A stretch of 64,000 nt of DNA from Patescibacteria group bacterium. GTDB lineage: Bacteria > Patescibacteriota > Dojkabacteria > J137. The notes beneath the pieces are model-generated. The model was given only the letters and a program-made list of their open reading frames with translations, did not search any database and was not told the origin of the DNA. This document shows, one piece after another, positions 1-64,000 of the stretch. Each line of letters starts with the position of its first letter. Positions within the stretch are counted from its first letter, which is position 1. The stretch spans positions 75,569 to 139,568 of the forward strand of contig BOLA01000001.1 of assembly GCA_016861265.1 (NCBI GenBank). Direction: 5' to 3'. The position numbers and the translations under genes were made by a program.

Positions 1-2
1 AG

Positions 3-131
3 ATAATTGCGCAGATTCCGGTATCTATAGCAACAGCTTATATAAGCTTCTTTGTTTACCCTAAAATATTAGGAAACCTTTATAGAGGTATTATTAACAA
101 AGAAGAGGAGCTTAAATTCCTAAGAAGTTAA
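3..131 (+). CDS. 3' end of a gene that starts upstream of the window; C-terminal fragment of a hydrophobic (membrane) protein
   Basis: Open frame from the window edge (..IIAQIPVSIATAYISFFVYPKILGNLYRGIINKEEELKFLRS*). TAA at 129-131. Followed by an intrinsic terminator. Confidence 0.3.
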   Translation: MIAQIPVSIATAYISFFVYPKILGNLYRGIINKEEELKFLRS

Positions 132-135
132 CAAA

Positions 136-369
136 TTAAGGCAGAATACTGCTAGTTTCAGTATATCTGCCTTTTTTTATAATAATAGGACCCTTAGGAC
201 CATCTACTTCTGTTTCGACCTCTTCCTCCCAAATCCATTCTATATTCTCCTCGCCTTCCTCTTCCTCTTCTATAAAGCCTTCTTCTAGCTCTATATTATC
301 GTCGGAATCCTCATCTGGAATAATATATGCACATTGGTATTTATTGTAGTTTAGTAGAATTTCTGTCAT
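136..369 (-). CDS. Hypothetical highly acidic small protein (77 aa; Glu/Asp-rich)
   Basis: ATG-to-stop ORF. Its 3' end runs through the terminator hairpin, so it is doubtful. No recognizable domain. Confidence 0.25.
   Translation of the reverse strand: MTEILLNYNKYQCAYIIPDEDSDDNIELEEGFIEEEEEGEENIEWIWEEEVETEVDGPKGPIIIKKGRYTETSSILP
140..178 (+). terminator. Rho-independent terminator (hairpin GGCAGAATACTG/CAGTATATCTGCC plus a T7 run)
   Basis: Inverted repeat at 140-171 followed by TTTTTTT at 172-178. Lies between convergent genes. Confidence 0.6.
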
Positions 370-447
370 AGAATTAATACGTTTAGTTCTAAGATATTAA
401 CTCTACCCTTAAAAAATCGTCAAACCCTAAATCGCATTTACGTAACA

Positions 448-1308
448 CTATTTTTCTGATATTCTTTTAATATCTTTATAGTTTTCTCGTAGATACTCGA
501 AAAGAAATTGACCAGCATACGCTGTATTTTCTCCAAAATAATTAAAGTACCACTTCCTAAGCTCAGAATATTTTGTTTTATTGTTAATGTTATAAAGTTC
601 AAATAAAACTCTTTGTGCCCAAATATCTATAGGTGTAACTGAATAAAATCCTAATGAAAAAGTTAGTACACAATCGGCAACTTTATCGCCTACACCATTA
701 AATTTTAATAATTCACTTCGTGCGTTTTCTTCTGTTAAAAGTTGCAATTGCTGACCTATATTCTTATTTGCCACAAGGGTTTTTGAAGCTTCTATTAAAT
801 ATTTTGCACGAAATCCTGCTCCACATTTTTTAATTTGTTCTTCTGTTAGTGTAGAAATAACTTCTGGTGTGGGGAAAGTATAAAAATCGAAACCGTCAAT
901 ATTGTATTTAGTTCCATAATTTCTAGAAAGCTCTCTAATAACTTTTCTCACTGCCTTAATATTTTTATGTGCAGTTAAAATAAATGAAAGAAGGGTTTGA
1001 TCAAAGTCTTGTTTTAGAATTTGTACATTCTGAACTTTATTTATTGCAAGTACAATATTCTGGTCCTTACTTATTAAAGAAAGAATCGTATCAAAATTAT
1101 CTTTAAAATTCAGATAGTTTTTAACATATAGGGTATCATCCAAATTCGGGTAGGTTTGCCAGAAAATTCCTTGTTCTGAAGGTATAAGTTTAATAATTTT
1201 ATCTATAGTAAAGCCATAATAAGCATTATTTATAAAATCCCAATTGAAGGCCTGTCCCCCTAAAAGTGTTTTTTCCAGATTGTAGTTTTCTAGCTTTAAA
1301 AAATTCAT
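448..1308 (-). CDS. ogg: 8-oxoguanine DNA glycosylase / AP lyase (Ogg1-type, HhH-GPD)
   Basis: N-terminal LGGQAFNW motif (compare hOGG1 SGQSFRW). HhH-GPD catalytic motif FNGVGDKVADCVLTFSLG contains the Lys and Asp (compare hOGG1 GVGTKVADCI). Confidence 0.85.
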   Translation of the reverse strand: MNFLKLENYNLEKTLLGGQAFNWDFINNAYYGFTIDKIIKLIPSEQGIFWQTYPNLDDTLYVKNYLNFKDNFDTILSLISKDQNIVLAINKVQNVQILKQDFDQTLLSFILTAHKNIKAVRKVIRELSRNYGTKYNIDGFDFYTFPTPEVISTLTEEQIKKCGAGFRAKYLIEASKTLVANKNIGQQLQLLTEENARSELLKFNGVGDKVADCVLTFSLGFYSVTPIDIWAQRVLFELYNINNKTKYSELRKWYFNYFGENTAYAGQFLFEYLRENYKDIKRISEK

Positions 1309-1430
1309 ATGTAAAATTATAACTTAAGGGTTCAAATATAAGGCCCATGTACCTAAACGCTCTAAAATATAGTATAATTTCACCTGCATTTAGAGTAGTT
1401 CTTTAGAACTTTGCAAATTGTATTGACCCT

Positions 1431-1501
1431 TCGGGGTTCGTCTAATGGTAGGACAGCAGCCTTTGAAGCTGTTGATTGGGGTTCGAGTCCCTGACCCCGA
1501 A
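1431..1501 (+). tRNA. tRNA-Gln (anticodon UUG)
   Basis: Manual cloverleaf. Acceptor TCGGGGT/ACCCCGA. D-stem GTCT/GGAC. Anticodon stem GCAGC/GCTGT with loop CTTTGAA (anticodon TTG). T-arm TGGGG-TTCGAGT-CCCTG. Discriminator A. CCA is not encoded. Confidence 0.8.
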
Positions 1502-1545
1502 GAGTCAATATAATTAAACTCTGTTTTTACTTCTATTTATATTTC

Positions 1546-2505
1546 ATGTTTAAAGATTTAACTACAGCAAAATTTAAAGCAGGTAAGGGTGGAGACGGAA
1601 GAGTATCTTTTGTTTCCAGAAATGCACGCAAACTTTCCGACGGAGGAGTAGGTGGACCTGGAGGTGACTTTTACGTAGAAGGTACAACAAATCTTTATGA
1701 CCTAAGTTTTATAAAAAGAGATGAAGTATTTAAAGCAGAAGATGGTCAAATTGGTGGAACAAACAATTCAACAGGTAAGAATGGTTCAGACTTTACACTT
1801 AAATTACCTGTGGGAACAAGCATATATAATCTAAATGGGGACCTAGTACATAGAATTGAAGAGCCTAATATAAGAGTTAAATTGTTGAGTGGAGGTAAGG
1901 GTGGAAAAGGTAATCTTTCATTTAAATCCCAAGGTCTGGAAGCACTTTATGAGCATACAGATGGTGATCTAGGACAGGAACTTGATGTTAGATTGGAGCT
2001 AGAGCTTATTAGCGATGTAATCTTTATAGGCTTACCAAATGCTGGAAAGTCTTCGATATTAAACGAAATTACAAATGCGAATGCCAAGGTGGCTTCTTAT
2101 GCTTTTACAACATTAATTCCACAACTAGGTAGACTAGATAATATTACATTAATGGACCTGCCTGGATTAATTGAAAAAACATTTGAAGGCAAGGGACTTG
2201 GAACCCGATTTGTAAAACATACAAAATCAGCTAAACTTGTTCTTCATTTTATAAGTCTTGAGAATACCGATTTAATTGAAGCTTACAATACAATAAGAAC
2301 CGAGTTAAAGAATATTGATGATAGACTTTACGAACTTCCGGAAATTATTGTACTTACAAAAACTGATACAATAGATGATATTCAGCAGATAAAAAAGGCT
2401 GAAGATCAATTTAAGAAACTTAATAAGAAGGTTATTTCTGTTTCAATTGCTGACGATAACAGCCTTGACCAATTAACGACGATAATCAAGACCTTCTTTA
2501 ATTAA
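1546..2505 (+). CDS. obg: GTPase Obg/CgtA
   Basis: Gly-rich Obg-fold N-domain (GKGGDGRVSF, GGPGGDF, GGKGGKGN). G-domain P-loop GLPNAGKSSILN. DxxG and TKTD (NKxD-like) motifs. Confidence 0.9.
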   Translation: MFKDLTTAKFKAGKGGDGRVSFVSRNARKLSDGGVGGPGGDFYVEGTTNLYDLSFIKRDEVFKAEDGQIGGTNNSTGKNGSDFTLKLPVGTSIYNLNGDLVHRIEEPNIRVKLLSGGKGGKGNLSFKSQGLEALYEHTDGDLGQELDVRLELELISDVIFIGLPNAGKSSILNEITNANAKVASYAFTTLIPQLGRLDNITLMDLPGLIEKTFEGKGLGTRFVKHTKSAKLVLHFISLENTDLIEAYNTIRTELKNIDDRLYELPEIIVLTKTDTIDDIQQIKKAEDQFKKLNKKVISVSIADDNSLDQLTTIIKTFFN

Positions 2506-2506
2506 G

Positions 2507-5500
2507 CTACATTTCAAATTTACCCAATGCTTCTTCGGTTTTTCTCATTGGGAATTCAATAGTAATTTGTTGCTTGTTTTTTACTTCAACTTTAACTAAA
2601 GTTTGGCCTGTGGCACTATTGAATCTTTCATATTTCTTACTTAGTCTATCTGTATCTAATTCATAACCTGCTGCATTAACCTGTAAATGATAGCTTCCTG
2701 GCTCTAGCTTAAATCCAAATCTTCCTTCTTCATCGGTAAGTTGAACATCTATTTGTCTTCCTTGGTTTATATCGAATACTCTTACACTTGCACTCTTTAT
2801 TCTATTAAAGTTAGTACTATCGAACACATAACCCCATTCTCGTTTTCGAGCATTAAGCAGGATTAATACTAGTAATTGAATTAAGTAGACACTTGCTACA
2901 AAGTAGTTAAAGATATTTGGTGTTGTAACTAGTGCAACAACAGAAACTATAAAACCTACAATAACTATAGAATTATTTATTCTAGGTAAGTTTCTCTTTG
3001 CTTTCTCTCTAAATCTTATTAACAAATCCTTAAATGTATTCTTTTTAACTGTATTTCTATTTAATCCAATATTTTTTGCTGCAATTCCTTCGTTTTCGTT
3101 AATTGTTATTTCAAATTTCTCGAAATGGTAATCTGCGTGTTTTACTTCTAGGGTATAGGTACCTTTATTTACTAGGAATCCATATTTACCGTCAAATCCT
3201 GTTACTATTTGCTTCTGAATCTTACCCACCTCATCGTAAATTCTTACTTGAACAAATGGTATTGGTTCTTTACTAACTTCGTCGAACACTACTCCCCAAG
3301 TGCTTTTTCTTCTTCGTTTTCCTATCCATGGGATTGCATAAATTACCATTCCAGGATAAGTAGTTATATTAATAATTCCAGTAGCAATTGTTGTAATAGT
3401 TAATATTACAGGGACTACATTCTCACTAATTAGTTCAACATTTTTGTTTGGATAGTAAGGCAAGTACTTTGCTAGCGGCACTACAACATTCTCCACACAA
3501 GTTCGTTCAACACTAGCACAAATAATCTGATAATACATATCTCGCTTTCCATCCAGATTCGATAAATCAAGAGTAGCGGTATGATTCATTAGTTTTTTAT
3601 CTTCAGAGAATATATAGCTTAGATTCTTTGAATCGTTGCCGTAGTGAATTTTGCAGATTGTTTCTTCGGCAGTGTTAAATCTTATAACGGCTTGACCGTT
3701 AGAATTAAATGCATACGAATTTGCATTATTAATACATTGTCTTGCCTCGCTTACAGGAACAATTTCCCCATTGCCGGTTACGAATGTCCCTTCCTCTGAT
3801 GCGTTTTTACCTGCATTTGAAGTTGCGTTTATTCTAAAAATATATTGAGTATCTGATTGAAGATCATTAATTGTTGTACAGTGATTTTCGACATACTCTG
3901 TTTCCTGCTCTGTGGAATTAGTATATATTTCGGTTGAGGCAATTCCATATTGAATTGTTCCTACAGTAGCAATATTTGTCTTCCAGCATACTCTCTGTGA
4001 TGTTGAACTTAATTGTTCCGTAATTATATTCGTGATTTCTATATCAGCCAGACAGATTAATTGATTAGGATTTTCGGCACAAATATTATTTGGATTAACT
4101 AAAATATTTGTACTTACTGCTTTTAGTAATGTGTTCTGATTATCTTGCACTGTAATAGTATAAATTCCAGATTCAACAAATTTAGCTCCGTTATTAAATA
4201 CTTTCTTTCCTGAATCATCTGTACCAAATGTGTATTCAACTGGCAAGACGGCACTTGCAGAAGTTGAGCTGAAGCCAACTGTACCTTTATAAAAGCCGTC
4301 ATTAGTGTTTTGGGCATTTAGTGCATCTACCGTTAGATCAATAGTATCTCCAATTTTTATACTTGTATTGCTTGGTGTAATCTTTAGGCTCTGAGTAGAA
4401 TTTGCTACGTTTATTATTATGGTATCTGTTAGTGAATCCACAAGAATATCTTTTACTGTTAGGGTAAACTCTCCGGCTTTAGCAAATACTAGCTCATCTT
4501 GGAATTCGTGAACACCGCTATCTTCAATTGTGTATTGATAGTTATTAGGTAGAGTTATATTTGGACTTGCATTAGAGCTAAAGTTTACTGTGCTGAAATA
4601 ATCATCTACAATATTCCCCTCTTCATCTTTTGCAGTAACTTTAACCGTAACTGAGTCACCAACAAGAACTGAAGTAGCCTCACTTTCAAGTTCCAATGTT
4701 GTCGCATCTGATTGAGGTAAAGGCGGATTAACTTTTATTGGTACTGTTGTTGCTGTTAGGGAATTATTATTAACATCGGTTACAGTTACTGTATAAGTTC
4801 CTTCCTGAGTAAATACTAATCCTCCCACAAATTCTCTTAGTCCATTATCGATTAATGTAAATGTGTAGTTTAGAGGAAGAATTGCTTCTTCTGCAGCTGT
4901 TGATGTAAAGGAAACGGTACCTCTATAATAAGTATCAGGCTGACTTAACCCATTTAAACCACTTACTGTTAATGTAATTGGATCTCCTGCATTTACCTCT
5001 GTCAGGTTTGGCACAATGCTTAGACTCTGAATTGAAGGGTTAACCGTTATAACTTCTGTAGTGTCTGTAATGCCTCCGTTCGATGTATCAGTTACAGTTA
5101 TTGTATAAGTACCAACTTGATTGAACACAACATTGTTGAATGTATGTTGTCCGCTATCACCACCGTTAAATGTATAGTTGCCAGGTAAATTTACAGTACC
5201 TCCTGCAGTAGAACCAAATGTAACAGTTCCAGTATAGTTTGGATAAATCTCTGAATATTGATCGAATGCCCTGATTACAAGATTAAGTGATTCACCTTGT
5301 ACTACGGTTGTTTTGCTAGGAGTAATGGTTATATCCTGCATTGCTGCCGGAGGCAGATTAACTGTAATTGTTGCAGTTGTAGCAGTTAGAGAAGTGGATG
5401 CAGTATCACTAACTGTTATTGTATAAGTACCTGCTTGTGTGAATACAACTTGATCAACAAAGGTATGTGTACCATTATCTGCTTCTGCGAAGACATAATT

Positions 5501-8500
5501 ACTTGGCAAACTGCTATTACCGTTAGGAGTATTGCTAAATGTTACCGTTCCTGTATAAGTTGGGTCGTTTTCATTAGAACTATTCTTTGCATTAACCTGA
5601 ACTGTAATTGGTTCACCTACAATTACAGTAGTTTTGTTAGGTATAATTTCTAAACCAACCGTGTTCGATACAACAAAGTCTGCTTGATTACTTGCATTAT
5701 TACCAAATTCAGTCCAAGCACCTAAGACGTTTGTATCCTGATTTAATACTCTAGCTCTCCATTTGTATTCATTTCCAGGAATAAGTCCTTCCACACTTAC
5801 TTCTGAAACTAATGGAATTCCACCCGAGTATTCAAGTTCAGGTGCATTATAAACACCTGCAAAAACAGTATTGCTATAATCAGGTTTAATTTCTCCTCTT
5901 AGTAAATTAGCGGCAGTAAATGTTTCGTTTAATCCTACCACCTCAAATTCTGCTACTAAGGATTGCGGATTACCTACATTTGCTCCTGGATCACTCACAC
6001 TGGCTTTAAGTTTAACAATATTCTCACTTGTTAATCCTCCAACAGGGATATTAGTTTCACCATCAGTCTTATATTGATCTTTAAAAGATGGTGTTGCTGG
6101 AATACTTGTAATTGCGGGATAAGTTCCAACTTGTCCACTTTGACCTCCTACAGATGTTCCATTTGCTATTGTTACAGTCCCTGTTGCTTCACAAGGTCCT
6201 TGAGTATATAGGATCGAGACCCTTCCACCACCACCTCCTCCTCCATCAAATGAATCGTCACCTCCATTACCACCTCGAGCATTTAATGTACCTGTTATAG
6301 AACAGGTTTGTCCTTCTACTAATATCGACCCTCCGGCTCCACCACCTCCTCCAGGAGAGGCTGTTCTTCCATTTTCCCCACTAACGTCAATTGTTCCTTT
6401 TATTAAGACATTACCAGTCCTCGCTCTAATTGCGACTGCACCACCACCGGCTCCCCCTGCTGCACCTGTTCCTGCCCTTCCTCCTCCTGAGCCGATTGTT
6501 AGCGGAGCTCTTTGATTACCATAGAATGTTCCTCCTTGTGCACTTGGGTTAGTTCCGTCTCCCTCACTTTGTCCACCTGAACCTCCGTGTCCGCCTCCAG
6601 CTCCTCCTGATTGACCTATACCATTGCTACCTTTTCCAACCCCACCACCAGATGGGAATCCCAGAGCTTTTGCATTAAAGGTTGCTCCCGTTTCTAAGGT
6701 AAAGTTTCCAGTTAGATAAAAGACAGGTCCTCGACCTCTCTTGTCATTAAATTCAATCCAGGAGTATGTATTTTTATATATATTAATCTCAGTTGCATTT
6801 AAAGCTCTTGGATACATAAATACTTCATCTATTACTCCTACAAAGCCTGTTGAAGAACCTAACCCTCCTTTTCCTATTGAAATCTTTGTAATAGGAAGTG
6901 TGTAATTAGTTTCTAAATTTTGCGAAATAACTTCATTACCATCTACATAGATCTTTCTTACGCCGGTTGGCGCGTCATATGTGGCTACTATATGTCTCCA
7001 TTGATTTTCCGGCAAATAATTACTGCTTCCATAAACCCTAATCTCTGCTAAATTCAAATAATCTGAATTTAGTTTAGTTAACCTAACATATCTAGTATTA
7101 ACTGGGGAGAAATTATATGTACTTGGTCTACCTACAGTTTGTCCTGATAAATTTAATACCTCAGTTTGTTCCCCAGTAAATGCTCCAGTATCCGAAACTT
7201 CAATTTTAAATGCAGTAATTCGAGCTTGGCAACAATCACTTCTATTCCAAATATCTATTTTGCTTATTGTATTAATTGCTCCTAAATCTACTTGTATCCA
7301 TTCGCCAACTCCATTACCAGAAGAATGACATACATTTGATAAGTTACCATCAAAACACACACCACCACCGTTAGCAGCAATATTATTTTGATATACAGAA
7401 CTCATTGTGGCTGATTTTCCTGTAGAAATAACACCTGTTGATAATTTAGATGGCCATTCAAATCTTAAATTACCATTATCATCTATATCTAAACTGCTTG
7501 TTGTTGCAATATTATTAAAATTGATTAACTCTTCAGCATCTGAACTGTTTGCAGTAAACTGTTCTAATTTAGCCCACATACCTACTGTAAAGCTTGTTAC
7601 ATTTAACGTTTCTAAATCAATTTCTGCATAATTACTTCCATTAAGTTCTAAGCCTTTTCCAACCCTTCCTTCCATCGTTCTGTTTGATCCAAAGGAGTTT
7701 AGATGCCTATTATTTCCTGAGGCATCACAGTAATCCCCTCCATTTGCACAATTATCATCATTTTCTTCTTCAAAATTCCAGATAGCTAATGCATCTCCAA
7801 TATTTTCAACATTACCACCTTCAGACAACGTTTCATTGCTTCTTAATGCTAAATGATCTTGTCGCATTGTTGAATAAACGTTTGTACCGATGTAAACATT
7901 GTTAAAGTAATAGTCTCTTGCTTCAAATGGCATAGTTGTACCTCCCGCCCCGGCATTATCTATGTATAGATCTCCTCTTTTGGGATCAACTACACCTTTT
8001 TGTTCAATATAAACGGTTCCTGGACCGCCACCTCCTCCTCTAGCATAAATATAGTTATATACTGGATTACTCCCTAAATTAGTAAAGTAATTTCCATTTG
8101 AATAGTAAAGAGCAACTCTACCTCCCGATGGATACCCTCCACCACAATTATATTGTGCTGTTCCATTCGCTCTTACAATACCTGTTGTGCCAGTAGAATT
8201 TAATGTATTTGTATCTATCCAAATACTTCCACCTGTACCCCCTGTTCTACCGCAACTTCCTCCAACAGATGCACCACCAGCTGAAGTAATAATTCCATTT
8301 AAATTGAATGTATCAGAAACTGTTAGCTTAATTGCTCCTCCCCCATTATTTCCTCCTACATTTCCTGGAGCACCTAAATCTTTAGGTTCAAATATATCTC
8401 CGTATGGCTCACCCCCTCCATTACCGTAACCACCGTAACTCATGTATTTACCTGCAGAAGTTCCACTTCCATATCCTTGGTTATCAGCTGTAATAATACC

Positions 8501-11500
8501 TCCTGTATTTAAATCTATATTTTCGGCTACAACATGAGTTCCATAATCGCCATCAGTTCCACTTACTCCATCATCATAGCTGGTCAGTGTTAACACACCA
8601 TATTGTCCAATAGTAATCTTTCCAAATGTATAAGGAGTATTTTTATCGTGTGCCCATGTTTTTGCTCTTAAAATCATTCCTCCAGGAGAAACATTACCTA
8701 AGGTAAAATCGTCTCCATTAACAAGTTGGATGTCTCCATTAATATCAATATCCATTCCATTAATGAATAACTCATCCTCACCTGTGTATAAGAATGTTCC
8801 TCCAACGGTAAAGTCGGGAGAAGAGTTGTCACCCTTCAATGAAGCACCGCTTGTAACAGTTAATATACTGCCTGTACCTAATAACTCAACATTCCCATAT
8901 CTAGTTAAGGTAATTTGGTTAAATTGATAGTTTCCTGCCTCTAAACCAGCTCTCCAGCTATTGCTTCCAGCGTTGTCTACATACAATTTCGCACCTTGTG
9001 ATTGATCCACTCCTGTTTGCTCTACATAAATAGTTCCTGGACCTCCTCCTCCTCCTCTTGCTTGGATGTAATCAGTAAGATTGCTTGCCCCCATGTTTGT
9101 AAAGTAGTTTCCGGTTTCGTAGTAAATAGCAACTCTGCCACCTGAAGGATAAGCACCACCACAGTTGTATTGTGCTGTTCCATTTGCTCTAATAATACCT
9201 GGAGTTGCATCAGAATTTAGCTCTCCTGCCTCTATCCATATACTACCTCCTGAAGCTCCTGCTCTACCACAACTTCCGCCTACTGATGCACCACCTAAAG
9301 AACTAATAGTTCCATTTACCGTTAATAGATTATTAACTTTTAGTCGAATAGCTCCTCCTCCTCTATTACCGCTCGCTCCCCCAGAAGCACCAAGATCCTT
9401 TGGTTGGTAAACACTTCCATATGGAGTAGCACCAGTAGTACCATATCCTCCGTAGCTCATGTATTTACCTGCAGAAGTGCCTGAGCTATAACCTTGGTTG
9501 TCAGCAGATATAATACCTCCAGATGCAACGTTAATACTATCTGCTGTTAAAAATACTCCATAATCTCCAGTAGTACCTGCAACACCATCATCAAAACTGA
9601 CCATAGTCATTGTTCCGTATTGCCCTACACTAATATCTCCAAACGTATATTGATTAGTATTATCGTGAGCCCATGTTTTTGCTCTTAAAGTTAAACCTCC
9701 TGCAAGAGATGTTCCTAGGTTAAAGTCATCACCATTCTCTAATAATATTTCACCTTGAATATCAATCTTTACTCCATTTATAGATAAAATCTCTTCACCT
9801 GTATATCTAAAGGTTCCTGCTACGGCTAAGTTAGGCGATGTAGTATCTCCTTTTAAGGAAGCTCCATTACTTACTGATAAAATACTATTATTTCCCATTA
9901 CAGTTAAATGGCCATATCTGGTTAAGGAAATCTGATCAAATTCATAACTTCCTTCTACCAAACCCGCAGACCGCCCATTTGCACCTGCATTATCAACATA
10001 TAGCTTAGCACCTTTAACTGGGTCGACCCCCACTCTTTCAACATACACAGTACCAGGACCACCCCCTGAAAGACCTCTTGCTTGAACATAATCAGTAACG
10101 TTGTTACTACCCATATTAGTAAAATAGTTACCGTCGTTATAATAAACAGCAACTCTACCTCCAGAAGGATAAATTCCACTACAATTATATTGAGCATTCC
10201 CATTAGCTCTAATTATACCTGGAGTAGAACCAGATACTAAATTATTAGCATTAATCCAAATACTACCTCCTGTACCTGCTGCTCTTCCACAGCTTCCTGT
10301 TACTGAAGCTCCTCCAACAGAGGAAATTGTTCCATTTACAGTAAGTGTATTACTTACGTTAAGTTTAATTGCACCGCCTCCGTTGTTTCCTCCAACACTA
10401 CCAACTGCTCCTAAATCGGTTGGTTCGTAAACATTTCCATATGGCGCTGCTCCATTTGTCCCATATCCACCATATCCAATACTTCTTTCTGTTGTATAAC
10501 CTTGATTATCAGCTGTTATTAATCCACCTGTTTGAATATTAATATTTTCTGCGTTTAAAGTTACGCCATAGTCATTTGTTGTTCCTGCTACACCATCGTG
10601 CGTACTTACTAAAGTAATTACACCAGAAGTACCTACTGTAATGTTTCCAAATGAATATTGATTATCTTTATTATGAGCCCATGTTTTTGCTCTAAATATA
10701 ATTCCTCCAATTGCACTATTACCTACAGTAAAATCATCGACATTCAATAATGAAATTTCACCCTGAATATCAACATCAATTCCATTGATATATAACTCCT
10801 CTTCACCTGTGTATCTAAAGGTTCCTGCTACACCTAAGTTGGATGATGTTGTATCACCTTTTAGGGACGAACCATTACTTACCGTTAAAATACTGTTATT
10901 ACCTAATACTGTTAAATGTCCGTATCTTGTTAATGTAATTTCATCAAATTCATAACTTCCTTCTACTAAACCTGCTGCCCATCCATCAGAACCTGCATTA
11001 TCTACATAAAGTTTTGCACCTTTTACTGGATCTAGGCCTAATTTTTCAATATAAATTGTCCCTGGCCCTCCTCCAGATAAACCTCTTGCCTGTACAAAAT
11101 TAGTTAGATTTGCACTTCCTATGTTAGTAAAGTAATCACCTCCAGTGTAGTAAATTGCAACTCTTCCTCCAGATGGGTAATGACCGCTACAATTGTATTG
11201 AGCATTACCATTAGCAGAAATAACTCCTGCTCCAGATCCATTTATTTGATATGCTTCTATCCAAACACTTCCTCCTGAACCTGCTGCTCTACCGCAACTA
11301 CCACCTACTGCAGCTCCACCAGTAGAAGAAATTGTTCCGTTTACAGTTAATTCATTTCCAATTACCAAATGCATTGCACCTCCACCTCGATTTCCACCTG
11401 CACTGCCAGACGCTCCTAAGTCCTTTGGTTCATAAACATCTCCATATGGAACTGCCCCAGTTGTACCATAACCTCCATATCCTAAATATTTGCCTGCAGT

Positions 11501-14500
11501 GTTTCCTGAATCATAACCATTATTATCAGCTGAAACTTTCCCATTTGTTGCAACATTTAAATTCATTGCGTTTAAGGTGACTCCATAATCACCACTTGTA
11601 CCACTTACACCGTCATCGTGACTAATAAGATTTAATGTACCTGCTGCATCTACATTAATATCACCAAAGAAGTATTGATTATTATTATTATGTGCCCATG
11701 TTTTTGCACGCAGTGTTAAAGCTCCAATAAGATTATTTCCAATTCTAATATCATCAACTAAATCTAATAATATTTCGCCTCTTATATCAACATTAACTCC
11801 ATTAATTTCTAGAGTATCTGCTCCCGTATAATGAAATGTTCCTTCTGTAGATAAAGTAGGTGATGTTGTATCACCTTTTAGAGTAGTACTTATAGGAACC
11901 TGCAACTCACTATTTTGTCCCATTATATTTAAATGACCGTATCTAGTAAGTTTAATTTCACTGAATTGGTAAAGACCTTCAACTAAAGCAGCTGAACCAG
12001 AATTAGAATTATTATTATCTACATACAACTTAGCTCCTTTTGATGCATCTACACCGACCTGCTCTATATAAACCGTTCCAGCAGCACCTCCACCACCCCT
12101 TGTTTGTATAACATCTAGTAACGAACTTCCTGCATTTGTTATGTAATTACCACTAGAATAATAAATTGCAATTCTACCTCCTGATGGATAAGATCCACCG
12201 CAATTGTAAAGAGAAGCACCATTAGCTGTAATTAAACCGTTTCCATTGAACACATCTGTTTGAATCCAAACACTTCCTCCTGAACCTGCTGCAGCTCCGC
12301 AACTTGGACTGTTTGGATTATTACCATTCGCTGAAATTGCTCCTAAGATATCAGTTGTACCACCAACAACTAATTTAATAGCACCTCCACCGGCATTGCC
12401 ACTTCCACCTGAAGCACCTAAATTATTTGGCTCATATACGCTTCCATAAGGAGTACCTCCTGTTGTACCATATCCCCCATAGGAAATTGAACCATAGATT
12501 GTTCCTGCTGTATAACCTCTACCATTTGAAACAATAGAACTAGTGGCTTCCACTGTTAGATTATCTGTGAGTATAGTTACGCCATAATCATCAACTATCT
12601 GATTATTACCATTGTTATATGGAATCAAAGTTAAAACGGAATCATCTTGAACAATTATATTTACACCTCTACAATCAAAAATTCCCTGATTATTTATATC
12701 AGCCGTCCATGTTTGATCTACATCAATAATTCCATCTAAATCAGGACAGCTTCCAAGTGTATCCACTATTGCAATAGAATTTGAAATTCCTGTTGCAGCT
12801 CCATCAGTAATTTTAATCTTTATACTTTCAACTACACTATGATTAAAATTATTGAATATTAGTACACCATTATTTTCTAGTTCAAAGGTTATTGTAGATG
12901 GAGATAAAACTCCACTGGAAGCACTTTCGTCTAGAGCTTTAATTGCCTCCACTGTTGGATTTCCTACATAATCACTTTTTATATTATCGTATTGATCGTA
13001 CGCTGTTACAGAGACAGGTCCAAAATCTTGTGCTGTTATTCCAAACTGGGGTGCAGTCACAGCAAATCTGCTTATTGCATCAGCTGTACCTGTAAAATTA
13101 AAATCTATCGGATTACCGGTCAAGCCGGAGGCACCCGCCCGTACTATATTAGTACCTGTTTTAGTACCCAATCTATATTGTCTTGAACTATAACCATCAC
13201 TATCTGTTATAGCATTGCCACCTGTAAAATGTCCTCCAACAGCACTATTAATCACTGACCAGTTTACTGTGTAGTCTGGAACAGGAAAGCCATCTCCATC
13301 AATTACTCTCACGATTAGTGAAGTAGAAAGATCGCTATTAACAACAGCTGTTTGATTGTTACCACCAATAAGTTGTATTACCGATGGATTGCCACTAACT
13401 CTAAAGTCCCTTGCAAATTCATCGTTAGATCCAAAACTGACCCAATTGCTGTATCCGCCTTTGCTATCTCTAACCCTAACTTGCCAATGAAATTCTTTTG
13501 AACGTTCAAGATTACTAACTAAAATTTTCCCACAATTAGTGGTACCCACAGTACAAATTTGTGGATTAGAAAGAGGAGAACCCTGAATATGGGTTGGGAC
13601 ATTGGTAAAATTTTCGTTTAATGGTCTTATTTCTAACTGCAATAATAGTGTCTCTCCAGCATCTACATCCGAAAGTTCACTAACAAAGTACACAGAAGTT
13701 TCAGTAGTAGTTCCACCTATAGGAATTTCGGTAGATTGATTAGATTTGAATTGTTTTAGAACCGAAGGAGAATTTGGTCTACAAGTTGGACCTATAATTG
13801 TACCAATACCACCATCTTGTGAATTACTCGTAACACCAGGATTAACATTTGCATTACCGGTAAATCCATTGCTAGTATTGCATAACATTACTAATCTTCC
13901 ACCACCACCTCCTCCACCCTGATACTGGACTTCGGCTCCAATTCCTCCTTTTGCTTCAACAATACCATTTCCACTAAAACTATTTGCTTCTATCCAAATA
14001 CTTCCTCCTGATCCTCCTCCTCCAGATATTGTTCCTTGTGCCTGACCATCTAAACCGTTAGCGCTTATTCTTCCATTCACAACCAAGGCTCCAGTTGCAA
14101 CAATTTTAATTGCACCACCACCTGCGCCTCCTAATGCATTTCCACTTTCTTGAGAAGTTCCAACCAAGGTAATACCATTTATTCTTGGTGTGTCTTCAAG
14201 ATTACTTCCAGAATTTAAGATGGCTCGAATTTTCCAGTACTTAAAATATCCATTTATTTCTGTAGTATTTCTTTGTGAATTATCATTTATATTATAGGTG
14301 CCTCCATTTTGATAATACGAGCCACTTGAGGGGTAAACAGCTTCCTCTCCAGAGAAAGTTCCAGTCTGTGAACCTAGAATCTGAAATTTAGGTGTTATAT
14401 TATTACTACCATCTAATACCCAATCAACAGTTATGCTTGAAATCAGAATTGACTGTGAGTTACCATCACCAACTGTCTCGGATAACCAAGTTTGCTCACC

Positions 14501-16525
14501 ACTGGCAAAAACCAATCCAGGAGTAAACTCATATATACTCTGAATATTTTCAGTAGTAAGTAAACTATTATAGACTCGTATATCGTCTATGGAGCCAGAA
14601 AAATAATTAAGTGCTTCCGAAGGACCTGCTCTGCCTGCAATAAGATCCATTACACCTAAAGTACCTGTTGTTGACATTACGGCCTCCTGCTCACCATCTA
14701 TAAAAAGTTTTATTTCACCTGTAGAGTCAAATTGTGCTGCAAAATGATGCCATTGATTATCAGTTACCACCGTTGTGGAATAAATGCTATCTCCATTTTC
14801 AGTTCCTGAAGGTGCTCTATATAAAAACCTTAATTTGTTTGCATTTGTTAAATCATTTGATGCAACAACATCTACAGAAACGCCTGGTAAATTTGTATTT
14901 GTAAATGTTATTACACTTTGATCTTGAGTAACAGGCTGTGTTTTAAACCAACTAGAAATTGTAAAACTTTCGTCATTAAAATCTAGAGACCCAAGATTGG
15001 CGTAGTCATCAACACCGTCAAAACTTATACAGCCTTTATTTTTGCAATTCTCTTCGGAGAGTATTGCAGGATCGTCATTGCTAACCGAACTGTCTGCACC
15101 CAATGTACCATCTGTTGCCCCCTCTACATTGTTACTTAAGTCTTGTCCACTTTGTTCATCTAATTTAAAGTAGGAAATTAAGCCATCAGTCACTACATCT
15201 GCTTTTTCTTCGGATTTTAATTCAAGCCCCGTAATGCTTCCAGTTTGCAACCCTGAGCTGAAACTTGTACCAGAAGCGTTAAATCTTTCATTAGTTAACC
15301 AATCATATTGAAAAGACTCTGTAACACCACCACCGTTTCCTCCTGCACTACCAAGTGTTGTAGGAGCTTCATTATTTCCATAAGCAATACCTCCAAAACC
15401 AGAAGGATTAGAAGCGTCTTCAACTCCCTGACCTCCAGCTCCTCCGTGTCCTCCTCCAGCTCCTCCGGATTGTCCGGCAGAATCTCCTCCTCTACCTACA
15501 GATTCAGATTCAAGAACTGTATAACCTTTTCCATCTGCTGTAATTTTACCGCCTTCTTGTACAGTCAAATTATTTACTAATAAAGTAACTCCCCAATCTC
15601 CGTTAGTGTAGTTGTTTTGTATAACATGTCTGTCCATTACAATTTCACCTGTTGGTCCCACAATAATATCTAGTCCTGCACAATCAATAATTCCGTCTAT
15701 GTTGTCGGGAGAAATTATCACCTGATTATTAATAACTGTAGGAGCACCAGGTAAAGGACATGCAGTTTGTGCAACAAGAAAATTTAGATTTGAATTCAAT
15801 ACAGCAAAACCACTAATAATAAATATGCCTACCTGAAACAGTAGTATTAGAAAACCTACTATTAGTGTTGTAAGTGTTGGGTAATATCTTACTCTGTAAG
15901 CCGTAAGGTATTTGTTACCCGATTCATCTACTTCTTTAATCTTGCCTCCACTATACAAATAAAAGAATGTGAGTACAAAACTTAATATGACTTGATAAGA
16001 CAGCCATATTACCCAACGTAATGGATTTAATATGCTGTTTGTTTTACTTATCTTATGCATTATTACATCGGATTTATTACTTGTTCTTAACGCTATTGTT
16101 GCAAGCGAGTTTTGAACACTGTGTCTGTGTGTAGGTTTACTCTCTATGGAAAAAGTGTAAGACAAATAAGTAACGAATTTTTCAACAAAATTAGCATCGT
16201 CTTTATTAAACATCATCAGTGAAGGATCGTTTACTTTTGGAAAATTTTCATCTTCATGTAATAGTGCAATTTTTCTTGCATTCGAAAAACCATTCTTACT
16301 TTTTAGTGAGTGTACAAGCTCAGTTCCTGCGAATTCTGGAAGTGTAGAATCTACTACTATTAAATCTGGATTGACTAATTCTATTAGACCTAAACCTTTA
16401 ACACCATTGTCAGATGTTGTGATTAATACATTCTTAAGGGTACGCTTTAATAAGCTTTTCAGTATTTCTCTAATTGTAAAATCATCATCGAGTATTAGAA
16501 TTTTTATCTTTTCATTATTTGTCAT
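2507..16525 (-). CDS. Giant (4672 aa) multidomain membrane/surface protein with an N-terminal response-regulator receiver (REC) domain fused to TM helices and a huge repeat-rich ectodomain
   Basis: Single uninterrupted ORF. Residues 1-~120 are a CheY-like REC domain (KILILDDD ... VVDSTLPEFAGTEL ... K). TM helices follow at ~aa 165-235. The ectodomain has Gly-rich beta-helix-like segments (GGAGGGHGGAGGQG), LamG/concanavalin-like domains (FDGVDDYANLGS...WHHFAAQFD; NGSNYAEI...WRHIVATYD) and an F5/8 discoidin domain (GEWIQVDLGAINTISKIDIWNRSDCCQARI, DNA ~7050-7450). It also has five ~340-aa tandem repeats and about five Ig-like ~105-aa repeats (GTVTFS...LP.NY.F...G.H.F..V.F...G.YT.TV.D). The C-terminus has two carboxypeptidase-regulatory-like domains interleaved with TM helices. 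Confidence 0.85.
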   Translation of the reverse strand: MTNNEKIKILILDDDFTIREILKSLLKRTLKNVLITTSDNGVKGLGLIELVNPDLIVVDSTLPEFAGTELVHSLKSKNGFSNARKIALLHEDENFPKVNDPSLMMFNKDDANFVEKFVTYLSYTFSIESKPTHRHSVQNSLATIALRTSNKSDVIMHKISKTNSILNPLRWVIWLSYQVILSFVLTFFYLYSGGKIKEVDESGNKYLTAYRVRYYPTLTTLIVGFLILLFQVGIFIISGFAVLNSNLNFLVAQTACPLPGAPTVINNQVIISPDNIDGIIDCAGLDIIVGPTGEIVMDRHVIQNNYTNGDWGVTLLVNNLTVQEGGKITADGKGYTVLESESVGRGGDSAGQSGGAGGGHGGAGGQGVEDASNPSGFGGIAYGNNEAPTTLGSAGGNGGGVTESFQYDWLTNERFNASGTSFSSGLQTGSITGLELKSEEKADVVTDGLISYFKLDEQSGQDLSNNVEGATDGTLGADSSVSNDDPAILSEENCKNKGCISFDGVDDYANLGSLDFNDESFTISSWFKTQPVTQDQSVITFTNTNLPGVSVDVVASNDLTNANKLRFLYRAPSGTENGDSIYSTTVVTDNQWHHFAAQFDSTGEIKLFIDGEQEAVMSTTGTLGVMDLIAGRAGPSEALNYFSGSIDDIRVYNSLLTTENIQSIYEFTPGLVFASGEQTWLSETVGDGNSQSILISSITVDWVLDGSNNITPKFQILGSQTGTFSGEEAVYPSSGSYYQNGGTYNINDNSQRNTTEINGYFKYWKIRAILNSGSNLEDTPRINGITLVGTSQESGNALGGAGGGAIKIVATGALVVNGRISANGLDGQAQGTISGGGGSGGSIWIEANSFSGNGIVEAKGGIGAEVQYQGGGGGGGRLVMLCNTSNGFTGNANVNPGVTSNSQDGGIGTIIGPTCRPNSPSVLKQFKSNQSTEIPIGGTTTETSVYFVSELSDVDAGETLLLQLEIRPLNENFTNVPTHIQGSPLSNPQICTVGTTNCGKILVSNLERSKEFHWQVRVRDSKGGYSNWVSFGSNDEFARDFRVSGNPSVIQLIGGNNQTAVVNSDLSTSLIVRVIDGDGFPVPDYTVNWSVINSAVGGHFTGGNAITDSDGYSSRQYRLGTKTGTNIVRAGASGLTGNPIDFNFTGTADAISRFAVTAPQFGITAQDFGPVSVTAYDQYDNIKSDYVGNPTVEAIKALDESASSGVLSPSTITFELENNGVLIFNNFNHSVVESIKIKITDGAATGISNSIAIVDTLGSCPDLDGIIDVDQTWTADINNQGIFDCRGVNIIVQDDSVLTLIPYNNGNNQIVDDYGVTILTDNLTVEATSSIVSNGRGYTAGTIYGSISYGGYGTTGGTPYGSVYEPNNLGASGGSGNAGGGAIKLVVGGTTDILGAISANGNNPNSPSCGAAAGSGGSVWIQTDVFNGNGLITANGASLYNCGGSYPSGGRIAIYYSSGNYITNAGSSLLDVIQTRGGGGAAGTVYIEQVGVDASKGAKLYVDNNNSNSGSAALVEGLYQFSEIKLTRYGHLNIMGQNSELQVPISTTLKGDTTSPTLSTEGTFHYTGADTLEINGVNVDIRGEILLDLVDDIRIGNNLIGALTLRAKTWAHNNNNQYFFGDINVDAAGTLNLISHDDGVSGTSGDYGVTLNAMNLNVATNGKVSADNNGYDSGNTAGKYLGYGGYGTTGAVPYGDVYEPKDLGASGSAGGNRGGGAMHLVIGNELTVNGTISSTGGAAVGGSCGRAAGSGGSVWIEAYQINGSGAGVISANGNAQYNCSGHYPSGGRVAIYYTGGDYFTNIGSANLTNFVQARGLSGGGPGTIYIEKLGLDPVKGAKLYVDNAGSDGWAAGLVEGSYEFDEITLTRYGHLTVLGNNSILTVSNGSSLKGDTTSSNLGVAGTFRYTGEEELYINGIDVDIQGEISLLNVDDFTVGNSAIGGIIFRAKTWAHNKDNQYSFGNITVGTSGVITLVSTHDGVAGTTNDYGVTLNAENINIQTGGLITADNQGYTTERSIGYGGYGTNGAAPYGNVYEPTDLGAVGSVGGNNGGGAIKLNVSNTLTVNGTISSVGGASVTGSCGRAAGTGGSIWINANNLVSGSTPGIIRANGNAQYNCSGIYPSGGRVAVYYNDGNYFTNMGSNNVTDYVQARGLSGGGPGTVYVERVGVDPVKGAKLYVDNAGANGRSAGLVEGSYEFDQISLTRYGHLTVMGNNSILSVSNGASLKGDTTSPNLAVAGTFRYTGEEILSINGVKIDIQGEILLENGDDFNLGTSLAGGLTLRAKTWAHDNTNQYTFGDISVGQYGTMTMVSFDDGVAGTTGDYGVFLTADSINVASGGIISADNQGYSSGTSAGKYMSYGGYGTTGATPYGSVYQPKDLGASGGASGNRGGGAIRLKVNNLLTVNGTISSLGGASVGGSCGRAGASGGSIWIEAGELNSDATPGIIRANGTAQYNCGGAYPSGGRVAIYYETGNYFTNMGASNLTDYIQARGGGGGPGTIYVEQTGVDQSQGAKLYVDNAGSNSWRAGLEAGNYQFNQITLTRYGNVELLGTGSILTVTSGASLKGDNSSPDFTVGGTFLYTGEDELFINGMDIDINGDIQLVNGDDFTLGNVSPGGMILRAKTWAHDKNTPYTFGKITIGQYGVLTLTSYDDGVSGTDGDYGTHVVAENIDLNTGGIITADNQGYGSGTSAGKYMSYGGYGNGGGEPYGDIFEPKDLGAPGNVGGNNGGGAIKLTVSDTFNLNGIITSAGGASVGGSCGRTGGTGGSIWIDTNTLNSTGTTGIVRANGTAQYNCGGGYPSGGRVALYYSNGNYFTNLGSNPVYNYIYARGGGGGPGTVYIEQKGVVDPKRGDLYIDNAGAGGTTMPFEARDYYFNNVYIGTNVYSTMRQDHLALRSNETLSEGGNVENIGDALAIWNFEEENDDNCANGGDYCDASGNNRHLNSFGSNRTMEGRVGKGLELNGSNYAEIDLETLNVTSFTVGMWAKLEQFTANSSDAEELINFNNIATTSSLDIDDNGNLRFEWPSKLSTGVISTGKSATMSSVYQNNIAANGGGVCFDGNLSNVCHSSGNGVGEWIQVDLGAINTISKIDIWNRSDCCQARITAFKIEVSDTGAFTGEQTEVLNLSGQTVGRPSTYNFSPVNTRYVRLTKLNSDYLNLAEIRVYGSSNYLPENQWRHIVATYDAPTGVRKIYVDGNEVISQNLETNYTLPITKISIGKGGLGSSTGFVGVIDEVFMYPRALNATEINIYKNTYSWIEFNDKRGRGPVFYLTGNFTLETGATFNAKALGFPSGGGVGKGSNGIGQSGGAGGGHGGSGGQSEGDGTNPSAQGGTFYGNQRAPLTIGSGGGRAGTGAAGGAGGGAVAIRARTGNVLIKGTIDVSGENGRTASPGGGGGAGGSILVEGQTCSITGTLNARGGNGGDDSFDGGGGGGGRVSILYTQGPCEATGTVTIANGTSVGGQSGQVGTYPAITSIPATPSFKDQYKTDGETNIPVGGLTSENIVKLKASVSDPGANVGNPQSLVAEFEVVGLNETFTAANLLRGEIKPDYSNTVFAGVYNAPELEYSGGIPLVSEVSVEGLIPGNEYKWRARVLNQDTNVLGAWTEFGNNASNQADFVVSNTVGLEIIPNKTTVIVGEPITVQVNAKNSSNENDPTYTGTVTFSNTPNGNSSLPSNYVFAEADNGTHTFVDQVVFTQAGTYTITVSDTASTSLTATTATITVNLPPAAMQDITITPSKTTVVQGESLNLVIRAFDQYSEIYPNYTGTVTFGSTAGGTVNLPGNYTFNGGDSGQHTFNNVVFNQVGTYTITVTDTSNGGITDTTEVITVNPSIQSLSIVPNLTEVNAGDPITLTVSGLNGLSQPDTYYRGTVSFTSTAAEEAILPLNYTFTLIDNGLREFVGGLVFTQEGTYTVTVTDVNNNSLTATTVPIKVNPPLPQSDATTLELESEATSVLVGDSVTVKVTAKDEEGNIVDDYFSTVNFSSNASPNITLPNNYQYTIEDSGVHEFQDELVFAKAGEFTLTVKDILVDSLTDTIIINVANSTQSLKITPSNTSIKIGDTIDLTVDALNAQNTNDGFYKGTVGFSSTSASAVLPVEYTFGTDDSGKKVFNNGAKFVESGIYTITVQDNQNTLLKAVSTNILVNPNNICAENPNQLICLADIEITNIITEQLSSTSQRVCWKTNIATVGTIQYGIASTEIYTNSTEQETEYVENHCTTINDLQSDTQYIFRINATSNAGKNASEEGTFVTGNGEIVPVSEARQCINNANSYAFNSNGQAVIRFNTAEETICKIHYGNDSKNLSYIFSEDKKLMNHTATLDLSNLDGKRDMYYQIICASVERTCVENVVVPLAKYLPYYPNKNVELISENVVPVILTITTIATGIINITTYPGMVIYAIPWIGKRRRKSTWGVVFDEVSKEPIPFVQVRIYDEVGKIQKQIVTGFDGKYGFLVNKGTYTLEVKHADYHFEKFEITINENEGIAAKNIGLNRNTVKKNTFKDLLIRFREKAKRNLPRINNSIVIVGFIVSVVALVTTPNIFNYFVASVYLIQLLVLILLNARKREWGYVFDSTNFNRIKSASVRVFDINQGRQIDVQLTDEEGRFGFKLEPGSYHLQVNAAGYELDTDRLSKKYERFNSATGQTLVKVEVKNKQQITIEFPMRKTEEALGKFEM
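7650..12700 (-). repeat. Intragenic tandem repeat in the 4672-aa gene: five copies, period ~1020 bp (~340 aa)
   Basis: The conserved block SCGRAAGSGGS(V/I)WI recurs at DNA ~8236, 9263, 10283, 11290 and 12300. Counting residues from KTWAHNNNN to the next KTWAHNKDN gives 339-340. Antisense P-rich pseudo-ORFs at 8187-8429 and 9165-9410 mirror the Gly-rich coding. Confidence 0.8.
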
Positions 16526-16595
16526 TGCGTTTACTGGTACTAAATAGCGAAACTACTTTCGGTTTAAATAACTTGAGATTTTATTTCAAGAATTT

Positions 16596-17882
16596 TTAAA
16601 TTTCTTTATGAACTTCCTTTGGATTTTTATCATCGCGAAGACCCAAAAATATTGCTTGTCTTAAATTACCTGATTCAGTCCACTCAGCAAATTTTACTTG
16701 CGCTACAAATTTAGGAGAAATCCACGCTGCAACATTTTTGTCTGGAACTTCGTTATCGAATGGAGATTTTTTTAGAATATGTTTATCTAATCTTGCTTTT
16801 AGCTCCATTATTGAATTTGAATCAAAACCGCTTCCAGTTTTACCAACATAAATAAACTTATCCTTTTCGTATACACCAACCAGTAAAGAACCGAACCCTT
16901 CTCTTAAGCCTTCCGGGAAAGTATATCCACCAATAACCACTTCCTGCTCCTGAACTGCTTTTATTTTTTTCCAATTTGTATTCCTGTCCTGGACATATTC
17001 ACTATTAATATTCTTTGCAATAATACCTTCTCGTGCTTCCTTTTTTGCTTTATTAAATACTTCAATACCGTTGCCAATACTATAGGCAGTTTTTTTTATT
17101 ACTGAGTTATCGTGAATTAATTTTTTAAGGGTTTTCTTTCTTTCAATCAAAGGAAGTCTTGTTAAATCTAGATCATTTAGTTTTAATATATCGAACACGT
17201 AATATACTAACTTACCTACTCCCGTTTTCCTGTAATTTTGAAGCGCCTGAAAGGATGGATTTCCGTTTTCATCTTCCACAACAATTTCTCCATCTAGAAT
17301 TATATTTAAACCCAGACTCTCAAGTTTTTCTTCAATCTTTGGGTATCTTGTATTCAGGGTAATATTATTTCTTGAGTAAAGTCTAACAGAACCATTGTGA
17401 ATATCTGCAATTGCCCTATAACCATCAAGCTTTTCTTCAAAGAGCCAGTCTTTATTATTAAACGGTTTATCAATAAGATGTGCCAGCATTGGGCTAACAA
17501 CGCTTTCATTCCATACATCTGGTTCATCCATATCTTTAATCTCTTCAACTGTTTTCCCAGACTTTATTGATTTGGGATCATCAATCAATGTAGAACCTAC
17601 GTAATCATCTTTTTCCTTTAAAAGTAACCAGGCATTGTCCCCCGCTCTTTTAAATCTGACAAATGCGTATCTTCCTTTAGCCTTTTGACCATTAAGTATG
17701 AGTTTTACATCACCACTTTTTATACCTTCTAATACTTTCTTATCAATTTCTTTTTTTGTGGTAGCACCTTCCACACTATAGGTTCCGTTATCCCATACAA
17801 TTACTTCGCCCGCCCCGTAATTACCCTCGGGAATTACACCCTCGAAATCCCTGTAGCTAAAAGGGTGGTCCTCCACCATCAT
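16596..17882 (-). CDS. ligD: ATP-dependent DNA ligase LigD-type (C-terminal part of the phosphoesterase domain, adenylation domain and OB domain). The ATG-delimited ORF is N-terminally truncated relative to the real domain
   Basis: KxDG motif I (EEKLDGYRAIA). The start (VEDHPFSYRDFEGVIPEGNYGAGEVIVWDNGTY) is the middle of the LigD 3'-phosphoesterase (LigD_N) domain. The conserved upstream PE-domain residues lie at 17883-18074 in the same frame with no start codon. Confidence 0.8.
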   Translation of the reverse strand: MMVEDHPFSYRDFEGVIPEGNYGAGEVIVWDNGTYSVEGATTKKEIDKKVLEGIKSGDVKLILNGQKAKGRYAFVRFKRAGDNAWLLLKEKDDYVGSTLIDDPKSIKSGKTVEEIKDMDEPDVWNESVVSPMLAHLIDKPFNNKDWLFEEKLDGYRAIADIHNGSVRLYSRNNITLNTRYPKIEEKLESLGLNIILDGEIVVEDENGNPSFQALQNYRKTGVGKLVYYVFDILKLNDLDLTRLPLIERKKTLKKLIHDNSVIKKTAYSIGNGIEVFNKAKKEAREGIIAKNINSEYVQDRNTNWKKIKAVQEQEVVIGGYTFPEGLREGFGSLLVGVYEKDKFIYVGKTGSGFDSNSIMELKARLDKHILKKSPFDNEVPDKNVAAWISPKFVAQVKFAEWTESGNLRQAIFLGLRDDKNPKEVHKEI

Positions 17883-18074
17883 CGCAAGATGTCTTTCTTT
17901 AGTATCCGTTGAAAGTCCTTTAGGTACTGCCCAAGATTTTAGGACACCCTCTACTTCAATCCTAAAATCATAGTGTAGTCTTGTAGCATTGTGTTTTTGA
18001 ATTACAAAAATTGGTAACTTACTATTAGAAGATTCGACTTTTCCTTCAGGTTCTTTAGTGTTATCAAAGTTTCT
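17883..18074 (-). other. In-frame 5' extension encoding the conserved LigD phosphoesterase N-terminus (RNFDNTKEPEG...FVIQKHNATRLHYDFRIEVEGVLKSWAVPKG) with no ATG/GTG/TTG start codon. It is immediately preceded by the Ku TAA stop
   Basis: Manual translation of the minus strand. The 64 sense codons between the Ku stop (18075-18077) and the LigD Met-Met contain the catalytic His/Asp/Arg block (QKH..RLHYDFR). Confidence 0.75.
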
Positions 18075-18845
18075 TTATGCTTCAATTTCAGCAAGGCTTT
18101 TCTGCAGTTGTTCCATAACATCACTTACATCGGTAACTTTTGGCGCTGACTTTGGTGTTTTTATTGGTTTTTTATGAATCTTGGCATCAATTATTTTCTT
18201 AAGTCCATTTAAATAATCATCTTGATAGTCAGATGGGTCAAACTGCTCGGCCATTCCTTCAATTAACTTCTGTGCCATATCAACTTCTTTATCGGATAAT
18301 TTAATATTTTTTGGCAGGTTTAATTTTGAAGTTGGCTTTATTTCGGATTCGTATCGTAACTGATTAAGGATTAGCATATTACCTTCAGGTTTAATAATAC
18401 ACAAATGCTCTCTGTTTCTTAAGACAAATTCCGCAACCCCTACTTTATTTGATTTCTTAAGCGCTTTAATTAATAACAAATATGTTTTTTCTGCACCCTT
18501 AGCAGGTTCTAAATAATATGGCTTATCAAAGAATATCGGATCAATATCTTCTTTATCTACAAAACATGATATTTCAATACTATTACTTCTGTGTATATCT
18601 ACCTTATCAAAGTCCTCATCTGTTAATACTACATAATCTCCCTTCTGGTATTCATACCCTTTAACTACTTCCTTCCATGGAACCTCTTTTCCTGTTTCAG
18701 AATCTATTCGTGCATATCTTATTGGCGACTTATCCTTTTTGCTGAGCATATCTAGATCTAGTTGCACACTTTGTGTTGCTGTATATAAGTTTACAGGAAT
18801 ATATATTAATCCAAAGCTTATGCCACCGGTCCACATTGCTCTCAT
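18075..18845 (-). CDS. ku: Ku protein (bacterial NHEJ DNA-end-binding protein)
   Basis: Hallmark N-terminus MRAMWTGGISFGLIYIPVNLYTAT. Ku core of 256 aa. Immediately upstream of, and in frame with, LigD. Confidence 0.9.
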   Translation of the reverse strand: MRAMWTGGISFGLIYIPVNLYTATQSVQLDLDMLSKKDKSPIRYARIDSETGKEVPWKEVVKGYEYQKGDYVVLTDEDFDKVDIHRSNSIEISCFVDKEDIDPIFFDKPYYLEPAKGAEKTYLLLIKALKKSNKVGVAEFVLRNREHLCIIKPEGNMLILNQLRYESEIKPTSKLNLPKNIKLSDKEVDMAQKLIEGMAEQFDPSDYQDDYLNGLKKIIDAKIHKKPIKTPKSAPKVTDVSDVMEQLQKSLAEIEA

Positions 18846-18930
18846 AGTTGTACTTAAAAGATATTACCTAATATATTAAACATAAATACGCGAATCGTAA
18901 AATGGTTGTAAAATATTAGTAAAAAATTCC

Positions 18931-18960
18931 TTGTAAAATTAAAATTCTATTTTTATAATC
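18931..18960 (+). promoter_or_regulatory. Sigma70-like promoter (TTGTAA, 17-bp spacer, TATAAT) driving a short structured transcript
   Basis: TTGTAA at 18931-18936 and TATAAT at 18954-18959. It sits in the Ku/ada divergent intergenic region. Confidence 0.35.
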
Positions 18961-18966
18961 GTGAGA

Positions 18967-19152
18967 CAGGGCACAAAGTCTTGTCTTTAACGGATATAGA
19001 AAGGACACCCTATATGAAAACCAAAAAGTTCACCTTCCCTTGCTCCCTAGCAGGGAAGGGGGTGATCCAATTCTAGTCTAGTTTACTAGGCGCTGTTAGG
19101 TTTAATCCGCCTGACCCGGGGTGAGTGCTTGCACTCACCCATTGGATTTTTA
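18967..19152 (+). ncRNA. Candidate ~185-nt structured small RNA or leader of unknown family
   Basis: Sits between its own promoter and a terminator-like hairpin (GGTGAGTGC-ttg-GCACTCACC at 19119-19138, followed by a U-rich tract). Internal hairpins are AGACA...TGTCT, CCTTCCCTTGCT/AGCAGGGAAGG and AGGCG...CGCCT. No ORF. Confidence 0.25.
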
Positions 19153-19242
19153 AATTTCCTTCTTTCTCTTTTAACACTCATTGGTATTACCTTACCAAGT
19201 TTTGGATTTACCAAATAAGTATTTAGCCTTATCATTTTAGTT

Positions 19243-20070
19243 ATGAATGAATATAAAAAAATTGAGAAAGCTTTAATCTTTATTGCAGAAAACTACAAAA
19301 AGCAACCAACTCTTAGGCAAATTGCAGATTCGGTGGAAATGAATGAATATAACTTTCAGAAGTTATTTACCGCTTGGGCAGGCATAAGCCCAAAGCAGTT
19401 TTTAAGTTTTATAAATATCAATAGTGCTCAGAGGGTAATTAAAAGCGGAGGAAGCCTTATTGATGCCACATATAACGTTGGCCTATCCAGTACAAGTAGA
19501 TTACATGATCTATTTGTAAATATTACTGCAATGACACCGGCAGAATATAAGAATAATGGCGTTAATCTAAGTATTAATTACAGTTTTAATTCGAGCTGCT
19601 TTGGCGAATATTTAATAGCATCCACGAATAAAGGTATCTGCGACATAATTTTCGGAGATAATAAATTAACACTACTAGAATTAAAGAAAAAATGGGAGAA
19701 TGCTACTTTTACTGAACAAAGAAATGCGCAGCATAAACTCGTACACGATTTTATTGAAAATAAAATTAAACTCGGTGAGAAAATAAAGCTACATTTGAAA
19801 GGCACTAATTTTCAGCTTAGTGTATGGAAGGCCTTGTTAATGATTCCAGAAAATCAGCTAACCACATATTCAAATATTGCCAACAAATTGAATTCGAAGG
19901 CATATAGAGCAGTTGGCACCGCAATTGGAAGTAATCCTGTAGCATACATTATTCCATGCCATAGAGTAATAAAATCAACTGGAGAGTTTGGAAATTACAG
20001 ATGGGGAACACAATTAAAAATTGCAATGATTGCACTTGAGAACAAACAGCAAAGGAATATTACAATATGA
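19243..20070 (+). CDS. Ada-like bifunctional protein: AraC-family HTH domain plus O6-methylguanine-DNA methyltransferase domain
   Basis: N-terminal AraC HTH (TLRQIADSVEMNEYNFQKLF...). C-terminal MGMT active-site motif IPCHRVI. Confidence 0.8.
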   Translation: MNEYKKIEKALIFIAENYKKQPTLRQIADSVEMNEYNFQKLFTAWAGISPKQFLSFININSAQRVIKSGGSLIDATYNVGLSSTSRLHDLFVNITAMTPAEYKNNGVNLSINYSFNSSCFGEYLIASTNKGICDIIFGDNKLTLLELKKKWENATFTEQRNAQHKLVHDFIENKIKLGEKIKLHLKGTNFQLSVWKALLMIPENQLTTYSNIANKLNSKAYRAVGTAIGSNPVAYIIPCHRVIKSTGEFGNYRWGTQLKIAMIALENKQQRNITI

Positions 20071-20247
20071 AGCAGTAAGAAGAGTAAAGTGTTTTATTTT
20101 TTACTAACGAAGTAATCTTTGAAGATTATTGTTAATATTCCTTTGATCAACTTGAATTTAGTATCTACCTTTTCTATTAATACTTAATAAAGGTATTGTA
20201 AATGTTTGGTAAATACTCGGGAATTTAGTTTTAAATGTGAATAATCA

Positions 20248-21177
20248 CTACGATATATTCTTAGCTTTTAAACTTATTAGTATGGAATCTAATTTTTCGA
20301 GTGTTGACTCACTTGTTATTGTAGGTGTGATTCCAAATTTATATGCATTTGCTGTATAAGGAGTATTCGTACCATCTTTAATTGTAAAACTTAGTTCATC
20401 TAATTTTATAATTTGAGCATCTATTCCACACGCTGTATTAAAGTAGCTTGAGAAATCTTTTGCATAGTACAGAACATTATTCACTCTCCTAAATCTGTGG
20501 TTAAGTGTATTTATATCCACGTACTCTGCATTCTTAAGATTAACAACAGTAGTTGTTCCAATTTCGAGTGCTTCAGTTTCTGTCTTAATAGACTGTACAT
20601 AATTTGCTTGTGTATCTTGAAATTCAGCTAACGATAAACACCCGCCTGCACCACCAATTCCATCAATCCCTTTTAAGGTAAACACAATGGAGTTATTTTC
20701 GTCGGTTATTTCTAGACCTGTTAATCCGCTAAATGAAACTTCTCCGGTATCTGCAAAGGCACTCATTCCGTTTTTATCCGAATATTCTTTTATATTCCAA
20801 CCTCCAGGCAAGTTGGCAATTACAAATTTGCCAACAAAAGTTGATGTGGTAGATTCATTCATTTCTTCATCAGATTCAGTATTATTCGTAGTATTAGTTG
20901 AGTTTGTAGTTGTATTTACAATTTCTTCAGTAACTGTCTGATTATTACTTGTAGTAGATACTTCTTGTTTGTAAGTAAAGAGTCCCAAAAATCCTAGAAC
21001 CGATAGTACCAACCCGCATAAAATACACACAAATACGATTCCGATAATAACTAATATTAATTTCTTATTACTCTTTTGTGTTTTTTCCATAATATATTTA
21101 ATAATTACTAGAGTATAGAACATATAAAGTAAATGTAAAAGAATTTTGGTCACCAACAGCACGTCAGTGACGTTCAC
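20248..21177 (-). CDS. Hypothetical membrane-anchored protein with a Thr/Asn-rich linker
   Basis: N-terminal TM helix (LILVIIGIVFVCILCGLVLSVLGFLGLF), then TTSNNQTVTEEIVNTTTNSTNTTNNTESDEE, then a globular C-domain. The true start may be the internal Met (MEKTQKSNKK, ~21090). Confidence 0.4.
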   Translation of the reverse strand: MNVTDVLLVTKILLHLLYMFYTLVIIKYIMEKTQKSNKKLILVIIGIVFVCILCGLVLSVLGFLGLFTYKQEVSTTSNNQTVTEEIVNTTTNSTNTTNNTESDEEMNESTTSTFVGKFVIANLPGGWNIKEYSDKNGMSAFADTGEVSFSGLTGLEITDENNSIVFTLKGIDGIGGAGGCLSLAEFQDTQANYVQSIKTETEALEIGTTTVVNLKNAEYVDINTLNHRFRRVNNVLYYAKDFSSYFNTACGIDAQIIKLDELSFTIKDGTNTPYTANAYKFGITPTITSESTLEKLDSILISLKAKNIS

Positions 21178-21262
21178 GTTTGAATGTTAAGTAAATATTT
21201 TGTAAACTTAAGAGGGTTCGCTACAAAATTCCTCCACATCCATATTTTTTAAATGTCTTCTA

Positions 21263-21880
21263 ATGAGTAATAATTCACAGCTAGACGATGCTAATGAGAT
21301 TATAGATGCACCCAAGGTGGAAATAATATATAAGCAAACAAAGACGCCTATCGTTAGTAAGATTATGAGAGTTGATTTAGTTTTACGAAGTTCGCAAATT
21401 GACGATATTTTAAGCAATAAGTATCCCACAATAATTGCGGGTAGTAATTTAGCTGAGATTGTTAATCAGCAGTATGCAAAAAATTTTCTATCTGATTGGT
21501 TCAGTAATAAAAATTTACCTAATATAATAAGAAACCTAAATAAACTTACAAAGAAGAAGATTGATGATTACTTGATAGATACTACAAATAAACCTGAACT
21601 TAACTCCGAATTTGAGGATATTCTTGAAGGTAGAACAGCAATAAGAAACAGTCTAATTACTAGTTGCATTAGACAGGTTGCTTTAGATCTTGAAGGTGAA
21701 TTAAATTTACCCTTTAATCATTTGCATAGAATTTGTTTTATTCTTGTTCTTGCACCAGGTCAAACCCAAATTCATTTGGGCTCAATTCCAGTACATCACA
21801 ATCAAGCCACACACTCAATGTTAATTGACTTGGTCAGGCAAAGACTGGTTACAGGACTATTAAATGATTACCAATTCTAA
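21263..21880 (+). CDS. Hypothetical protein (205 aa)
   Basis: ATG-to-stop ORF. No recognizable motif. Confidence 0.35.
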   Translation: MSNNSQLDDANEIIDAPKVEIIYKQTKTPIVSKIMRVDLVLRSSQIDDILSNKYPTIIAGSNLAEIVNQQYAKNFLSDWFSNKNLPNIIRNLNKLTKKKIDDYLIDTTNKPELNSEFEDILEGRTAIRNSLITSCIRQVALDLEGELNLPFNHLHRICFILVLAPGQTQIHLGSIPVHHNQATHSMLIDLVRQRLVTGLLNDYQF

Positions 21881-21908
21881 AACTAAACTATTTTTTTATT
21901 ATTATTCT

Positions 21909-22184
21909 ATGGACAAGTTTTTTGCTATATCTGAACCAACTCGACGCAATATAATTGAAATGCTAGCAAACGGAATTCATTTATCTGCTACACAAATTTA
22001 CGATCATTTTGACGTTAGCCAGTCAGCAATCTCACAACATTTAAAGGTATTAAAGGAAGCCAATATTGTTAAGGTTGAAAAACATGCCCAACATAGAATC
22101 TACACTCTAAATACCGATGCAATAGAAGAAATAGAAACTTGGACAAAGACATTACATCAGTGTACCGAGGAGAAATCAAGATGA
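21909..22184 (+). CDS. ArsR/SmtB-family metalloregulator-type transcriptional regulator
   Basis: Winged-HTH MDKFFAISEPTRRNIIEMLANGIHLSATQIYDHFDVSQSAISQHLKVLKEANIV. The start is placed at the internal Met (the longest ORF begins at 21864). Confidence 0.75.
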   Translation: MDKFFAISEPTRRNIIEMLANGIHLSATQIYDHFDVSQSAISQHLKVLKEANIVKVEKHAQHRIYTLNTDAIEEIETWTKTLHQCTEEKSR

Positions 22185-22263
22185 AGTCAAGATCAATAAA
22201 AATAATAGCTCTTTTAGCGTTTATTAATGTAAAATTTATTATTAATTTAGTTTTTGCTTAATT

Positions 22264-22551
22264 ATGTGCAGAAGCATTAGAAATCTATTTAATTTTGATC
22301 CTCCTGCAACCGATCAAGAGATTCACGATGCGGCCTTACAATTTGTAAGAAAACTATCCGGATTTAACTCGCCTTCTGAAAAAAATTCAGATATATTCTA
22401 TAAGTCAGTTGATCAGGTTGCAGTTGCAGCAAGAGAATTATTGGATAATTTAGTGACACAAGCAGAACCTAAGAATAGACAGGTAGAAGCATTAAAGACT
22501 AGGGCAAGAAATGCAAAGCGTTTTGGTAATACCAATTTAGTTATAGTTTAA
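22264..22551 (+). CDS. DUF2277-family conserved small protein
   Basis: MCRSIRNLFNFDPPATDQEIHDAALQFVRKLSGF matches the DUF2277 signature (MCRNIK.LFNFEPPATDEEI..AALQFVRK.SG) recalled from memory. Confidence 0.55.
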   Translation: MCRSIRNLFNFDPPATDQEIHDAALQFVRKLSGFNSPSEKNSDIFYKSVDQVAVAARELLDNLVTQAEPKNRQVEALKTRARNAKRFGNTNLVIV

Positions 22552-22553
22552 CT

Positions 22554-22829
22554 ATGGAATGTGAACACTTAAAAAGTAAGAATGCCCAGAATATAATTCA
22601 AAAATCTAACTATGTTAAATTTGAATGCGAAGAATGCAGAAAAATAAACAGTTGGTGGGTTCACTTAAGAATATGTCAGGATTGTGGAAAAATGCTTTGT
22701 TGCGATTCCTCTCCTAACCAACATGCCAGAAAACATTATAAAGATAAAGACCATAAAGTAATAAGTTCAGCGGAAATGGGCGAAAACTGGTTGTACTGCT
22801 ACGAAGACGATAATACAAAAAATTATTAA
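22554..22829 (+). CDS. UBP-type zinc-finger (zf-UBP) domain protein
   Basis: Cys/His pattern CEHL...CEECRKINSWWVHLRICQDCGKMLCC...HARKHYKDKDHK. It lies 3 nt after the DUF2277 gene. Confidence 0.55.
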   Translation: MECEHLKSKNAQNIIQKSNYVKFECEECRKINSWWVHLRICQDCGKMLCCDSSPNQHARKHYKDKDHKVISSAEMGENWLYCYEDDNTKNY

Positions 22830-22836
22830 GATCAAA

Positions 22837-23280
22837 ATGAATAAAATATTACCCGATAAGATCACAAACGATTTCAAAGCAAATAAGATTCTTATTTATG
22901 TATTTTGTTTAATTACCCTAATTACAATTGCCAGAAGTTTAATACATATTTTTGCTATTGATGGTGGTGCACAGAGCATAGCAGGTTTCCCCCTCGAAAC
23001 TTACTCACCGGAAGCAAGTAAAGTAGTGGTATTAATTTTCTCGGTGTGGGGATTATCTCAATTAATCATGGGAATTTTTTATTTAATTGTATTATTAAAA
23101 TATAAAAGCCTTATTCCACTAATGTACCTGTTTTTGTTTTTAGAATATACGGGAAGATTGTTACTTGGAATTTACAAGTCCGCTGAATCTACACATGTTG
23201 TTCCGGGATCGATCGCAAACTACTTAATGATTCCCCTTTCACTAGTTTTGTTTATTCTGTGTCTGAGACATAAATCTTAA
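22837..23280 (+). CDS. Hypothetical integral membrane protein (4 TM)
   Basis: Four hydrophobic segments. Tightly packed in the same operon. Confidence 0.45.
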   Translation: MNKILPDKITNDFKANKILIYVFCLITLITIARSLIHIFAIDGGAQSIAGFPLETYSPEASKVVVLIFSVWGLSQLIMGIFYLIVLLKYKSLIPLMYLFLFLEYTGRLLLGIYKSAESTHVVPGSIANYLMIPLSLVLFILCLRHKS

Positions 23281-23298
23281 TCTTGAAAGTTAATAAGA

Positions 23299-24129
23299 AT
23301 GGTAAAAAAATTCAAATTCACTAAATCGAAAAATAGACTGACAAAAGCTATAGAAGTATTCGTGCTATATTTTAATTCTCTCGCAAAAAGAGTAAAGCTT
23401 AAAACAAGAGTTTTGCTAATTAGATTAAGTCGTAAATTCAAGAAGTTTATTTATAATTTAAGAATAGATAGAAGATATCAATTTGTAACAGCTTCACTGT
23501 TTATTTTCACCTTCACCCTTATTATATTCATTATAGGTAGTTTAATTACTGATAAACCAATTACACCAGTTGAGGACACTAAAAATATAGATAACCATAT
23601 ACCATCCATTATTACCTACTCTGTTGACACACCATCGGAAACTCCAATTACGACTGCGGAAAATACATTTTCTTGGACAGGCAAGGAAAATGATCCTAAA
23701 TACATTACAATACCCAGCATAAATACTGAAGGTTATATAATTAATGTTGGAATTGATCAAAATGGAGCTATGGCAGTACCACCCAATGTTCACTTAGCTG
23801 GATGGTTTATAGAATCAGTAAGACCTGGACAAAAAGGTTTAAGCATAATAGATGGACATGTTGATGGTACAAGTGTAGGTGGAATATTCAGACATTTAAA
23901 TGAATTAAATGAGGGCGACAGATTTACAATCACTATGGGGGACGAGAAAGTACTAAACTATGTTATTAGGCAAAAGCATACTGTTAAAACAGAAGAAGCC
24001 GCAAACATACTATTCTCAAAAGATAGTGCAATCCAGAGTCAACTCAACCTAATTACCTGTGGAGGTACCTATCTTGAAGATCAAAGAACCTACGATCATA
24101 GGGTGATTGTGGTTGCTGAACTTGAATAA
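23299..24129 (+). CDS. srt: Sortase-family transpeptidase (class E/F-like) with an N-terminal membrane anchor
   Basis: Catalytic His (IIDGHVDG). TLxTC motif (LNLITCGG). Conserved Arg (HRVIVVAE). N-terminal TM helix. Confidence 0.8.
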   Translation: MVKKFKFTKSKNRLTKAIEVFVLYFNSLAKRVKLKTRVLLIRLSRKFKKFIYNLRIDRRYQFVTASLFIFTFTLIIFIIGSLITDKPITPVEDTKNIDNHIPSIITYSVDTPSETPITTAENTFSWTGKENDPKYITIPSINTEGYIINVGIDQNGAMAVPPNVHLAGWFIESVRPGQKGLSIIDGHVDGTSVGGIFRHLNELNEGDRFTITMGDEKVLNYVIRQKHTVKTEEAANILFSKDSAIQSQLNLITCGGTYLEDQRTYDHRVIVVAELE

Positions 24130-24130
24130 A

Positions 24131-24160
24131 GCCTCGATGCCCAAATTCACCGAGGCTACT
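24131..24160 (+). terminator. Intrinsic terminator-like hairpin after the sortase gene (AGCCTCG...CGAGGCT)
   Basis: Inverted repeat. Weak U-tract. Confidence 0.4.
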
Positions 24161-24352
24161 ATTTGGATAAAATAGCACTGCACCGGTTCCGAGAAAAGCT
24201 TACAGCAACATGGGTGTGTGCATTAGAAACTGTTAGTGCAAGTAAATCTTGCTGGTTCCTGCTTTTTTATCCTGAAAGAACAACAGCTATTTACTAATTT
24301 TAATTTCGTTTTTTAATAGCTATTTAATATAAATTAGAAAAAAGCTATTTAA

Positions 24353-24370
24353 AGTGATTCAAATCACAAT
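24353..24370. promoter_or_regulatory. Crp/Fnr-type palindromic box AAGTGATtcaaATCACAA (GTGA-N6-TCAC), ~60 bp upstream of the Crp-family gene
   Basis: Perfect inverted repeat with CRP spacing. Flanked by three AGCTATTTA direct repeats (24285, 24318, 24351). Confidence 0.5.
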
Positions 24371-24425
24371 ACAAGTTTGAAAATTTTCCTGGCAAGGTTA
24401 TTATTATCTGTAACAGAAATCACTG

Positions 24426-25079
24426 TTGGATAATTCTATTATTTATCTTAAGAACATAAAAGAGATAAACTTTAATATCTACCCGATAAAATACTTTAGA
24501 AGTAAACAGTTAATTTTTACCCCAGGCAAATTACCGGCTAATATTTATTACATAGAAACTGGATATATAAAAGTCTATAGAATAACGAGTAACGGTCTTG
24601 AAATTGTATTTACCATTCTTAAACCTGAATCTTTTATTCCATTATTAATGGTATTAGGTAATTTAAAGAATGATTTTTACTTTGAAGCACTTACCGACTG
24701 CAGAGCCAGGATATTAACATTCGATCAATTTAGACAATTGGTAAAACTTTACCCTCAAATGCATTCATTATTAGTTGAAAGGCTTATAAAGGGTTACTCG
24801 AATTTAGTAGAGAGATTAGAAATGCTTAACACTAACGATGCCTTAACAAGAGTCGCAACAGCTATACTCTATCTTAATAATGTATTCGGGCAAGTTGATG
24901 ACAACAAAATAACATTTCCAGTTAAGTTTTCCCATGAGCTAATTTCAGGATTAGCATTTACTACAAGAGAAACCGCATCCCGAAAGATTGAGGAGCTTAA
25001 TAGTCAAAAGATAATCTCCACAGGTTATAGCAATATGCAAATTAATGACCTTGAAGGATTAAAGAAGATCGCACAATAG
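24426..25079 (+). CDS. Crp/Fnr-family transcriptional regulator (cNMP-binding domain plus HTH)
   Basis: cNMP-binding beta-roll (IYYIETGYIKVYRITSNGLEIVFTIL). C-terminal HTH_Crp (SHELISGLAFTTRETASRKIEELNSQKII). Confidence 0.8.
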   Translation: MDNSIIYLKNIKEINFNIYPIKYFRSKQLIFTPGKLPANIYYIETGYIKVYRITSNGLEIVFTILKPESFIPLLMVLGNLKNDFYFEALTDCRARILTFDQFRQLVKLYPQMHSLLVERLIKGYSNLVERLEMLNTNDALTRVATAILYLNNVFGQVDDNKITFPVKFSHELISGLAFTTRETASRKIEELNSQKIISTGYSNMQINDLEGLKKIAQ

Positions 25080-25088
25080 TATTACAAT

Positions 25089-25739
25089 TTATAAATTTGC
25101 AAGTAAATTCTTTACAGTTTCATTGTCTGGGTTTATTTTTAGAATTTCGTTGTAAGCTTCCCTTGCCTTATCTTTTAGTCCGCCATCACGGTAGGCATTC
25201 GCCAATGTAAGTAATAATGATTCTTTATTGTTGGGGCTATTTTCTATGCCTTTTAAATACACTCCATAACCCATTTCAGGTTTCTGTAGAACGTAAATAT
25301 ACAAATTCGCAAGATTAACATAAACATTCAATTGCGATTTATCAAGGTCTATAGATTTTTGATATGAATCTACCGCATTCTGATACTCGGCGTTATCTCT
25401 ATAAATATTACCCAAATTATTGTACAAAACTGCATCGTTTGGATTTAATTCCTTCTCCCTTAAGTACTGCTCTTTGGAACCTTCGAGATCACCAGTTGCA
25501 TATAGTGCTACTGCATAATTTCTAATTGATTTGACATCACTACCCTGGGCCTTATCGGCTAGTGCAGGTAAGTCATTCTTATAAGATTCGATTATTGGGT
25601 TTACATTTGTAGCATTATTAACTACTGGAGCCGCAACTTTATTATTTGAAGCCATATACATTGCAAATCCTATCAGTAGTATTAATACAAGAATTCCCAC
25701 TATTGTAATTAATATTATTTTTGTTTTATTCATATGCAA
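25089..25739 (-). CDS. TPR-repeat protein with an N-terminal TM anchor
   Basis: N-terminal TM (IILITIVGILVLILLIGFAMYMA). Multiple TPR-like repeats (AVALYATGDLEGSKEQY, LGNIYRDNAEYQNAVDSYQKSIDLD, ...). Confidence 0.7.
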   Translation of the reverse strand: MHMNKTKIILITIVGILVLILLIGFAMYMASNNKVAAPVVNNATNVNPIIESYKNDLPALADKAQGSDVKSIRNYAVALYATGDLEGSKEQYLREKELNPNDAVLYNNLGNIYRDNAEYQNAVDSYQKSIDLDKSQLNVYVNLANLYIYVLQKPEMGYGVYLKGIENSPNNKESLLLTLANAYRDGGLKDKAREAYNEILKINPDNETVKNLLANL

Positions 25740-25751
25740 TTATTGTACAGT

Positions 25752-28700
25752 TTAATTACTGAAAATTAAATCATATATATATTCCACGAAAGATCTTGGT
25801 TTAAAGTCAAATGTTAGTGGTGCAGTTGAAACATTGGTATTATAAACGGTGGCAGTTACTTTACCTTGATCTGTTGCAAATTTATTCCTACTTACAAATA
25901 TCTTCCAATAACCATTCTTGTCTGATGTTACAGAACCTAAAATATTATTCTGTTCATCTTTTACTACAACAATTTGATTTGGGATTGAAGTTCCAGAAAT
26001 GCTTACATGACCATTACTTAATATTAATGAACCTTGTCGCGGTGATAGAATTGCTACGACAGGAACATCTACAGTTATTGGCACAGTTCCCTCGTCATCA
26101 CTAAAGTAGCCTTCGTCAACATCTATAATTACAGGTGTGGTAGGAACATTTGGAACTGTAACTGGTACCGTAGGTGTAATTTGTGGTTGTTGAGGTGTTA
26201 TAACAGGTTGCTGAGGTTGTGTTGGTTCTACAGGAACTGGATTTGTTGTAACTGTTGGTGTTGAATAAGCAATAACACCTGCAAAGCTAACTTTAATTGC
26301 GTTCTGATATGTACCTGCAGTACGTACTGGATAATATAGTCCATTTTGTGTAATTGTACCTGCATTTGAATTTGCCATCTCCCAGATAAGACTTACGTTA
26401 GTCATTGATTGATTGAATTGATCGTAAACTACCGCAGTTAACTGTTGATTATTATTCTCGTTGACTGTAAAGCTAGATGGATTAACTACTATTGTGGTCG
26501 GTGTTAGTGCTGCTACAACTATTGTACTAGTAGCAGGAGTTAAAGCGTTACCAGATGCAGTAAATGTAAAGTTTCCCGATGTGGAATCTTTATAGTAAAT
26601 ATTTACACACGATTGACCAGTTTGTATATCTGCAGTATTAATTCCCCATGGTCCTGCAACGATAGTTGCAAATTCACCTGAATTAGAACTGGAATTTAAA
26701 TTAATTGTTCTTGGCAAGTTTGTTACAACTTGATTACCAAATTGATCCTTTAAACATATATTAATTGCTTCTGTAGAATAACCGGCATAGGTAGCAATCG
26801 ATAATGGCGAGATAGTAATTATTGATGCACTATCTGCGACCGCATCTGCATTAAATGTAATTGTTGTTGTAACTCCTTCTACAGATGCCACCACACTTTG
26901 ATTACCTACAGCAGTACCCAATGTCCACACTGTACTAACTTCTCCAGTTAGTTCATCGACGGTATTAGGAACGGCTACCGATCCATTACCGGTTGTAACA
27001 GTAAATACTACTGTTTTATCCAGTGCAGGTCTTCCCTGATTGTCTAGAACAATTACCTTTAAAGGGTCTTGCAATAATTGTCCTGCGACTCCCATTTGAT
27101 TATTTCCCGAAACATAATAAAGAACATAATCAGCATAGGTTACAGTTATTTCATTAGATGTTCCTTCTATTGTGCCATCCTTTAGTGTTATGGCAATAGT
27201 TTCGGCTTTGTACAATGTTGTGGTTAAGGTTGTAGTTGCTTCGCTGTTGGCGAATTCAACACTTGTAGTATATGTTGGAGTATTTCCGCTAACTGGATCC
27301 TGAGTTGGTCCTGAATAAATTAATGTTTTTGTACCAAAGTAATCTGAACTCAAGTTAGCAAATTCATCAATTGTTTTAACGGATACTAAGTTAAAACTAA
27401 CACCGGACTGAACAGTGGATGGAGCTACAATCTGAAAGTTTTTTGTAGCTGCAGCACTTACATTTATAGGCTCTGAAGTACCAGTTAAATTATCTTCAGT
27501 AATTGAAATGCTTAATAAAACACTTTCGGCTTTAACTAGGGTTATTGGAACTGTTGCTGCACCATTAACAAACTCTACAGAAGTGGTTAGCGTTGGATTA
27601 ATATTGTTAAGGCTTATGCTTGCTCCAGAATAATCAAGTAACTTTACGCCACTGTAATCAGGTATTGCGTTCCCCTCTTCATCCAGTACAGACAAGCTTA
27701 ATTGAAATTCCTGACCTGCGACTACATTTGCTGGAGACTGTATAACTAAATTTGTTGGATTCTTTGGTGTTGCGGTAGCCTTAAATATTACGGGTGAACC
27801 ATTCGCACCGATAATTTGCGCCTGAACTTCGTCTGAATCAACTCCTGCAATTGACCCTAATCTAAATGTCTGACTTGCTACTCCATCTGAGTTTGTAATA
27901 GGATTATCAATTGATAAATATCCATCACCTTTAGTAATTACAAAACTTACTGGATAATTGTTCTTTGGATTTCCGAACAAGTCTTTAACAGATACTACCA
28001 ATGGATCAGCTAAGAAAGTATTAATTGTTGCCGTCTGATTATTTCCTGAAACATACTCAATACTACCAACTTCTCCAGGAGCTACATTAATATAAGATGT
28101 TGTTCCAGAAATAGTGCCATCTGAAATTGTTAGTTGGATTGATTCTTTTTTTACCAACTGTGTAGCAAGTGGGGTTACAGAAATACCGTTCTGGAATTCA
28201 ACTGCCGTTGTAAAAGTTGGACTACCCGAAGATGGACCATTTGATGCTCCAGTATATTGCAGTGTCTTTAATCCATTGTAATTTGTGTCTACATTCCCTA
28301 GATTATCATATGCAGTAATCGAATCAATATTAAAATCGACTCCTGCGATTGCACTTGTTGGTGAATTAATCGTGTAATATGCTGCTATGCCTGGATTGAC
28401 GGTAAATTGATTTGATGTTCCACTTAAATCATCAACTTGAACATTTAAGTTTATAGTTTCTGCTTTTACTAAAATTGTATTTAATGCGGTGGTAGAAACC
28501 CCATTGGTGAAATTAACACCTGTTGTAAATACTGGCAGAGTTCCAGTTGGACCATTTGATGCTCCGGAATAGCTCACTAATTTATTACCGTTAAAGCTTG
28601 TGTCTACATTATTAAATTCATCTAGGGCAGTAATTGAAATAATATCAAATTGCTGACCTGCAGTTACTGTATTTGGAACATTAACGCTCAAATGAGTTGC

Positions 28701-30257
28701 CTGTGCTGCATTAATTAAGACTGATTGACTAACTGCTACTTTGCCACTTGAAGAAGTTGCAGTAAAGCTATGTAAACCAGATGTTCCCGAGAATATTAAT
28801 TTCCCGCTCAAATCAGCAACACCATTTACAAAATCGTTTGAACTTACTAACTGGTAACCCGAACCACCCAATCCCGAAAGAACTCCGTCTGCAGGATTTA
28901 CTGTAATAGTAATATTCTCCGATGCAGCATTAAAATCCTCCTTAATATTTAGGAATTGATCATAAGCTGAAATACTATTAACACCTGTAAATGCTATTTT
29001 ATTGTCTTGTGGCGAAGCTAGATTAAAACTCAAACTATTGAAGGCTCCACTCCTAACAATAATATTTTGGGTTCCGTTAACCCAATCACCCTGAGGAGGA
29101 TTTGTTTTATGAGCAGTTAAAGTCCAACCGCTCAAATTTGCAAGTTCGTCATAGTAACAAAAATGTGCTGTTGAATTTCCGGATGTAATTAAAACAGTGT
29201 TAATTATATTAGATGTACAAGTATTATCAATTACTTCGAAGAATGTTTTATTGCCATTAGTAGAGTTGGAACTTAGTTCAATGGTTGTATCGAATTGAAC
29301 GGGTGTATCGTTTCCACCTGCATCTCGAGTTTGAATTGTAATTACTCCGGAGGTTGTTCCTGCAGAAATTGTCTGCCCCTCTGTTGTGAATGCAATTCTA
29401 TCTGGATTAGGTATTAAAGGTGACATAGAAATCGATTCTGCACCCTCCCCCGTACTTTCTAAATAGTTAGGAGAGTGGGCATTCCATTCGAATCTAACCT
29501 TTAATTTATATTTATAATTATGTCCTAGAATAACTGAAGTATCGTTATAGTTTAATCTTTGGCCGGCATTCTGATTCACGGATCCAATCAATTCATAACT
29601 ACCTCCGTTATCACTTCTATAAATTGAGTAGCCAATAATAACTCCATTGGTTGTGCCCCCGTTCAGACCGGAGTTATTATCCCAAAGTGCATTCCAACCT
29701 ATATTTATAGAAGTAAATGTGGCCGAATCTAATTCGGGTTTTGGGATTTTTTCCATTACTGCATTTGCGGCAGCAAAATCAATTCCATTTGAGTTTAGGT
29801 CATTTTGTGTAATTGTTTTTTTAACACCGGCAACATACGAATCTCCACTCCACCCATTTAAACCAGCATAAGTTTCTAGCACAACAATCGAATTATCTCC
29901 TACACTCGCAACTGGATTCCATGAAGAGCTACCCACATCGAATAAGAAGTAAGCAGGATCTTCAGCGCTGGCGTAACCCGCTGGATAAATTCTATTGTTA
30001 CTAGGTTTATTAGATGCAACTGCAGGTACATTTAAATTAGATCTGTAAGCAATTGCAGTTGCAAAACTATTTGGAGATTCATTATTTCCATTAATAGTAG
30101 TTGTGCCATCGGTGTATTTAACTATACCCATTAAATTAAATATTGATTCAGCCGATACATGTAGTATTCCAGCGTTTGTAATTGATAGTAAGACAATACT
30201 AACTACTGTTAATTGTCTTATTCCCGCTATTAAGTTTTTAAAAACTTTATTATTCAT
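25752..30257 (-). CDS. Large (1501 aa) secreted/surface protein with multiple Ig-like (Big/FN3-like) repeat domains
   Basis: N-terminal signal peptide/anchor. Repeated ~100-aa beta-sandwich modules (..YSGASNGP..LP.FTT.V.F.NG.....L.T.L.K.E...L...). Pro/Thr-rich linker (TPQQPQITPTVPVTVPNVPTTPV). The start overlaps the upstream gene's stop (TAATG). Confidence 0.8.
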   Translation of the reverse strand: MNNKVFKNLIAGIRQLTVVSIVLLSITNAGILHVSAESIFNLMGIVKYTDGTTTINGNNESPNSFATAIAYRSNLNVPAVASNKPSNNRIYPAGYASAEDPAYFLFDVGSSSWNPVASVGDNSIVVLETYAGLNGWSGDSYVAGVKKTITQNDLNSNGIDFAAANAVMEKIPKPELDSATFTSINIGWNALWDNNSGLNGGTTNGVIIGYSIYRSDNGGSYELIGSVNQNAGQRLNYNDTSVILGHNYKYKLKVRFEWNAHSPNYLESTGEGAESISMSPLIPNPDRIAFTTEGQTISAGTTSGVITIQTRDAGGNDTPVQFDTTIELSSNSTNGNKTFFEVIDNTCTSNIINTVLITSGNSTAHFCYYDELANLSGWTLTAHKTNPPQGDWVNGTQNIIVRSGAFNSLSFNLASPQDNKIAFTGVNSISAYDQFLNIKEDFNAASENITITVNPADGVLSGLGGSGYQLVSSNDFVNGVADLSGKLIFSGTSGLHSFTATSSSGKVAVSQSVLINAAQATHLSVNVPNTVTAGQQFDIISITALDEFNNVDTSFNGNKLVSYSGASNGPTGTLPVFTTGVNFTNGVSTTALNTILVKAETINLNVQVDDLSGTSNQFTVNPGIAAYYTINSPTSAIAGVDFNIDSITAYDNLGNVDTNYNGLKTLQYTGASNGPSSGSPTFTTAVEFQNGISVTPLATQLVKKESIQLTISDGTISGTTSYINVAPGEVGSIEYVSGNNQTATINTFLADPLVVSVKDLFGNPKNNYPVSFVITKGDGYLSIDNPITNSDGVASQTFRLGSIAGVDSDEVQAQIIGANGSPVIFKATATPKNPTNLVIQSPANVVAGQEFQLSLSVLDEEGNAIPDYSGVKLLDYSGASISLNNINPTLTTSVEFVNGAATVPITLVKAESVLLSISITEDNLTGTSEPINVSAAATKNFQIVAPSTVQSGVSFNLVSVKTIDEFANLSSDYFGTKTLIYSGPTQDPVSGNTPTYTTSVEFANSEATTTLTTTLYKAETIAITLKDGTIEGTSNEITVTYADYVLYYVSGNNQMGVAGQLLQDPLKVIVLDNQGRPALDKTVVFTVTTGNGSVAVPNTVDELTGEVSTVWTLGTAVGNQSVVASVEGVTTTITFNADAVADSASIITISPLSIATYAGYSTEAINICLKDQFGNQVVTNLPRTINLNSSSNSGEFATIVAGPWGINTADIQTGQSCVNIYYKDSTSGNFTFTASGNALTPATSTIVVAALTPTTIVVNPSSFTVNENNNQQLTAVVYDQFNQSMTNVSLIWEMANSNAGTITQNGLYYPVRTAGTYQNAIKVSFAGVIAYSTPTVTTNPVPVEPTQPQQPVITPQQPQITPTVPVTVPNVPTTPVIIDVDEGYFSDDEGTVPITVDVPVVAILSPRQGSLILSNGHVSISGTSIPNQIVVVKDEQNNILGSVTSDKNGYWKIFVSRNKFATDQGKVTATVYNTNVSTAPLTFDFKPRSFVEYIYDLIFSN

Positions 30258-31294
30258 TAACTTAAGTTTGTATTAGCAATCCCTTTAGCAAAAGGATTAT
30301 TTAAATTACTTTGTGATTCATTTACTGGCATTTGAACCAATGGGTGTTGTATTGAATTAGAATTCACTTGTTGTCCGGACATTACATTTTGCGTTGGAAC
30401 TGGGTTAGTTAATACCTGTGACTGAGCCGGTTGAACAACTGGTGCAGGTGTCTGAATAGGAACAACAGGTCTAGTTTGTACTGTTTGAACTGGTAGTTGT
30501 TGTTGGGCCGGCATGGTAGCCTGTGGTGCCATTGTGTTTACCGGCTGAATAATTTGAGGTTGAGGCATTACTGCAACAGGCTGATTTAAACTATATACTG
30601 GTTGCGGCATGATAATAGCAGGCTGCTGCACTACCTGGAATGCGGGTTGCATACCAACATTTATAACTGGTTCGTTTAAAGGAACTATTTCCACAATATT
30701 ATCTTCAACTATTTCTCTGACAGGTATATCGCCTGCGGAAGTACGCAAAAATATTCTTCGTTTTTTATTTCCAGTAACTCTAAAAATAACTATTATTAAT
30801 GCAATTATTATAAATGCTAGTACAATTATGAATGTGGAACCTGGTATAGCAAACCAAGAAGTAGCACCGGTCTCGTCTGCAACAGTAAAAAATATTTTAT
30901 CGGTGCTTATACTGCCACTTGTATTGTTTTGAAATGCTGCAACAATTGAGTACTTTCCCGGTACCAAATTTTTAGAAGGAATATAAACCCAATCACCATT
31001 TCTATCACTGGTTGTGGTTGCATTTGTGATTAGATTTGGTTCGTGTACCTGAAACACTTTTGCGTAATCCTCATCTTGAATAGTTATTGTTATTAAGACT
31101 CCTGCTGGTGCCTTGCCTGCTACAGAAAAGCCTTCGGTAACAATTACCTGTGATTGCATTGGATTACTAATGGAAATTGTTAAAGGCGTGGAGGGATAAG
31201 ACACTGTATCTGCTGCCTCTATTTTTAATAATGAAAAAAAAGACAGAACAAAAGTGGCTATAAAAATTTTTTTAAGAAAGTTTTTTAATCTCAT
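30257..31294 (-). CDS. Membrane protein: signal peptide, ecto-domain, one TM, cytoplasmic Pro/Gln/Val-rich low-complexity tail
   Basis: Signal-like N-terminus. TM WFAIPGSTFIIVLAFIIIALIIVIF. Tail rich in QPV/MPQP repeats. Its stop overlaps the next gene's ATG by 1 nt. Confidence 0.6.
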   Translation of the reverse strand: MRLKNFLKKIFIATFVLSFFSLLKIEAADTVSYPSTPLTISISNPMQSQVIVTEGFSVAGKAPAGVLITITIQDEDYAKVFQVHEPNLITNATTTSDRNGDWVYIPSKNLVPGKYSIVAAFQNNTSGSISTDKIFFTVADETGATSWFAIPGSTFIIVLAFIIIALIIVIFRVTGNKKRRIFLRTSAGDIPVREIVEDNIVEIVPLNEPVINVGMQPAFQVVQQPAIIMPQPVYSLNQPVAVMPQPQIIQPVNTMAPQATMPAQQQLPVQTVQTRPVVPIQTPAPVVQPAQSQVLTNPVPTQNVMSGQQVNSNSIQHPLVQMPVNESQSNLNNPFAKGIANTNLS

Positions 31295-31364
31295 TCTTTT
31301 AAATCAGCCTATCAAAATAATATATCAGAAATACCATGTAATAACAATTTTCTCGATTGTAATA

Positions 31365-34300
31365 CTACTTATTCGGATTAATAATTAGATATGGATTCCA
31401 AATAATATTCGATGTTCCGCCCGACAAATTTATTGAAATTCCATCACCAGGATTTATTGCAAAGTCACTGCCTTCCCATATTCCCAAACTACTATTAAAT
31501 GTGAATGCTTCAACGCTCTGAGTTGTAGAATTCCATCTGTAGACTGCATTAATCTTCTGATTTGTATTTAATGCTCCCTCAATATTACTTACAATTTCCG
31601 ATGCATTTGCGTAAATGGTTGAGTATGGCAGAGATAGCCAATTTCTATTTGGTTTATCAGCATTAGCATTGAATGTTAGCTGGGCCGAAATATCATTGCC
31701 TGCAACAGTCCAATTAAAATTACTTATGTTTCCAGATAATATTAGCGATATTCCATCACCAGCATTAATACTAAAGTCACTACCCACCCACTTGCCTAGT
31801 AGCGGATTATATTTAAACGATTCAACATCTTGGGAATTAGGTTTCCACAATGTAATCGTATTTATTTTTTGATTAGTGCCTGAACCTGTACCACCTTCAA
31901 TTTCATTAACTATATCCGAAGCCTTGGTATATGTTGATTCGTATGGAATAGAAATCCAATTTGTATTTGCCAATGTTGAATTAAATCCATAACTTCTTCT
32001 TTGTGAATATACAAGAGTTGAATACCCGCTTTCGCCTGATTCATTCTCGGCTCTTAGAATAAAGTAGTAAGTACTGTTCGTTAAGTCCGATTCTACCTGA
32101 GACCACGGAATAGAATATGTAGTTGCAGGGCTGTCAACAGTAGCCATCTTAACCCATGAGCTTGAATCGTCTACATCCACAAGTTGTGAAATTACCGCGT
32201 TACAGAATGGTTCTACTGCGCCATTGTCTCCAAATCTATGTGAATCTGCAATATCTTGAACTGTACAACTATCCTGGAATAGTTGAGTAAATCTATTCGT
32301 ACTTCTATATAAGTTATATTTGTTTGCATACTGTGCACTATCCCAGCTAAAGTTTAAGTTATACGTTTCACTTGCTGGTGCAGTTGAAGTTATTTCTTTT
32401 TGAATTGTAAAGTTTTTAACCTGCGCAGCAGGATTATTTTCAAAGAAGATATCGTTATTATTATCTTCAGCCACAATATTGTTAGAATTATCTAGTAATT
32501 TTGTGTATAGGTAATAAGGATTAACAACACTTAATCCGTTAGATGATAGTGTTCCCGAATATTGTCCGGTTGATGTTTTACTTAATTGTGCTAAGTTTTT
32601 TGAGTACCCAGTACCTACAACGTCACTACCATTATTGTCCTTTAGGTTGACAACTAGATTTGTTGCATCAGTGAATGCTCCATTTAATCTGGTTTGAATT
32701 GTAAATTGAATTGGTTGTCCTACATTAATATTATCTGGATTGTAATCAATTTTTGCAGTCCAACCTGAAACTGGGATATTTACTGTTTGAGTATTTGTAA
32801 ATGTACCATCGGTAGTAGTTGCCTGCACCTCGAGAGTATAGTTTCCAGTTTGTGCAGTTCCTGTAATATTAGTTACTGAATAGGAATTAGACACTACATT
32901 ACTTACATTATTTGTTTGCAATATACTTCCGTTTGTTCCTTTCCAGTTTATAACCAAATTGGATTGTTTTGGAGCATTAGTAATTGCATCAGTTGTTGAA
33001 ATTTGAAAGTCAGCCTTTGCTAAATATGCCCCGGTATCGTTCTTCGCATAAATAATTGGTGAATCTACATATGTATGAATATTTCCATTTACTTCTAAAT
33101 CTGTAGATACATTGATTAATACCGTATTAACAATTGCAGTGACTGCATCATTAGAAATTCCGCTATCATCTGCATTCCCTAACCAATCCGATGCTGTTAA
33201 TGTAAAGTTACCTGCTGTTGAATCTTTATAGTAAACATTAACAGCATTAAAATTTTGAGGGATTGTAAACACTCCGCTACTTACCCATGGTCCATTGGCT
33301 GATGCTGAATATTCGCCCGTGCCTGAGCTTGAACTTAATTTAATAGTGAATCCTCCAACACCCGCAATAGCAGCCTGATTATTTGAATCTCTTAACTGAA
33401 TAGTAATCGGAACAGATGCATTATCTCTTTGTACATAAAGTGGATTAGCAACTTCTTTAAACTTAACCTGAGTTGCTGGACCAGCAGCATTTGAAATTAC
33501 AGTAATGTTAGCCTGTTCACCTATTATTCCGTTGTTATCTGTTGCTCTCACATAATGTTCACCCGTCTGTGAGAATGCTACTCCATTAATAAATGTTTTT
33601 AGACCTTTATCTGCTGTAGTAAATGTATAACTTGGCGGCAACACGGCACCGGAATCAGATGAACTAAATGTTATTGTGCCTGTATACCAGTCCACTACAA
33701 AGTTTTCCGAATCTCTTGCCATTACAACAACAGAACTTGCATTACCTTGTACTTGAGGATCGGAAATGTTTGTTACAAGGAAGTTTTGAACAGTCTGTAG
33801 CGATACATTCACCGACAATGTTGCATTAGTCCAGCCTGTATCAGGAATAAGTGGCAATGAGTCAGCAGCGGTAATAGTTACAGGTGTAGAACTAGTATAG
33901 GTTGAATCCCTATAGTAAACAGATATTCCACTTTGACCAGTTGATATTGTTGCAAAGTTTACTCCCCAAGGACCTGTGGATGATAAGGCAAATTCACCTG
34001 TAGATGAAGACGACCTTAAGAATATAGTTCTATTCGATGTCACTGCTGTAGGATTCCCGTATTGATTTCTAGTTTCAATTTTTAGTTCGTTTGATGCATG
34101 CCTTGCTACCACCGTTTGAGGATTAGAATTATTAAATACAATTTGCGATATTATTCCCGGATCGATTGTTAGTGTACCTGTTGCATTAGTCCAAGCAGTG
34201 TCTGGGTTTGAAACTGCAGTATCTGAAACTGTTAATGTTGTACTTCCACTCTGACTAGATTTATAACAGAAATTAAATCTTGAACTTGAAATACTTACAT

Positions 34301-37300
34301 CTATTGATGTTATTCCAAATGTTGAACAGGCACTTCCATTCCATGCAGCAAATTGAGCGCCACCTAATGAGCTAAATAAATACAGGGTCTTAACTGATGT
34401 CAGTGGTATTTCAATTCCGTACTGATTCTTGAATGCCACAGTTAGTGCCGAAGAAGGAACACCAGCAATTAAAGTACCTAAGTTGCTTGATGGTTCAAAT
34501 GTCATTTGAGAAACATTACCAGCATTAATTGCTTGCATTTGAGTTGCATCTGTTATTGAATCATCTATACCTGGATTTGGGAACTGGTTACTAACTTTTA
34601 TTACAGGATTAGATGCAGGTGCAACATAAGTTGAATCTTTATAGTAGAACGAAATGGTAGATGTTCCGGAAGTCATTATCTTTTGGTATATTAAATCACC
34701 ACCTCCAAAGTTTGTGGAATTAGAGAATTGTCCAGTTGCAGATGTTGAGTATAAATAGAATGGTGTATCACTTTGCACTGTGGTTATATTTCCATAAACA
34801 TCTCTTGCCTGCACAGACATAATATTTGAAACCTGTCCAACGGTTAAGTTTTGTACTGTAGTTATAAATACAAGTTTAGACAATGCCTGTGACGCCACAC
34901 TAAATGTTTGAGTAGCATTTGTTAATCCCGAGTCTGGGTTTGGTGCCATAGTATCCGATGCCGTAACTGTAACACTCGAAGCAGAAGTGTCTTTGTAGTA
35001 CAAATCTACACCTGTGTTATTTTCTGCAATAGTGTACTCCGTTAGTGTTAAATCAAAAGAGCTGTCTAATGAGAATAATCCAGTGCCCGAGGTTGAAGAT
35101 AAGTAGACGCTTACGTCTTCAGGAGTTTGAACAATACCATTATATGTATTTAATAATCTTAATTGTAATTGCTTTGGTGAACCAGCTTGAACTGAAGAAT
35201 CCGCATTTATGAACGATAACTTTACTGCTGCACCCCAACTAATTACCTGAGTCTGCGAAGCATTAGTAATTCCAACATCAGGATTATCGAGTGATGACTG
35301 ATCACTTACTGTTATAAGTGCATTATTACTTGTTAAGTCTTTATAGTAGAAAATAAAATTACTTGAACCTGCATCTATAGTTCCGCTATTAATATTACTG
35401 TTGAATTCATTTGATAGTGCAAATTGCCCCTGATTTGAACTTGAATATAAGTAAATATTTGTATTTGTTTGGGCAATTGTTGGATTACCGAATATATCGT
35501 ATAGACCTACCGTAATTGCATTAGATGGTTGATTTACCTGTAAACTATTAGATGAACTTACAAACCTAATTGAAGATACACTACCCGACGTAACAAAGTA
35601 AGTTTGAGTAGCTGCTGTAAGACCTTGATCAGGTATTTCATCCAGTGTTAGTGTATAGCTTCCAGAAACAGTATCTTTATAATAGAAGTAAACATCTGAA
35701 TTCCCTGCAGTTAGTGTAATTTGATTAATCTGCTGCCAATTCAATCCGTTTTGCACAGAGAACTCGCCTGATCCAGTGGAACTTAGTTGCACTACTAAAT
35801 CTGTATCGAACACAGCCGCATTATTATACGCATCCTGTAATTCAACTCTAAATTGAGCAGATTCATTACCAGCACCTATACTTTGCTGAGTTGTTAAGAA
35901 TACAAAATGATCAGCAACATCAGCTACAAATTCAATATCCTGCGTAGTATCTGTTATTGAGTCGGTATCAAAATTTAGAGTAAAGGTACCGGCCTTTGTT
36001 GTTGTAAAGTATACATTTGTACTTGTTTGTCCTGCGGGAATTGTTGCAGTTACTATATCTGCAGCTTGTGTATCTGCAGTTGCCTTAAAGCTTCCAGATA
36101 ATTCAGGTAAAGTTGATAAGTTGATCTGTAAATCTGTTCCAAGTATTGCAGGCGTGTTATCCGTTTTGTATGCTTCGATAGTAATTACACCTGTTATCTG
36201 CCCCGCGATTATCTTATTGTCACCTGTGTATTCAATTGAAGTAATCCTTATTCCTTCTGCAGTTTGACCTAGCACATTTAAAGTTGTTACTGCATCAACA
36301 ATTCCTATATCAGGATTCAATACAGTTTGTGTATCTGTTGCCTGAATTACTTTATTGCCCGGCTGTGCATCTTTGTAATAGAAAACTGCTGTAGATTCTC
36401 CGTCTGCTAAGTTTAAGGTTAAAGGACTTCCACTAAAGCTAAGGCCGTCCTCACTTAAGTTTCCACTTATTGGTGAGTGTATATATACTGTTCTTGCGTC
36501 TGCATCCACAAAGTTACCATACTGATCTACTGTCTGAATTACAAACTGTGTGGAAACGTCTTCTGCTATTACAGTTAGTGGCTTAGCTAGGAATATTATT
36601 CTGCTATACGCAGCCGAATTTGTATCAATTGATTTAATACCATCTTCCCAACCCTGATCAACTAATGCATTAATTGTAATAGTTGCAGCACCGGCAATTG
36701 TATCTTTATAATAGATTGTCTTCTGATTTTGCCACTGCTCCATTGTTACCTCAGTTATTGACAACCATGGATTTTCTGCTATAGAGAACTCGCCCGTTGA
36801 ACTTGTTGTTTCTAATTTTAATACTGTTGAACTTTGTACCGATACTGGTATGTTCTCTGTATTTAGTGTCTGAATAGTTAGTGCTATAGGAACACCTGCC
36901 GATATAGTATTTTCGCCCTGGATTCCAATCTTACTTATTGTTCCGGATGTTACAGTTAAATCTTGAGTTGCAGAAGTTAATCCTGCCGAAGAAATAGTAA
37001 TAACAACGTCTCCTTCTTGTGAGTCTACATACTTAAAGCTTCTTATTGTACTTGTGCTTGCAAGAATATTAAATGTAATATCGTTAGTCCAGCTTTGCCC
37101 ATTATCGATTGAGAATCTTCCAGTTGTGCTACTGGAAGTAACCAATACCGTAGAATCGGCATTTAATTGTGTTTCGTAACCATTATCATCTGCTACAAAG
37201 AATTCAATGTTATCGGATGGCGTATTAACAAAAGTACTTTGTTCTTCTGTAGTGAATATTAATTTAGTGGCGTCACTTGCGACAATTGTAAAATCTAGTG

Positions 37301-40300
37301 TAATGTCGCTTAAGTTGCTAGCATTGTCAGCCACAGTTATTATTGGATTCCCTATTATCCAATCTTTATAATAGAAACTCGCTTGAGTTTGAGAATCTAA
37401 AATATTAACAGATGTTATAGGTGTCCATGGTGTGACGGTTGCTGAAAACTGATATTGACTACTATCAGAAGATAGATTTAATGTTAGCGTACTTGATGGT
37501 TTTGCCACATTACTATATTGGTCGTACAATACTACATTAATTACTCCTGAAGCTATTTGTCCGGCAACGGTTTGAGGTGTATTTGGTACAAATGCCATTG
37601 AAGTAGGTTCGCTTGCTGTTATTATTACGTTTTGGCTACTACTCTGTAATCCGCTAGCAGAAACTGATATTTGTTTTGTTGAGGCAACTGTATCTTTATA
37701 ATAGAATCTTGCATCATCAGCTCCAGATAATACATTTACTGAATTAACATTCCATGGTCCAGAATTAGCTAAAGCAAATTGTGCAGTAGCTTCCTCTGAA
37801 CTTAAATTTATTGTAAAGTCTGCATCGGCTATTGTGTAATTACCGTATTGATCTCTGAATTTAATTATGAACACATTAGACGATTCGCCTGCTGTAACAG
37901 TCTGGATTGCATTGTTAAAGACTAAACTAAATACATTAGTAGGAGTCAAATTGTATGTAATTGAGTCCGAAGTAAGTCCGCTTTTAGCTGCTGTAATTGT
38001 GGCACTTCCCGATATAGTATCTCTATAGTAGAAAGTTATTGAAGATATTCCATTAGGAACGGTTACGTTAGTTAGGTTAAATGCTCCGTTTGGATTTGTA
38101 TCAAATTCTCCTGTAAGGCTTGATGAACTGAGTGTAATCACTGTATCTCCAACTGCTGGAACAACTTGATCGTACTGATTTAATAGGTTTAATGTTACTT
38201 GAGATGGCGTTCCCACTTCTAAATCTAACGAAGAAGTAGAGATATCTATTTTTGCAGGGTTACCATAAGTGATATTTATATTTTTACTTGCATTCGTAAG
38301 GCCCTGATCAGGAGAATCCGGGTATACAAAATCAGTTATTGTAATTGTAGATGTTCCCACATTAAAGTCCTTATAATAAATTGGAACCTCAAATGAATTT
38401 GCAGGAATTTGAATGCTTGTTATTAAATTATTTGTAATGTTATAAAATTCACTATTTGCAGATGATGAATGAAGATAAATTGTGGTGTTTCCTGTAACAT
38501 TACTTGTATTACCATATTGATCCTGAGATTGAATAAATATTCCATTACTCTTCTGCCCTGTATTTAATCCTGAAAGTACAGAATCCTTAAATGCAAGTTT
38601 ACTTGCCGCTGCTGCTGTTACTTGAATATTTCTAGTTGCGGTTGTAAATCCTGATTTGATTCCACTTATTATTGATGTGCCTGCTTTTGTATCTTTGTAA
38701 TAAAAGTCAACATAATTTTGATTCATAGGAATAACAACCGAAGTCACTGTTCCATCAAATGTACCAGCTTGAGTTATGTCGAATCTTCCACCTGTACTAT
38801 TTGTTTGTAAATCGATAGCAAATGCAGAAGGCACAGGTATATTAACGTTACCAGCGTTGTAGGTTCTAATTGTTAACTTATCTAATACATTGCCTGCTGT
38901 AATTGATGTAGAAGTTGCAGTAATTGCATAGCTTGTAACATTTCCTGCAACAATGTTTTGAGATTGAGTATCTCCAGTAATTCCACTGGAAGTTAACGTA
39001 ATTGTAGGAGTTCCAATATTTGTGTCCTTATAAAAGAAGTTCTTATTATTTTGTCCAGAATTAATTGTTACAGAAGTAATGCTGCCATTGAATGCACCAT
39101 TACTTGCAGTATCGAATCTTCCACCAGCGCTCGAACTCGATAGATTTATTACTCTATTAGATGGAGCATTGGCAATATTATTATATTGGTCGTATAAAGT
39201 AATAGTAATTGCTCCAGTTGCCACACCTGCATCCGCTGTTTTACTTGTAGAACTAAATTTAACACTTGCAGGGGCAGCAGCAGCAACCGTTACGTTTAGT
39301 GTCCCGTCGGTTAGTCCAAATTCAAAAGATGGATTATTATCATCGGAAACTTTTATTGTCGAAGTCCCGGACTTTGAATCCTTATAGTAGAAAGTAAATC
39401 TACTTTGACCTGCACCTAGAAGATGTTCTGTTATTGCATTCCATGGTGTACTTAACAATGAGAATTCTTTAGTTGAACCCGTTGAGTTAGTATATAGGTA
39501 TAATTGCAAATCGTTTTGAGTTGGTATTTCCACTCCAAATGTATTTTTTAACGCTGCCGTAAGTGGTCCTGCTGCAACCCCTGCTGTAGCATTATAGGAA
39601 TTTTCTATAATATCCAAACTCGATGGCGAGCCAGTTAATACATTTACAGTAGTTTGAACATCGGTTATTCCTCCTGAACCGAACCCACCCACAGTATCTG
39701 CAATTGTAATTGTTTGAGTAGCAAAGTACTGATTTTGCTTAAAGTAAAAGTTTACTGAATCATTTCCGTTTGGAATAGTAATTGTAGTTACTGTTGCACC
39801 AAATGAAGTTGCAGAGAATAGTGCATTTGCATTGCTTGCGGACAGGTATATTGTTAACGGTCCGTTAGCAGGTGAAGGATTATTATTTGCATCCTGTAAC
39901 TGTACAGTAAATACTTCAGATGCTTCACCTGCTACCACTTCGGATGGTGAATTTAGTAAAACTATTTTTGATGGTAACCCTGCTGCAACATTAATTGTTT
40001 TAGAATCATCTAATAAACCCGTAGCTCCATCTGCAGGATTGGCATCGGAAAGTACAATATTTGTTGACCCGCTTACAGAGCTTTTTATATACACTGTTGC
40101 AGTTAAGTTTCCTGTTAGAATTTTAGTAGATAAAGTATTACTAAAGCCGCTAACTCCATTTTCAGAGAATAGTATTGAATTGTTGCTTGAAGTTAAATAT
40201 ACAGTTTTATCTTGAGTTGCTGTTAAATTATTGCCAGCAATATCTTGCATAGAAATGCTTATTGCATTCGATACCACATCAGAAGCAATACTGTTTGGCA

Positions 40301-43300
40301 CACCTGTTAATGCAAGTTTAGTAGCTGAACCTACAGCAGTAGTAATTACTGCAGAATCATTTTCCCAGCCAACGTTTATACCGCTACCATCATTATTAAC
40401 AACCGAATCATCTCTTACTACAATGGTATGAGCTCCCAAGGTGGAATCTCTATAGAAAAAGTTTTTAGAAGTAGCGTACGCTGGGATATTAGTTGTAAAT
40501 GGAGCTAAAGACCAGTTCACGCCATCGGTAGAAAATTCTCCAGTTGCCGAATCAGAGTAAAAGTATAGTGGTGTAACTGCTAGTACAGGAATACCGGTAC
40601 CATTTATATCTTGAGCTTGAACAGTAATTTCAGTAGTTCTACCATCCAATGGAATAGTTTGACTACCATTAAGAATTTTTAATTTAGCAATTGTACCTTC
40701 ATCAGGTGCCGTCACTTCTATGTTACATTGACTTCCTGTTATATCAGGATCATCAACATCAGTTGCTGTTACACAGAACTCACCTTGAGTAACCATTGTT
40801 ACACCATTTACGAATGTATGCTCACCCAACATTGAATTATCAAAAGTAAAATCAGCAGGCAATATTGTTGCAGGATCAGTAGATGTAAAATTAACTGTTC
40901 CAGTGTAATCATGCAAAGGTGTTCCGCTGTAATCAGTACTAATAACGGTTACAGAACTCGGAACACCAACTTTAATTGGCGTAGTTACTCCTGTAATAAT
41001 AAATTGAAATTTGCTTTTTACGTTAACTTGCTGTGTTGCAGGCAAACTCTCAGCAACACCTGAGTCAGCAGTAATAGTTGGAGTACCTTTTGCATTATCT
41101 TTATAGTAGAAAGTCGCAGTTGAATTTCCGGCAGGTATAGTTACAGAACTATAATCCCATCGGGTGGACTCGTTTTCTTCAAGATCAACTGCAAAAAAGC
41201 CCGAAGTACTAGACGATGAAAGATTTAATGTAACATCAGTATCTAATATTATAGGGTTACCATTAATATCTTGAGCTTGTACAGTCATTGTTCCGGGTTC
41301 AGTAGCTCTAATATTTAATGGGGCAGAAATTATTGCAAATCTATCGTAAATATATCTGTAACCATTCGTAGCAATTGCTTCCTGTCCGTCACCATTAACA
41401 ACTTTAACATCTACTGGACCACCATCACCTTCAGGTGCATCTAGTGTAATAGTTGTTGAATCTACCAGATTAATGTTGCTTGCGATTCTATTGCCAAAGT
41501 AGACATCAAGATAATTATTCGTCTGCGGAAAGTTATTGTTGTAAAGGGTATCCACATCGGGCGCAGATAAATATCTATTAAATACTCTAAAGTCATCAAT
41601 TAAACCATCGTAATAGGCCCATTTAGATATTGCAGCCCCTCTTCCTACATTAGTGTAAGCTGTACCCAAAGAGGTTACTGTCCACCAATTAAATTGAAAG
41701 TTACCGGATCTTGAACCTATTAATACGTTGTCTAAGTAAAGACTTTGTGTATTTGTTGTTCCGGTTAGCACTACGTGGTGCCATTGACCGTCGTTTACTG
41801 CTCCAGAAGTTGTTAGGTATGCAGCCGTTGCTGTATATAGCTCAGCTCGTAATTTACCATCCGCCATTATCCATAAAACAGGTACAAAGGATACTGGAAC
41901 TCCCTGGGTAGGCTGTGTATCTGCTTGCCCTAATATTCCTACACTTGTGGAAGTAGTCTTAAACCATAAAGAAAAACTGATAGTAGTATTTTGGTTAAAG
42001 TTAGTTGGAATGTTTACATACTGTGGAGTTATGCTACCTTGAAAACTTAAACATTTCTCAAACTTACAATTACTGCTTACTCTTGTTGGATCGTACTCAG
42101 TACTAGAAGTTTCTGTACCTAAATGAGCATTTACACCAAAGGGTATAGAATTTTGCACATTCTGTCCGCTGGATTCATCAAACTTAAAGTGCGAGTTAAG
42201 TCCATCTCTAAATGGAATAGTATTTGCTATATTATAATTTTGTTGAATTTCGCCAAGATTCAATGCTTTGTTATAAAGCATTACTTCATCTATTACACCA
42301 TTAAAGTATTGCTGATTTCCTGTACTTCCTCCAGAAGGTCTTCCTATTTCAAATGCAGCCGGATTTACAAATATAGGACCTGCAAAGGCTAATGTATTAG
42401 CATCTAATACCCCATTAATATACATTCTAATTAACGAACCATCCCAGGTAAAGGCAACATTGCTCCATTGATTAACACTTAGTGTTGTATCAGAAACTAA
42501 ATTTATATACGAATTTCCGCCCACACTACTAATATCAACTCTCAATTTACCTTGTGGGGTTGTTGATAACTGATACGAATAGTTTGTTGTCCATGGAAAC
42601 TTACCTGCAATGACCATGTAATTAGTAAAGTTAGCAGGTTTAATCCATGCTTGCATAGAAATAGCATTTGGCGGATTTAGAACTGCACTCGAAGGTACAG
42701 AAATATAACCGGTTCCATTAAAGCTTCTTCCATTGCTAATATAACCAGTTGTATCGCTAACACCACCGCCTGCTGTACCGTTAAAATTATTACCACTCTT
42801 GTCGGTAATTGTTGAACCCGTATCGCTATTCATTGGCCAATACCCAACTAATCCATCGGTTACATATATAAAGGAATTTTTAGCCCTAAAGTTTTGACCT
42901 GTTATTGTAACTTCATTACCCCCTACTGTTGGTCCTCCTAAAGGATCAATATTCGTAATGACAGGAGCAGATTCAGAATAAATAACTGCATTTTCTAATG
43001 TTACCTGTGTCCCATCCGGATTAATTATCTGCACACTTACTTCACCTATTTCGTGTGCAGGTGCTACCGCCTGAATTGTATTTGAATCTATAAACGCTAC
43101 AGAGGTTGCATCAATTCCATCGAATTTAACACTTGGAGTTTCTCTAAAATCTGTTCCTGTAATTGTTAATGTTGTACCACCACCAAAGTATGGTCTATTA
43201 GGGTTTATGTCGGTTATTGTCGGAGCTGCTAAGTAAGTGTATGAACTTGGCAGTACATGGCTTTCGCCGTCTGGAGTAATAATTGTAATATCTTTTGTTC

Positions 43301-46300
43301 CAGAAGTACTTGCGGCAGTTGTAGCAATAATAGTTTCGGAATCAATCCATTCAACATTGGCGGCGCGTTCCTCTCCAAAAAATACCTGAATAGGCTGAGC
43401 AGTAATAACTGCTTTACCCGGCTGTCCGTTTGTACTTGCCGCACCTCCCGCACCCGCTCCAGAATTATCAGGATCCGATGCATTCGCCTGAGTAATATAA
43501 TTAGCTCCAATTGAGATTGGATTTATTAGGGCTGGATAACCAATATATCCTGAACCTCCTCCTCCTCCTCCCATTGTATTAGCTTCCTGATAGGCACCTC
43601 CACCTCCACCGTACCATCCACCTCCTCCAGATCCACCGTAGGAATAATAAACATTACCACCTGTATATTTGGAACCGGCAGTACCATTTCCACTACCGGT
43701 ACCCCCAGCACCACCAGCAGACTGAGTTCCTCCTCTTCCTCTGGCAAGTGGTAATTCCATAGAAAGTCCATCTTGCCCTGTTACACCGCCTGCGCCTCCT
43801 CCGGCTTGAGATAGTACATTCGATCTACTGCTTCCACCTCCGCCTCCACCTCCAGCAGTTAGAATATCTTCTCCGCTCAATCTTATTGCTGATCTACCTC
43901 CACCTTGTCCCCCATAGACACATCCATTAGTACAGTTATTGCCTGCCCCACCATAAAAGTTTAATGATGGAGAAACTCCTCCTCTAACTCCTCCCGCACC
44001 TACCATGACTGCAAGTTCTTGGTAATTATTTACGGGAAGCATTGCTGTGGTATATCCACCGCCACCACCTTGGTACCCATAAGTCCATCCGCCTGGTACA
44101 CCACCACCACCGCCGCCGCCCCATAGTTTTACATTAACACTGTCAACTCCTTCTGTTGCAACAAATTTCTGATCTTTGGCAAGGTAATCGTATGTTGTTT
44201 TATATAGGTAAGGTAGTAAATCAGAACCAGAAATTGTGACTTGGGTGCCTCCATCACTTGTACCCTCTGTTGGCAAGGCTGATTCCACTGATGCACCGGT
44301 ATATGTAAATGCGGATTCTAATGTATAAGTAATACCAGCTGAAATGATTTCAATATCTTTAGTTCCGGAGGAATTTCTTGGGGTTACTGCTTTTATAGTG
44401 TTTGAATCTAAATAAGTTACTTCTTTTGCATATTCACCACCGATTTTTACAGTAATAGGGTTTGTAATTATTACGACTCTACCTGATTTACCGCCCTCAA
44501 CGGCATTTCCACCTCTTCCGGCGGTATCGTTATAAGCATCAGTTGATTTCGGTTGTGTTTGCCCTGCTCCTGCTATTGTGGAACCAACAATAACTGAAGG
44601 GTCTGTTATATAACTCGAACCACCGCCACCACCGCCCATGGCCGTACTACCTTGATGAGCACCCGAACCACCTCCGTACCATCCACCTCCACCGCCTCCT
44701 CCATACGAATTTTGTAAAGGTGAACCTGCATTGTACTTGGAACCGTTACCTCCGGAAGAACCATCACCAATACCACCCGCTCCTCCGCTAATTTGACCTC
44801 CTCCAATTCCTCTTATTGGTGCATAAGCAGCCGATGAGCCATTTTCTCCTAGTAATCCTCCACCTGCACCTCCGGCCTGTGAGTTTGTATTCTGATAAGT
44901 AGTGCCTCCAGCACCACCTCCTCCTGCAGTTAATATATCTTCCCCATTTAGCCTTATTGCTGATCTTCCTCCACCTTGACCTCCATATCTACAGTCAGTA
45001 TTTACACAAGAAGCACCTCCGCCTCCATAACTTAAACCTCCTACTGCCATATTTCCACTATGCCCACCGCCACCCACCATAACTATTAACTGTTGTCCAG
45101 GGGTAACTGCAAGATCCGCTTCAGTGTATCCACCTGCTCCTCCAGGGTAACCATACGACCAACCCCCTGGATTTCCTCCGCCTCCACCTGCTCCCCACAT
45201 CTTTACTTTTATCGATGTAACTCCTTCTGGGACAGTAAATGTCTGGTCCACACCTGAATACGAAAATTCTGAAACTTTAGGAGTTGCAAAATTTTCACCT
45301 TCAATTGTAATTTCGGTACCACCAATTGTACTTCCGTTGTTAGGAGTAACAGAATCTGCCGTAACTGATTCGTAGGTATAAGCGTCTTCTAGTATATCTA
45401 CTGTTCCATCAGGATTAGTTATTGCAACATCTACCGTACCTACTGCATACTCTGGTGTTTCTGCCGTAATTGTATTTTTATCAATATAACGTACATTTTT
45501 TGCCTCAACCCCACCCACCGTTACCTTTAGAGTCAATGCAGATATAACTACCTTGCCTGGTTGACCAGCAACCCCTGCAGCACCTCCTGCACCTGCTCCA
45601 CTGTTATCATAGTCCGATGGGTTTGCCTGTAATGATAGTTTTCCTTGTAATGCAATAGGATTTACCAAGTTAGAATAACCAATATAACTAGATCCACCGC
45701 CGCCACCTCCCATGGTATTTGGCTCTAAAAAACCTCCTGTAGAACCTCCGTACCATCCACCGCCACCAGAACCTGCATATGTAGTCTGGGTATTGTGGCT
45801 ACCACCATTATATTTTGTTCCTGCAACTCCTGCAGTACTTGCGGCACCTCCCGCAACTTGAGTTCCTCCATTACCTGCATAGGTTGGCATATCCTCAGCA
45901 AGTCCCCTTTGACCAATTAACCCTCCACCCGCTCCACCGTTTTGTCTATTTATAATAGATCTACTAGAACCGCCTCCCCCACCTCCTCCAGCTGTTAGAA
46001 TATCTTCTCCATTTATTCTTATTGCTGACCGTCCCCCTCCTTGTCCTCCAAATACACAGTTCGTACTTTGTTGATTTGGGACACAGTTGGCTCCTCCCCC
46101 TCCGTAAGCTACATATTTCATCTTACTTACGCCATTTCCACCACCTGCACCAACAACTACATTTAAAATATCGCCTGGGTTTACACTTATATCACTTTCG
46201 GTGTATCCACCACCTCCTCCAGGATAACCATAGCTCCAACTTCCCGGATTTCCTCCTCCTCCTCCAGCACCCCACATTTTTACCCTAATTGAAGTCACAC

Positions 46301-49300
46301 CATCAGGAACTATAAAATATTGATCTGAGTTTGTTAGATTGTATGTTGTGGTTAATATACTTTTGCTGAAATCTTCTCCCGATATGGTTATTGTATCTCC
46401 ACCCGAAGTTGAACCACTCACAGGACTAATCGAAGTTATTGTTGGGCCAGTAAAGGTATATGCATCTTCAAGAATACTACTTTCACCATCTCCATTCCTA
46501 ACTGTAACATCCACGGTGCCAACTGCATGTGCAGGTGTTGTAGCAATTATTGTCGTTGAATTAATAAATCTTATATTCTTTGCAGGCACATCCCCAAATA
46601 GAACTGTATTTATTGAGGCTTCCACTATAACCCGTCCATTCTGTCCTGCAACTGAAGCCGTTCCTCCTGCACCAGCACCATTATTTAGTGTGTCTGCTGC
46701 ATTAGCTTGAGTCCTACCCTGACCTGACTTAGTTACTCCATTAGAAACACCTGGACCACCTATATAACTAGATCCACCTCCGCCACCGCCCATATAAATA
46801 TTTGTGTATGCTCCTCCTCCTCCTCCGTAATATCCACCGCCACCAGAACCGCCATAGGAATACGGTGTATTTGGTCTTCCACCCAAATATTTAATTCCCG
46901 CGGTTGCCCCAACGTTACTACCAGAACCTGCAGCACCACCTGCCACCTGTGTTCCGCCTTTTCCTGCATGTGCGTTATTCGAAGCTGAAATTCCACTAAC
47001 TCCAGTTAGGCCTCCACCTGCTCCTCCTGTAGCATCTGCATTACTATTATTCGTTGAACCTCCTCCTCCTCCTCCTCCTGTTACTATATCTTCGGTGCCA
47101 ATTTTAATTGCAGACCTTCCTCCACCTTGCCCTCCATATTGGCAGTCCGTTCCCCCGCAATTTGGTCCTCCACCTCCGTAGTTATACGCTTGATTACCTA
47201 CTAATCCGCTATTACCTCCCTGTCCAACAACTACAACCAGTAATTGCCCTGGAGTCACTGCAATATCTGCTTCAGTAAAACCTCCTCCTCCTCCCGGAAA
47301 TCCAAAGTGCCAACTTCCTTTATTTCCTCCACCTCCACCGGCACCCCACATTTTTACCCTTACGGATGTCACACCTTCGGGAACTATATAAGCCTGATCA
47401 GATCCTGTATATTCAAAAATTGTTGTTTTTACACTATCATCAAAGTTTAATCCTGTGATTGTTACATCTTCGCCACCCATTGAAGATCCCGATGTACTAG
47501 ACAGAGATTGTACCTGAGGAGCTAGGTATGTATAAGCATTCGATAGTATTGCTTCTTGCCCGTCTGGATTAGTTACTATTACATCGTATGTTCCGGCAAG
47601 ATGACCAGGAATTGTAGCTGTAATTGTATTAGAGTCTATAACTCTTACATTCCTGGCAACAACTCCACCTACCGTTACCATTTTAGGGAGTACATCAATA
47701 ATTACTTTACCAGGTGTACCGGCTGTGGAAACATTACCACCAAGACCTGCACCCCCATTGTCTAAATCGTAGCTTCTTGCCTGGGTTCTATTCACGGCAC
47801 CAACCATTAATCCATTTGTAATTCCTTGTGTTCCTACGTAACCTGAACCTCCACCACCTCCGCCCATATAAGTACCTGTATAGGCTCCACCGCCGCCGCC
47901 GTAGTATCCCCCTCCACCTGATCCACCATAAGAATATGGGCTATTCGGTCTACCTCCTAAATATTTTTGACCAGCGGTTGCACCAACCTGACTACCAGAC
48001 CCTGCGGCTCCCCCTGCAGCTTGAGTTCCTCCCTTTCCTGCATATGCAGAATTGGCTTGTGCAACGCCATCTTCACCTACTACGCCACCACCGCCGCCTC
48101 CATATTCAAATGAACTTGTTCCATTAGTTGAACCTCCTCCACCTCCTCCGCCTGCGGTCAAAACATCATCTCCACTGTATCTTATTGCAGACCTTCCTCC
48201 ACCTTGCCCTCCATACTTACAGTCTGTTCCACCGCAGTTTGGTCCTCCACCTCCATAGTTATAGTTAGTGTTACCTGTAGTACCAGCATTTCCTCCAGCA
48301 CCAACCATAACAGTTAAAACTTGGCCTGGCACAACAGACATATCTGCTTCAGTGTATCCTCCTCCACCTCCCTGATATCCGAATGACCAACCTCCTTTAT
48401 GTCCACCTCCTCCACCTCCTCCCCACATTCTTACCTTAATTTTATTAACTCCATCAGGAACAGTATATGTCTGATCTGCACCAGTATAAGTATATGTTTT
48501 TGTACCTCCATTTGTATCAAAATTAGATCCATAAATAGTTATGTCTGTCTCGCCTATACTTGGACCAGAAGTTGATGAAATAGAACTAATACTTGGCGAA
48601 GTCGATGAAAAGTAATTTATAGATACCGAGTCTAGTTCAACTTGCTGACTTGAATTGTCAGCGTGTAAGAACGCCTTAAACTTCAATTTTCCTGTACCAA
48701 TTTCAGATGGAAAACTCGAAATATTACTATTAACTTCAGCAGCAGAATTTGATTCCTCGTAGCCTGCGGAAGTGAGCGTCCAGTTACTGCCGTTCCACCA
48801 GTACCATACCTCAGAGGTTTTGTTCTGCTCTGTACCGAACTCAACAGAAGGCTCTATTCCAGATGTTTTTCTTGCTAGTACAAAGTCAATGTATGTATCT
48901 GTTGTATTAGTTGTTCCTGCTAAAGAACCTGTAAAATACCCCAAGATTAGGTATGGTGCAAAATCACCCGGGGAGTTATATGTATTGGTTACATTTCTAT
49001 TCTGATAATATTTTAGTGCTGTTGGTGTAACCCCGAAGCCGCTAACAACATATGTATTTGCTGTAGGAGTGAATTGAAATCCATCATTAATAATATCATA
49101 ACTTGCTACCGACCCAGTGGCAGCACCCCCGATTTGATTAATACTGGTATTGTTTGTTACTAATAATACTAACCTATTCGAATTAGCATTACTGCCTGCT
49201 ACGCTATTGGTATTAGAAGTGGTTATTCCAGAATAAGCTGTTTGAGATGCCGCCCATTTTGCCCTCATTTCGAATGCAACATTAAGATTTGAACTTAATA

Positions 49301-50621
49301 TTGGAGCAGTGGAATAAACTGAACCGGTTTGTATAAACAATTCTCCATTAGAAACCGAAGTGCTTCCAGTGGCTGTCCAAATAGAAGTATTTAAAGGTGC
49401 AGCGTTAAATCCATCGAAAAATAAGAATACACTATTTGAATCCTGTAAGTCCGTTGCCGATGAATTACCGTAGTAAACGTAAACAGAAGTTCCCGCCGTT
49501 GTTACAGATGGTATTTTAGTCCAAATGTATGTTGAAGTTGTGTTACAACCATTTGTTCCAGTCTCAATCCAATACGGTAAAACAATGTTGTTGTCTGTTG
49601 TAACTCGAATATCTTGACATGCAGATTGTAATTTACCGGCCGAAATTAATGCAGCAGTATTAACTGTAAGTTTTACTTGATAGTCGGTTAAGGTTGTATC
49701 GTTTGATATTACACCCAATTCCTGTCTATAGTTCCATGATTGGTTGTACCAGTTACTAAAATTGTTGCTTAATTGATATCTTATGTTTCCCTGGTTGTTA
49801 GCACCCAAGGTCTCGCTAAACCCTGACAATGTAGTGTATACAACGCCTTTATTTATTACGTAAGGATTATCTGTTGCATAACTTCCTGAGTTGTTAACAA
49901 GTTTTACAACCCCATCTACAATTTCAATTTTTGACGGATCAGAAAGAATAAAGTCTTTTGTTGTAGAAAACACCCAAGAAACTGTAGGGTCAATTACTAC
50001 TGGATATTCTACATTCGTAAATTCGCTGGCATTTGCCGGAATTAATTTAATATTATTTTGTTCAATATTATATTTATAGTTTATTTTTTTTGAATTCTTA
50101 TCTTGAGCAACTGGCGGGTATATATAGTAAGCTAACTTATTATTTTCAAGAATTTTTATTCCGCCTTCATCTGTAGTTTCAAGTGTAAAGTTACTATTTA
50201 TACTAAATTCAAATTCTCTAGGTGAACTTGAGCTATTCAAAATAATATCCTCTTTTACATAATCCTTAAATGTTTGATAAATTATTGAGTAATCCTGGTC
50301 ATTATTGGTAAGTGTAAGATTATTTTCATTAAGTTGTTGTTCAAAATTACTGCCTGTTCTAATAGCAAAATTCAAAGAAGTATTTGTAGGAGTATCAATT
50401 TCTACAATTGGCAAAAAGTCTTCGTTTGGTTGTAGAGTTTTAGGGAATTTTACAACTGCGTTATTTGTTTCCGAAAGGTAAACTTCTGATTCCTCTTTTA
50501 TATTATTTGGGGTTGAATCTAAATCATCTAATGAAATATAGGAATTCTCAAAATCTACTGACTCTGTTTTTCTTTTTACATTAGAAAGTAGTAATACAGA
50601 TGCAACAACGAATGTTAACAA
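31365..50621 (-). CDS. Giant (6418 aa) secreted/surface protein: IPT/TIG domains, Gly-rich modules, LamG domains, dozens of Ig-like repeats, C-terminal FN3-like domains
   Basis: Single ORF with N-terminal signal/TM ([15 protein letters not shown]). Five IPT/TIG + Gly-rich modules (MWGxGGGGG..GGWS(F/Y)[10 protein letters not shown] ... [10 protein letters not shown] ... IPT: V.A.NVR.ID.NTI.A.TP....GT.DV...NPDG). Extra IPT domains. Two LamG domains (LVGYWPMN..., ...WHHVVLTG). About 40 Ig-like ~105-aa repeats. FN3-like C-terminus. Confidence 0.85.
43000..48450 (-). repeat. Intragenic tandem repeat in the 6418-aa gene: five copies, period ~1083 bp (~361 aa; Gly-rich module plus IPT/TIG)
   Basis: The MWG(G/A)GGGGG start of the Gly-rich block recurs five times. 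Residue count between successive KVRMWG...VRVKMWG is 361. Antisense poly-Pro pseudo-ORFs (e.g. 48052-48258) mirror the poly-Gly coding. Confidence 0.75.
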
Positions 50622-50937
50622 TATAGCTACAAATACTATTCTGTAGTGTTTAACTATAAGTCCTTTAATTCCTGAAAAGTTTATTCCTGAACTATTATCT
50701 GCTTCTTTTTGTTTAAAAAAACTTATTCGGGTTTTAAGGTAATTTTGTAATAAATTTAAAGGTTTCAGAGTATATAAAAATCATTTATAAAATCGAGATT
50801 TTACTAATACATATTAAATAATTTCGGTGTCAATTTCTACTTTTTAAGTAAATAAATTTAATAAATTTTTACAAAGACAACACTCGCATTTTATTTAGTG
50901 AGTCTATATTAAAAATATTAATTATTAATATAGAATT

Positions 50938-51483
50938 ATGAACGAAAAAAGCAATACTTTTTTAGAGGATTGGTTAAAGCATGCTTACGTAATGGAGAAT
51001 AAGTTAATAACAGTATTAACAAAACATGCAGATGACGCAGCAAACTTTCCCGAAGTACAAGACAGAATTAAACAACACTTACAGGAAACTAAGGGACATG
51101 CGGAAAGAGTAAAGGAATGTCTTGAAACATTAAATGTTGCAGTCCCAGAATTTCAGGCAGATGTAAAACAACTCGGAGCTAATCTTTCAACTTTATTTAA
51201 TGGTGAATCAGAAGAATATAAATTAATTAAGAATTCAATTATGGATTATTCAGCAGAAAATATGGAAATTGCAGTTTACAATACACTACTAACAATTTCA
51301 GAACAAAGTAACAATTCTACAGTGTCTGAAGTTTGTACTAGTATTCTTGCAGAGGAACATTCTATGGCAAAGTGGCTAGACGATAATTTAGGTGATTTAG
51401 TTGTTCAGCTATACGACGAACAAAATGCTACTGAAGAAACTGGTGATAGTGGTGAAATAACTCCTCCAGAAGATAAAATATAA
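50938..51483 (+). CDS. Ferritin-like DUF892 (YciE/YciF-type) stress protein
   Basis: All-helical protein with spaced E/H residues (LQETKGHAERVKECLE ... LAEEHSMAKWLDDNL) matching the DUF892/YciF pattern. Confidence 0.55.
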   Translation: MNEKSNTFLEDWLKHAYVMENKLITVLTKHADDAANFPEVQDRIKQHLQETKGHAERVKECLETLNVAVPEFQADVKQLGANLSTLFNGESEEYKLIKNSIMDYSAENMEIAVYNTLLTISEQSNNSTVSEVCTSILAEEHSMAKWLDDNLGDLVVQLYDEQNATEETGDSGEITPPEDKI

Positions 51484-51516
51484 ATTAAAGGCTCCGTTAG
51501 GAGCCTTTTTTCAATA

Positions 51517-51855
51517 TTATTTTTTAACCTTAGGTGGTTTTGCTGCCGCAACATCAGCCGCCATATTTACCCAGCTCGCTAGATCTTCATCGCTAGCTGC
51601 GCTTGGATTTTCAACAATAACCATTCCTTTCATTGGCTTTTCGCCCATCATCATTGGTTTCATTCCTGGCATAGATAATGCCTTTTCATAGTTTTCTCCA
51701 CCAACACTTAATGTAAAACCTCTACTATTAATGCTGCAAACCATATTGCCATTAATTCCAAAGTTTAATCCTCCAAATAAATTTCGCTCTTCTACACCTT
51801 GTCTTGAACTTAAAACAGATCTAACTCTGCTTGCTAAAGATTCATCGTAAGCCAT
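51517..51855 (-). CDS. TfoX N-terminal domain protein
   Basis: MAYDESLASRVRSVLSSRQGVEERNLFGGLNFGINGNMVCSI...MPGMKPMMMGEKPMKGMVIVENP matches the TfoX_N family consensus (MAYDE.LAERIR..L....V.EKKMFGGLAFMVNGNM..G...). Confidence 0.6.
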   Translation of the reverse strand: MAYDESLASRVRSVLSSRQGVEERNLFGGLNFGINGNMVCSINSRGFTLSVGGENYEKALSMPGMKPMMMGEKPMKGMVIVENPSAASDEDLASWVNMAADVAAAKPPKVKK

Positions 51856-51962
51856 AATGAATGAATAATAAATATGTAAATATTCTAGTATTTTGGCAGA
51901 GAATTATTGCTAATGCAATAACTAATTATCAAATACTTAGCTGTACTATTGTCTATAGTGTA

Positions 51963-52376
51963 TTATGCTTTCTTTTGTAAAATGTTCACCATCCAATTAA
52001 TGCCAAATTTGTCTACTACCATTCCAAATGTATCTCCCCAAGGAGCCTGCATTAAAGGTTGGGAAATATTTCCGCCTACACTTAGTTTTTCCCAGTAGCT
52101 TCTTAATACTTCTTCATCTTCTCCACTTAAAGAAAGACTAATTCCGGCTGGTACATCGTAAGGTCCCATGTTAGATGGAGAATCTGCCACCATTAAAGTC
52201 ATATTAGAGGTAGTTAATTGACCGTGCATTAACCAATCTTCTTCTTCTGCTGCAACAGGAACGCCGCTTTCCTTGAAAGTATTTGCTGTAACTTCGCCGC
52301 CGAATACGCCTCTATAGAATTCTAGTGCTTCTCGAGCGTTTCCCTTTAAATGAAGATATGGATTAAAAGTAACCAT
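51963..52376 (-). CDS. VOC-family (glyoxalase/bleomycin-resistance fold) PhnB-like protein
   Basis: MVTFNPYLHLKGNAREALEFYRGVFGGEV...APWGDTFGMVVDKFGINWMVN is the typical PhnB/3-demethylubiquinone methyltransferase-like VOC signature. Confidence 0.65.
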   Translation of the reverse strand: MVTFNPYLHLKGNAREALEFYRGVFGGEVTANTFKESGVPVAAEEEDWLMHGQLTTSNMTLMVADSPSNMGPYDVPAGISLSLSGEDEEVLRSYWEKLSVGGNISQPLMQAPWGDTFGMVVDKFGINWMVNILQKKA

Positions 52377-52490
52377 ATTTTTATTTTTAAAAAATAATAC
52401 TTAAGTTTAGCAGTAAATGATCAAACTAAAAAACCCTTACTATAAATATTTTGTTATTGTTTAAACCATATTCACATCTTTTCTTTAGAA

Positions 52491-53453
52491 TTGTTCTTGA
52501 TTACCTATAATTTAATGACACTGACAATAAAAAGGAGATTTATTAATCGTATAATATTAATAACGACTATAGTTTTTATACTAATTTCTGTAATTATTTT
52601 TATGACAAGACATGTAAGTAGCACCTCATTAAATATGGGAAAAGCCGAAATGTATGTTCGTAACCTTGCGCCAATGAAAGAATTTTACGTAGATTTGGTA
52701 GGGTTAGAAATCCTAAAAGAGGATTCCAATGAACTTGAACTCGGATTTAAAAATAAAGGGATAATTACTTTAATAAAAAAGACAGGTTTTAATTCTGAAA
52801 ATCAAAATGAAGCAGGCCTTTACCACAATGCAATTTTATTTGAATCTAGAGGTGCTCTAGCAGAATCCATTAATAGGGTTTTAAATAAGCTATATACAAA
52901 TTATCAGGGAAGTGCCGATCATCTGGTCAGTGAAGCTTTTTATTTTGCTGACCCCGAGGGTAACGGTGTTGAATTATACTTTGATAAACCAAGATCTGAC
53001 TGGCAATTCGACCAGAATGGAAAACCAATAATGGGTGGTATTTACATTGATGAACAGAGGTACATTCAAGATAATATTAATTCGGATAATACGACGACCC
53101 ATATAGAGATGGGACATATTCATTTAAAAGTGGGTAATATTCAAACTGCTAAACAATTTTACGTAGACATTTTAAAATTCGATATTATTAGACAAACGTC
53201 AGATAGTTTATTTATATCTAGAGATGGGTATCATCATCATATTGGTATGAATACGTGGCAAAGTTTGGGTGCTGGAAAAAGACGAGAAAACATTTATGGA
53301 TTATATAGTTTTGAACTAAAAGTAAGTTCCAATTATTTTAATGAGATCAATGAGAGTCTAAAAACTAACAATCAAGATGTAATGGAGAATTCATCTAACT
53401 CAATAGAAGTTTTAGACCCTTGGGGGAATGTTGTAAAAATAAGAACAATATAA
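52491..53453 (+). CDS. Two-domain VOC-family protein (ring-cleaving extradiol dioxygenase-like), N-terminal TM
   Basis: Two glyoxalase-like modules (MYVRNLAPMKEFYVDLVGLEIL... and IEMGHIHLKVGNIQTAKQFYVDILKFDII...HHHIGM). N-terminal hydrophobic helix. Confidence 0.55.
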   Translation: MFLITYNLMTLTIKRRFINRIILITTIVFILISVIIFMTRHVSSTSLNMGKAEMYVRNLAPMKEFYVDLVGLEILKEDSNELELGFKNKGIITLIKKTGFNSENQNEAGLYHNAILFESRGALAESINRVLNKLYTNYQGSADHLVSEAFYFADPEGNGVELYFDKPRSDWQFDQNGKPIMGGIYIDEQRYIQDNINSDNTTTHIEMGHIHLKVGNIQTAKQFYVDILKFDIIRQTSDSLFISRDGYHHHIGMNTWQSLGAGKRRENIYGLYSFELKVSSNYFNEINESLKTNNQDVMENSSNSIEVLDPWGNVVKIRTI

Positions 53454-53485
53454 ATTAGGAGCTGTTGTAACAGCTCCTATAAAAT

Positions 53486-53926
53486 CTAGCTAATTGCTCT
53501 CCTAACTAATTCAACAATTTGCTTCTCTTCTTTTTCAGTAATTTTGTTAACTGCAAATGCTACTGGCCACATATTTCCATCGTCTAAATTAGCATCTTCC
53601 TGAAAGCCAATTGTTGGGTATCTATAACCAAACTTTTCTGCTGGTTGAAAAAATACAACAATTTTACCTGCGCCATTAGCAAAAGATGGAAATCCGTACC
53701 AAGTTTTTGGCATTAGGTTAGGAGCTGTTTTCGTTACAATTTCAACAAATTTTTGTGCTTTAGATTTATCTGGTTCAGGCATTTTAGAAATCACATCTTG
53801 AATGTCCTTAAAGCCCTGCTCTCTTGTTTTAACAGCCTTAGCTTCTGCTGCAAGTTCTTTTGCTCTTTGTCGCATTGCAGTCTTTTCTTGTTCACTAAAA
53901 ACTCCTGCTTTTGATTTATCTGCCAT
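53486..53926 (-). CDS. DUF1801 (YdhG-like) domain protein
   Basis: Small alpha/beta protein. ...TWYGFPSFANGAGKIVVFFQPAEKFGYRYPTIGF... resembles DUF1801. No catalytic motif. Confidence 0.45.
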   Translation of the reverse strand: MADKSKAGVFSEQEKTAMRQRAKELAAEAKAVKTREQGFKDIQDVISKMPEPDKSKAQKFVEIVTKTAPNLMPKTWYGFPSFANGAGKIVVFFQPAEKFGYRYPTIGFQEDANLDDGNMWPVAFAVNKITEKEEKQIVELVRRAIS

Positions 53927-54016
53927 ATAATTCCTTTCTTTGTGTTAATAAGTAATACTTGAATATTAGTCCAAGTTTGTTTTATAATCAAGTATCTTGA
54001 AAATGAAGGTATATTT

Positions 54017-54472
54017 ATGGATAAAAAAACGAAATTACAATTTAAGGTATTAATGGCCGCTAGAGATAATGGTATTAGCTCCATGCTTTTTAGGAATGTA
54101 ATGGCAAAAAAATTGAATTTGAATTTAACAGAATCGGTTTGCTTAACTCTTTTAGGAATTAATAAAGTTTCGACTCCATCCCAAATTGCAAAGTATACTG
54201 GCTTAACAACCGGTTCAACAACAACAATGCTAGATAGACTAGAAAAAAAAGGTTTTATAAAAAGAAAACTAAACCCAAAAGACCGAAGAGGAATAATAAT
54301 AGAAACTGACACTAAATATTCAGATGTTACTTCAGCAATGGTTGTAAGTGTTCAAAAGGCCCACAAAAAGCTAATTAGTAAATACTCGGAAAAGGAACTA
54401 AAGATTATTGAAGATTTTTTGAGTAAATTTACAAATAATATGAATACTGCTGCGGAGGAAATCGAAGGATAA
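54017..54472 (+). CDS. MarR-family transcriptional regulator
   Basis: Winged HTH (LNLTESVCLTLLGINKVSTPSQIAKYTGLTTGSTTTMLDRLEKKGFIKRKLNPKDRRGIIIETD). Divergent promoter with inverted repeat ATACTTGA...TCAAGTAT at 53960-54005. Confidence 0.8.
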   Translation: MDKKTKLQFKVLMAARDNGISSMLFRNVMAKKLNLNLTESVCLTLLGINKVSTPSQIAKYTGLTTGSTTTMLDRLEKKGFIKRKLNPKDRRGIIIETDTKYSDVTSAMVVSVQKAHKKLISKYSEKELKIIEDFLSKFTNNMNTAAEEIEG

Positions 54473-54496
54473 TAAGTTATAAAAACCCCCAGTATA

Positions 54497-55165
54497 TTAA
54501 ATACTTTTTCCATTAGAATTTCTTAGAACCTTAACAGCAAATCCAATAAATAAACCCAATGCCAATAGTAGTTCAAATACTTCCTGATCTTGCCACTTTA
54601 TAAAATAAATACTTTCAGGCGCATTCATATTTGTATGCTGTAAAAGTATGTAAAAGACAGATACAAAAATGAAGTATAAACTTGTTCTAAAGTCAGGAAA
54701 ATATTTTGTGAGTGTTCTCTTTTTTATTAAAATCTTAGATGCTGGTAAAACTACTCCAAGAACAATCCCAGCAGCTACATATAATATGTGGAGAATATTT
54801 TGAATTGGTTTAAGATTATGTACATTAAGTTCAAACTGCGAGTTTTGTTCAAGGAAGTATTCAGGAGTTTCGAAAGTAAGTAATCGTTGCCCCCAACTAA
54901 TTTCTTCCATACTCATTACAAAAAAACCTACTGTACAAATTACAAGTAGTATTTTTTCGAATCTATTAAAGAAGGCTGCCTTTTTTAATAGCGAATAAAA
55001 GATTATGCTAAACGAGGATAAATACAGAAAAAATTGAATATATTCTAACAAGCTATCTTCCTTTGCCATGTTTGTATAGAGACTCCAATTAAGCTCTCTT
55101 AAACAATACAAGATCAAGATATAAACTACAGGGAAAAAGAAAGTAATTATTGACCTAGATTTCAT
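54497..55165 (-). CDS. Hypothetical integral membrane protein (about 6 TM)
   Basis: Multiple hydrophobic helices. No motif. Confidence 0.4.
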   Translation of the reverse strand: MKSRSIITFFFPVVYILILYCLRELNWSLYTNMAKEDSLLEYIQFFLYLSSFSIIFYSLLKKAAFFNRFEKILLVICTVGFFVMSMEEISWGQRLLTFETPEYFLEQNSQFELNVHNLKPIQNILHILYVAAGIVLGVVLPASKILIKKRTLTKYFPDFRTSLYFIFVSVFYILLQHTNMNAPESIYFIKWQDQEVFELLLALGLFIGFAVKVLRNSNGKSI

Positions 55166-55226
55166 AAATTATGCTTGAGTTATAAAAGCATTATACATAA
55201 ATATAAAATCAGAACAGTGAAAAGAT

Positions 55227-55298
55227 TGACCCCACGGAGAATCGAACTCCGGTTTACAGATTGAGAATCTGTCGTCCTAGCCGCTAGACGATGAGGCC
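55227..55298 (-). tRNA. tRNA-Glu (anticodon CUC)
   Basis: Minus-strand cloverleaf. Acceptor GGCCTCA/TGGGGTC (two G-U). D-arm GTCT-AGCGGCT-AGGAC. Anticodon stem ACAGA/TCTGT with loop TTCTCAA. T-arm CGGAG-TTCGATT-CTCCG. The overall layout parallels the E. coli tRNA-Glu. Confidence 0.8.
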
Positions 55299-55340
55299 GT
55301 ATATTTGAATTGTACTACCAAACAAGTATGCCTTTTGTAG

Positions 55341-55709
55341 TTACTGTGCTTCTGGAACACCTATTGTTCCGGTTTGCAATGCTGCATCTTCCTTCTCTTC
55401 CTCGAGTTTCTGAGCATGTTCTTCTTGAGCCTCTTTCTCCCTCAGAATTACAGCCTGCTCAAATTCCTGTCTTAGTCTCAAGACTTCTACTTTATCAAAA
55501 TTTCTCCCAACTTTTAAGCCATTTTCAATTCTATGTTTTAAAATTCCCTCATCAAAAATTTTTAGATCTGGAATTAGATAAACTCCTCTTCCACTTTTCT
55601 TAAAGGTAGGGTCTACTTCAACATAGTTATTGAAGTAGACAACTCTTACCATATCCATTTTATTGTGCCTTTGTCTTGTAACTATACAAGTTCTTACAGG
55701 TACACTCAT
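55341..55709 (-). CDS. ylxR: YlxR/DUF448-family RNA-binding protein (nusA-operon protein)
   Basis: RTCIVTRQRHNK...GRGVYL motif. It lies directly downstream of nusA. Confidence 0.75.
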   Translation of the reverse strand: MSVPVRTCIVTRQRHNKMDMVRVVYFNNYVEVDPTFKKSGRGVYLIPDLKIFDEGILKHRIENGLKVGRNFDKVEVLRLRQEFEQAVILREKEAQEEHAQKLEEEKEDAALQTGTIGVPEAQ

Positions 55710-55742
55710 CTTTTATTAAGTAATTCAATTAAGCCTTATTTA

Positions 55743-56894
55743 TTATTCTTCAGTATCTACATCAACGTCTTCATCGGACTCAGTAGAAGCAACTAAAGCT
55801 GCGTCGCTTTCTGTATTTTCTTCTGTTGTTCCATTTTCACCCTCGATATCTAACTGCCAACCTGTTAGTTTTGTTGCTAATCTGGCATTTTGACCTTCTT
55901 TTCCAATAGCTAAAGATAATTCTGAATCTGGTACTACAACTAATGCCTTCTTATCTTGCTTATCGACAATATCAACTCTAATTGAGTTAGCTGGTCTTAC
56001 AGCGTTCATTATGTACTGCTCAATTGATTCATCCCAAAGGATAATATCAATTTTTTCTTCAAAATTTCCATTCTTTAATTCGTTAGAAATTGCATTTATT
56101 CTTACTCCTTTTTGTCCAACGCATGAACCGATTGGGTCAACCCCTTGTGATACACTTCTAACTGCAACCTTGCTTCGGGAACCAGGTTCTCTTGCGATCC
56201 CCATAATTTCAACCGTTTCTGATTCAATTTCAGGAATTTCCATTGCAAATAACTCGCTTAAGAATCCTTCATCTGCTCTAGAAATAAGCATGTACTTACC
56301 TTTAATGTCTTCTTCTATTCCTTTTAGCAACACCTTAATTTGTGAGCCTAGTCTGTAATACTCTGTTGCAACTCTTTCTGATTTTGGCATTATTGCCTTT
56401 GCTTTTCCTACCTCACAGATTACATCTCCTTCAGGCATAACTCTTTGAACTGTCACATTAATAATCTTACCAACTTTGTCTGTAAACTGTCTTAGTACAG
56501 CTTCTTTCTCAGAATCTCTTAATTTCTGTAGAATTACTTGTCTAGCAGTTTGTGCTGCAATTCTTCCGAAATCTACATCCCCTGTAACATCCATTTCTAT
56601 TACATCACCAAGTTCAGCATTTTTCTTTACTTTCTTGGCATCATCAATAAAGATTTCTAGAACGTGTTTAGTAGGTCTTTCTACAACTTCTCTTTTTACT
56701 CTAACATTTAGGTCTCCCTTTTCAGGATCCATAATAACCTCTACAGAATCCTCATCTTCTTTTTCAAGTCCATGTGAATCCATAAAAATAATTTTTAGAG
56801 AATATTTGATTGCATCTAAAATTTCATCTGCATCAATTTTTCTTTCTGCCGCAATCTGTCTTATTGCAGACATTACTTCTGTTGTTTGAGCCAT
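55743..56894 (-). CDS. nusA: Transcription termination/antitermination factor NusA
   Basis: N-terminal NusA domain, S1 domain and two KH domains (GSCVGQKGVRINAISNEL; LAIGKEGQNARLATKLTGW). Acidic C-terminal tail. Confidence 0.9.
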   Translation of the reverse strand: MAQTTEVMSAIRQIAAERKIDADEILDAIKYSLKIIFMDSHGLEKEDEDSVEVIMDPEKGDLNVRVKREVVERPTKHVLEIFIDDAKKVKKNAELGDVIEMDVTGDVDFGRIAAQTARQVILQKLRDSEKEAVLRQFTDKVGKIINVTVQRVMPEGDVICEVGKAKAIMPKSERVATEYYRLGSQIKVLLKGIEEDIKGKYMLISRADEGFLSELFAMEIPEIESETVEIMGIAREPGSRSKVAVRSVSQGVDPIGSCVGQKGVRINAISNELKNGNFEEKIDIILWDESIEQYIMNAVRPANSIRVDIVDKQDKKALVVVPDSELSLAIGKEGQNARLATKLTGWQLDIEGENGTTEENTESDAALVASTESDEDVDVDTEE

Positions 56895-57021
56895 ATTTAA
56901 TATTTAAAATTTATTGAATATATTATTCTACATTAATATAATACTTAGCGAAATCGCATAAATAACGACTTCCCTTCTATAATTACTATAAAAAAAGCCG
57001 AAACAATTTAGATTCAGCTTT

Positions 57022-57360
57022 AAACTAATAAAGATTATAGCATCTAAACGCTAGTTTAGGAATACAATCAACCCATTCCTCAGGCTAAAACCTTTAACCC
57101 GAAACTAGGGTAATATTTAGTATTTAAACTAAAGGTTATAGCACCTAAACGCTAGTTTAGGAATACAATCAACCCATTCCTCAGGCTAAAACCTTTAACC
57201 CGAAACTAGGGTAATATTTAGTATTTAAACTAAAGGTTATAGCACCTAAACGCTAGTTTAAGAATACAATTGCCCCATCACTTAAGCTAAAACTTTTGGC
57301 CAAAAACTAGGGTAATATATTACAAATTGAAATTAAAGGTTGTATCACATTTAACCTTTT
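57022..57360. repeat. Three and a half copies of a 101-bp tandem direct repeat, each containing palindrome CTAAAC-gcta-GTTTAG and hairpins AGGAAT...ATTCCT, CCC-gaaacta-GGG
   Basis: CTAAACGCTAGTTTAG recurs at 57044, 57145 and 57246 (period 101). Copies 1-2 are near-identical. Copy 3 is diverged. A partial fourth copy abuts the RBS of the 57382 gene. Confidence 0.85.
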
Positions 57361-57381
57361 TTAAGTTAAAATAGGAAAAGT

Positions 57382-58338
57382 ATGAAGATCAAGCGACCCT
57401 TAATTAATCAATACTACGAAGAAGGCGACCAGGAGACCGAAGAGCAGAAACATGAGCCCTTACAAAGTCCCCTACTTTCACATATCAAGCCTTTAGAAGA
57501 GGCCAGCAAACAATCGACTGAAGCTCCAACAATTAAGCAAGTTCTGGAAGAGGAACCCCAAGAAGAGGTTGTAATTCAGACAAAGGCATCACCAGAATTC
57601 TTAAAATGGAAGGCTGAACAAGAAAAACTAGCAAAACAAAAACTTGAAGAACAGGAAAAAGCAAGACTGTTTGAGGAGGCGCGGGTAAAAGCAGAAAATC
57701 AAGCTCGAATACAAGCGGAGGCAGAGGCTAGAAGGTTAAAGGGACTTGAAGAAATAAAAAGAATACAACAAGAACAAAAACGAAAAGAAAGAGCTGTGAT
57801 CGACCAACCTGCACTGCCAAAGACTGCTGTAAGAGCTGAAGAAATGCCGCAAGTTCCGAAACAGATAGAAAAACCTGCAGTTATTCCTGTAAGTGACGAA
57901 CAATTGGTGTTTCCGATTACACCAAGAAGAGTAACGTTCGAACAAAGATTACAGTTTATACGAATGTATTTTGAAAGAAGACAGGAATTGCTAGAGGTCT
58001 CAATGCTTTGGAAGAATCCATCGTTACCCTTTAACATTGTTTCGGTTATTTTTGTAATTGGATTATTATTTGTTGGGGGTATTTTTGAGTTCGATAAAAT
58101 CCCATCCAAGATTCCATTATTCTATAATCATGTTGAAAAGTCGTGGGAACAGGCAGATAAATCAGCTATATTTATTATAGGAACTGTACTATTAGCCGCA
58201 GAAGGATTGCTAATAAATCTTATTATTAAAATATTTAGAAGTGACAGAAGATTGGCTCTTACATTATCATGGGTAATAACATTTATTAATGTTTTAATAA
58301 TTGTTGCAGCATTGCAGATATACTCTTTAATTACTTAA
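57382..58338 (+). CDS. Hypothetical protein: charged coiled-coil N-terminal half (KAEQEKLAKQKLEEQEKARLFEEARVKAENQARIQAEAEARR) plus C-terminal TM helices
   Basis: Composition and hydropathy only. Two-nt gap to the downstream GT4 gene suggests co-transcription. Confidence 0.5.
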   Translation: MKIKRPLINQYYEEGDQETEEQKHEPLQSPLLSHIKPLEEASKQSTEAPTIKQVLEEEPQEEVVIQTKASPEFLKWKAEQEKLAKQKLEEQEKARLFEEARVKAENQARIQAEAEARRLKGLEEIKRIQQEQKRKERAVIDQPALPKTAVRAEEMPQVPKQIEKPAVIPVSDEQLVFPITPRRVTFEQRLQFIRMYFERRQELLEVSMLWKNPSLPFNIVSVIFVIGLLFVGGIFEFDKIPSKIPLFYNHVEKSWEQADKSAIFIIGTVLLAAEGLLINLIIKIFRSDRRLALTLSWVITFINVLIIVAALQIYSLIT

Positions 58339-58339
58339 A

Positions 58340-59587
58340 ATGGATTTATTTACTAATCCCTACATAATTAATAATCTTTCTATTGTACTGGGCTTTACAC
58401 TTGTTTCCTTTATAATCGCATTCTTACTAACCCCACTAATGGGTAAGCTTGCTATTAGAGTGGGGGCAGTGGACTTACCTGCATGGCTAAGAAACAAAGG
58501 TGAACGTGGGATTGTAACTAGAATACATGATTATGTTTATCCTAAGTTGGGCGGATTGGCAGTTCTTGCAGCAATACTGATTTCTCTTTTTATTAACAGA
58601 GATTTAGTAAATGTGGGCAAGGGCGTAGTTATTGGCATGATAATAATAGGAATTACAGGTTTTCTTGATGATAAATTTGAACTAAATAGTAAATTTCAAC
58701 TTTTAGGACAAGTCTTGGCAGCCGCAGTAGTTGTTGCTTCAGGAATAAGCATAACATCAATAAATTTCCTTTCGATGCAAATGAATTTTGATGCATTCTC
58801 AACCATTATTCGATTTGCAGGCTTTACATACAATTTTATTTTTCCAGCAGATATATTAACAATTTTATGGATTGTGGGTTTAATTAATGTGATTAACTGG
58901 GTTGGTGGGGTTGACGCATTGAATGGCTCTGTTACCAGTGTTGCATTATTTACCCTAATGTTAATAAATTTAGCAAATGGTAATGTTGCCTTGGCAGGAC
59001 TAATTGCGATTCATTTGGGTGCGGTATTAGGGGTACTGCCATTTAACTATCCTCCCGGAAAGATTATGTATGGGTCTGCAGGTGACTTTTTAAATGGATT
59101 TTTATTAGCAGTTTTTGCAATCTTGGGTAGTACAAAATGGACAGCATCAATGATTATTCTTGCTATGCCAATACTAGATGGAATTATTGTTATATATATG
59201 AGATTCAAGTCAAACCCTCACCTATTAAAGAGTCCTCTTAAAATACTACAGGTTAGTGATAAGAATCATTTGCATCATAGATTGCTGGACGCGGGCTACT
59301 CTAAAAAAACTGTTACCTTAATCGAAACATCTATGATGATTGTAGTATGCTCTATAGCCTTAATACTTAGCAACCTAAGAACAGATGCTCTAGCATTTAT
59401 ACTGGGAATTGCATTCCTGTTTGTAAGTTTCTCAATTATATATGTATTAAAGAAACGAGGACAGAGAAAAAACAGGGCAGATGAAATTCTTGAAGAAATT
59501 AAAGCTTCTGAACTTCCTGAAGAAAAGGAGATAGTAATTAATACTGTTTACGAAAACGAAAAGGAAGACGAAAAATACAGATATTAG
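58340..59587 (+). CDS. Glycosyltransferase family 4 polyprenyl-phosphate HexNAc-1-phosphate transferase (WecA/TagO/MraY superfamily)
   Basis: Multi-TM. DD..E Mg-site (GFLDDKFEL). N..N..GG.DAL.G (NVINWVGGVDALNG). YGSAGDFLNG (like the VFMGD.GS motif). HLHH motif. Acidic C-terminal tail. Confidence 0.8.
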   Translation: MDLFTNPYIINNLSIVLGFTLVSFIIAFLLTPLMGKLAIRVGAVDLPAWLRNKGERGIVTRIHDYVYPKLGGLAVLAAILISLFINRDLVNVGKGVVIGMIIIGITGFLDDKFELNSKFQLLGQVLAAAVVVASGISITSINFLSMQMNFDAFSTIIRFAGFTYNFIFPADILTILWIVGLINVINWVGGVDALNGSVTSVALFTLMLINLANGNVALAGLIAIHLGAVLGVLPFNYPPGKIMYGSAGDFLNGFLLAVFAILGSTKWTASMIILAMPILDGIIVIYMRFKSNPHLLKSPLKILQVSDKNHLHHRLLDAGYSKKTVTLIETSMMIVVCSIALILSNLRTDALAFILGIAFLFVSFSIIYVLKKRGQRKNRADEILEEIKASELPEEKEIVINTVYENEKEDEKYRY

Positions 59588-59696
59588 TTTAACCAATATC
59601 TTTTCTACAACAGATATCACAGCTATTGCATTGTCATTCAAAAATGCTATCATTCGGAGCAGTAACTTAGGGAATTTTGAATGAAAGGTTCGTATC

Positions 59697-59918
59697 ATGA
59701 TAACCGTTATAACCACCTGCCAAGCACCGATTTATGTCTTCAACCCGGTGGGTAAGACGTACTCAAAGAAGGGTGCGTGCTTCAAGTCGGAAGGGGCAAC
59801 CGTAAAGGTGAAGCGGGTGGAAAATAACGCAGGGTTCCTGCGAATCTGCGAAGATAGTGGAAAGGAAACTAACAACTACCTTCGTACGCAGGACGTGGCA
59901 GAAGCTGCGACTGCATAA
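59697..59918 (+). CDS. Small protein A1 (73 aa) of a paralogous cassette family; C-terminus ..DVAEAATA
   Basis: Own promoter (TTGCAT-16-TATCAT), SD plus conserved GGTTCG spacer, G/C-rich codons. Terminator-like hairpin at 59926-59958. Confidence 0.5.
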   Translation: MITVITTCQAPIYVFNPVGKTYSKKGACFKSEGATVKVKRVENNAGFLRICEDSGKETNNYLRTQDVAEAATA

Positions 59919-60033
59919 AACAGACAGGAGCTGAGGCCAACAAACAACCCCAGCTCCTGATCAATCTTCATTATTGTATCTCATATATATTGTTGCTATA
60001 ATTAAATGTCAAAGAACTCTAAGGAGGTTCGCA

Positions 60034-60243
60034 ATGCGTTTCGCTAATGTAGTCGTAAACGGTGGTGCGAAAGCACTAGACGAAGAGGGAAAACCCACTG
60101 GGGTGATTATCCCCTTCGGGAGTTGCGGAGACTTGATCGATGAATTCACAATTCAAGGCACACTCTACGCTTTGGTGGAATTCGAGGATACCGTAGCCGT
60201 AATCGAACAGGAAGATCTGTGGATTTCGGACGCAGCAGCCTGA
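60034..60243 (+). CDS. Small protein B1 (69 aa from the internal Met); N-terminus MRFANVVVNGG, C-terminus ..WISDAAA
   Basis: Strong SD AAGGAGG plus GGTTCG spacer. Promoter TTGTAT-17-TATAAT. Terminator GCGGCATCA...TGATGCCGC at 60264-60287. The longest ORF starts at 59974 but lacks an RBS. Confidence 0.5.
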   Translation: MRFANVVVNGGAKALDEEGKPTGVIIPFGSCGDLIDEFTIQGTLYALVEFEDTVAVIEQEDLWISDAAA

Positions 60244-60348
60244 TCATCCCGACCTCTTAGGTTGCGGCATCAAATTACTGATGCCGCACTCATTTCTAAA
60301 ATAATTCTTCTAATATATAATTAATCGTATAACTAGCCTGGAGGAAGA

Positions 60349-60567
60349 ATGAACACAACCAGAGTTGTAGTTTCAAACCCTAAAGGTGCGCAAGTTTACA
60401 GCCAACAGGGCAACTGTTTAATTCCGATTCCTGATAATATTCTGGAAAAGGGAACTCAGATAGTTGTTGGCGATGAACACGCAAGCGATAAACGGTACAT
60501 ACAGTATGAACGTCCGTACGCTGCAGATGCCATTGAGGATCTCTATGTTCTTGTTAGCGATCTTTGA
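60349..60567 (+). CDS. Small protein B2 (72 aa); N-terminus MNTTRVVVSNPKG, C-terminus ..YVLVSDL
   Basis: SD GGAGGAAG. -10 TATAAT upstream. Terminator AGCGCGAGC...GCTCGCGCT at 60573-60623. Confidence 0.5.
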   Translation: MNTTRVVVSNPKGAQVYSQQGNCLIPIPDNILEKGTQIVVGDEHASDKRYIQYERPYAADAIEDLYVLVSDL

Positions 60568-60720
60568 TCGGCATAAGCGCGAGCAAAGGGCGACTATTTT
60601 AATGTAGCAACCCAAGCTCGCGCTTAACTTTCTAAAATTCACATAATCTATACAAATGTTGCTATGTTATGTCAACATTGATATAATTACAATATCATCG
60701 ATCCCTAAGGAGATGTCAAA

Positions 60721-60942
60721 ATGAGTAAGACAGCTGGCTCGGACTTAAGCATGATTAGCACTTATTATTTTGATCGGGATTTAAGAATGTTTTTACCTGC
60801 GGGAAAGAAACATGACTTAGATCGCAATTCCATCAAAATTGATGAGAAAGCGCAGGTGCCTCGAGACCGGGCGGGATTGAGTTTTAAGAAGGTGAAAGGC
60901 AAGAACCTGTACATTGCTGCTAGCGAACTGGCTACAGCATAG
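60721..60942 (+). CDS. Small protein A2 (73 aa); C-terminus ..AASELATA
   Basis: SD AAGGAG plus ATGTCAAAATG. Promoter with TGTCAAcattgaTATAAT. Terminator AGGCGCC...GGCGCCT at 60959-60985. Confidence 0.5.
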   Translation: MSKTAGSDLSMISTYYFDRDLRMFLPAGKKHDLDRNSIKIDEKAQVPRDRAGLSFKKVKGKNLYIAASELATA

Positions 60943-61061
60943 GGTTATTGCCCGACCGAGGCGCCACACCAACGGCGCCTTTCCTATGCTCCCAATTGTT
61001 GCCACTTGTCAATAACAGTGATATAATGGATATGTCAAACAATTATATTTGAGGTGTCAAA

Positions 61062-61358
61062 ATGAAGTACCGAGTAGTTGGAATTCCAAGCACGGCAACA
61101 CCGGACGATCCTTCGATCTTTGAACGGCTAGGTTATGAGAATCCCGTCATAGGACATCTCGCCGTTTTCGAAGGAGAGGTTGTGGAGGTGCCAAAGCTGC
61201 CCAAGGTTTTCCTTCCACCCAATACGATTGTTGAAGGCGAAGTCAATGGACGCTATCTTGAACTCAGTACCATTGACGGTGAACCCGTTAAGGTATCAGC
61301 CAACCTCTACGTTGAGGTTGCGGGTCTTGAACAGGTCAGCGACATCGCCGCCGCCTAA
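61062..61358 (+). CDS. Small protein B3 (98 aa); N-terminus MKYRVVGIP, C-terminus ..QVSDIAAA
   Basis: SD GAGG plus GTGTCAAAATG. Promoter TTGCCA-17-TATAAT. Terminator GACAGT...ACTGTC plus T-run at 61381-61404. Confidence 0.5.
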   Translation: MKYRVVGIPSTATPDDPSIFERLGYENPVIGHLAVFEGEVVEVPKLPKVFLPPNTIVEGEVNGRYLELSTIDGEPVKVSANLYVEVAGLEQVSDIAAA

Positions 61359-61721
61359 TGAGCTTAACAGCTCGTACAAGGACAGTCCTAGCACTGTCCT
61401 TTTGCTTTCTTATAAATATATATCCATGATAAAATCCATAGCCGTAAGTCTAATAGGGGAATAGGTTATGCAGGCAACGGTTCCGGGAAATGTTCATCTG
61501 TATTACTGAAATCCCAGTACGGGCTTCCAATGTTCTGACATTATCATTCCTGAAGGTCTGGTGTTGTCAGTAGAAGAACCCAAGATGAAAGATGAGTACT
61601 CAAACGACTTCTTTTGTTTTGGGACAGCACAAATTCCGGGTACAAATCGTACGCAAGCATATGCACTTAAAGCAGACCTTGTTCTGCTGCCGGTGCAATC
61701 ATAAATCCTCTTAAAGAGGTC

Positions 61722-61749
61722 AAGGTCGACAGTTTGTCGACCTTTTGCA
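61722..61749 (+). terminator. Intrinsic terminator (AAGGTCGACA-gttt-TGTCGACCTT plus TTTT) closing an ORF-poor ~300-nt unit
   Basis: Perfect 10-bp stem followed by a T-run. Upstream is only a 39-codon ORF (61585-61704). Confidence 0.5.
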
Positions 61750-61805
61750 TTCCTATTAACCATGCTAACATTTTGAATCTGTTATATTAATCGAAAGGTA
61801 ATACT

Positions 61806-62054
61806 ATGCAGATTAATTTAGTTGTAGATGAGTCGGACCATCTACAAGCATATCCCATTGACGACGAAAGTAATCAAATTGCAGATGCAATTGAGCTACC
61901 TCCTGGAATTTACCGAGGAACTGAAATAAGTCTTGGTGAATTTAATGAAGGTTTAAAATCTGGAATAGCAGTTAGTCATATAATTGAATATAACGGACAA
62001 AGACTTGCTGTTCAGATCGCCGCCTTTGAAGATGATGATATGCTTTTTGGCTAA
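61806..62054 (+). CDS. Hypothetical small acidic protein (82 aa), host-like AT-rich codon usage
   Basis: ATG with AAAGG SD. Followed by a strong bidirectional terminator (AAGGCGAGCCGC-at-GCGGCTCGCCTT at 62059-62084). Confidence 0.45.
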   Translation: MQINLVVDESDHLQAYPIDDESNQIADAIELPPGIYRGTEISLGEFNEGLKSGIAVSHIIEYNGQRLAVQIAAFEDDDMLFG

Positions 62055-62106
62055 AGAAAAGGCGAGCCGCATGCGGCTCGCCTTAAGTTATTTCATCAAT
62101 AAAGTA

Positions 62107-63525
62107 TTACTTTAATACATCAGATACCCTTACAACCTCGAATATATTTGGAATGTATCCAGCCTGTTCAGATGGACTCTTACCAATCACTAATACTTTA
62201 GTACTTTCCTTTACAACTCCTAATTCTAAGGCCTCACTTACAATTTCCTTAATTGCCGCATCTCTATCTGCTGCAATGTTTTTATACACAAATGCTCTAT
62301 TCACTCCTTTACTCAAAGCCAACTGTCTTTGAAAGGAATCGCTGCTAACAAATGCATAAATAGGTTGTTTTATTCTATGTCTTCCTAACAATCTTGCAGT
62401 TGTACCACTTCTCGATGCCACCAATACAACTTCAACTTCATAGTTTTCAATCATGTTAATTGCCATCTCAGCAGCTGCCTTTGTAAGGGCGTCTGTTACC
62501 ACTGCAGATTTAGCTCTAGTTTTCATTACGCGTGGCTCCACGTATTTTTCAATTTCTAATGCTATCTTAGATAATTCTTTTACTGCTTCTACTGGGTATT
62601 TTCCTGCAGAACTTTCTCCCGATAACATTACTGAGTCTGTACCCATTAATACGGCCATGGCTACATCATTTACTTCTGCTCTTGTTGGTCTTGGGTTATT
62701 AATCATAGACTCCAACATTTGTGTTGCTGTGATTACAGGTTTTCCTAATGCATTACATTTTTCTATTAAAAGTTTTTCTACCATCGGTACTTTTTCTAAT
62801 CCTAATTCAACTCCTAAACCACCTCTTGCAATCATTACTCCATCAACAACTTCAAGGATTTCGTCAATGTTTTCTACTCCCATTCCGTCCTCAATTTTTG
62901 CAATCAGCCTCATGGAAGAGCCTTCAAGATATTTCTTTATTTCCTTTGCAGATTCAGCATTTTGTACAAAAGATGCAGAAACAAAGTCCCAACCTAATTT
63001 TATGGAATGATTTAAGTTAATAATATCCTTCTCTGTTAGAGCACTGGTTGCAAAATCTGCACCCGGTAGATTTAATGCTTTACCTGGTTTTAGGTATTCT
63101 CCAAAGACTACTTCACAATGCATTTTGTCTTCAACAATTTCTTTTATTACTAATTCAGTATCTCCATCTCCAATTACTACTCTTTGTCCGGGTTTTAGAA
63201 CTTTATATAGGTCCTTATAGTTTCCTGGATAAATTTCTGTATCAGGTCCGTTACCTATAATAATCTGGTCACCAGGTTTAATGCTTTTGGTCTCTGCAAA
63301 TTTATTCATTCTAACCTCAGGACCTTTTACATCCATCATTAATGCCACTCCGCTCGAAACATCTCTTACCAATTTTGTAACCTTGTCTAATTCAGCTTCA
63401 TCAGCAAAAGCCCCGTTTACTCTAGCTACATTCATTCCAGCTTCTATCATTGATTTCATAACCTCAGGATCCCAGCTAGATGGTCCTATTGTACAAACAA
63501 TCTTAGTCTTTTTAGAAAAGTCCAT
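62107..63525 (-). CDS. pyk: Pyruvate kinase
   Basis: Pyk N-terminus MDFSKKTKIVCTIGPSS. MDVKGPEVR-like motif (MMDVKGPEVRM). ..ATQMLESM.. motif. C-terminal allosteric domain. Confidence 0.9.
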   Translation of the reverse strand: MDFSKKTKIVCTIGPSSWDPEVMKSMIEAGMNVARVNGAFADEAELDKVTKLVRDVSSGVALMMDVKGPEVRMNKFAETKSIKPGDQIIIGNGPDTEIYPGNYKDLYKVLKPGQRVVIGDGDTELVIKEIVEDKMHCEVVFGEYLKPGKALNLPGADFATSALTEKDIINLNHSIKLGWDFVSASFVQNAESAKEIKKYLEGSSMRLIAKIEDGMGVENIDEILEVVDGVMIARGGLGVELGLEKVPMVEKLLIEKCNALGKPVITATQMLESMINNPRPTRAEVNDVAMAVLMGTDSVMLSGESSAGKYPVEAVKELSKIALEIEKYVEPRVMKTRAKSAVVTDALTKAAAEMAINMIENYEVEVVLVASRSGTTARLLGRHRIKQPIYAFVSSDSFQRQLALSKGVNRAFVYKNIAADRDAAIKEIVSEALELGVVKESTKVLVIGKSPSEQAGYIPNIFEVVRVSDVLK

Positions 63526-63771
63526 GTGTCTTTGTTAATATTTATTATCAACACGAATTTTATATCATTTTGATATAAAAGCCAACCGGTAATAGCTGTT
63601 TGCAAATTTTGGGAGTTAATAATATTATTTGTTGTTCATTTAAAAGCTTTGCTAATTACTCGCTTTCACAGTGCCTTAACCGACTTTCAAAATTAACTAT
63701 TACTAATAATAAAATAGTTACCAAATTTTGGGTGAAGACCCCTAATCACCAAAGCTTGATTTATATTTTAA

Positions 63772-64000
<229 letters not shown>

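What the first reader, a model, noticed from the sequence alone, without database searches (positions are those of the whole stretch)
15820..16525. Response-regulator receiver domain fused in-frame to a 4672-aa transmembrane giant surface protein
The first ~120 codons of the giant ORF are a textbook CheY-like REC domain (ILILDDD acidic pocket, VVDSTLP phospho-Asp position, conserved downstream T/K).

They are followed by two to three TM helices and then more than 4400 aa of beta-helix, LamG, discoidin, Ig-like and carboxypeptidase-regulatory-like ectodomains.

No histidine kinase is in the window. A cytoplasmic phospho-receiver wired directly to a giant extracellular adhesin-like protein implies that surface-structure behaviour (conformation, secretion, attachment) could be gated by phosphorylation. 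That is an unusual architecture.
Basis: seen in the sequence. Interest (0 to 1): 0.6.

Follow-up and report, generated by a model that had tools for sequence, protein, structure and literature searches.

The report
Membrane-anchored receiver on giant surface protein
A 4672-residue cell-surface protein of a tiny, probably symbiotic (Dojkabacteria-like) bacterium really does begin with a cytoplasmic two-component "receiver" switch joined to its membrane anchor. The same 250-residue head sits on well over a hundred related surface proteins, so these cells may control their surface proteins directly rather than through gene expression.

Summary
Window 2507-16525 (minus strand) is one uninterrupted 4672-aa ORF. 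Its first ~125 residues are a receiver (REC) domain: it passes Pfam's threshold and the AlphaFold model matches solved receivers. Asp13, Asp14, Asp59 and Lys108 are present, but the Thr position is His90 and helix alpha4 is missing.

It is not a fusion artefact. A 76%-identical 4656-aa orthologue keeps the REC. 135 of the 150 best database clusters carry the same REC plus helical/transmembrane head, on proteins up to 4258 aa. Named members are all Candidatus Dojkabacteria, often with several copies per genome.

Charge distribution, hydrophobicity, Cys placement and relatives with ordinary signal peptides all support one topology. REC is inside, one firm membrane crossing lies at aa 217-243, and a ~4100-aa disulfide-rich ectodomain is outside. 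A C-terminal membrane module places two transthyretin-like domains back in the cytoplasm, so they are not ectodomains as first read.

The window has no histidine kinase. Phospho-control of surface display is plausible but untested. The rivals are a phosphorylation-independent docking domain and a leader cleaved after Ala252. I found no description of this architecture. Verdict: a new variant of the response-regulator theme, interest about 0.62.

The parts
2507..16525 (-). Whole gene: 4672-aa REC / membrane anchor / giant ectodomain / C-terminal membrane module protein
   Evidence: Single ORF with no stops. A 76%-identical 4656-aa orthologue, P0154, aligns end to end. The orthologous locus L031 has the same downstream Obg and OGG genes.
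16151..16507 (-). Receiver (REC, CheY-like) domain, aa 7-125, lacking helix alpha4
   Evidence: Pfam Response_reg scores 37.3 bits against a cut-off of 30.2. AlphaFold secondary structure shows the receiver fold without alpha4. Foldseek matches solved receivers at target-normalised TM-score 0.75-0.83. Against the orthologue, pN is 0.167 and pS 0.751.
16349..16351 (-). Codon of Asp59, the predicted phospho-acceptor at the end of beta3
   Evidence: Read directly from the sequence. Asp in 158 of 160 family sequences. Asp13 is D 140 / E 14, Asp14 is D 131 / N 17, and Lys108 is K in 154 of 160.
16043..16129 (-). Amphipathic linker helix, aa 133-161, with the conserved N150-x-x-D153 motif
   Evidence: AlphaFold helix 133-161. 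Conservation of the motif. Carries 5 Lys/Arg.
15950..16024 (-). First hydrophobic helix ('TM1'), aa 168-192. Marginally hydrophobic, with conserved W174, Q/E178 and S182. Probably interfacial or re-entrant rather than a full crossing.
   Evidence: Kyte-Doolittle 1.89 in this protein. The family median is 1.80, and the median summed apparent insertion energy (Hessa scale) is +2.0 kcal/mol. AlphaFold helix 168-192.
15878..15949 (-). Basic juxtamembrane loop, aa 193-216, ending in the family motif R-V-R-Y-Y-P; predicted cytoplasmic
   Evidence: Family mean of 5.3 Lys+Arg in about 25 residues, and 5 in this protein. R211, Y215 and P216 are nearly invariant.
15797..15877 (-). Second hydrophobic helix ('TM2'), aa 217-243. 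The one firm membrane crossing (signal-anchor-like), with conserved Q231 and G238-G239.
   Evidence: Kyte-Doolittle 2.61 and Hessa sum -1.9 in this protein. All 129 family sequences score at least 1.6. Part of the AlphaFold helix 201-254.
15767..15781 (-). Conserved small-residue motif after TM2 (family S-V-F-A, here F-L-V-A, aa 249-252, plus Gln253): possible signal-peptidase-I-like site, or the end of the anchor
   Evidence: Ala252 occurs in 132 of 144 non-gap sequences. Position 250 is mostly V, I or L. Sequence conservation ends here.
3419..15763 (-). Ectodomain, aa 255-4369: Gly-rich repeats, LamG x2, discoidin, pentaxin-like and FN3-like domains. It contains all 36 Cys of the protein, apparently in pairs.
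   Evidence: Pfam hits. Cys positions, and 5.0% Lys+Arg against 12-14% in the terminal modules.
7751..12823 (-). Five tandem repeat units of ~335-340 aa inside the ectodomain (aa ~1235-2925)
   Evidence: Self-BLASTP gives 50-69% identity between units. The Cys pairs recur with the same period.
3335..3418 (-). C-module transmembrane helix, aa 4370-4397, followed by the residues KRRRK
   Evidence: Hydropathy and sequence. AlphaFold helix.
3062..3295 (-). First transthyretin/CarboxypepD_reg-like beta-sandwich, aa 4411-4488; predicted cytoplasmic
   Evidence: Pfam CarbopepD_reg_2. AlphaFold model. Foldseek matches the carboxypeptidase D transthyretin-like domain at rmsd 1.8 A.
2849..3037 (-). Transmembrane hairpin, aa 4497-4559, followed by the residues RKRE
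   Evidence: Hydropathy. AlphaFold helices 147-184 and 188-209 of the C-module model.
2540..2833 (-). Second transthyretin-like beta-sandwich, aa 4565-4662; predicted cytoplasmic
   Evidence: Pfam reports two CarbopepD_reg_2 stretches in the protein, plus a NOMO_5th hit at aa 4578-4618. AlphaFold model.

Best explanation
The gene encodes one polypeptide that belongs to a family apparently specific to Dojkabacteria. In this family a conserved ~250-residue head takes the place of an ordinary signal peptide on surface proteins of 233 to more than 4600 aa. The head consists of a receiver domain, an amphipathic helix, a marginally hydrophobic helix, a basic loop and one true transmembrane helix.

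Shown or strongly inferred:
- The receiver and the basic loop are cytoplasmic.
- Helix aa 217-243 crosses the membrane once, from inside to outside.
- The ~4100-aa disulfide-rich region is outside.
- In this protein a C-terminal module re-enters the membrane and places two transthyretin-like domains in the cytoplasm, so the ectodomain is tethered at both ends.

Inferred mechanism:
- Asp59 is phosphorylated, either by a distant orphan histidine kinase or by a small phosphodonor such as acetyl phosphate.
- With alpha4 missing, the usual alpha4-beta5-alpha5 output face is remodelled. The change would be passed through the tightly packed linker and juxtamembrane helices to the transmembrane helix.
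- This would alter self-association, retention or presentation of the attached surface protein. It is inside-out, post-translational control.
- Several paralogues per genome share the same head while kinases are scarce, so one input could switch a whole set of surface proteins together.
For: Architecture real and conserved:
- The orthologue P0154 is 76% identical over the full length, REC included.
- 135 of the 150 best representative clusters have both the REC and the helical/transmembrane module at the N terminus. 72 of them are at least 1000 aa and 33 at least 2000 aa.
- In 508 kb of window and loci DNA the two modules were found together in one reading frame in all 35 cases.
- Tandem paralogues and several copies per genome occur.

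Phospho-chemistry retained:
- Asp59 158/160, Lys108 154/160, Asp13 D 140 / E 14, Asp14 D 131 / N 17.
- pN is far below pS across the REC.

Coupling of receiver to anchor:
- The AlphaFold model of aa 1-275 has pTM 0.81, which I read as a defined packing of the receiver against the helices.
- The linker, loop and transmembrane helices carry conserved polar residues.

Topology:
- The loop at 192-216 averages 5.3 Lys+Arg, against 1.05 in the 13 residues after TM2.
- TM2 is strongly hydrophobic and TM1 marginal.
- All 36 Cys lie in aa 256-4343.
- KRRRK and RKRE follow the C-terminal transmembrane helices.
- Relatives with a single C-terminal transmembrane helix end in basic tails.
- C-module homologues in other candidate-phyla-radiation (CPR) phyla start with ordinary signal peptides.

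Kinase availability:
- A PAS histidine kinase lies 4.3 kb upstream of one family member, in locus L030.
- CPR bacteria have the lowest kinase frequencies (bioRxiv 10.1101/2023.02.01.526704).
Against: - No experiment or direct test of phosphorylation exists.
- The Thr/Ser switch position is His90 here and variable across the family. The aromatic switch position is aliphatic. alpha4 is missing.
- There is no kinase in the window, and only one in 508 kb of related loci.
- This protein has lost several loop residues that are otherwise conserved in the family: D197, N199, Q202 and D206 are K, V, S and Y here.
- The conserved V-x-A motif after TM2 could be a cleavage site.
Confidence: 0.45

Rival explanations
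1. Phosphorylation-independent receiver. The REC is a degenerate, structural cytoplasmic domain that docks the anchor to a common partner or drives oligomerisation. That partner could be the cytoskeleton, the export machinery, the C-terminal transthyretin-like domains or a nucleotide ligand. The domain never receives a phosphoryl group.
For: - His replaces the Thr/Ser switch residue, alpha4 is absent and the aromatic switch residue is aliphatic.
- Pfam and NCBIfam models match only the first 60% of the domain.
- Kinases are rare in the window and loci and in CPR bacteria generally.
- All paralogues conserve a cytoplasmic loop motif that looks like a shared binding surface.
Against: - The acidic pocket, Asp59 and Lys108 are conserved at 82-99% across 160 sequences that share only ~30% identity. 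That is hard to explain without metal or phosphoryl chemistry.
- The D-x-T-L-P motif is almost invariant.
- At least one Dojkabacteria genome has a kinase near a family member.
Confidence: 0.25
2. Cleaved leader. The REC/transmembrane head acts as an oversized, possibly regulated, export signal that signal peptidase I removes after Ala252. The mature giant protein would then be held only by its C-terminal module (or released), and the receiver would remain behind as a separate small membrane protein.
For: - Ala252 is conserved (132/144) with V, I or L at position -3. Family conservation stops exactly there.
- C-module homologues in other CPR phyla use ordinary cleavable-looking signal peptides in the same place.
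- In locus L005 the gene is naturally split into a head protein and a signal-peptide-bearing protein with the C-module.
- Stand-alone 'mini' heads of 233-430 aa exist.
Against: - The hydrophobic core is 22-27 residues long, typical of an uncleaved anchor.
- AlphaFold continues the helix through residue 254.
- The conserved Gly-Gly lies 13-14 residues before the putative site.
- Family members with no C-terminal transmembrane helix, such as L017, L018 and L020, would lose all anchorage.
Confidence: 0.2
3. Artefact. A small response-regulator gene and a giant gene were joined by a sequencing or assembly error or a lost stop codon, or translation really starts at an internal codon after the REC.
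For: None found. Met156 precedes the first hydrophobic helix and could in principle act as a start.
Against: - The same fusion is present in an independent assembly of the orthologue and in 135 database clusters from many sources.
- REC and the transmembrane module lie in one frame in 35 of 35 cases.
- Position 156 is not conserved as Met, and no start candidate after the transmembrane region is followed by a signal sequence.
Confidence: 0.02
4. Different topology. Either both hydrophobic helices cross the membrane and the 4100-aa region is cytoplasmic, or the REC is translocated to the outside.
For: Two hydrophobic helices are present. Conserved polar residues in both (Q/E178 and Q231) could pair inside the membrane.
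Against: - Positive-inside counts.
- TM1 has marginal hydrophobicity.
- All Cys are in the giant region, which has a low Lys+Arg content.
- The domain types are typical of extracellular proteins.
- Basic residues follow the C-terminal transmembrane helices.
- Relatives bear signal peptides.
- There is no signal sequence ahead of a 165-residue folded REC.
Confidence: 0.04

Closest known systems
Canonical two-component response regulators (CheY, OmpR, NarL and similar; Pfam PF00072)
   Same: Same receiver fold, acidic pocket (Asp13/Asp14), acceptor Asp59 in a D-x-x-[LM]-P context, and Lys108. The receiver is N-terminal with the 'output' C-terminal to it.
   Different: - The output is not a DNA-binding, enzymatic or soluble protein-binding domain. 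It is a membrane anchor plus a giant extracellular protein.
- alpha4 is missing and the Thr switch residue is His.
- There is no adjacent kinase.
LapD-LapG-LapA inside-out control of a giant adhesin (PMC3032553)
   Same: A cytoplasmic signalling domain attached to a transmembrane segment decides whether a giant surface adhesin stays displayed. Control is post-translational and runs from inside to outside.
   Different: LapD senses c-di-GMP, is a separate protein from the adhesin, and works through a periplasmic protease in diderm bacteria with type I secretion. Here the sensor-like domain is part of the surface protein itself and is a receiver domain.
PorX, the receiver-domain regulator of the type IX secretion system (PMC5005315; bioRxiv 10.1101/2024.05.15.594396)
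   Same: A receiver domain that acts on a secretion or surface-display machine by protein contacts rather than on transcription. PorX chains were the lowest-E-value Foldseek hits to the head model.
   Different: PorX is soluble, carries an alkaline-phosphatase-like domain and has a cognate kinase, PorY. The global superposition is poor (query-normalised TM-score 0.28), so only the receiver is truly shared.
ToxR/CadC-type transmembrane transcription regulators (PMC10269533)
   Same: A single-pass protein with an N-terminal cytoplasmic signalling domain, one transmembrane helix and an extracytoplasmic domain, with no cleaved signal peptide.
   Different: In those proteins the cytoplasmic domain binds DNA and information flows from outside to inside. 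The external domain is small.
Giant proteins of Omnitrophota and Actinobacteriota that contain CheY-like receiver domains (bioRxiv 10.1101/2023.11.21.568195)
   Same: Receiver domains have been listed among the domains found in giant bacterial proteins.
   Different: That report lists the domain in passing among many cytoplasmic-type enzyme domains. It does not describe an N-terminal receiver plus conserved transmembrane head that replaces a signal peptide, nor a family with that design.
Serine-rich-repeat adhesins exported by the accessory Sec system with ~90-residue signal peptides (from my own knowledge, not checked here)
   Same: Very large Gram-positive-type surface proteins whose N-terminal export signal carries a long extra region that directs special handling.
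   Different: Those extensions are unstructured and cleaved, and they depend on SecA2/SecY2. Here the extension is a folded 165-residue signalling domain.

Membership tests
Receiver (REC/CheY-like) domain superfamily | Sequence match above the curated family threshold | tested here: met
   Pfam PF00072 scores 37.3 bits against a cut-off of 30.2, E=3.3e-9. Only profile positions 1-68 of 111 are matched.
Receiver (REC/CheY-like) domain superfamily | Five-stranded parallel (beta-alpha)5 fold | tested here: inconclusive
   The AlphaFold model has all five strands and helices 1, 2, 3 and 5. alpha4 is replaced by a 12-residue loop. The overall fold matches solved receivers at target-normalised TM-score 0.75-0.83.
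Receiver (REC/CheY-like) domain superfamily | Acidic pocket (two Asp/Glu after beta1) and acceptor Asp at the end of beta3 | tested here: met
   Asp13, Asp14 and Asp59 are present. Across the family Asp59 is D in 158 of 160 sequences.
Receiver (REC/CheY-like) domain superfamily | Conserved Thr/Ser at the end of beta4 (the switch residue) | tested here: not met
   His90 in this protein. Family distribution: H 62, T 23, S 14, others 61.
Receiver (REC/CheY-like) domain superfamily | Conserved Lys at the end of beta5 | tested here: met
   Lys108 is present, and is K in 154 of 160 family sequences.
Receiver (REC/CheY-like) domain superfamily | Actual phosphorylation of the acceptor Asp | not testable with these tools
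   This needs biochemistry.
Classical two-component system (paired kinase and regulator) | A cognate histidine kinase encoded next to the regulator | tested here: not met
   A six-frame search with a HisKA+HATPase_c profile finds no kinase in the 64-kb window. It finds only one in 30 related loci, 4.3 kb from the family gene in L030.
Sortase-anchored LPXTG surface proteins | C-terminal LPXTG-type motif followed by a hydrophobic segment and a basic tail | tested here: not met
   There is no LPXTG-like motif near the C terminus; the only loose match is LPPAA at aa 3724. The C terminus is instead a three-helix membrane module with two beta-sandwich domains. A sortase gene is present at 23299-24129.
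Sec-type cleavable signal peptide | Short basic n-region, a 7-20-residue hydrophobic core, and small residues at -1 and -3 in an extended c-region | tested here: inconclusive
   Basic residues precede TM2, and a V/I/L-x-A motif follows it. However, the n-region is 216 residues long and the hydrophobic core 22-27 residues, and the site is modelled as helical.
REC / transmembrane-head surface proteins of Dojkabacteria (family defined here) | N-terminal REC followed in the same ORF by the conserved module: N-x-x-D helix, W-x3-[QE]-x3-S helix, R-V-R-Y-Y-P-T loop and a Q-containing transmembrane helix ending in G-G ... A | tested here: met
   Family HMMs score the window protein at E=1.2e-34 for the REC part and E=1.2e-35 for the transmembrane module. 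This protein is a divergent member that lacks the D197, N199, Q202 and D206 loop residues.

The most novel reading that the evidence does not exclude
The REC/transmembrane head is a phosphorylation-gated signal-anchor shared by a whole repertoire of paralogous giant surface proteins. One kinase, or the cell's acetyl-phosphate level, could then switch the export, clustering or retention of the entire adhesive surface of an ultra-small, host-dependent bacterium without any transcriptional regulator. That would be a direct two-component-to-surface 'inside-out' pathway, not known in bacteria.
Probability: 0.2. Interest if true: 0.85.

Novelty: new variant of a known kind. Interest (0 to 1): 0.62.

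Why it matters
[quoted passage not shown] They are thought to live attached to other cells, and how they control attachment is unknown.

This family puts the commonest bacterial signalling switch onto the membrane anchor of the cell's largest surface proteins. It does so repeatedly within a genome. That suggests a short, transcription-free route from a cytoplasmic signal to surface behaviour.

The idea is testable: the head is small, folds confidently in silico and has an obvious point mutant (D59A). It would also add a new class of 'output' to the response-regulator catalogue. A practical benefit is that hundreds of database entries now labelled only 'response regulator' or 'CheY-like chemotaxis protein' could be annotated properly.

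Tried and rejected
- **Word-indexed homologue search** with the 270-aa head alone returned nothing. The window protein itself is not in the gene-position collection.
- **Genome-collection scan** with the single protein returned nothing. Alignment A1 was too diverse to give search patterns. A tighter 7-sequence alignment worked.
- **Mean-field direct-coupling analysis** on 160 sequences was dominated by noise. The top pairs were mostly implausible, so I did not use it for topology.
- **The helical/transmembrane module alone** (aa 128-256) has no significant Pfam or PDB sequence match.
- **Promoter and terminator scans** around the start and end of the gene gave no more than chance.
- **Tandem Repeats Finder** saw no DNA-level tandem repeats in the gene. 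The ~338-aa repeats show up only at protein level.
- **dN/dS** could not be computed meaningfully for the REC because synonymous sites are saturated (pS about 0.75). Only the pN/pS contrast is reported.
- **Literature searches** found no description of this architecture. Searched terms included Dojkabacteria with response regulators, CPR giant proteins with receiver domains, and membrane-anchored response regulators.
- **Rejected readings:** LPXTG/sortase anchoring of this protein, an internal start at Met156, and a lipobox at Cys256, where position -3 is Gln (read from the translation).

Full report
**1. What is in the sequence**

The minus strand of window 2507-16525 is a single 4672-codon ORF. 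It begins at the first start codon after an upstream stop and has no internal stops. The finding's coordinates, 15820-16525, correspond to residues 1-235.

Pfam finds a Response_reg domain at residues 9-78 with E=3.3e-9 and 37.3 bits, above the curated cut-off of 30.2. Only the first 68 of 111 profile positions are matched. NCBIfam receiver models likewise stop near residue 78.

An AlphaFold2 model of residues 1-275, built with a 54-sequence alignment, is confident (mean pLDDT 87.3, pTM 0.81). It shows five strands with helices 1, 2, 3 and 5. The segment between beta4 and beta5 is a 12-residue loop rather than helix alpha4. Foldseek superposes the model on solved receivers with target-normalised TM-scores of 0.75-0.83 and rmsd 2.6-3.0 A over about 125 residues.

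The Thr/Ser switch position is His90, and the aromatic switch position is aliphatic. So the receiver is real, but it is not quite 'textbook'.

**2. Not an artefact: a large family**

The word-indexed protein search and an exact look-up did not find the window protein itself. An exhaustive HMMER search of 1.84 billion cluster representatives with residues 1-270 gave 210 hits below 1e-10.

Using family HMMs, 135 of the best 150 clusters carry both the receiver and the following helical/transmembrane module at their N terminus. 72 are at least 1000 aa, 33 are at least 2000 aa, and the longest is 4258 aa.

One cluster contains a 4656-aa NCBI protein, P0154, that is 76% identical to the window protein from residue 1 to the end. 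Its locus, L031 from assembly GCA_964414295.1, has the same downstream Obg and OGG genes but different upstream genes. Between the two orthologues the REC region has pN 0.167 against a saturated pS of 0.751, which indicates purifying selection.

A more distant member, P0017 (WKZ31380.1, 4258 aa), shares only the N-terminal ~250 residues and the C-terminal ~270 residues. The region between is unrelated.

Every source name that gives an organism says Candidatus Dojkabacteria. Source labels are 'response regulator', 'hypothetical protein' or 'tandem-95 repeat protein', and other entries are labelled only 'CheY-like chemotaxis protein'. A pattern scan of species-representative genomes returned 30 loci. 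About half are titled Dojkabacteria. Most of the others are automatically labelled 'uncultured Candidatus Saccharibacteria' bins, which I suspect but did not verify are mislabelled. Several genomes contribute more than one locus.

In the 508 kb of window plus loci, the REC and the transmembrane module occur together in one reading frame in 35 of 35 cases, sometimes as tandem paralogues. Complete ORFs range from 233 to 2575 aa. The head is therefore a unit that is attached to ectodomains of very different size.

The frameshift or misassembly explanation, and an internal start at the non-conserved Met156, can be set aside.

**3. Conservation within the head**

Across 160 heads that share only about 30% identity, the key receiver residues are conserved as follows:
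- Asp59: 158/160
- Lys108: 154/160
- Asp13: D 140, E 14
- Asp14: D 131, N 17
- the motif D-[TS]-T-L-P-K-Y-S-G-x-E is almost invariant
- the Thr position: H 62, T 23, S 14, with the rest scattered
- the beta4-beta5 connector: 11-12 residues in nearly all members, so alpha4 is missing family-wide

After the receiver come three conserved elements:
- an amphipathic helix (133-161) with an N-x-x-D motif;
- a moderately hydrophobic helix (168-192) with conserved W174, Q/E178 and S182;
- one long helix (201-254). Its first part is a basic, highly conserved loop-like stretch (D-x-N-I-x-Q-x3-D ... R-V-R-Y-Y-P-T). Its middle is a very hydrophobic 27-residue segment with a central Gln and a Gly-Gly. It ends in S-V-F-A.

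The window protein and its orthologue are divergent members. The window protein has lost four of the conserved loop residues. This helical/transmembrane module has no Pfam or PDB sequence match.

**4. Topology**

Several independent observations agree.
- **Hydrophobicity.** The second hydrophobic helix is always strongly hydrophobic (Kyte-Doolittle median 2.53, median Hessa sum -1.7 kcal/mol). The first is marginal (median 1.80, +2.0 kcal/mol) and carries on average about one Lys or Arg. The Hessa scale values were entered from memory.
- **Charge around the N-terminal helices.** The stretch between the two helices averages 5.3 Lys+Arg and the stretch before the first averages 3.2. The 13 residues after the second have 1.05.
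- **Cysteines and composition.** All 36 Cys lie between residues 256 and 4343, in evident pairs. There are none in the receiver, the anchor or the C-terminal module. The middle region has 5% Lys+Arg against 12-14% at the ends.
- **Charge at the C terminus.** The C-terminal transmembrane helix (4370-4397) is followed by KRRRK, and the later hairpin (4497-4559) by RKRE.
- **Relatives with a single C-terminal helix** end in Arg/Lys-rich tails.
- **C-module homologues in other CPR phyla** (Nomurabacteria, Peregrinibacteria, Levybacteria) are 420-560-aa proteins that begin with ordinary signal peptides. The segment preceding the C-module is therefore exported.

The coherent reading has these parts:
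- The receiver, the linker and the basic loop are cytoplasmic.
- One true crossing lies at 217-243, and a ~4100-aa ectodomain is outside.
- The chain then re-enters the membrane, placing two transthyretin/CarboxypepD_reg-like beta-sandwiches in the cytoplasm.
- The first hydrophobic helix is most likely interfacial or re-entrant, or part of a juxtamembrane bundle.

I could not confirm that last point because model coordinates are not exposed and a coupling analysis was too noisy.

**5. The rest of the protein and the neighbourhood**

Pfam finds LamG x2, discoidin (F5/8 type C), pentaxin-like and FN3-like domains in the ectodomain. It gives no beta-helix family hit for this protein. Five tandem ~338-aa repeats occupy residues ~1235-2925. 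There is no LPXTG motif.

The window has no histidine kinase, either by six-frame HMM search or by domain scans of the ORFs. A generic receiver profile finds no receiver other than the family members in all 508 kb. One PAS histidine kinase lies 4.3 kb upstream of a family member in L030, so the lineage does have kinases. CPR bacteria are reported to have the lowest kinase frequencies (bioRxiv 10.1101/2023.02.01.526704).

**6. How it most likely works**

*Shown:* a conserved cytoplasmic receiver with an intact phospho-acceptor pocket is covalently joined, through a conserved helical module, to the membrane anchor of variable surface proteins.

*Inferred:* the high pTM suggests the receiver packs against the helices. 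Loss of alpha4 remodels the usual output face. A change at Asp59 could then be relayed to the transmembrane helix. It might alter self-association, retention or presentation of the ectodomain. I give this about 0.45.

*Rivals:*
- A phosphorylation-independent docking or oligomerisation domain (0.25). Support comes from His90, the missing alpha4 and the scarcity of kinases.
- A head cleaved after the conserved Ala252 (0.2). Support comes from the V-x-A motif and the signal peptides of C-module relatives. The naturally split gene in L005 also fits. The 22-27-residue hydrophobic core and the helical model argue against it.
- Artefact, or an inverted topology, together no more than about 0.06.

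**7. Comparison with what is known**

The domain is a member of the receiver superfamily by score, fold, acidic pocket and Lys. It fails the Thr/Ser criterion and lacks alpha4. It is not part of a classical kinase-regulator gene pair.

Functionally the nearest analogues are:
- LapD/LapG/LapA inside-out control of a giant adhesin (PMC3032553);
- PorX acting on the type IX secretion machine (PMC5005315; bioRxiv 10.1101/2024.05.15.594396);
- in mirror image, ToxR-like transmembrane regulators (PMC10269533).

CheY-like domains have been listed in passing among the domains of giant proteins of other phyla (bioRxiv 10.1101/2023.11.21.568195). I found no description of an N-terminal receiver plus transmembrane head replacing a signal peptide. 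Full-text searches for phrases such as 'membrane-anchored response regulator' returned nothing.

**8. Verdict**

This is a new variant of a known kind, namely a response-regulator-type receiver with a surface-protein 'output'. It defines a sizeable, unannotated Dojkabacteria family. Interest is 0.62.

Noticed in passing
window 2540-3418 (aa 4370-4662 of the giant protein); proteins P0175-P0197: The C-terminal module is a transmembrane helix, a transthyretin-like domain, a transmembrane hairpin and a second transthyretin-like domain. It forms a family of its own. In other CPR phyla (Nomurabacteria, Peregrinibacteria, Levybacteria) it occurs in 420-560-aa proteins with ordinary signal peptides and no receiver. 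Its function is unknown, and cytoplasmic transthyretin-like domains flanked by membrane helices are themselves odd.
   Followed up: partly
L005 9950-17287: In one complete chromosome (OZ246402.1) the family gene is split. A 623-aa REC/transmembrane-head ORF ends one base before a 1821-aa ORF that has its own signal peptide and the C-module. This suggests that head and body can work as separate polypeptides.
   Followed up: partly
L030 2-1846 and 6184-13542: A membrane-bound PAS histidine kinase lies 4.3 kb upstream of a 2452-aa family member. It is the only kinase found in 508 kb of related DNA and is a candidate partner.
   Followed up: partly
window 7751-12823 (aa ~1235-2925): There are five tandem ~335-340-aa repeat units (50-69% identical), each with one Cys pair. 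This part is the most conserved between orthologues (88-90% identity). Tandem Repeats Finder found no repeats at DNA level in the gene.
   Followed up: partly
window 31365-50621 (-), 30257-31294 (-), 25752-30257 (-), 25089-25739 (-): A second giant ORF of 6418 aa has a TTG start as listed. It carries IPT/TIG x5, ALK/LTK-type glycine-rich domains x5, LamG and DUF2341, and has no receiver. Downstream on the same strand are a 345-aa single-pass protein, a 1501-aa Ig-domain protein and a TPR protein. This looks like a surface-protein operon. GC rises to 0.45 at 44-48 kb.
   Followed up: partly
window 59697-62054 (+): Six small ORFs of 72-98 aa lie in a row between a glycosyltransferase-4 gene and pyruvate kinase. 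Several end in ...AAA or ...ATA. They may be a small paralogous gene array. No Rfam family reached its gathering score in the window apart from two tRNAs.
   Followed up: no
window 16596-20070: Immediately upstream of the giant gene is a non-homologous end-joining pair: a LigD-like ATP-dependent ligase (16596-17882) and Ku (18075-18845). Next comes an Ada-like AraC/methyltransferase fusion (19243-20070). The orthologous locus L031 has glycosyltransferases there instead, so this upstream context is not conserved.
   Followed up: partly
window 23299-24129 (+): A sortase gene is present, yet the giant protein has no LPXTG-type signal. Its substrates in this window were not identified.
   Followed up: no

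What the first reader, a model, noticed from the sequence alone, without database searches (positions are those of the whole stretch)
59690..61410. Compositionally foreign island carrying an array of five paralogous small-protein cassettes, each a complete transcription unit
Five 69-98-aa ORFs sit in tandem on the + strand. Each has its own sigma70-like promoter, a strong SD, and a perfect intrinsic-terminator hairpin directly after the stop.

The coding parts use G/C-ending codons (e.g. GGC GAA GTC AAT GGA CGC ... GCC GCC GCC TAA) in an otherwise AT-rich genome. The signals (promoters and terminator loops) stay AT-rich.

The proteins fall into two types:
- Type A (59697 and 60721) ends in ..AEAATA or ..SELATA.
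- Type B (60034, 60349, 61062) begins M-x-x-x-R-V-V-(V/G) and ends ..SDAAA, ..VSDL or ..SDIAAA.

The 5'-UTRs also pair up. GGTTCG follows the SD in genes 1-2, and (G/A)TGTCAAAATG in genes 4-5. The layout A-B-B'-A-B looks like a duplicated two-gene A-B module.

No homolog or domain is recognizable to me. The architecture (independent strong expression units, tiny proteins, conserved termini) is what one sees for phage-derived modules, toxin or immunity peptides, or structural shell proteins, but none of those fit well. This is the best candidate in the window for an undescribed system.
Basis: seen in the sequence. Interest (0 to 1): 0.85.

Follow-up and report, generated by a model that had tools for sequence, protein, structure and literature searches.

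The report
Hotspot of foreign-codon mini-gene cassettes
Between two housekeeping genes of a tiny-genome (CPR, Dojkabacteria-like) bacterium sit seven self-contained mini-genes (one recently broken) that use a foreign codon dialect and encode real, orphan small proteins, at least one probably an SH3b-like beta-barrel; the locus is real and unusual, but what the proteins do is unknown.

Summary
The array has seven cassettes (59,626-62,084), not five. g6 carries a TGG->TGA stop in this strain and g7 has host-like codons. Each cassette has a promoter-like site, an SD, an ORF of 69-98 codons and a stable hairpin.

GC3 is 0.36-0.58 in g1-g6, against 0.216 +/- 0.054 in host windows. Arg codons switch from AGA to CGN.

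The ORFs are true genes: between-strain substitutions fall mainly at third codon positions and dN/dS is 0.08-0.39. -10 boxes, SDs and hairpin stems are conserved.

Sequence statistics do not support "paralogous" or "duplicated A-B module". Real shared features are the charge classes and an Ala-rich C-terminal tail in g1, g2, g4 and g5.

Relatives carry different cassette sets at the same GT4|pyruvate-kinase junction (two, one, or an unrelated gene), all with raised GC3. This is a lineage-restricted hotspot of moron-like cassettes outside any prophage.

Function is inferred only: stand-alone binder or inhibitor proteins in some conflict or interaction role.

The parts
59626..59962 (+). Cassette g1 (type A, basic, pI 8.9). 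Promoter-like TTGCAT(59626)-16-TGcTATCAT(59648); weak SD GAAAGG; ORF 59697-59918 (73 aa, GC3 0.58, ends AEAATA); hairpin 59923-59962.
   Evidence: (hairpin -19.4 kcal/mol, z -5.5). dN/dS 0.20 against L088. NCBI is not among the sources listed for this protein, so it is probably not annotated in the NCBI record.
59974..60288 (+). Cassette g2 (type B, acidic, pI 4.05). TTGTAT(59974)-17-TGcTATAAT(59997); SD AAGGAGG; ORF 60034-60243 (69 aa, GC3 0.50, ends SDAAA); hairpin 60263-60288.
   Evidence: z -5.6; dN/dS 0.05-0.14.
60293..60626 (+). Cassette g3 (acidic, pI 4.6). TATAAT at 60316 with a weak -35; SD GGAGGA; ORF 60349-60567 (72 aa, GC3 0.36); long-looped hairpin 60574-60626. This is the only cassette with detectable distant homologs and a usable structure model (SH3b-like beta-barrel).
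60659..60981 (+). Cassette g4 (type A, basic, pI 9.7). TTGCTA(60659)-17-TGaTATAAT(60682); SD AAGGAG; leader ATGTCAAA; ORF 60721-60942 (73 aa, GC3 0.47, ends SELATA); hairpin 60958-60981.
   Evidence: 10/12 promoter match with TG; z -2.5; weak homolog L090-c, E 1e-3; dN/dS 0-0.39.
60999..61405 (+). Cassette g5 (type B, acidic, pI 4.4). TTGCCA(60999)-17-TGaTATAAT(61022); SD GAGG; leaders ATGTCAAA and GTGTCAAA; ORF 61062-61358 (98 aa, GC3 0.49, ends SDIAAA, or SDIAA in other strains); hairpin 61374-61405.
   Evidence: 11/12 promoter match; only 99% and 88% relatives among 5.8 billion proteins; z -5.1; dS 0.74, dN/dS 0.11 against L088; compensatory T.A->C.G change in the stem. The AF2 model is unusable (pLDDT 33.6).
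61407..61744 (+). Cassette g6 (acidic). TTCTTA(61407)-17-TGaTAAAAT(61430); SD AGGGGA; 78-codon frame 61468-61704 interrupted by TGA at codon 14 (61507-61509; TGG in other strains); hairpin 61722-61744. A recently inactivated copy in this strain.
   Evidence: intact 77-78-aa gene in L003, L007, L088, L089; stop shared by the window, L004 and L006; z -5.1; dN/dS 0.08-0.10 among strains.
61744..62084 (+). Cassette g7 (very acidic, pI 4.05). Promoter-like TTTGCA(61744)-16-TGcTAACAT(61766); SD AAAGGT; ORF 61806-62054 (82 aa, GC3 0.20, host-like); hairpin 62059-62084, which also serves as the terminator of the convergent pyruvate kinase gene.
   Evidence: hairpin scored on both strands; z -5.2; 27-codon in-frame deletion in L003, L088, L089.
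58340..59587 (+). Conserved left flank: glycosyltransferase family 4 (MraY/WecA-type) gene. It marks the left edge of the hotspot in all relatives.
   Evidence: PF00953; dN/dS 0.00.
62107..63525 (-). Conserved right flank: pyruvate kinase gene, convergent with the array. It is the first gene of a glycolysis cluster.
   Evidence: PF00224, PF02887, followed by enolase, LDH, DeoC, TIM, GAPDH, PGK; dN/dS 0.02.

Best explanation
WHAT IT IS (shown). The gap between the glycosyltransferase-4 gene and the pyruvate kinase gene of this AT-rich, probably Dojkabacteria-related CPR bacterium is a lineage-restricted hotspot. It accumulates autonomous mini-gene cassettes, each consisting of a promoter-like site, an SD, an ORF of about 70-100 codons and a terminator hairpin.

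This strain has seven cassettes. Six use a codon dialect foreign to the host, one of those six (g6) has a fresh nonsense mutation, and one (g7) is compositionally native. They encode real, soluble, cytoplasmic-looking orphan proteins under moderate purifying selection. The g3 family most likely folds as an SH3b-like small beta-barrel.

HOW THE LOCUS BEHAVES (inferred from comparisons). Cassettes are gained, swapped by recombination between strains, and lost by nonsense mutation, in-frame deletion and collapse to an empty promoter-terminator shell. Relatives therefore carry different sets at the same junction. The architecture is that of phage 'morons' (own promoter, own terminator, deviant composition), but it sits on the chromosome with no prophage, integrase or attC sites.

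The raised GC3 persists across lineages. That fits repeated import from an external gene pool of about 50% GC (a phage, another mobile element or a partner organism) better than a single old transfer.

WHAT THE PROTEINS DO (inference, low confidence). Each is an independently and probably strongly expressed stand-alone binding module. It would act stoichiometrically on another macromolecule as an inhibitor, decoy or immunity-type protein in a conflict or partner-interaction role. The cassettes do not look like components of one multi-part machine. The Ala-rich C-terminal tail of g1, g2, g4 and g5 may be a proteolysis signal.
For: Coding and selected:
- Substitutions by codon position 1/2/3 are 22/12/71 (L003), 3/7/34 (L007) and 1/1/15 (L004).
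- dN/dS is 0.08-0.39 for cassettes and 0.00-0.02 for the flanking genes.

Signals:
- All seven cassettes end in a hairpin.
- Promoter-like sites lie at a near-constant distance from the ATG.
- -10 boxes, SDs and hairpin stems are invariant among strains, and the g5 terminator shows a compensatory pair.

Foreign dialect:
- GC3 z-scores are +2.6 to +6.8.
- Arg is 74% AGA in the host and 87% CGN in the cassettes.

Orphans.

Hotspot and turnover:
- L008/L091-96: one unrelated cassette plus ORF-less GC-richer DNA.
- L099: two cassettes with GC3 0.54 and 0.47 in a host at 0.19-0.22, one of them a g3 homolog, plus a collapsed cassette.
- L100: a 23S-rRNA-IVP gene instead.
- L090: a diverged orthologous piece of the array with a conserved terminator and promoter.
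- g6 nonsense mutation and g7 deletion.
- Mosaic dS, 0.02 to 0.74.

No mobile-element hallmarks.

Ala tail: 4 of 7 cassettes against 0 of 26 host proteins.

Moron definition: PMC3594210.
Against: - The function is not evidenced by any homology or context. Neighbours are housekeeping genes.
- The SH3b call rests on one moderate model. The five models range from pLDDT 45 to 73, and the alignment included presumed paralogs that I chose. No Foldseek E-value is significant. No usable model exists for any other cassette: the g5 model was unusable and no other cassette was modelled.
- SH3b domains normally work outside the cell, yet these proteins show no export signal.
- No donor pool was found, whether phage, plasmid or metagenome.
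- Expression was not measured. Promoters are consensus matches only, and the regional count of promoter-like sites is at chance level.
- Ancient in-situ duplication followed by very fast divergence cannot be excluded. The best non-member hits of the g3 profile are all cassette proteins.
- Selection, rather than re-import, could maintain the high GC3.
Confidence: 0.6

Rival explanations
1. In-situ paralog family. One ancestral small gene, or an A-B pair, was duplicated in tandem and the copies diverged beyond recognition. The array would be a family expansion, not an accumulation of imports.
For: - Similar sizes, a shared N-terminal h-h-x-(N/D)-P-x-G-x-x-Y element and a C-terminal (N/D)-L-Y-V...S-D motif.
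- The g4 and g5 promoters and leaders are alike at the same spacing.
- The g5 and g6 terminator tails are alike.
- The top five non-member hits of the g3-family profile, out of about 455 candidates, are all cassette proteins.
Against: - No pairwise or profile E-value is significant.
- hhalign of A against B gives 0.1% probability.
- GC3 ranges from 0.20 to 0.58 within the array.
- Relatives hold unrelated cassettes at the same site.
- The layout is A-B-B-A-B-B-B.
Confidence: 0.18
2. Remnant of a degraded prophage or other mobile element. The cassettes are morons or accessory genes left behind after the element's core genes were deleted.
For: - Moron-like architecture and deviant composition (PMC3594210).
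- Signs of decay.
- Collapsed cassettes in relatives.
Against: - No phage, integrase or transposase gene within 10 kb on either side.
- No att-like or long repeats.
- No DNA or protein match in 50,697 phage records or in IMG/VR.
- The same junction is occupied in at least four lineages with different content, which fits a hotspot better than one insertion.
- The cassettes are under purifying selection.
Confidence: 0.12
3. Toxin-antitoxin-like or effector-immunity pairs. The basic type A proteins would be small toxins or nucleic-acid binders, and the acidic type B proteins would be their labile neutralisers.
For: - Clean basic/acidic split in this window.
- Strain-variable arrays of small genes are typical of immunity islands (own knowledge).
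Against: - Each gene has its own promoter and terminator, so there is no co-transcription.
- The ratio is 2 A to 5 B.
- The tails occur on both A and B proteins.
- The g3 homolog in L099 is basic.
- No match in Pfam, NCBIfam or PADLOC.
- No toxin gene or toxin fragment lies at the locus.
Confidence: 0.07
4. The GC-rich segments are structured non-coding RNA genes, or chance ORFs, in an AT-rich genome.
For: - GC-rich islands with their own promoter and terminator in AT-rich genomes are a classic ncRNA signature (own knowledge).
- There are no protein homologs.
Against: - Third-position bias of substitutions and dN/dS well below 1.
- An SD and ATG at fixed distance after each promoter.
- The stop codon lies just before each hairpin.
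- No Rfam match at E <= 1.
- g3 homologs are conserved at the protein level at about 40% identity.
Confidence: 0.02

Closest known systems
Phage 'morons' (autonomous accessory transcription units in phage and prophage genomes; PMC3594210)
   Same: One small gene with its own promoter and terminator. GC content differs from the neighbours. Present in some genomes and absent at the same position in close relatives.
   Different: Not inside a phage or prophage, since the flanks are GT4 and pyruvate kinase. Seven lie in a row. No phage homologs. The site is reused in several lineages.
Bacterial SH3b domains (wall- or teichoic-acid-binding modules of endolysins, lysostaphin, NlpC/P60 hydrolases and S-layer proteins)
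   Different: No sequence match to any SH3 family model. The protein is stand-alone rather than fused to an enzyme or surface protein. It has no signal peptide and is acidic. Only g3 has a usable model (the g5 model failed).
Integron cassette arrays and CALINs
   Same: A row of small, same-strand, mostly unknown ORFs of heterogeneous composition that differs between relatives.
   Different: No attC sites (no R''/R' core pairs; hairpins are 24-49 nt). No IntI. Every cassette has its own promoter and terminator, whereas integron cassettes are normally promoterless.
Orphan immunity-gene arrays of polymorphic toxin systems and acquired interbacterial defence clusters
   Same: Strain-variable arrays of small cytoplasmic proteins with deviant composition. 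This is a plausible functional analogue.
   Different: No toxin gene, toxin fragment or recombinase at the locus. No match to known immunity families. No functional evidence.

Membership tests
Bacterial SH3b domain superfamily | Small 5-7-stranded beta-barrel superimposable on solved SH3b domains | tested here: met
Bacterial SH3b domain superfamily | Significant match to an SH3-clan sequence model (for example Pfam SH3_3, SH3_4, SH3_5) | tested here: not met
   No SH3-clan Pfam hit even at E <= 10 for g1-g7, or at E <= 1 for the L099 and L090 cassettes. There is no PDB sequence hit with the profile.
Bacterial SH3b domain superfamily | Acts as an exported targeting module, fused to a catalytic or surface protein or carrying an export signal | tested here: not met
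   Stand-alone ORFs of 69-98 aa. No hydrophobic N-terminal or membrane segment: at most 12 of 18 hydrophobic residues in any window.
Bacterial SH3b domain superfamily | Binds peptidoglycan or teichoic acid | not testable with these tools
   Needs binding assays.
Phage morons | Own promoter and own terminator around a single gene | tested here: met
   In silico only. Hairpins, promoter-like sites, conservation of the signals among strains.
Phage morons | Nucleotide composition differs from the surrounding genes | tested here: met
   GC3 is 0.36-0.58 against a host value of 0.216 +/- 0.054 for g1-g6. g7 does not differ.
Phage morons | Located within a phage or prophage genome | tested here: not met
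   The flanks are housekeeping genes: NusA, YlxR and GT4 on one side, the pyruvate kinase and glycolysis cluster on the other. No phage matches.
Integron cassette array / CALIN | attC recombination site (R''...R' cores, 57-141 nt) after each cassette | tested here: not met
   No RYYYAAC...GTTRRRY pair in any spacer. Spacers share no conserved boundary element. Hairpins are 24-49 nt.
Integron cassette array / CALIN | IntI integrase and Pc promoter next to the array, with promoterless cassettes | tested here: not met
   No recombinase among the called genes within 10 kb. Each cassette has its own promoter-like site.
Type II toxin-antitoxin modules | Two genes co-transcribed as one operon | tested here: not met
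   A terminator hairpin and a new promoter-like site lie between every pair of genes.
Type II toxin-antitoxin modules | Match to a known toxin or antitoxin family | tested here: not met
   Pfam, NCBIfam and PADLOC return no toxin or antitoxin family, and no match reaches a curated cut-off.
Orphan immunity-gene arrays (polymorphic toxin systems / AID clusters) | Match to known immunity families, or an adjacent toxin gene or toxin C-terminal fragments | tested here: not met
   No family hits. Only the small cassettes lie between GT4 and PK.
Orphan immunity-gene arrays (polymorphic toxin systems / AID clusters) | Strain-variable row of small same-strand genes of deviant composition | tested here: met
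Orphan immunity-gene arrays (polymorphic toxin systems / AID clusters) | Protects against a cognate toxin | not testable with these tools
   Needs experiments.

The most novel reading that the evidence does not exclude
The GT4|pyk junction could be an integrase-independent 'cassette rack' of CPR bacteria. In this reading, a chromosomal site uses reusable host-type promoter and terminator scaffolds and homologous recombination (perhaps after natural DNA uptake) to keep sampling small binder proteins from an external gene pool of about 50% GC, such as phages or the partner organism. The site would maintain them as a diversified, individually expressed immunity or anti-effector repertoire. An encoded Ala-tail degron would set the turnover of the newest imports.
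Probability: 0.1. Interest if true: 0.8.

Novelty: new variant of a known kind. Interest (0 to 1): 0.45.

Why it matters
CPR/Patescibacteria have tiny genomes of about 1.1 Mb, and it is poorly understood how they defend themselves or deal with their hosts. In this genome, 2.5 kb is spent on seven separately expressed orphan mini-proteins. They keep a foreign codon dialect and turn over between close relatives at one fixed chromosomal junction.

If the cassettes are imported binders or immunity proteins, the locus would be a compact, tractable example of how reduced genomes keep a flexible accessory repertoire without integrases or prophages. It would also add a family of stand-alone SH3b-like proteins.

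If they prove to be merely fast-evolving native small proteins, the locus is still a clean test case. It shows that orphan small ORFs can be validated from population data alone.

Tried and rejected
- Family libraries for all cassettes: Pfam, PHROGs, NCBIfam and PADLOC gave only sub-threshold chance matches (g1: OB_RRP5_4th at E 0.09; g5: a PHROG transglycosylase at E 0.067).
- Rfam at E <= 1: nothing.
- Word-indexed search of 5.8 billion proteins for g5, g7 and the g3 profile: only near-identical strain variants plus P0038.
- Exhaustive HMMER search for g3: one true distant homolog (P0038). Two BspA-type LRR proteins matched only a 25-residue motif in repeats and were rejected as spurious.
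- GTDB genomes, IMG/VR and JGI metagenomes with g5 or the g3 profile: nothing.
- blastn of the island against phages and plasmids: nothing.
- tblastn of g1, g2, g4 and g5 against phages: only an E = 0.4 hit for g1. It falls at the end of a DNA polymerase gene of Xanthomonas phage XAJ24 and was rejected.
- AF2 of g5 with three sequences: pLDDT 33.6, unusable.
- The afdb50 fold library was unavailable.
- A PDB sequence search with the type B profile gave only chance hits.
- Remnants of g1-g7 in the L008 gap: none.
- attC cores: none.
- Long direct repeats or conserved cassette boundaries: none.
- tmRNA in the window, to compare its tag with the Ala tails: not present.
- Literature look-ups for sample accessions (habitat) and for comparable arrays: nothing useful.
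- TGA recoding as an explanation for the g6 stop (considered): rejected. ORFs of 4,672 and 6,418 codons are open under table 11, and other strains have TGG at that codon.
- Translational selection as the cause of high GC3 (considered): rejected. Pyruvate kinase has GC3 0.24 here, and PK and enolase have 0.19 in L099. The Arg codon family also switches from AGA to CGN.
Full report
OBSERVATION

Two more same-strand units follow:
- g6 (61468-61704) is a 78-codon frame with one in-frame TGA.
- g7 (61806-62054) encodes 82 aa.

The array fills the whole 2,519-bp gap between a glycosyltransferase-4 gene (58340-59587) and the convergent pyruvate kinase gene (62107-63525).

Every unit ends in a stable hairpin (-18.9 to -26.4 kcal/mol; z -2.5 to -5.6 against dinucleotide shuffles). 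The last hairpin doubles as the terminator of pyruvate kinase.

Every unit has a promoter-like site scoring 8-11 of 12, and six of seven have a TGn extended -10. The -10 ends 27-34 nt before the ATG in six units and 43 nt in g1. Only the g4 and g5 promoters pass the generic scan, and the region's total count of promoter-like sites is at chance level. The promoters are therefore plausible, not proven.

COMPOSITION

The window is 36% GC. Host genes have GC3 of 0.19-0.29. Host windows of 73 codons give mean 0.216, sd 0.054 and maximum 0.425 (n = 1,693).

GC3 by cassette:
- g1 0.58, g2 0.50, g4 0.47, g5 0.49: these exceed every host window.
- g3 0.36 and g6 0.39: within the top 1% of host windows.
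- g7 0.20: host-like.

The codon dialect differs qualitatively. Arg is 74% AGA in the host and 87% CGN in the cassettes. Leu is 45% TTA in the host and 44% CTG/CTC in the cassettes. Spacers stay at 33-44% GC.

Other GC-rich patches in the window lie inside the giant genes and come from codon position 2, that is, from amino-acid composition.

ARE THEY GENES?

Yes. Eight Logan assembly contigs from other sequencing runs carry all or part of the same array at 92-100% identity.
- Substitutions by codon position 1/2/3 are 22/12/71, 3/7/34 and 1/1/15 in three comparisons.
- dN/dS is 0.08-0.39 for the cassettes and 0.00-0.02 for the flanking genes.
- In the spacers, the -10 boxes, SD sequences and hairpin stems are unchanged among strains, and changes fall in loops.
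- The g5 terminator carries a compensatory T.A->C.G double change.
- Rfam finds nothing.

The non-coding RNA reading is rejected.

DECAY AND EXCHANGE

- The g6 stop is a TGG->TGA change shared by the window, L004 and L006. Four other contigs keep an intact gene of 77-78 aa.
- g7 has a 27-codon in-frame deletion in another clade.
- g5 ends in AAA or AA depending on the strain.
- dS along the array is mosaic in a single strain pair (g3 0.02, g5 0.74, flanks 0.11-0.32). This indicates recombination with diverged alleles.

ARE THEY PARALOGS?

Not demonstrably.
- All pairwise BLASTP E-values exceed 1.
- Profiles of the g3 group and the g4 group do not retrieve the other cassettes significantly.
- hhalign of the A alignment against the B alignment gives 0.1% probability.

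There is a hint of distant kinship. The five best non-member hits of the three-member g3 profile, out of about 455 candidates, are all cassette proteins. Short N- and C-terminal motifs also recur.

Real shared properties are:
- The charge split in this window. g1 and g4 have pI 8.9-9.7. g2, g3, g5, g6 and g7 have pI 4.05-4.6.
- An Ala-rich C-terminal tail in g1, g2, g4 and g5, the four units with the highest GC3. No host protein out of 26 has at least two Ala in its last four residues. I estimate a binomial probability of about 2.5e-5.

The g4 and g5 promoters and leaders resemble each other, and ATGTCAAA recurs in three leaders. Spacers otherwise share only generic promoter features. The real layout is A-B-B-A-B-B-B.

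WHAT ARE THE PROTEINS?

They are orphans.
- Pfam, PHROGs, NCBIfam and PADLOC give nothing.
- Every cassette protein sits in an unnamed cluster of 3-6 sequences.
- g5 and g7 have only strain variants among 5.8 billion proteins.
- An exhaustive HMMER search for g3 found one true distant homolog, P0038 (75 aa, 42% identity).
- No signal peptide or membrane segment is present.

AlphaFold2 failed for g5 (pLDDT 33.6). For g3 it gave a moderate model using a six-sequence alignment (pLDDT 73.4, pTM 0.58; the five models range from 45 to 73). The model is all-beta with seven strands.

I take 'SH3b-like small beta-barrel' as the likely fold of the g3 family only.

THE LOCUS IN RELATIVES

The host is probably a Dojkabacteria-related CPR bacterium. 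Its pyruvate kinase is 69% identical to that of a Ca. Dojkabacteria MAG and 81% identical to a MAG labelled Bacteroidota, which is probably mis-binned. The source genome is a 1.11-Mb NCBI contig.

At the same GT4|PK junction:
- L008/L091-96 (GT4 87% identical) hold one unrelated 67-aa cassette with its own promoter, SD and terminator. They also hold about 300 bp of GC-richer ORF-less DNA and an empty promoter-terminator shell.
- L099 (GT4 81%) holds two cassettes with GC3 0.54 and 0.47, in a host at 0.19-0.22. One is a g3 homolog (E 1.6e-6), but it is basic. A collapsed cassette lies between them.
- L100 (GT4 68%) holds a 23S-rRNA-intervening-sequence-protein gene instead.
- L009 and L101 have no array.

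A 1-kb contig, L090, carries a diverged piece of the array: an acidic protein, then the g3 homolog, then a weak g4 homolog. Its g3 terminator and the following promoter are 71% identical at DNA level to those of the window, although the proteins share only 42% identity.

The junction is thus a long-lived, narrow-clade hotspot with cassette turnover. High GC3 persists in the g3 family across three lineages. A single old transfer would not leave that pattern.

WHAT IT IS NOT

- No integrase, transposase or phage gene lies within 10 kb.
- There are no attC cores.
- There are no long repeats or conserved cassette boundaries.
- There is no DNA or protein match in 50,697 phage records, 72,556 plasmids or IMG/VR.

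INTERPRETATION

The architecture matches the definition of phage morons: own promoter and terminator, and a GC content unlike the neighbours (PMC3594210). Here, however, the units sit in a chromosomal hotspot and form a row of seven.

My best reading is a site that accumulates and exchanges autonomous small-protein cassettes drawn from an external pool of about 50% GC. The proteins would be independently expressed stand-alone binders. Their role (inhibitor, decoy or immunity-type) is inference only. The Ala tail resembles known C-terminal degrons (my own knowledge, untested).

Rival readings are an ancient in-situ paralog expansion, the relic of a degraded mobile element, and toxin-antitoxin-like pairs. 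All are less well supported but not all excluded.

VERDICT

This is a real, carefully verifiable and unusual locus of orphan genes. It is a new variant of known kinds (moron-like cassettes, SH3b-like fold, flexible hotspot). It is not a demonstrated new system.

Noticed in passing
window 2507-16525 (-), 25752-30257 (-), 31365-50621 (-): Three very large ORFs of 4,672, 1,501 and 6,418 aa fill most of the window. The largest contains repeated Gly-rich modules (GGGGGG...YGGGG) alternating with Ig-like-looking segments. These modules account for the window's other GC-rich patches through codon position 2.
   Followed up: partly
window 61507-61509: The TGA inside g6 is TGG (Trp) in L003, L007, L088 and L089. 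The stop is shared by the window, L004 and L006, so it marks a recent clade-specific inactivation. A GTG or ATG further down the same frame (61561 or later) could still give a truncated product.
   Followed up: yes
L008 approx. 1490-1560 (- strand); L099 approx. 7700-7850: These look like 'empty' cassettes. A good promoter-like site is followed almost at once by a terminator hairpin (L008), or by an SD, a very short ORF and a terminator (L099). They appear to be collapsed remains of former cassettes.
   Followed up: partly
L100 5588-5938: In a more distant relative (GT4 68% identical), the same GT4|PK junction holds a 23S rRNA-intervening-sequence protein gene (PF05635, E 5e-40; bAvd-like four-helix bundle). 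A second copy of this family lies in L101 at 10697-11062.
   Followed up: partly
L004 7843-8166; L091 9210-10029; L099 11078-11371: A second variable spot lies between enolase and lactate dehydrogenase. The window's lineage has one 107-aa gene with no Pfam hit on record, the L008 lineage has two (125 and 113 aa, likewise without a Pfam hit on record), and L099 has a 97-aa ORF (from an ORF listing only, not scanned against Pfam).
   Followed up: no
window 60006, 60713, 61032 (and GTGTCAAA at 61054): ATGTCAAA occurs five times in the 64-kb window, which is the chance level overall. Three of the five copies lie on the + strand in cassette leaders between the -10 box and the ATG. This could be shared ancestry of the leaders or a regulator site.
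   Followed up: partly
window 62107-63525 against L007 and L088: Divergence of the flanking pyruvate kinase is also mosaic between strains: dS 0.62 against L007, 0.11 against L088 and 0 against L004. Recombination is therefore not confined to the cassettes.
   Followed up: no
g3 residues 11-38; P0039, P0040: The g3 segment KGAQVYSQQGNCLIPIPDNILEKG resembles a motif (SGNTVYRSEGNCLIQISDNKLIQG) repeated in BspA-type leucine-rich-repeat surface proteins. I judged it a repeat-inflated chance match.
   Followed up: partly
window 51517-52376 (-): Two small genes of 112 and 137 aa lie in a patch of about 0.39-0.40 GC upstream of the finding. They were not examined, and they might be other compositional outliers.
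   Followed up: no
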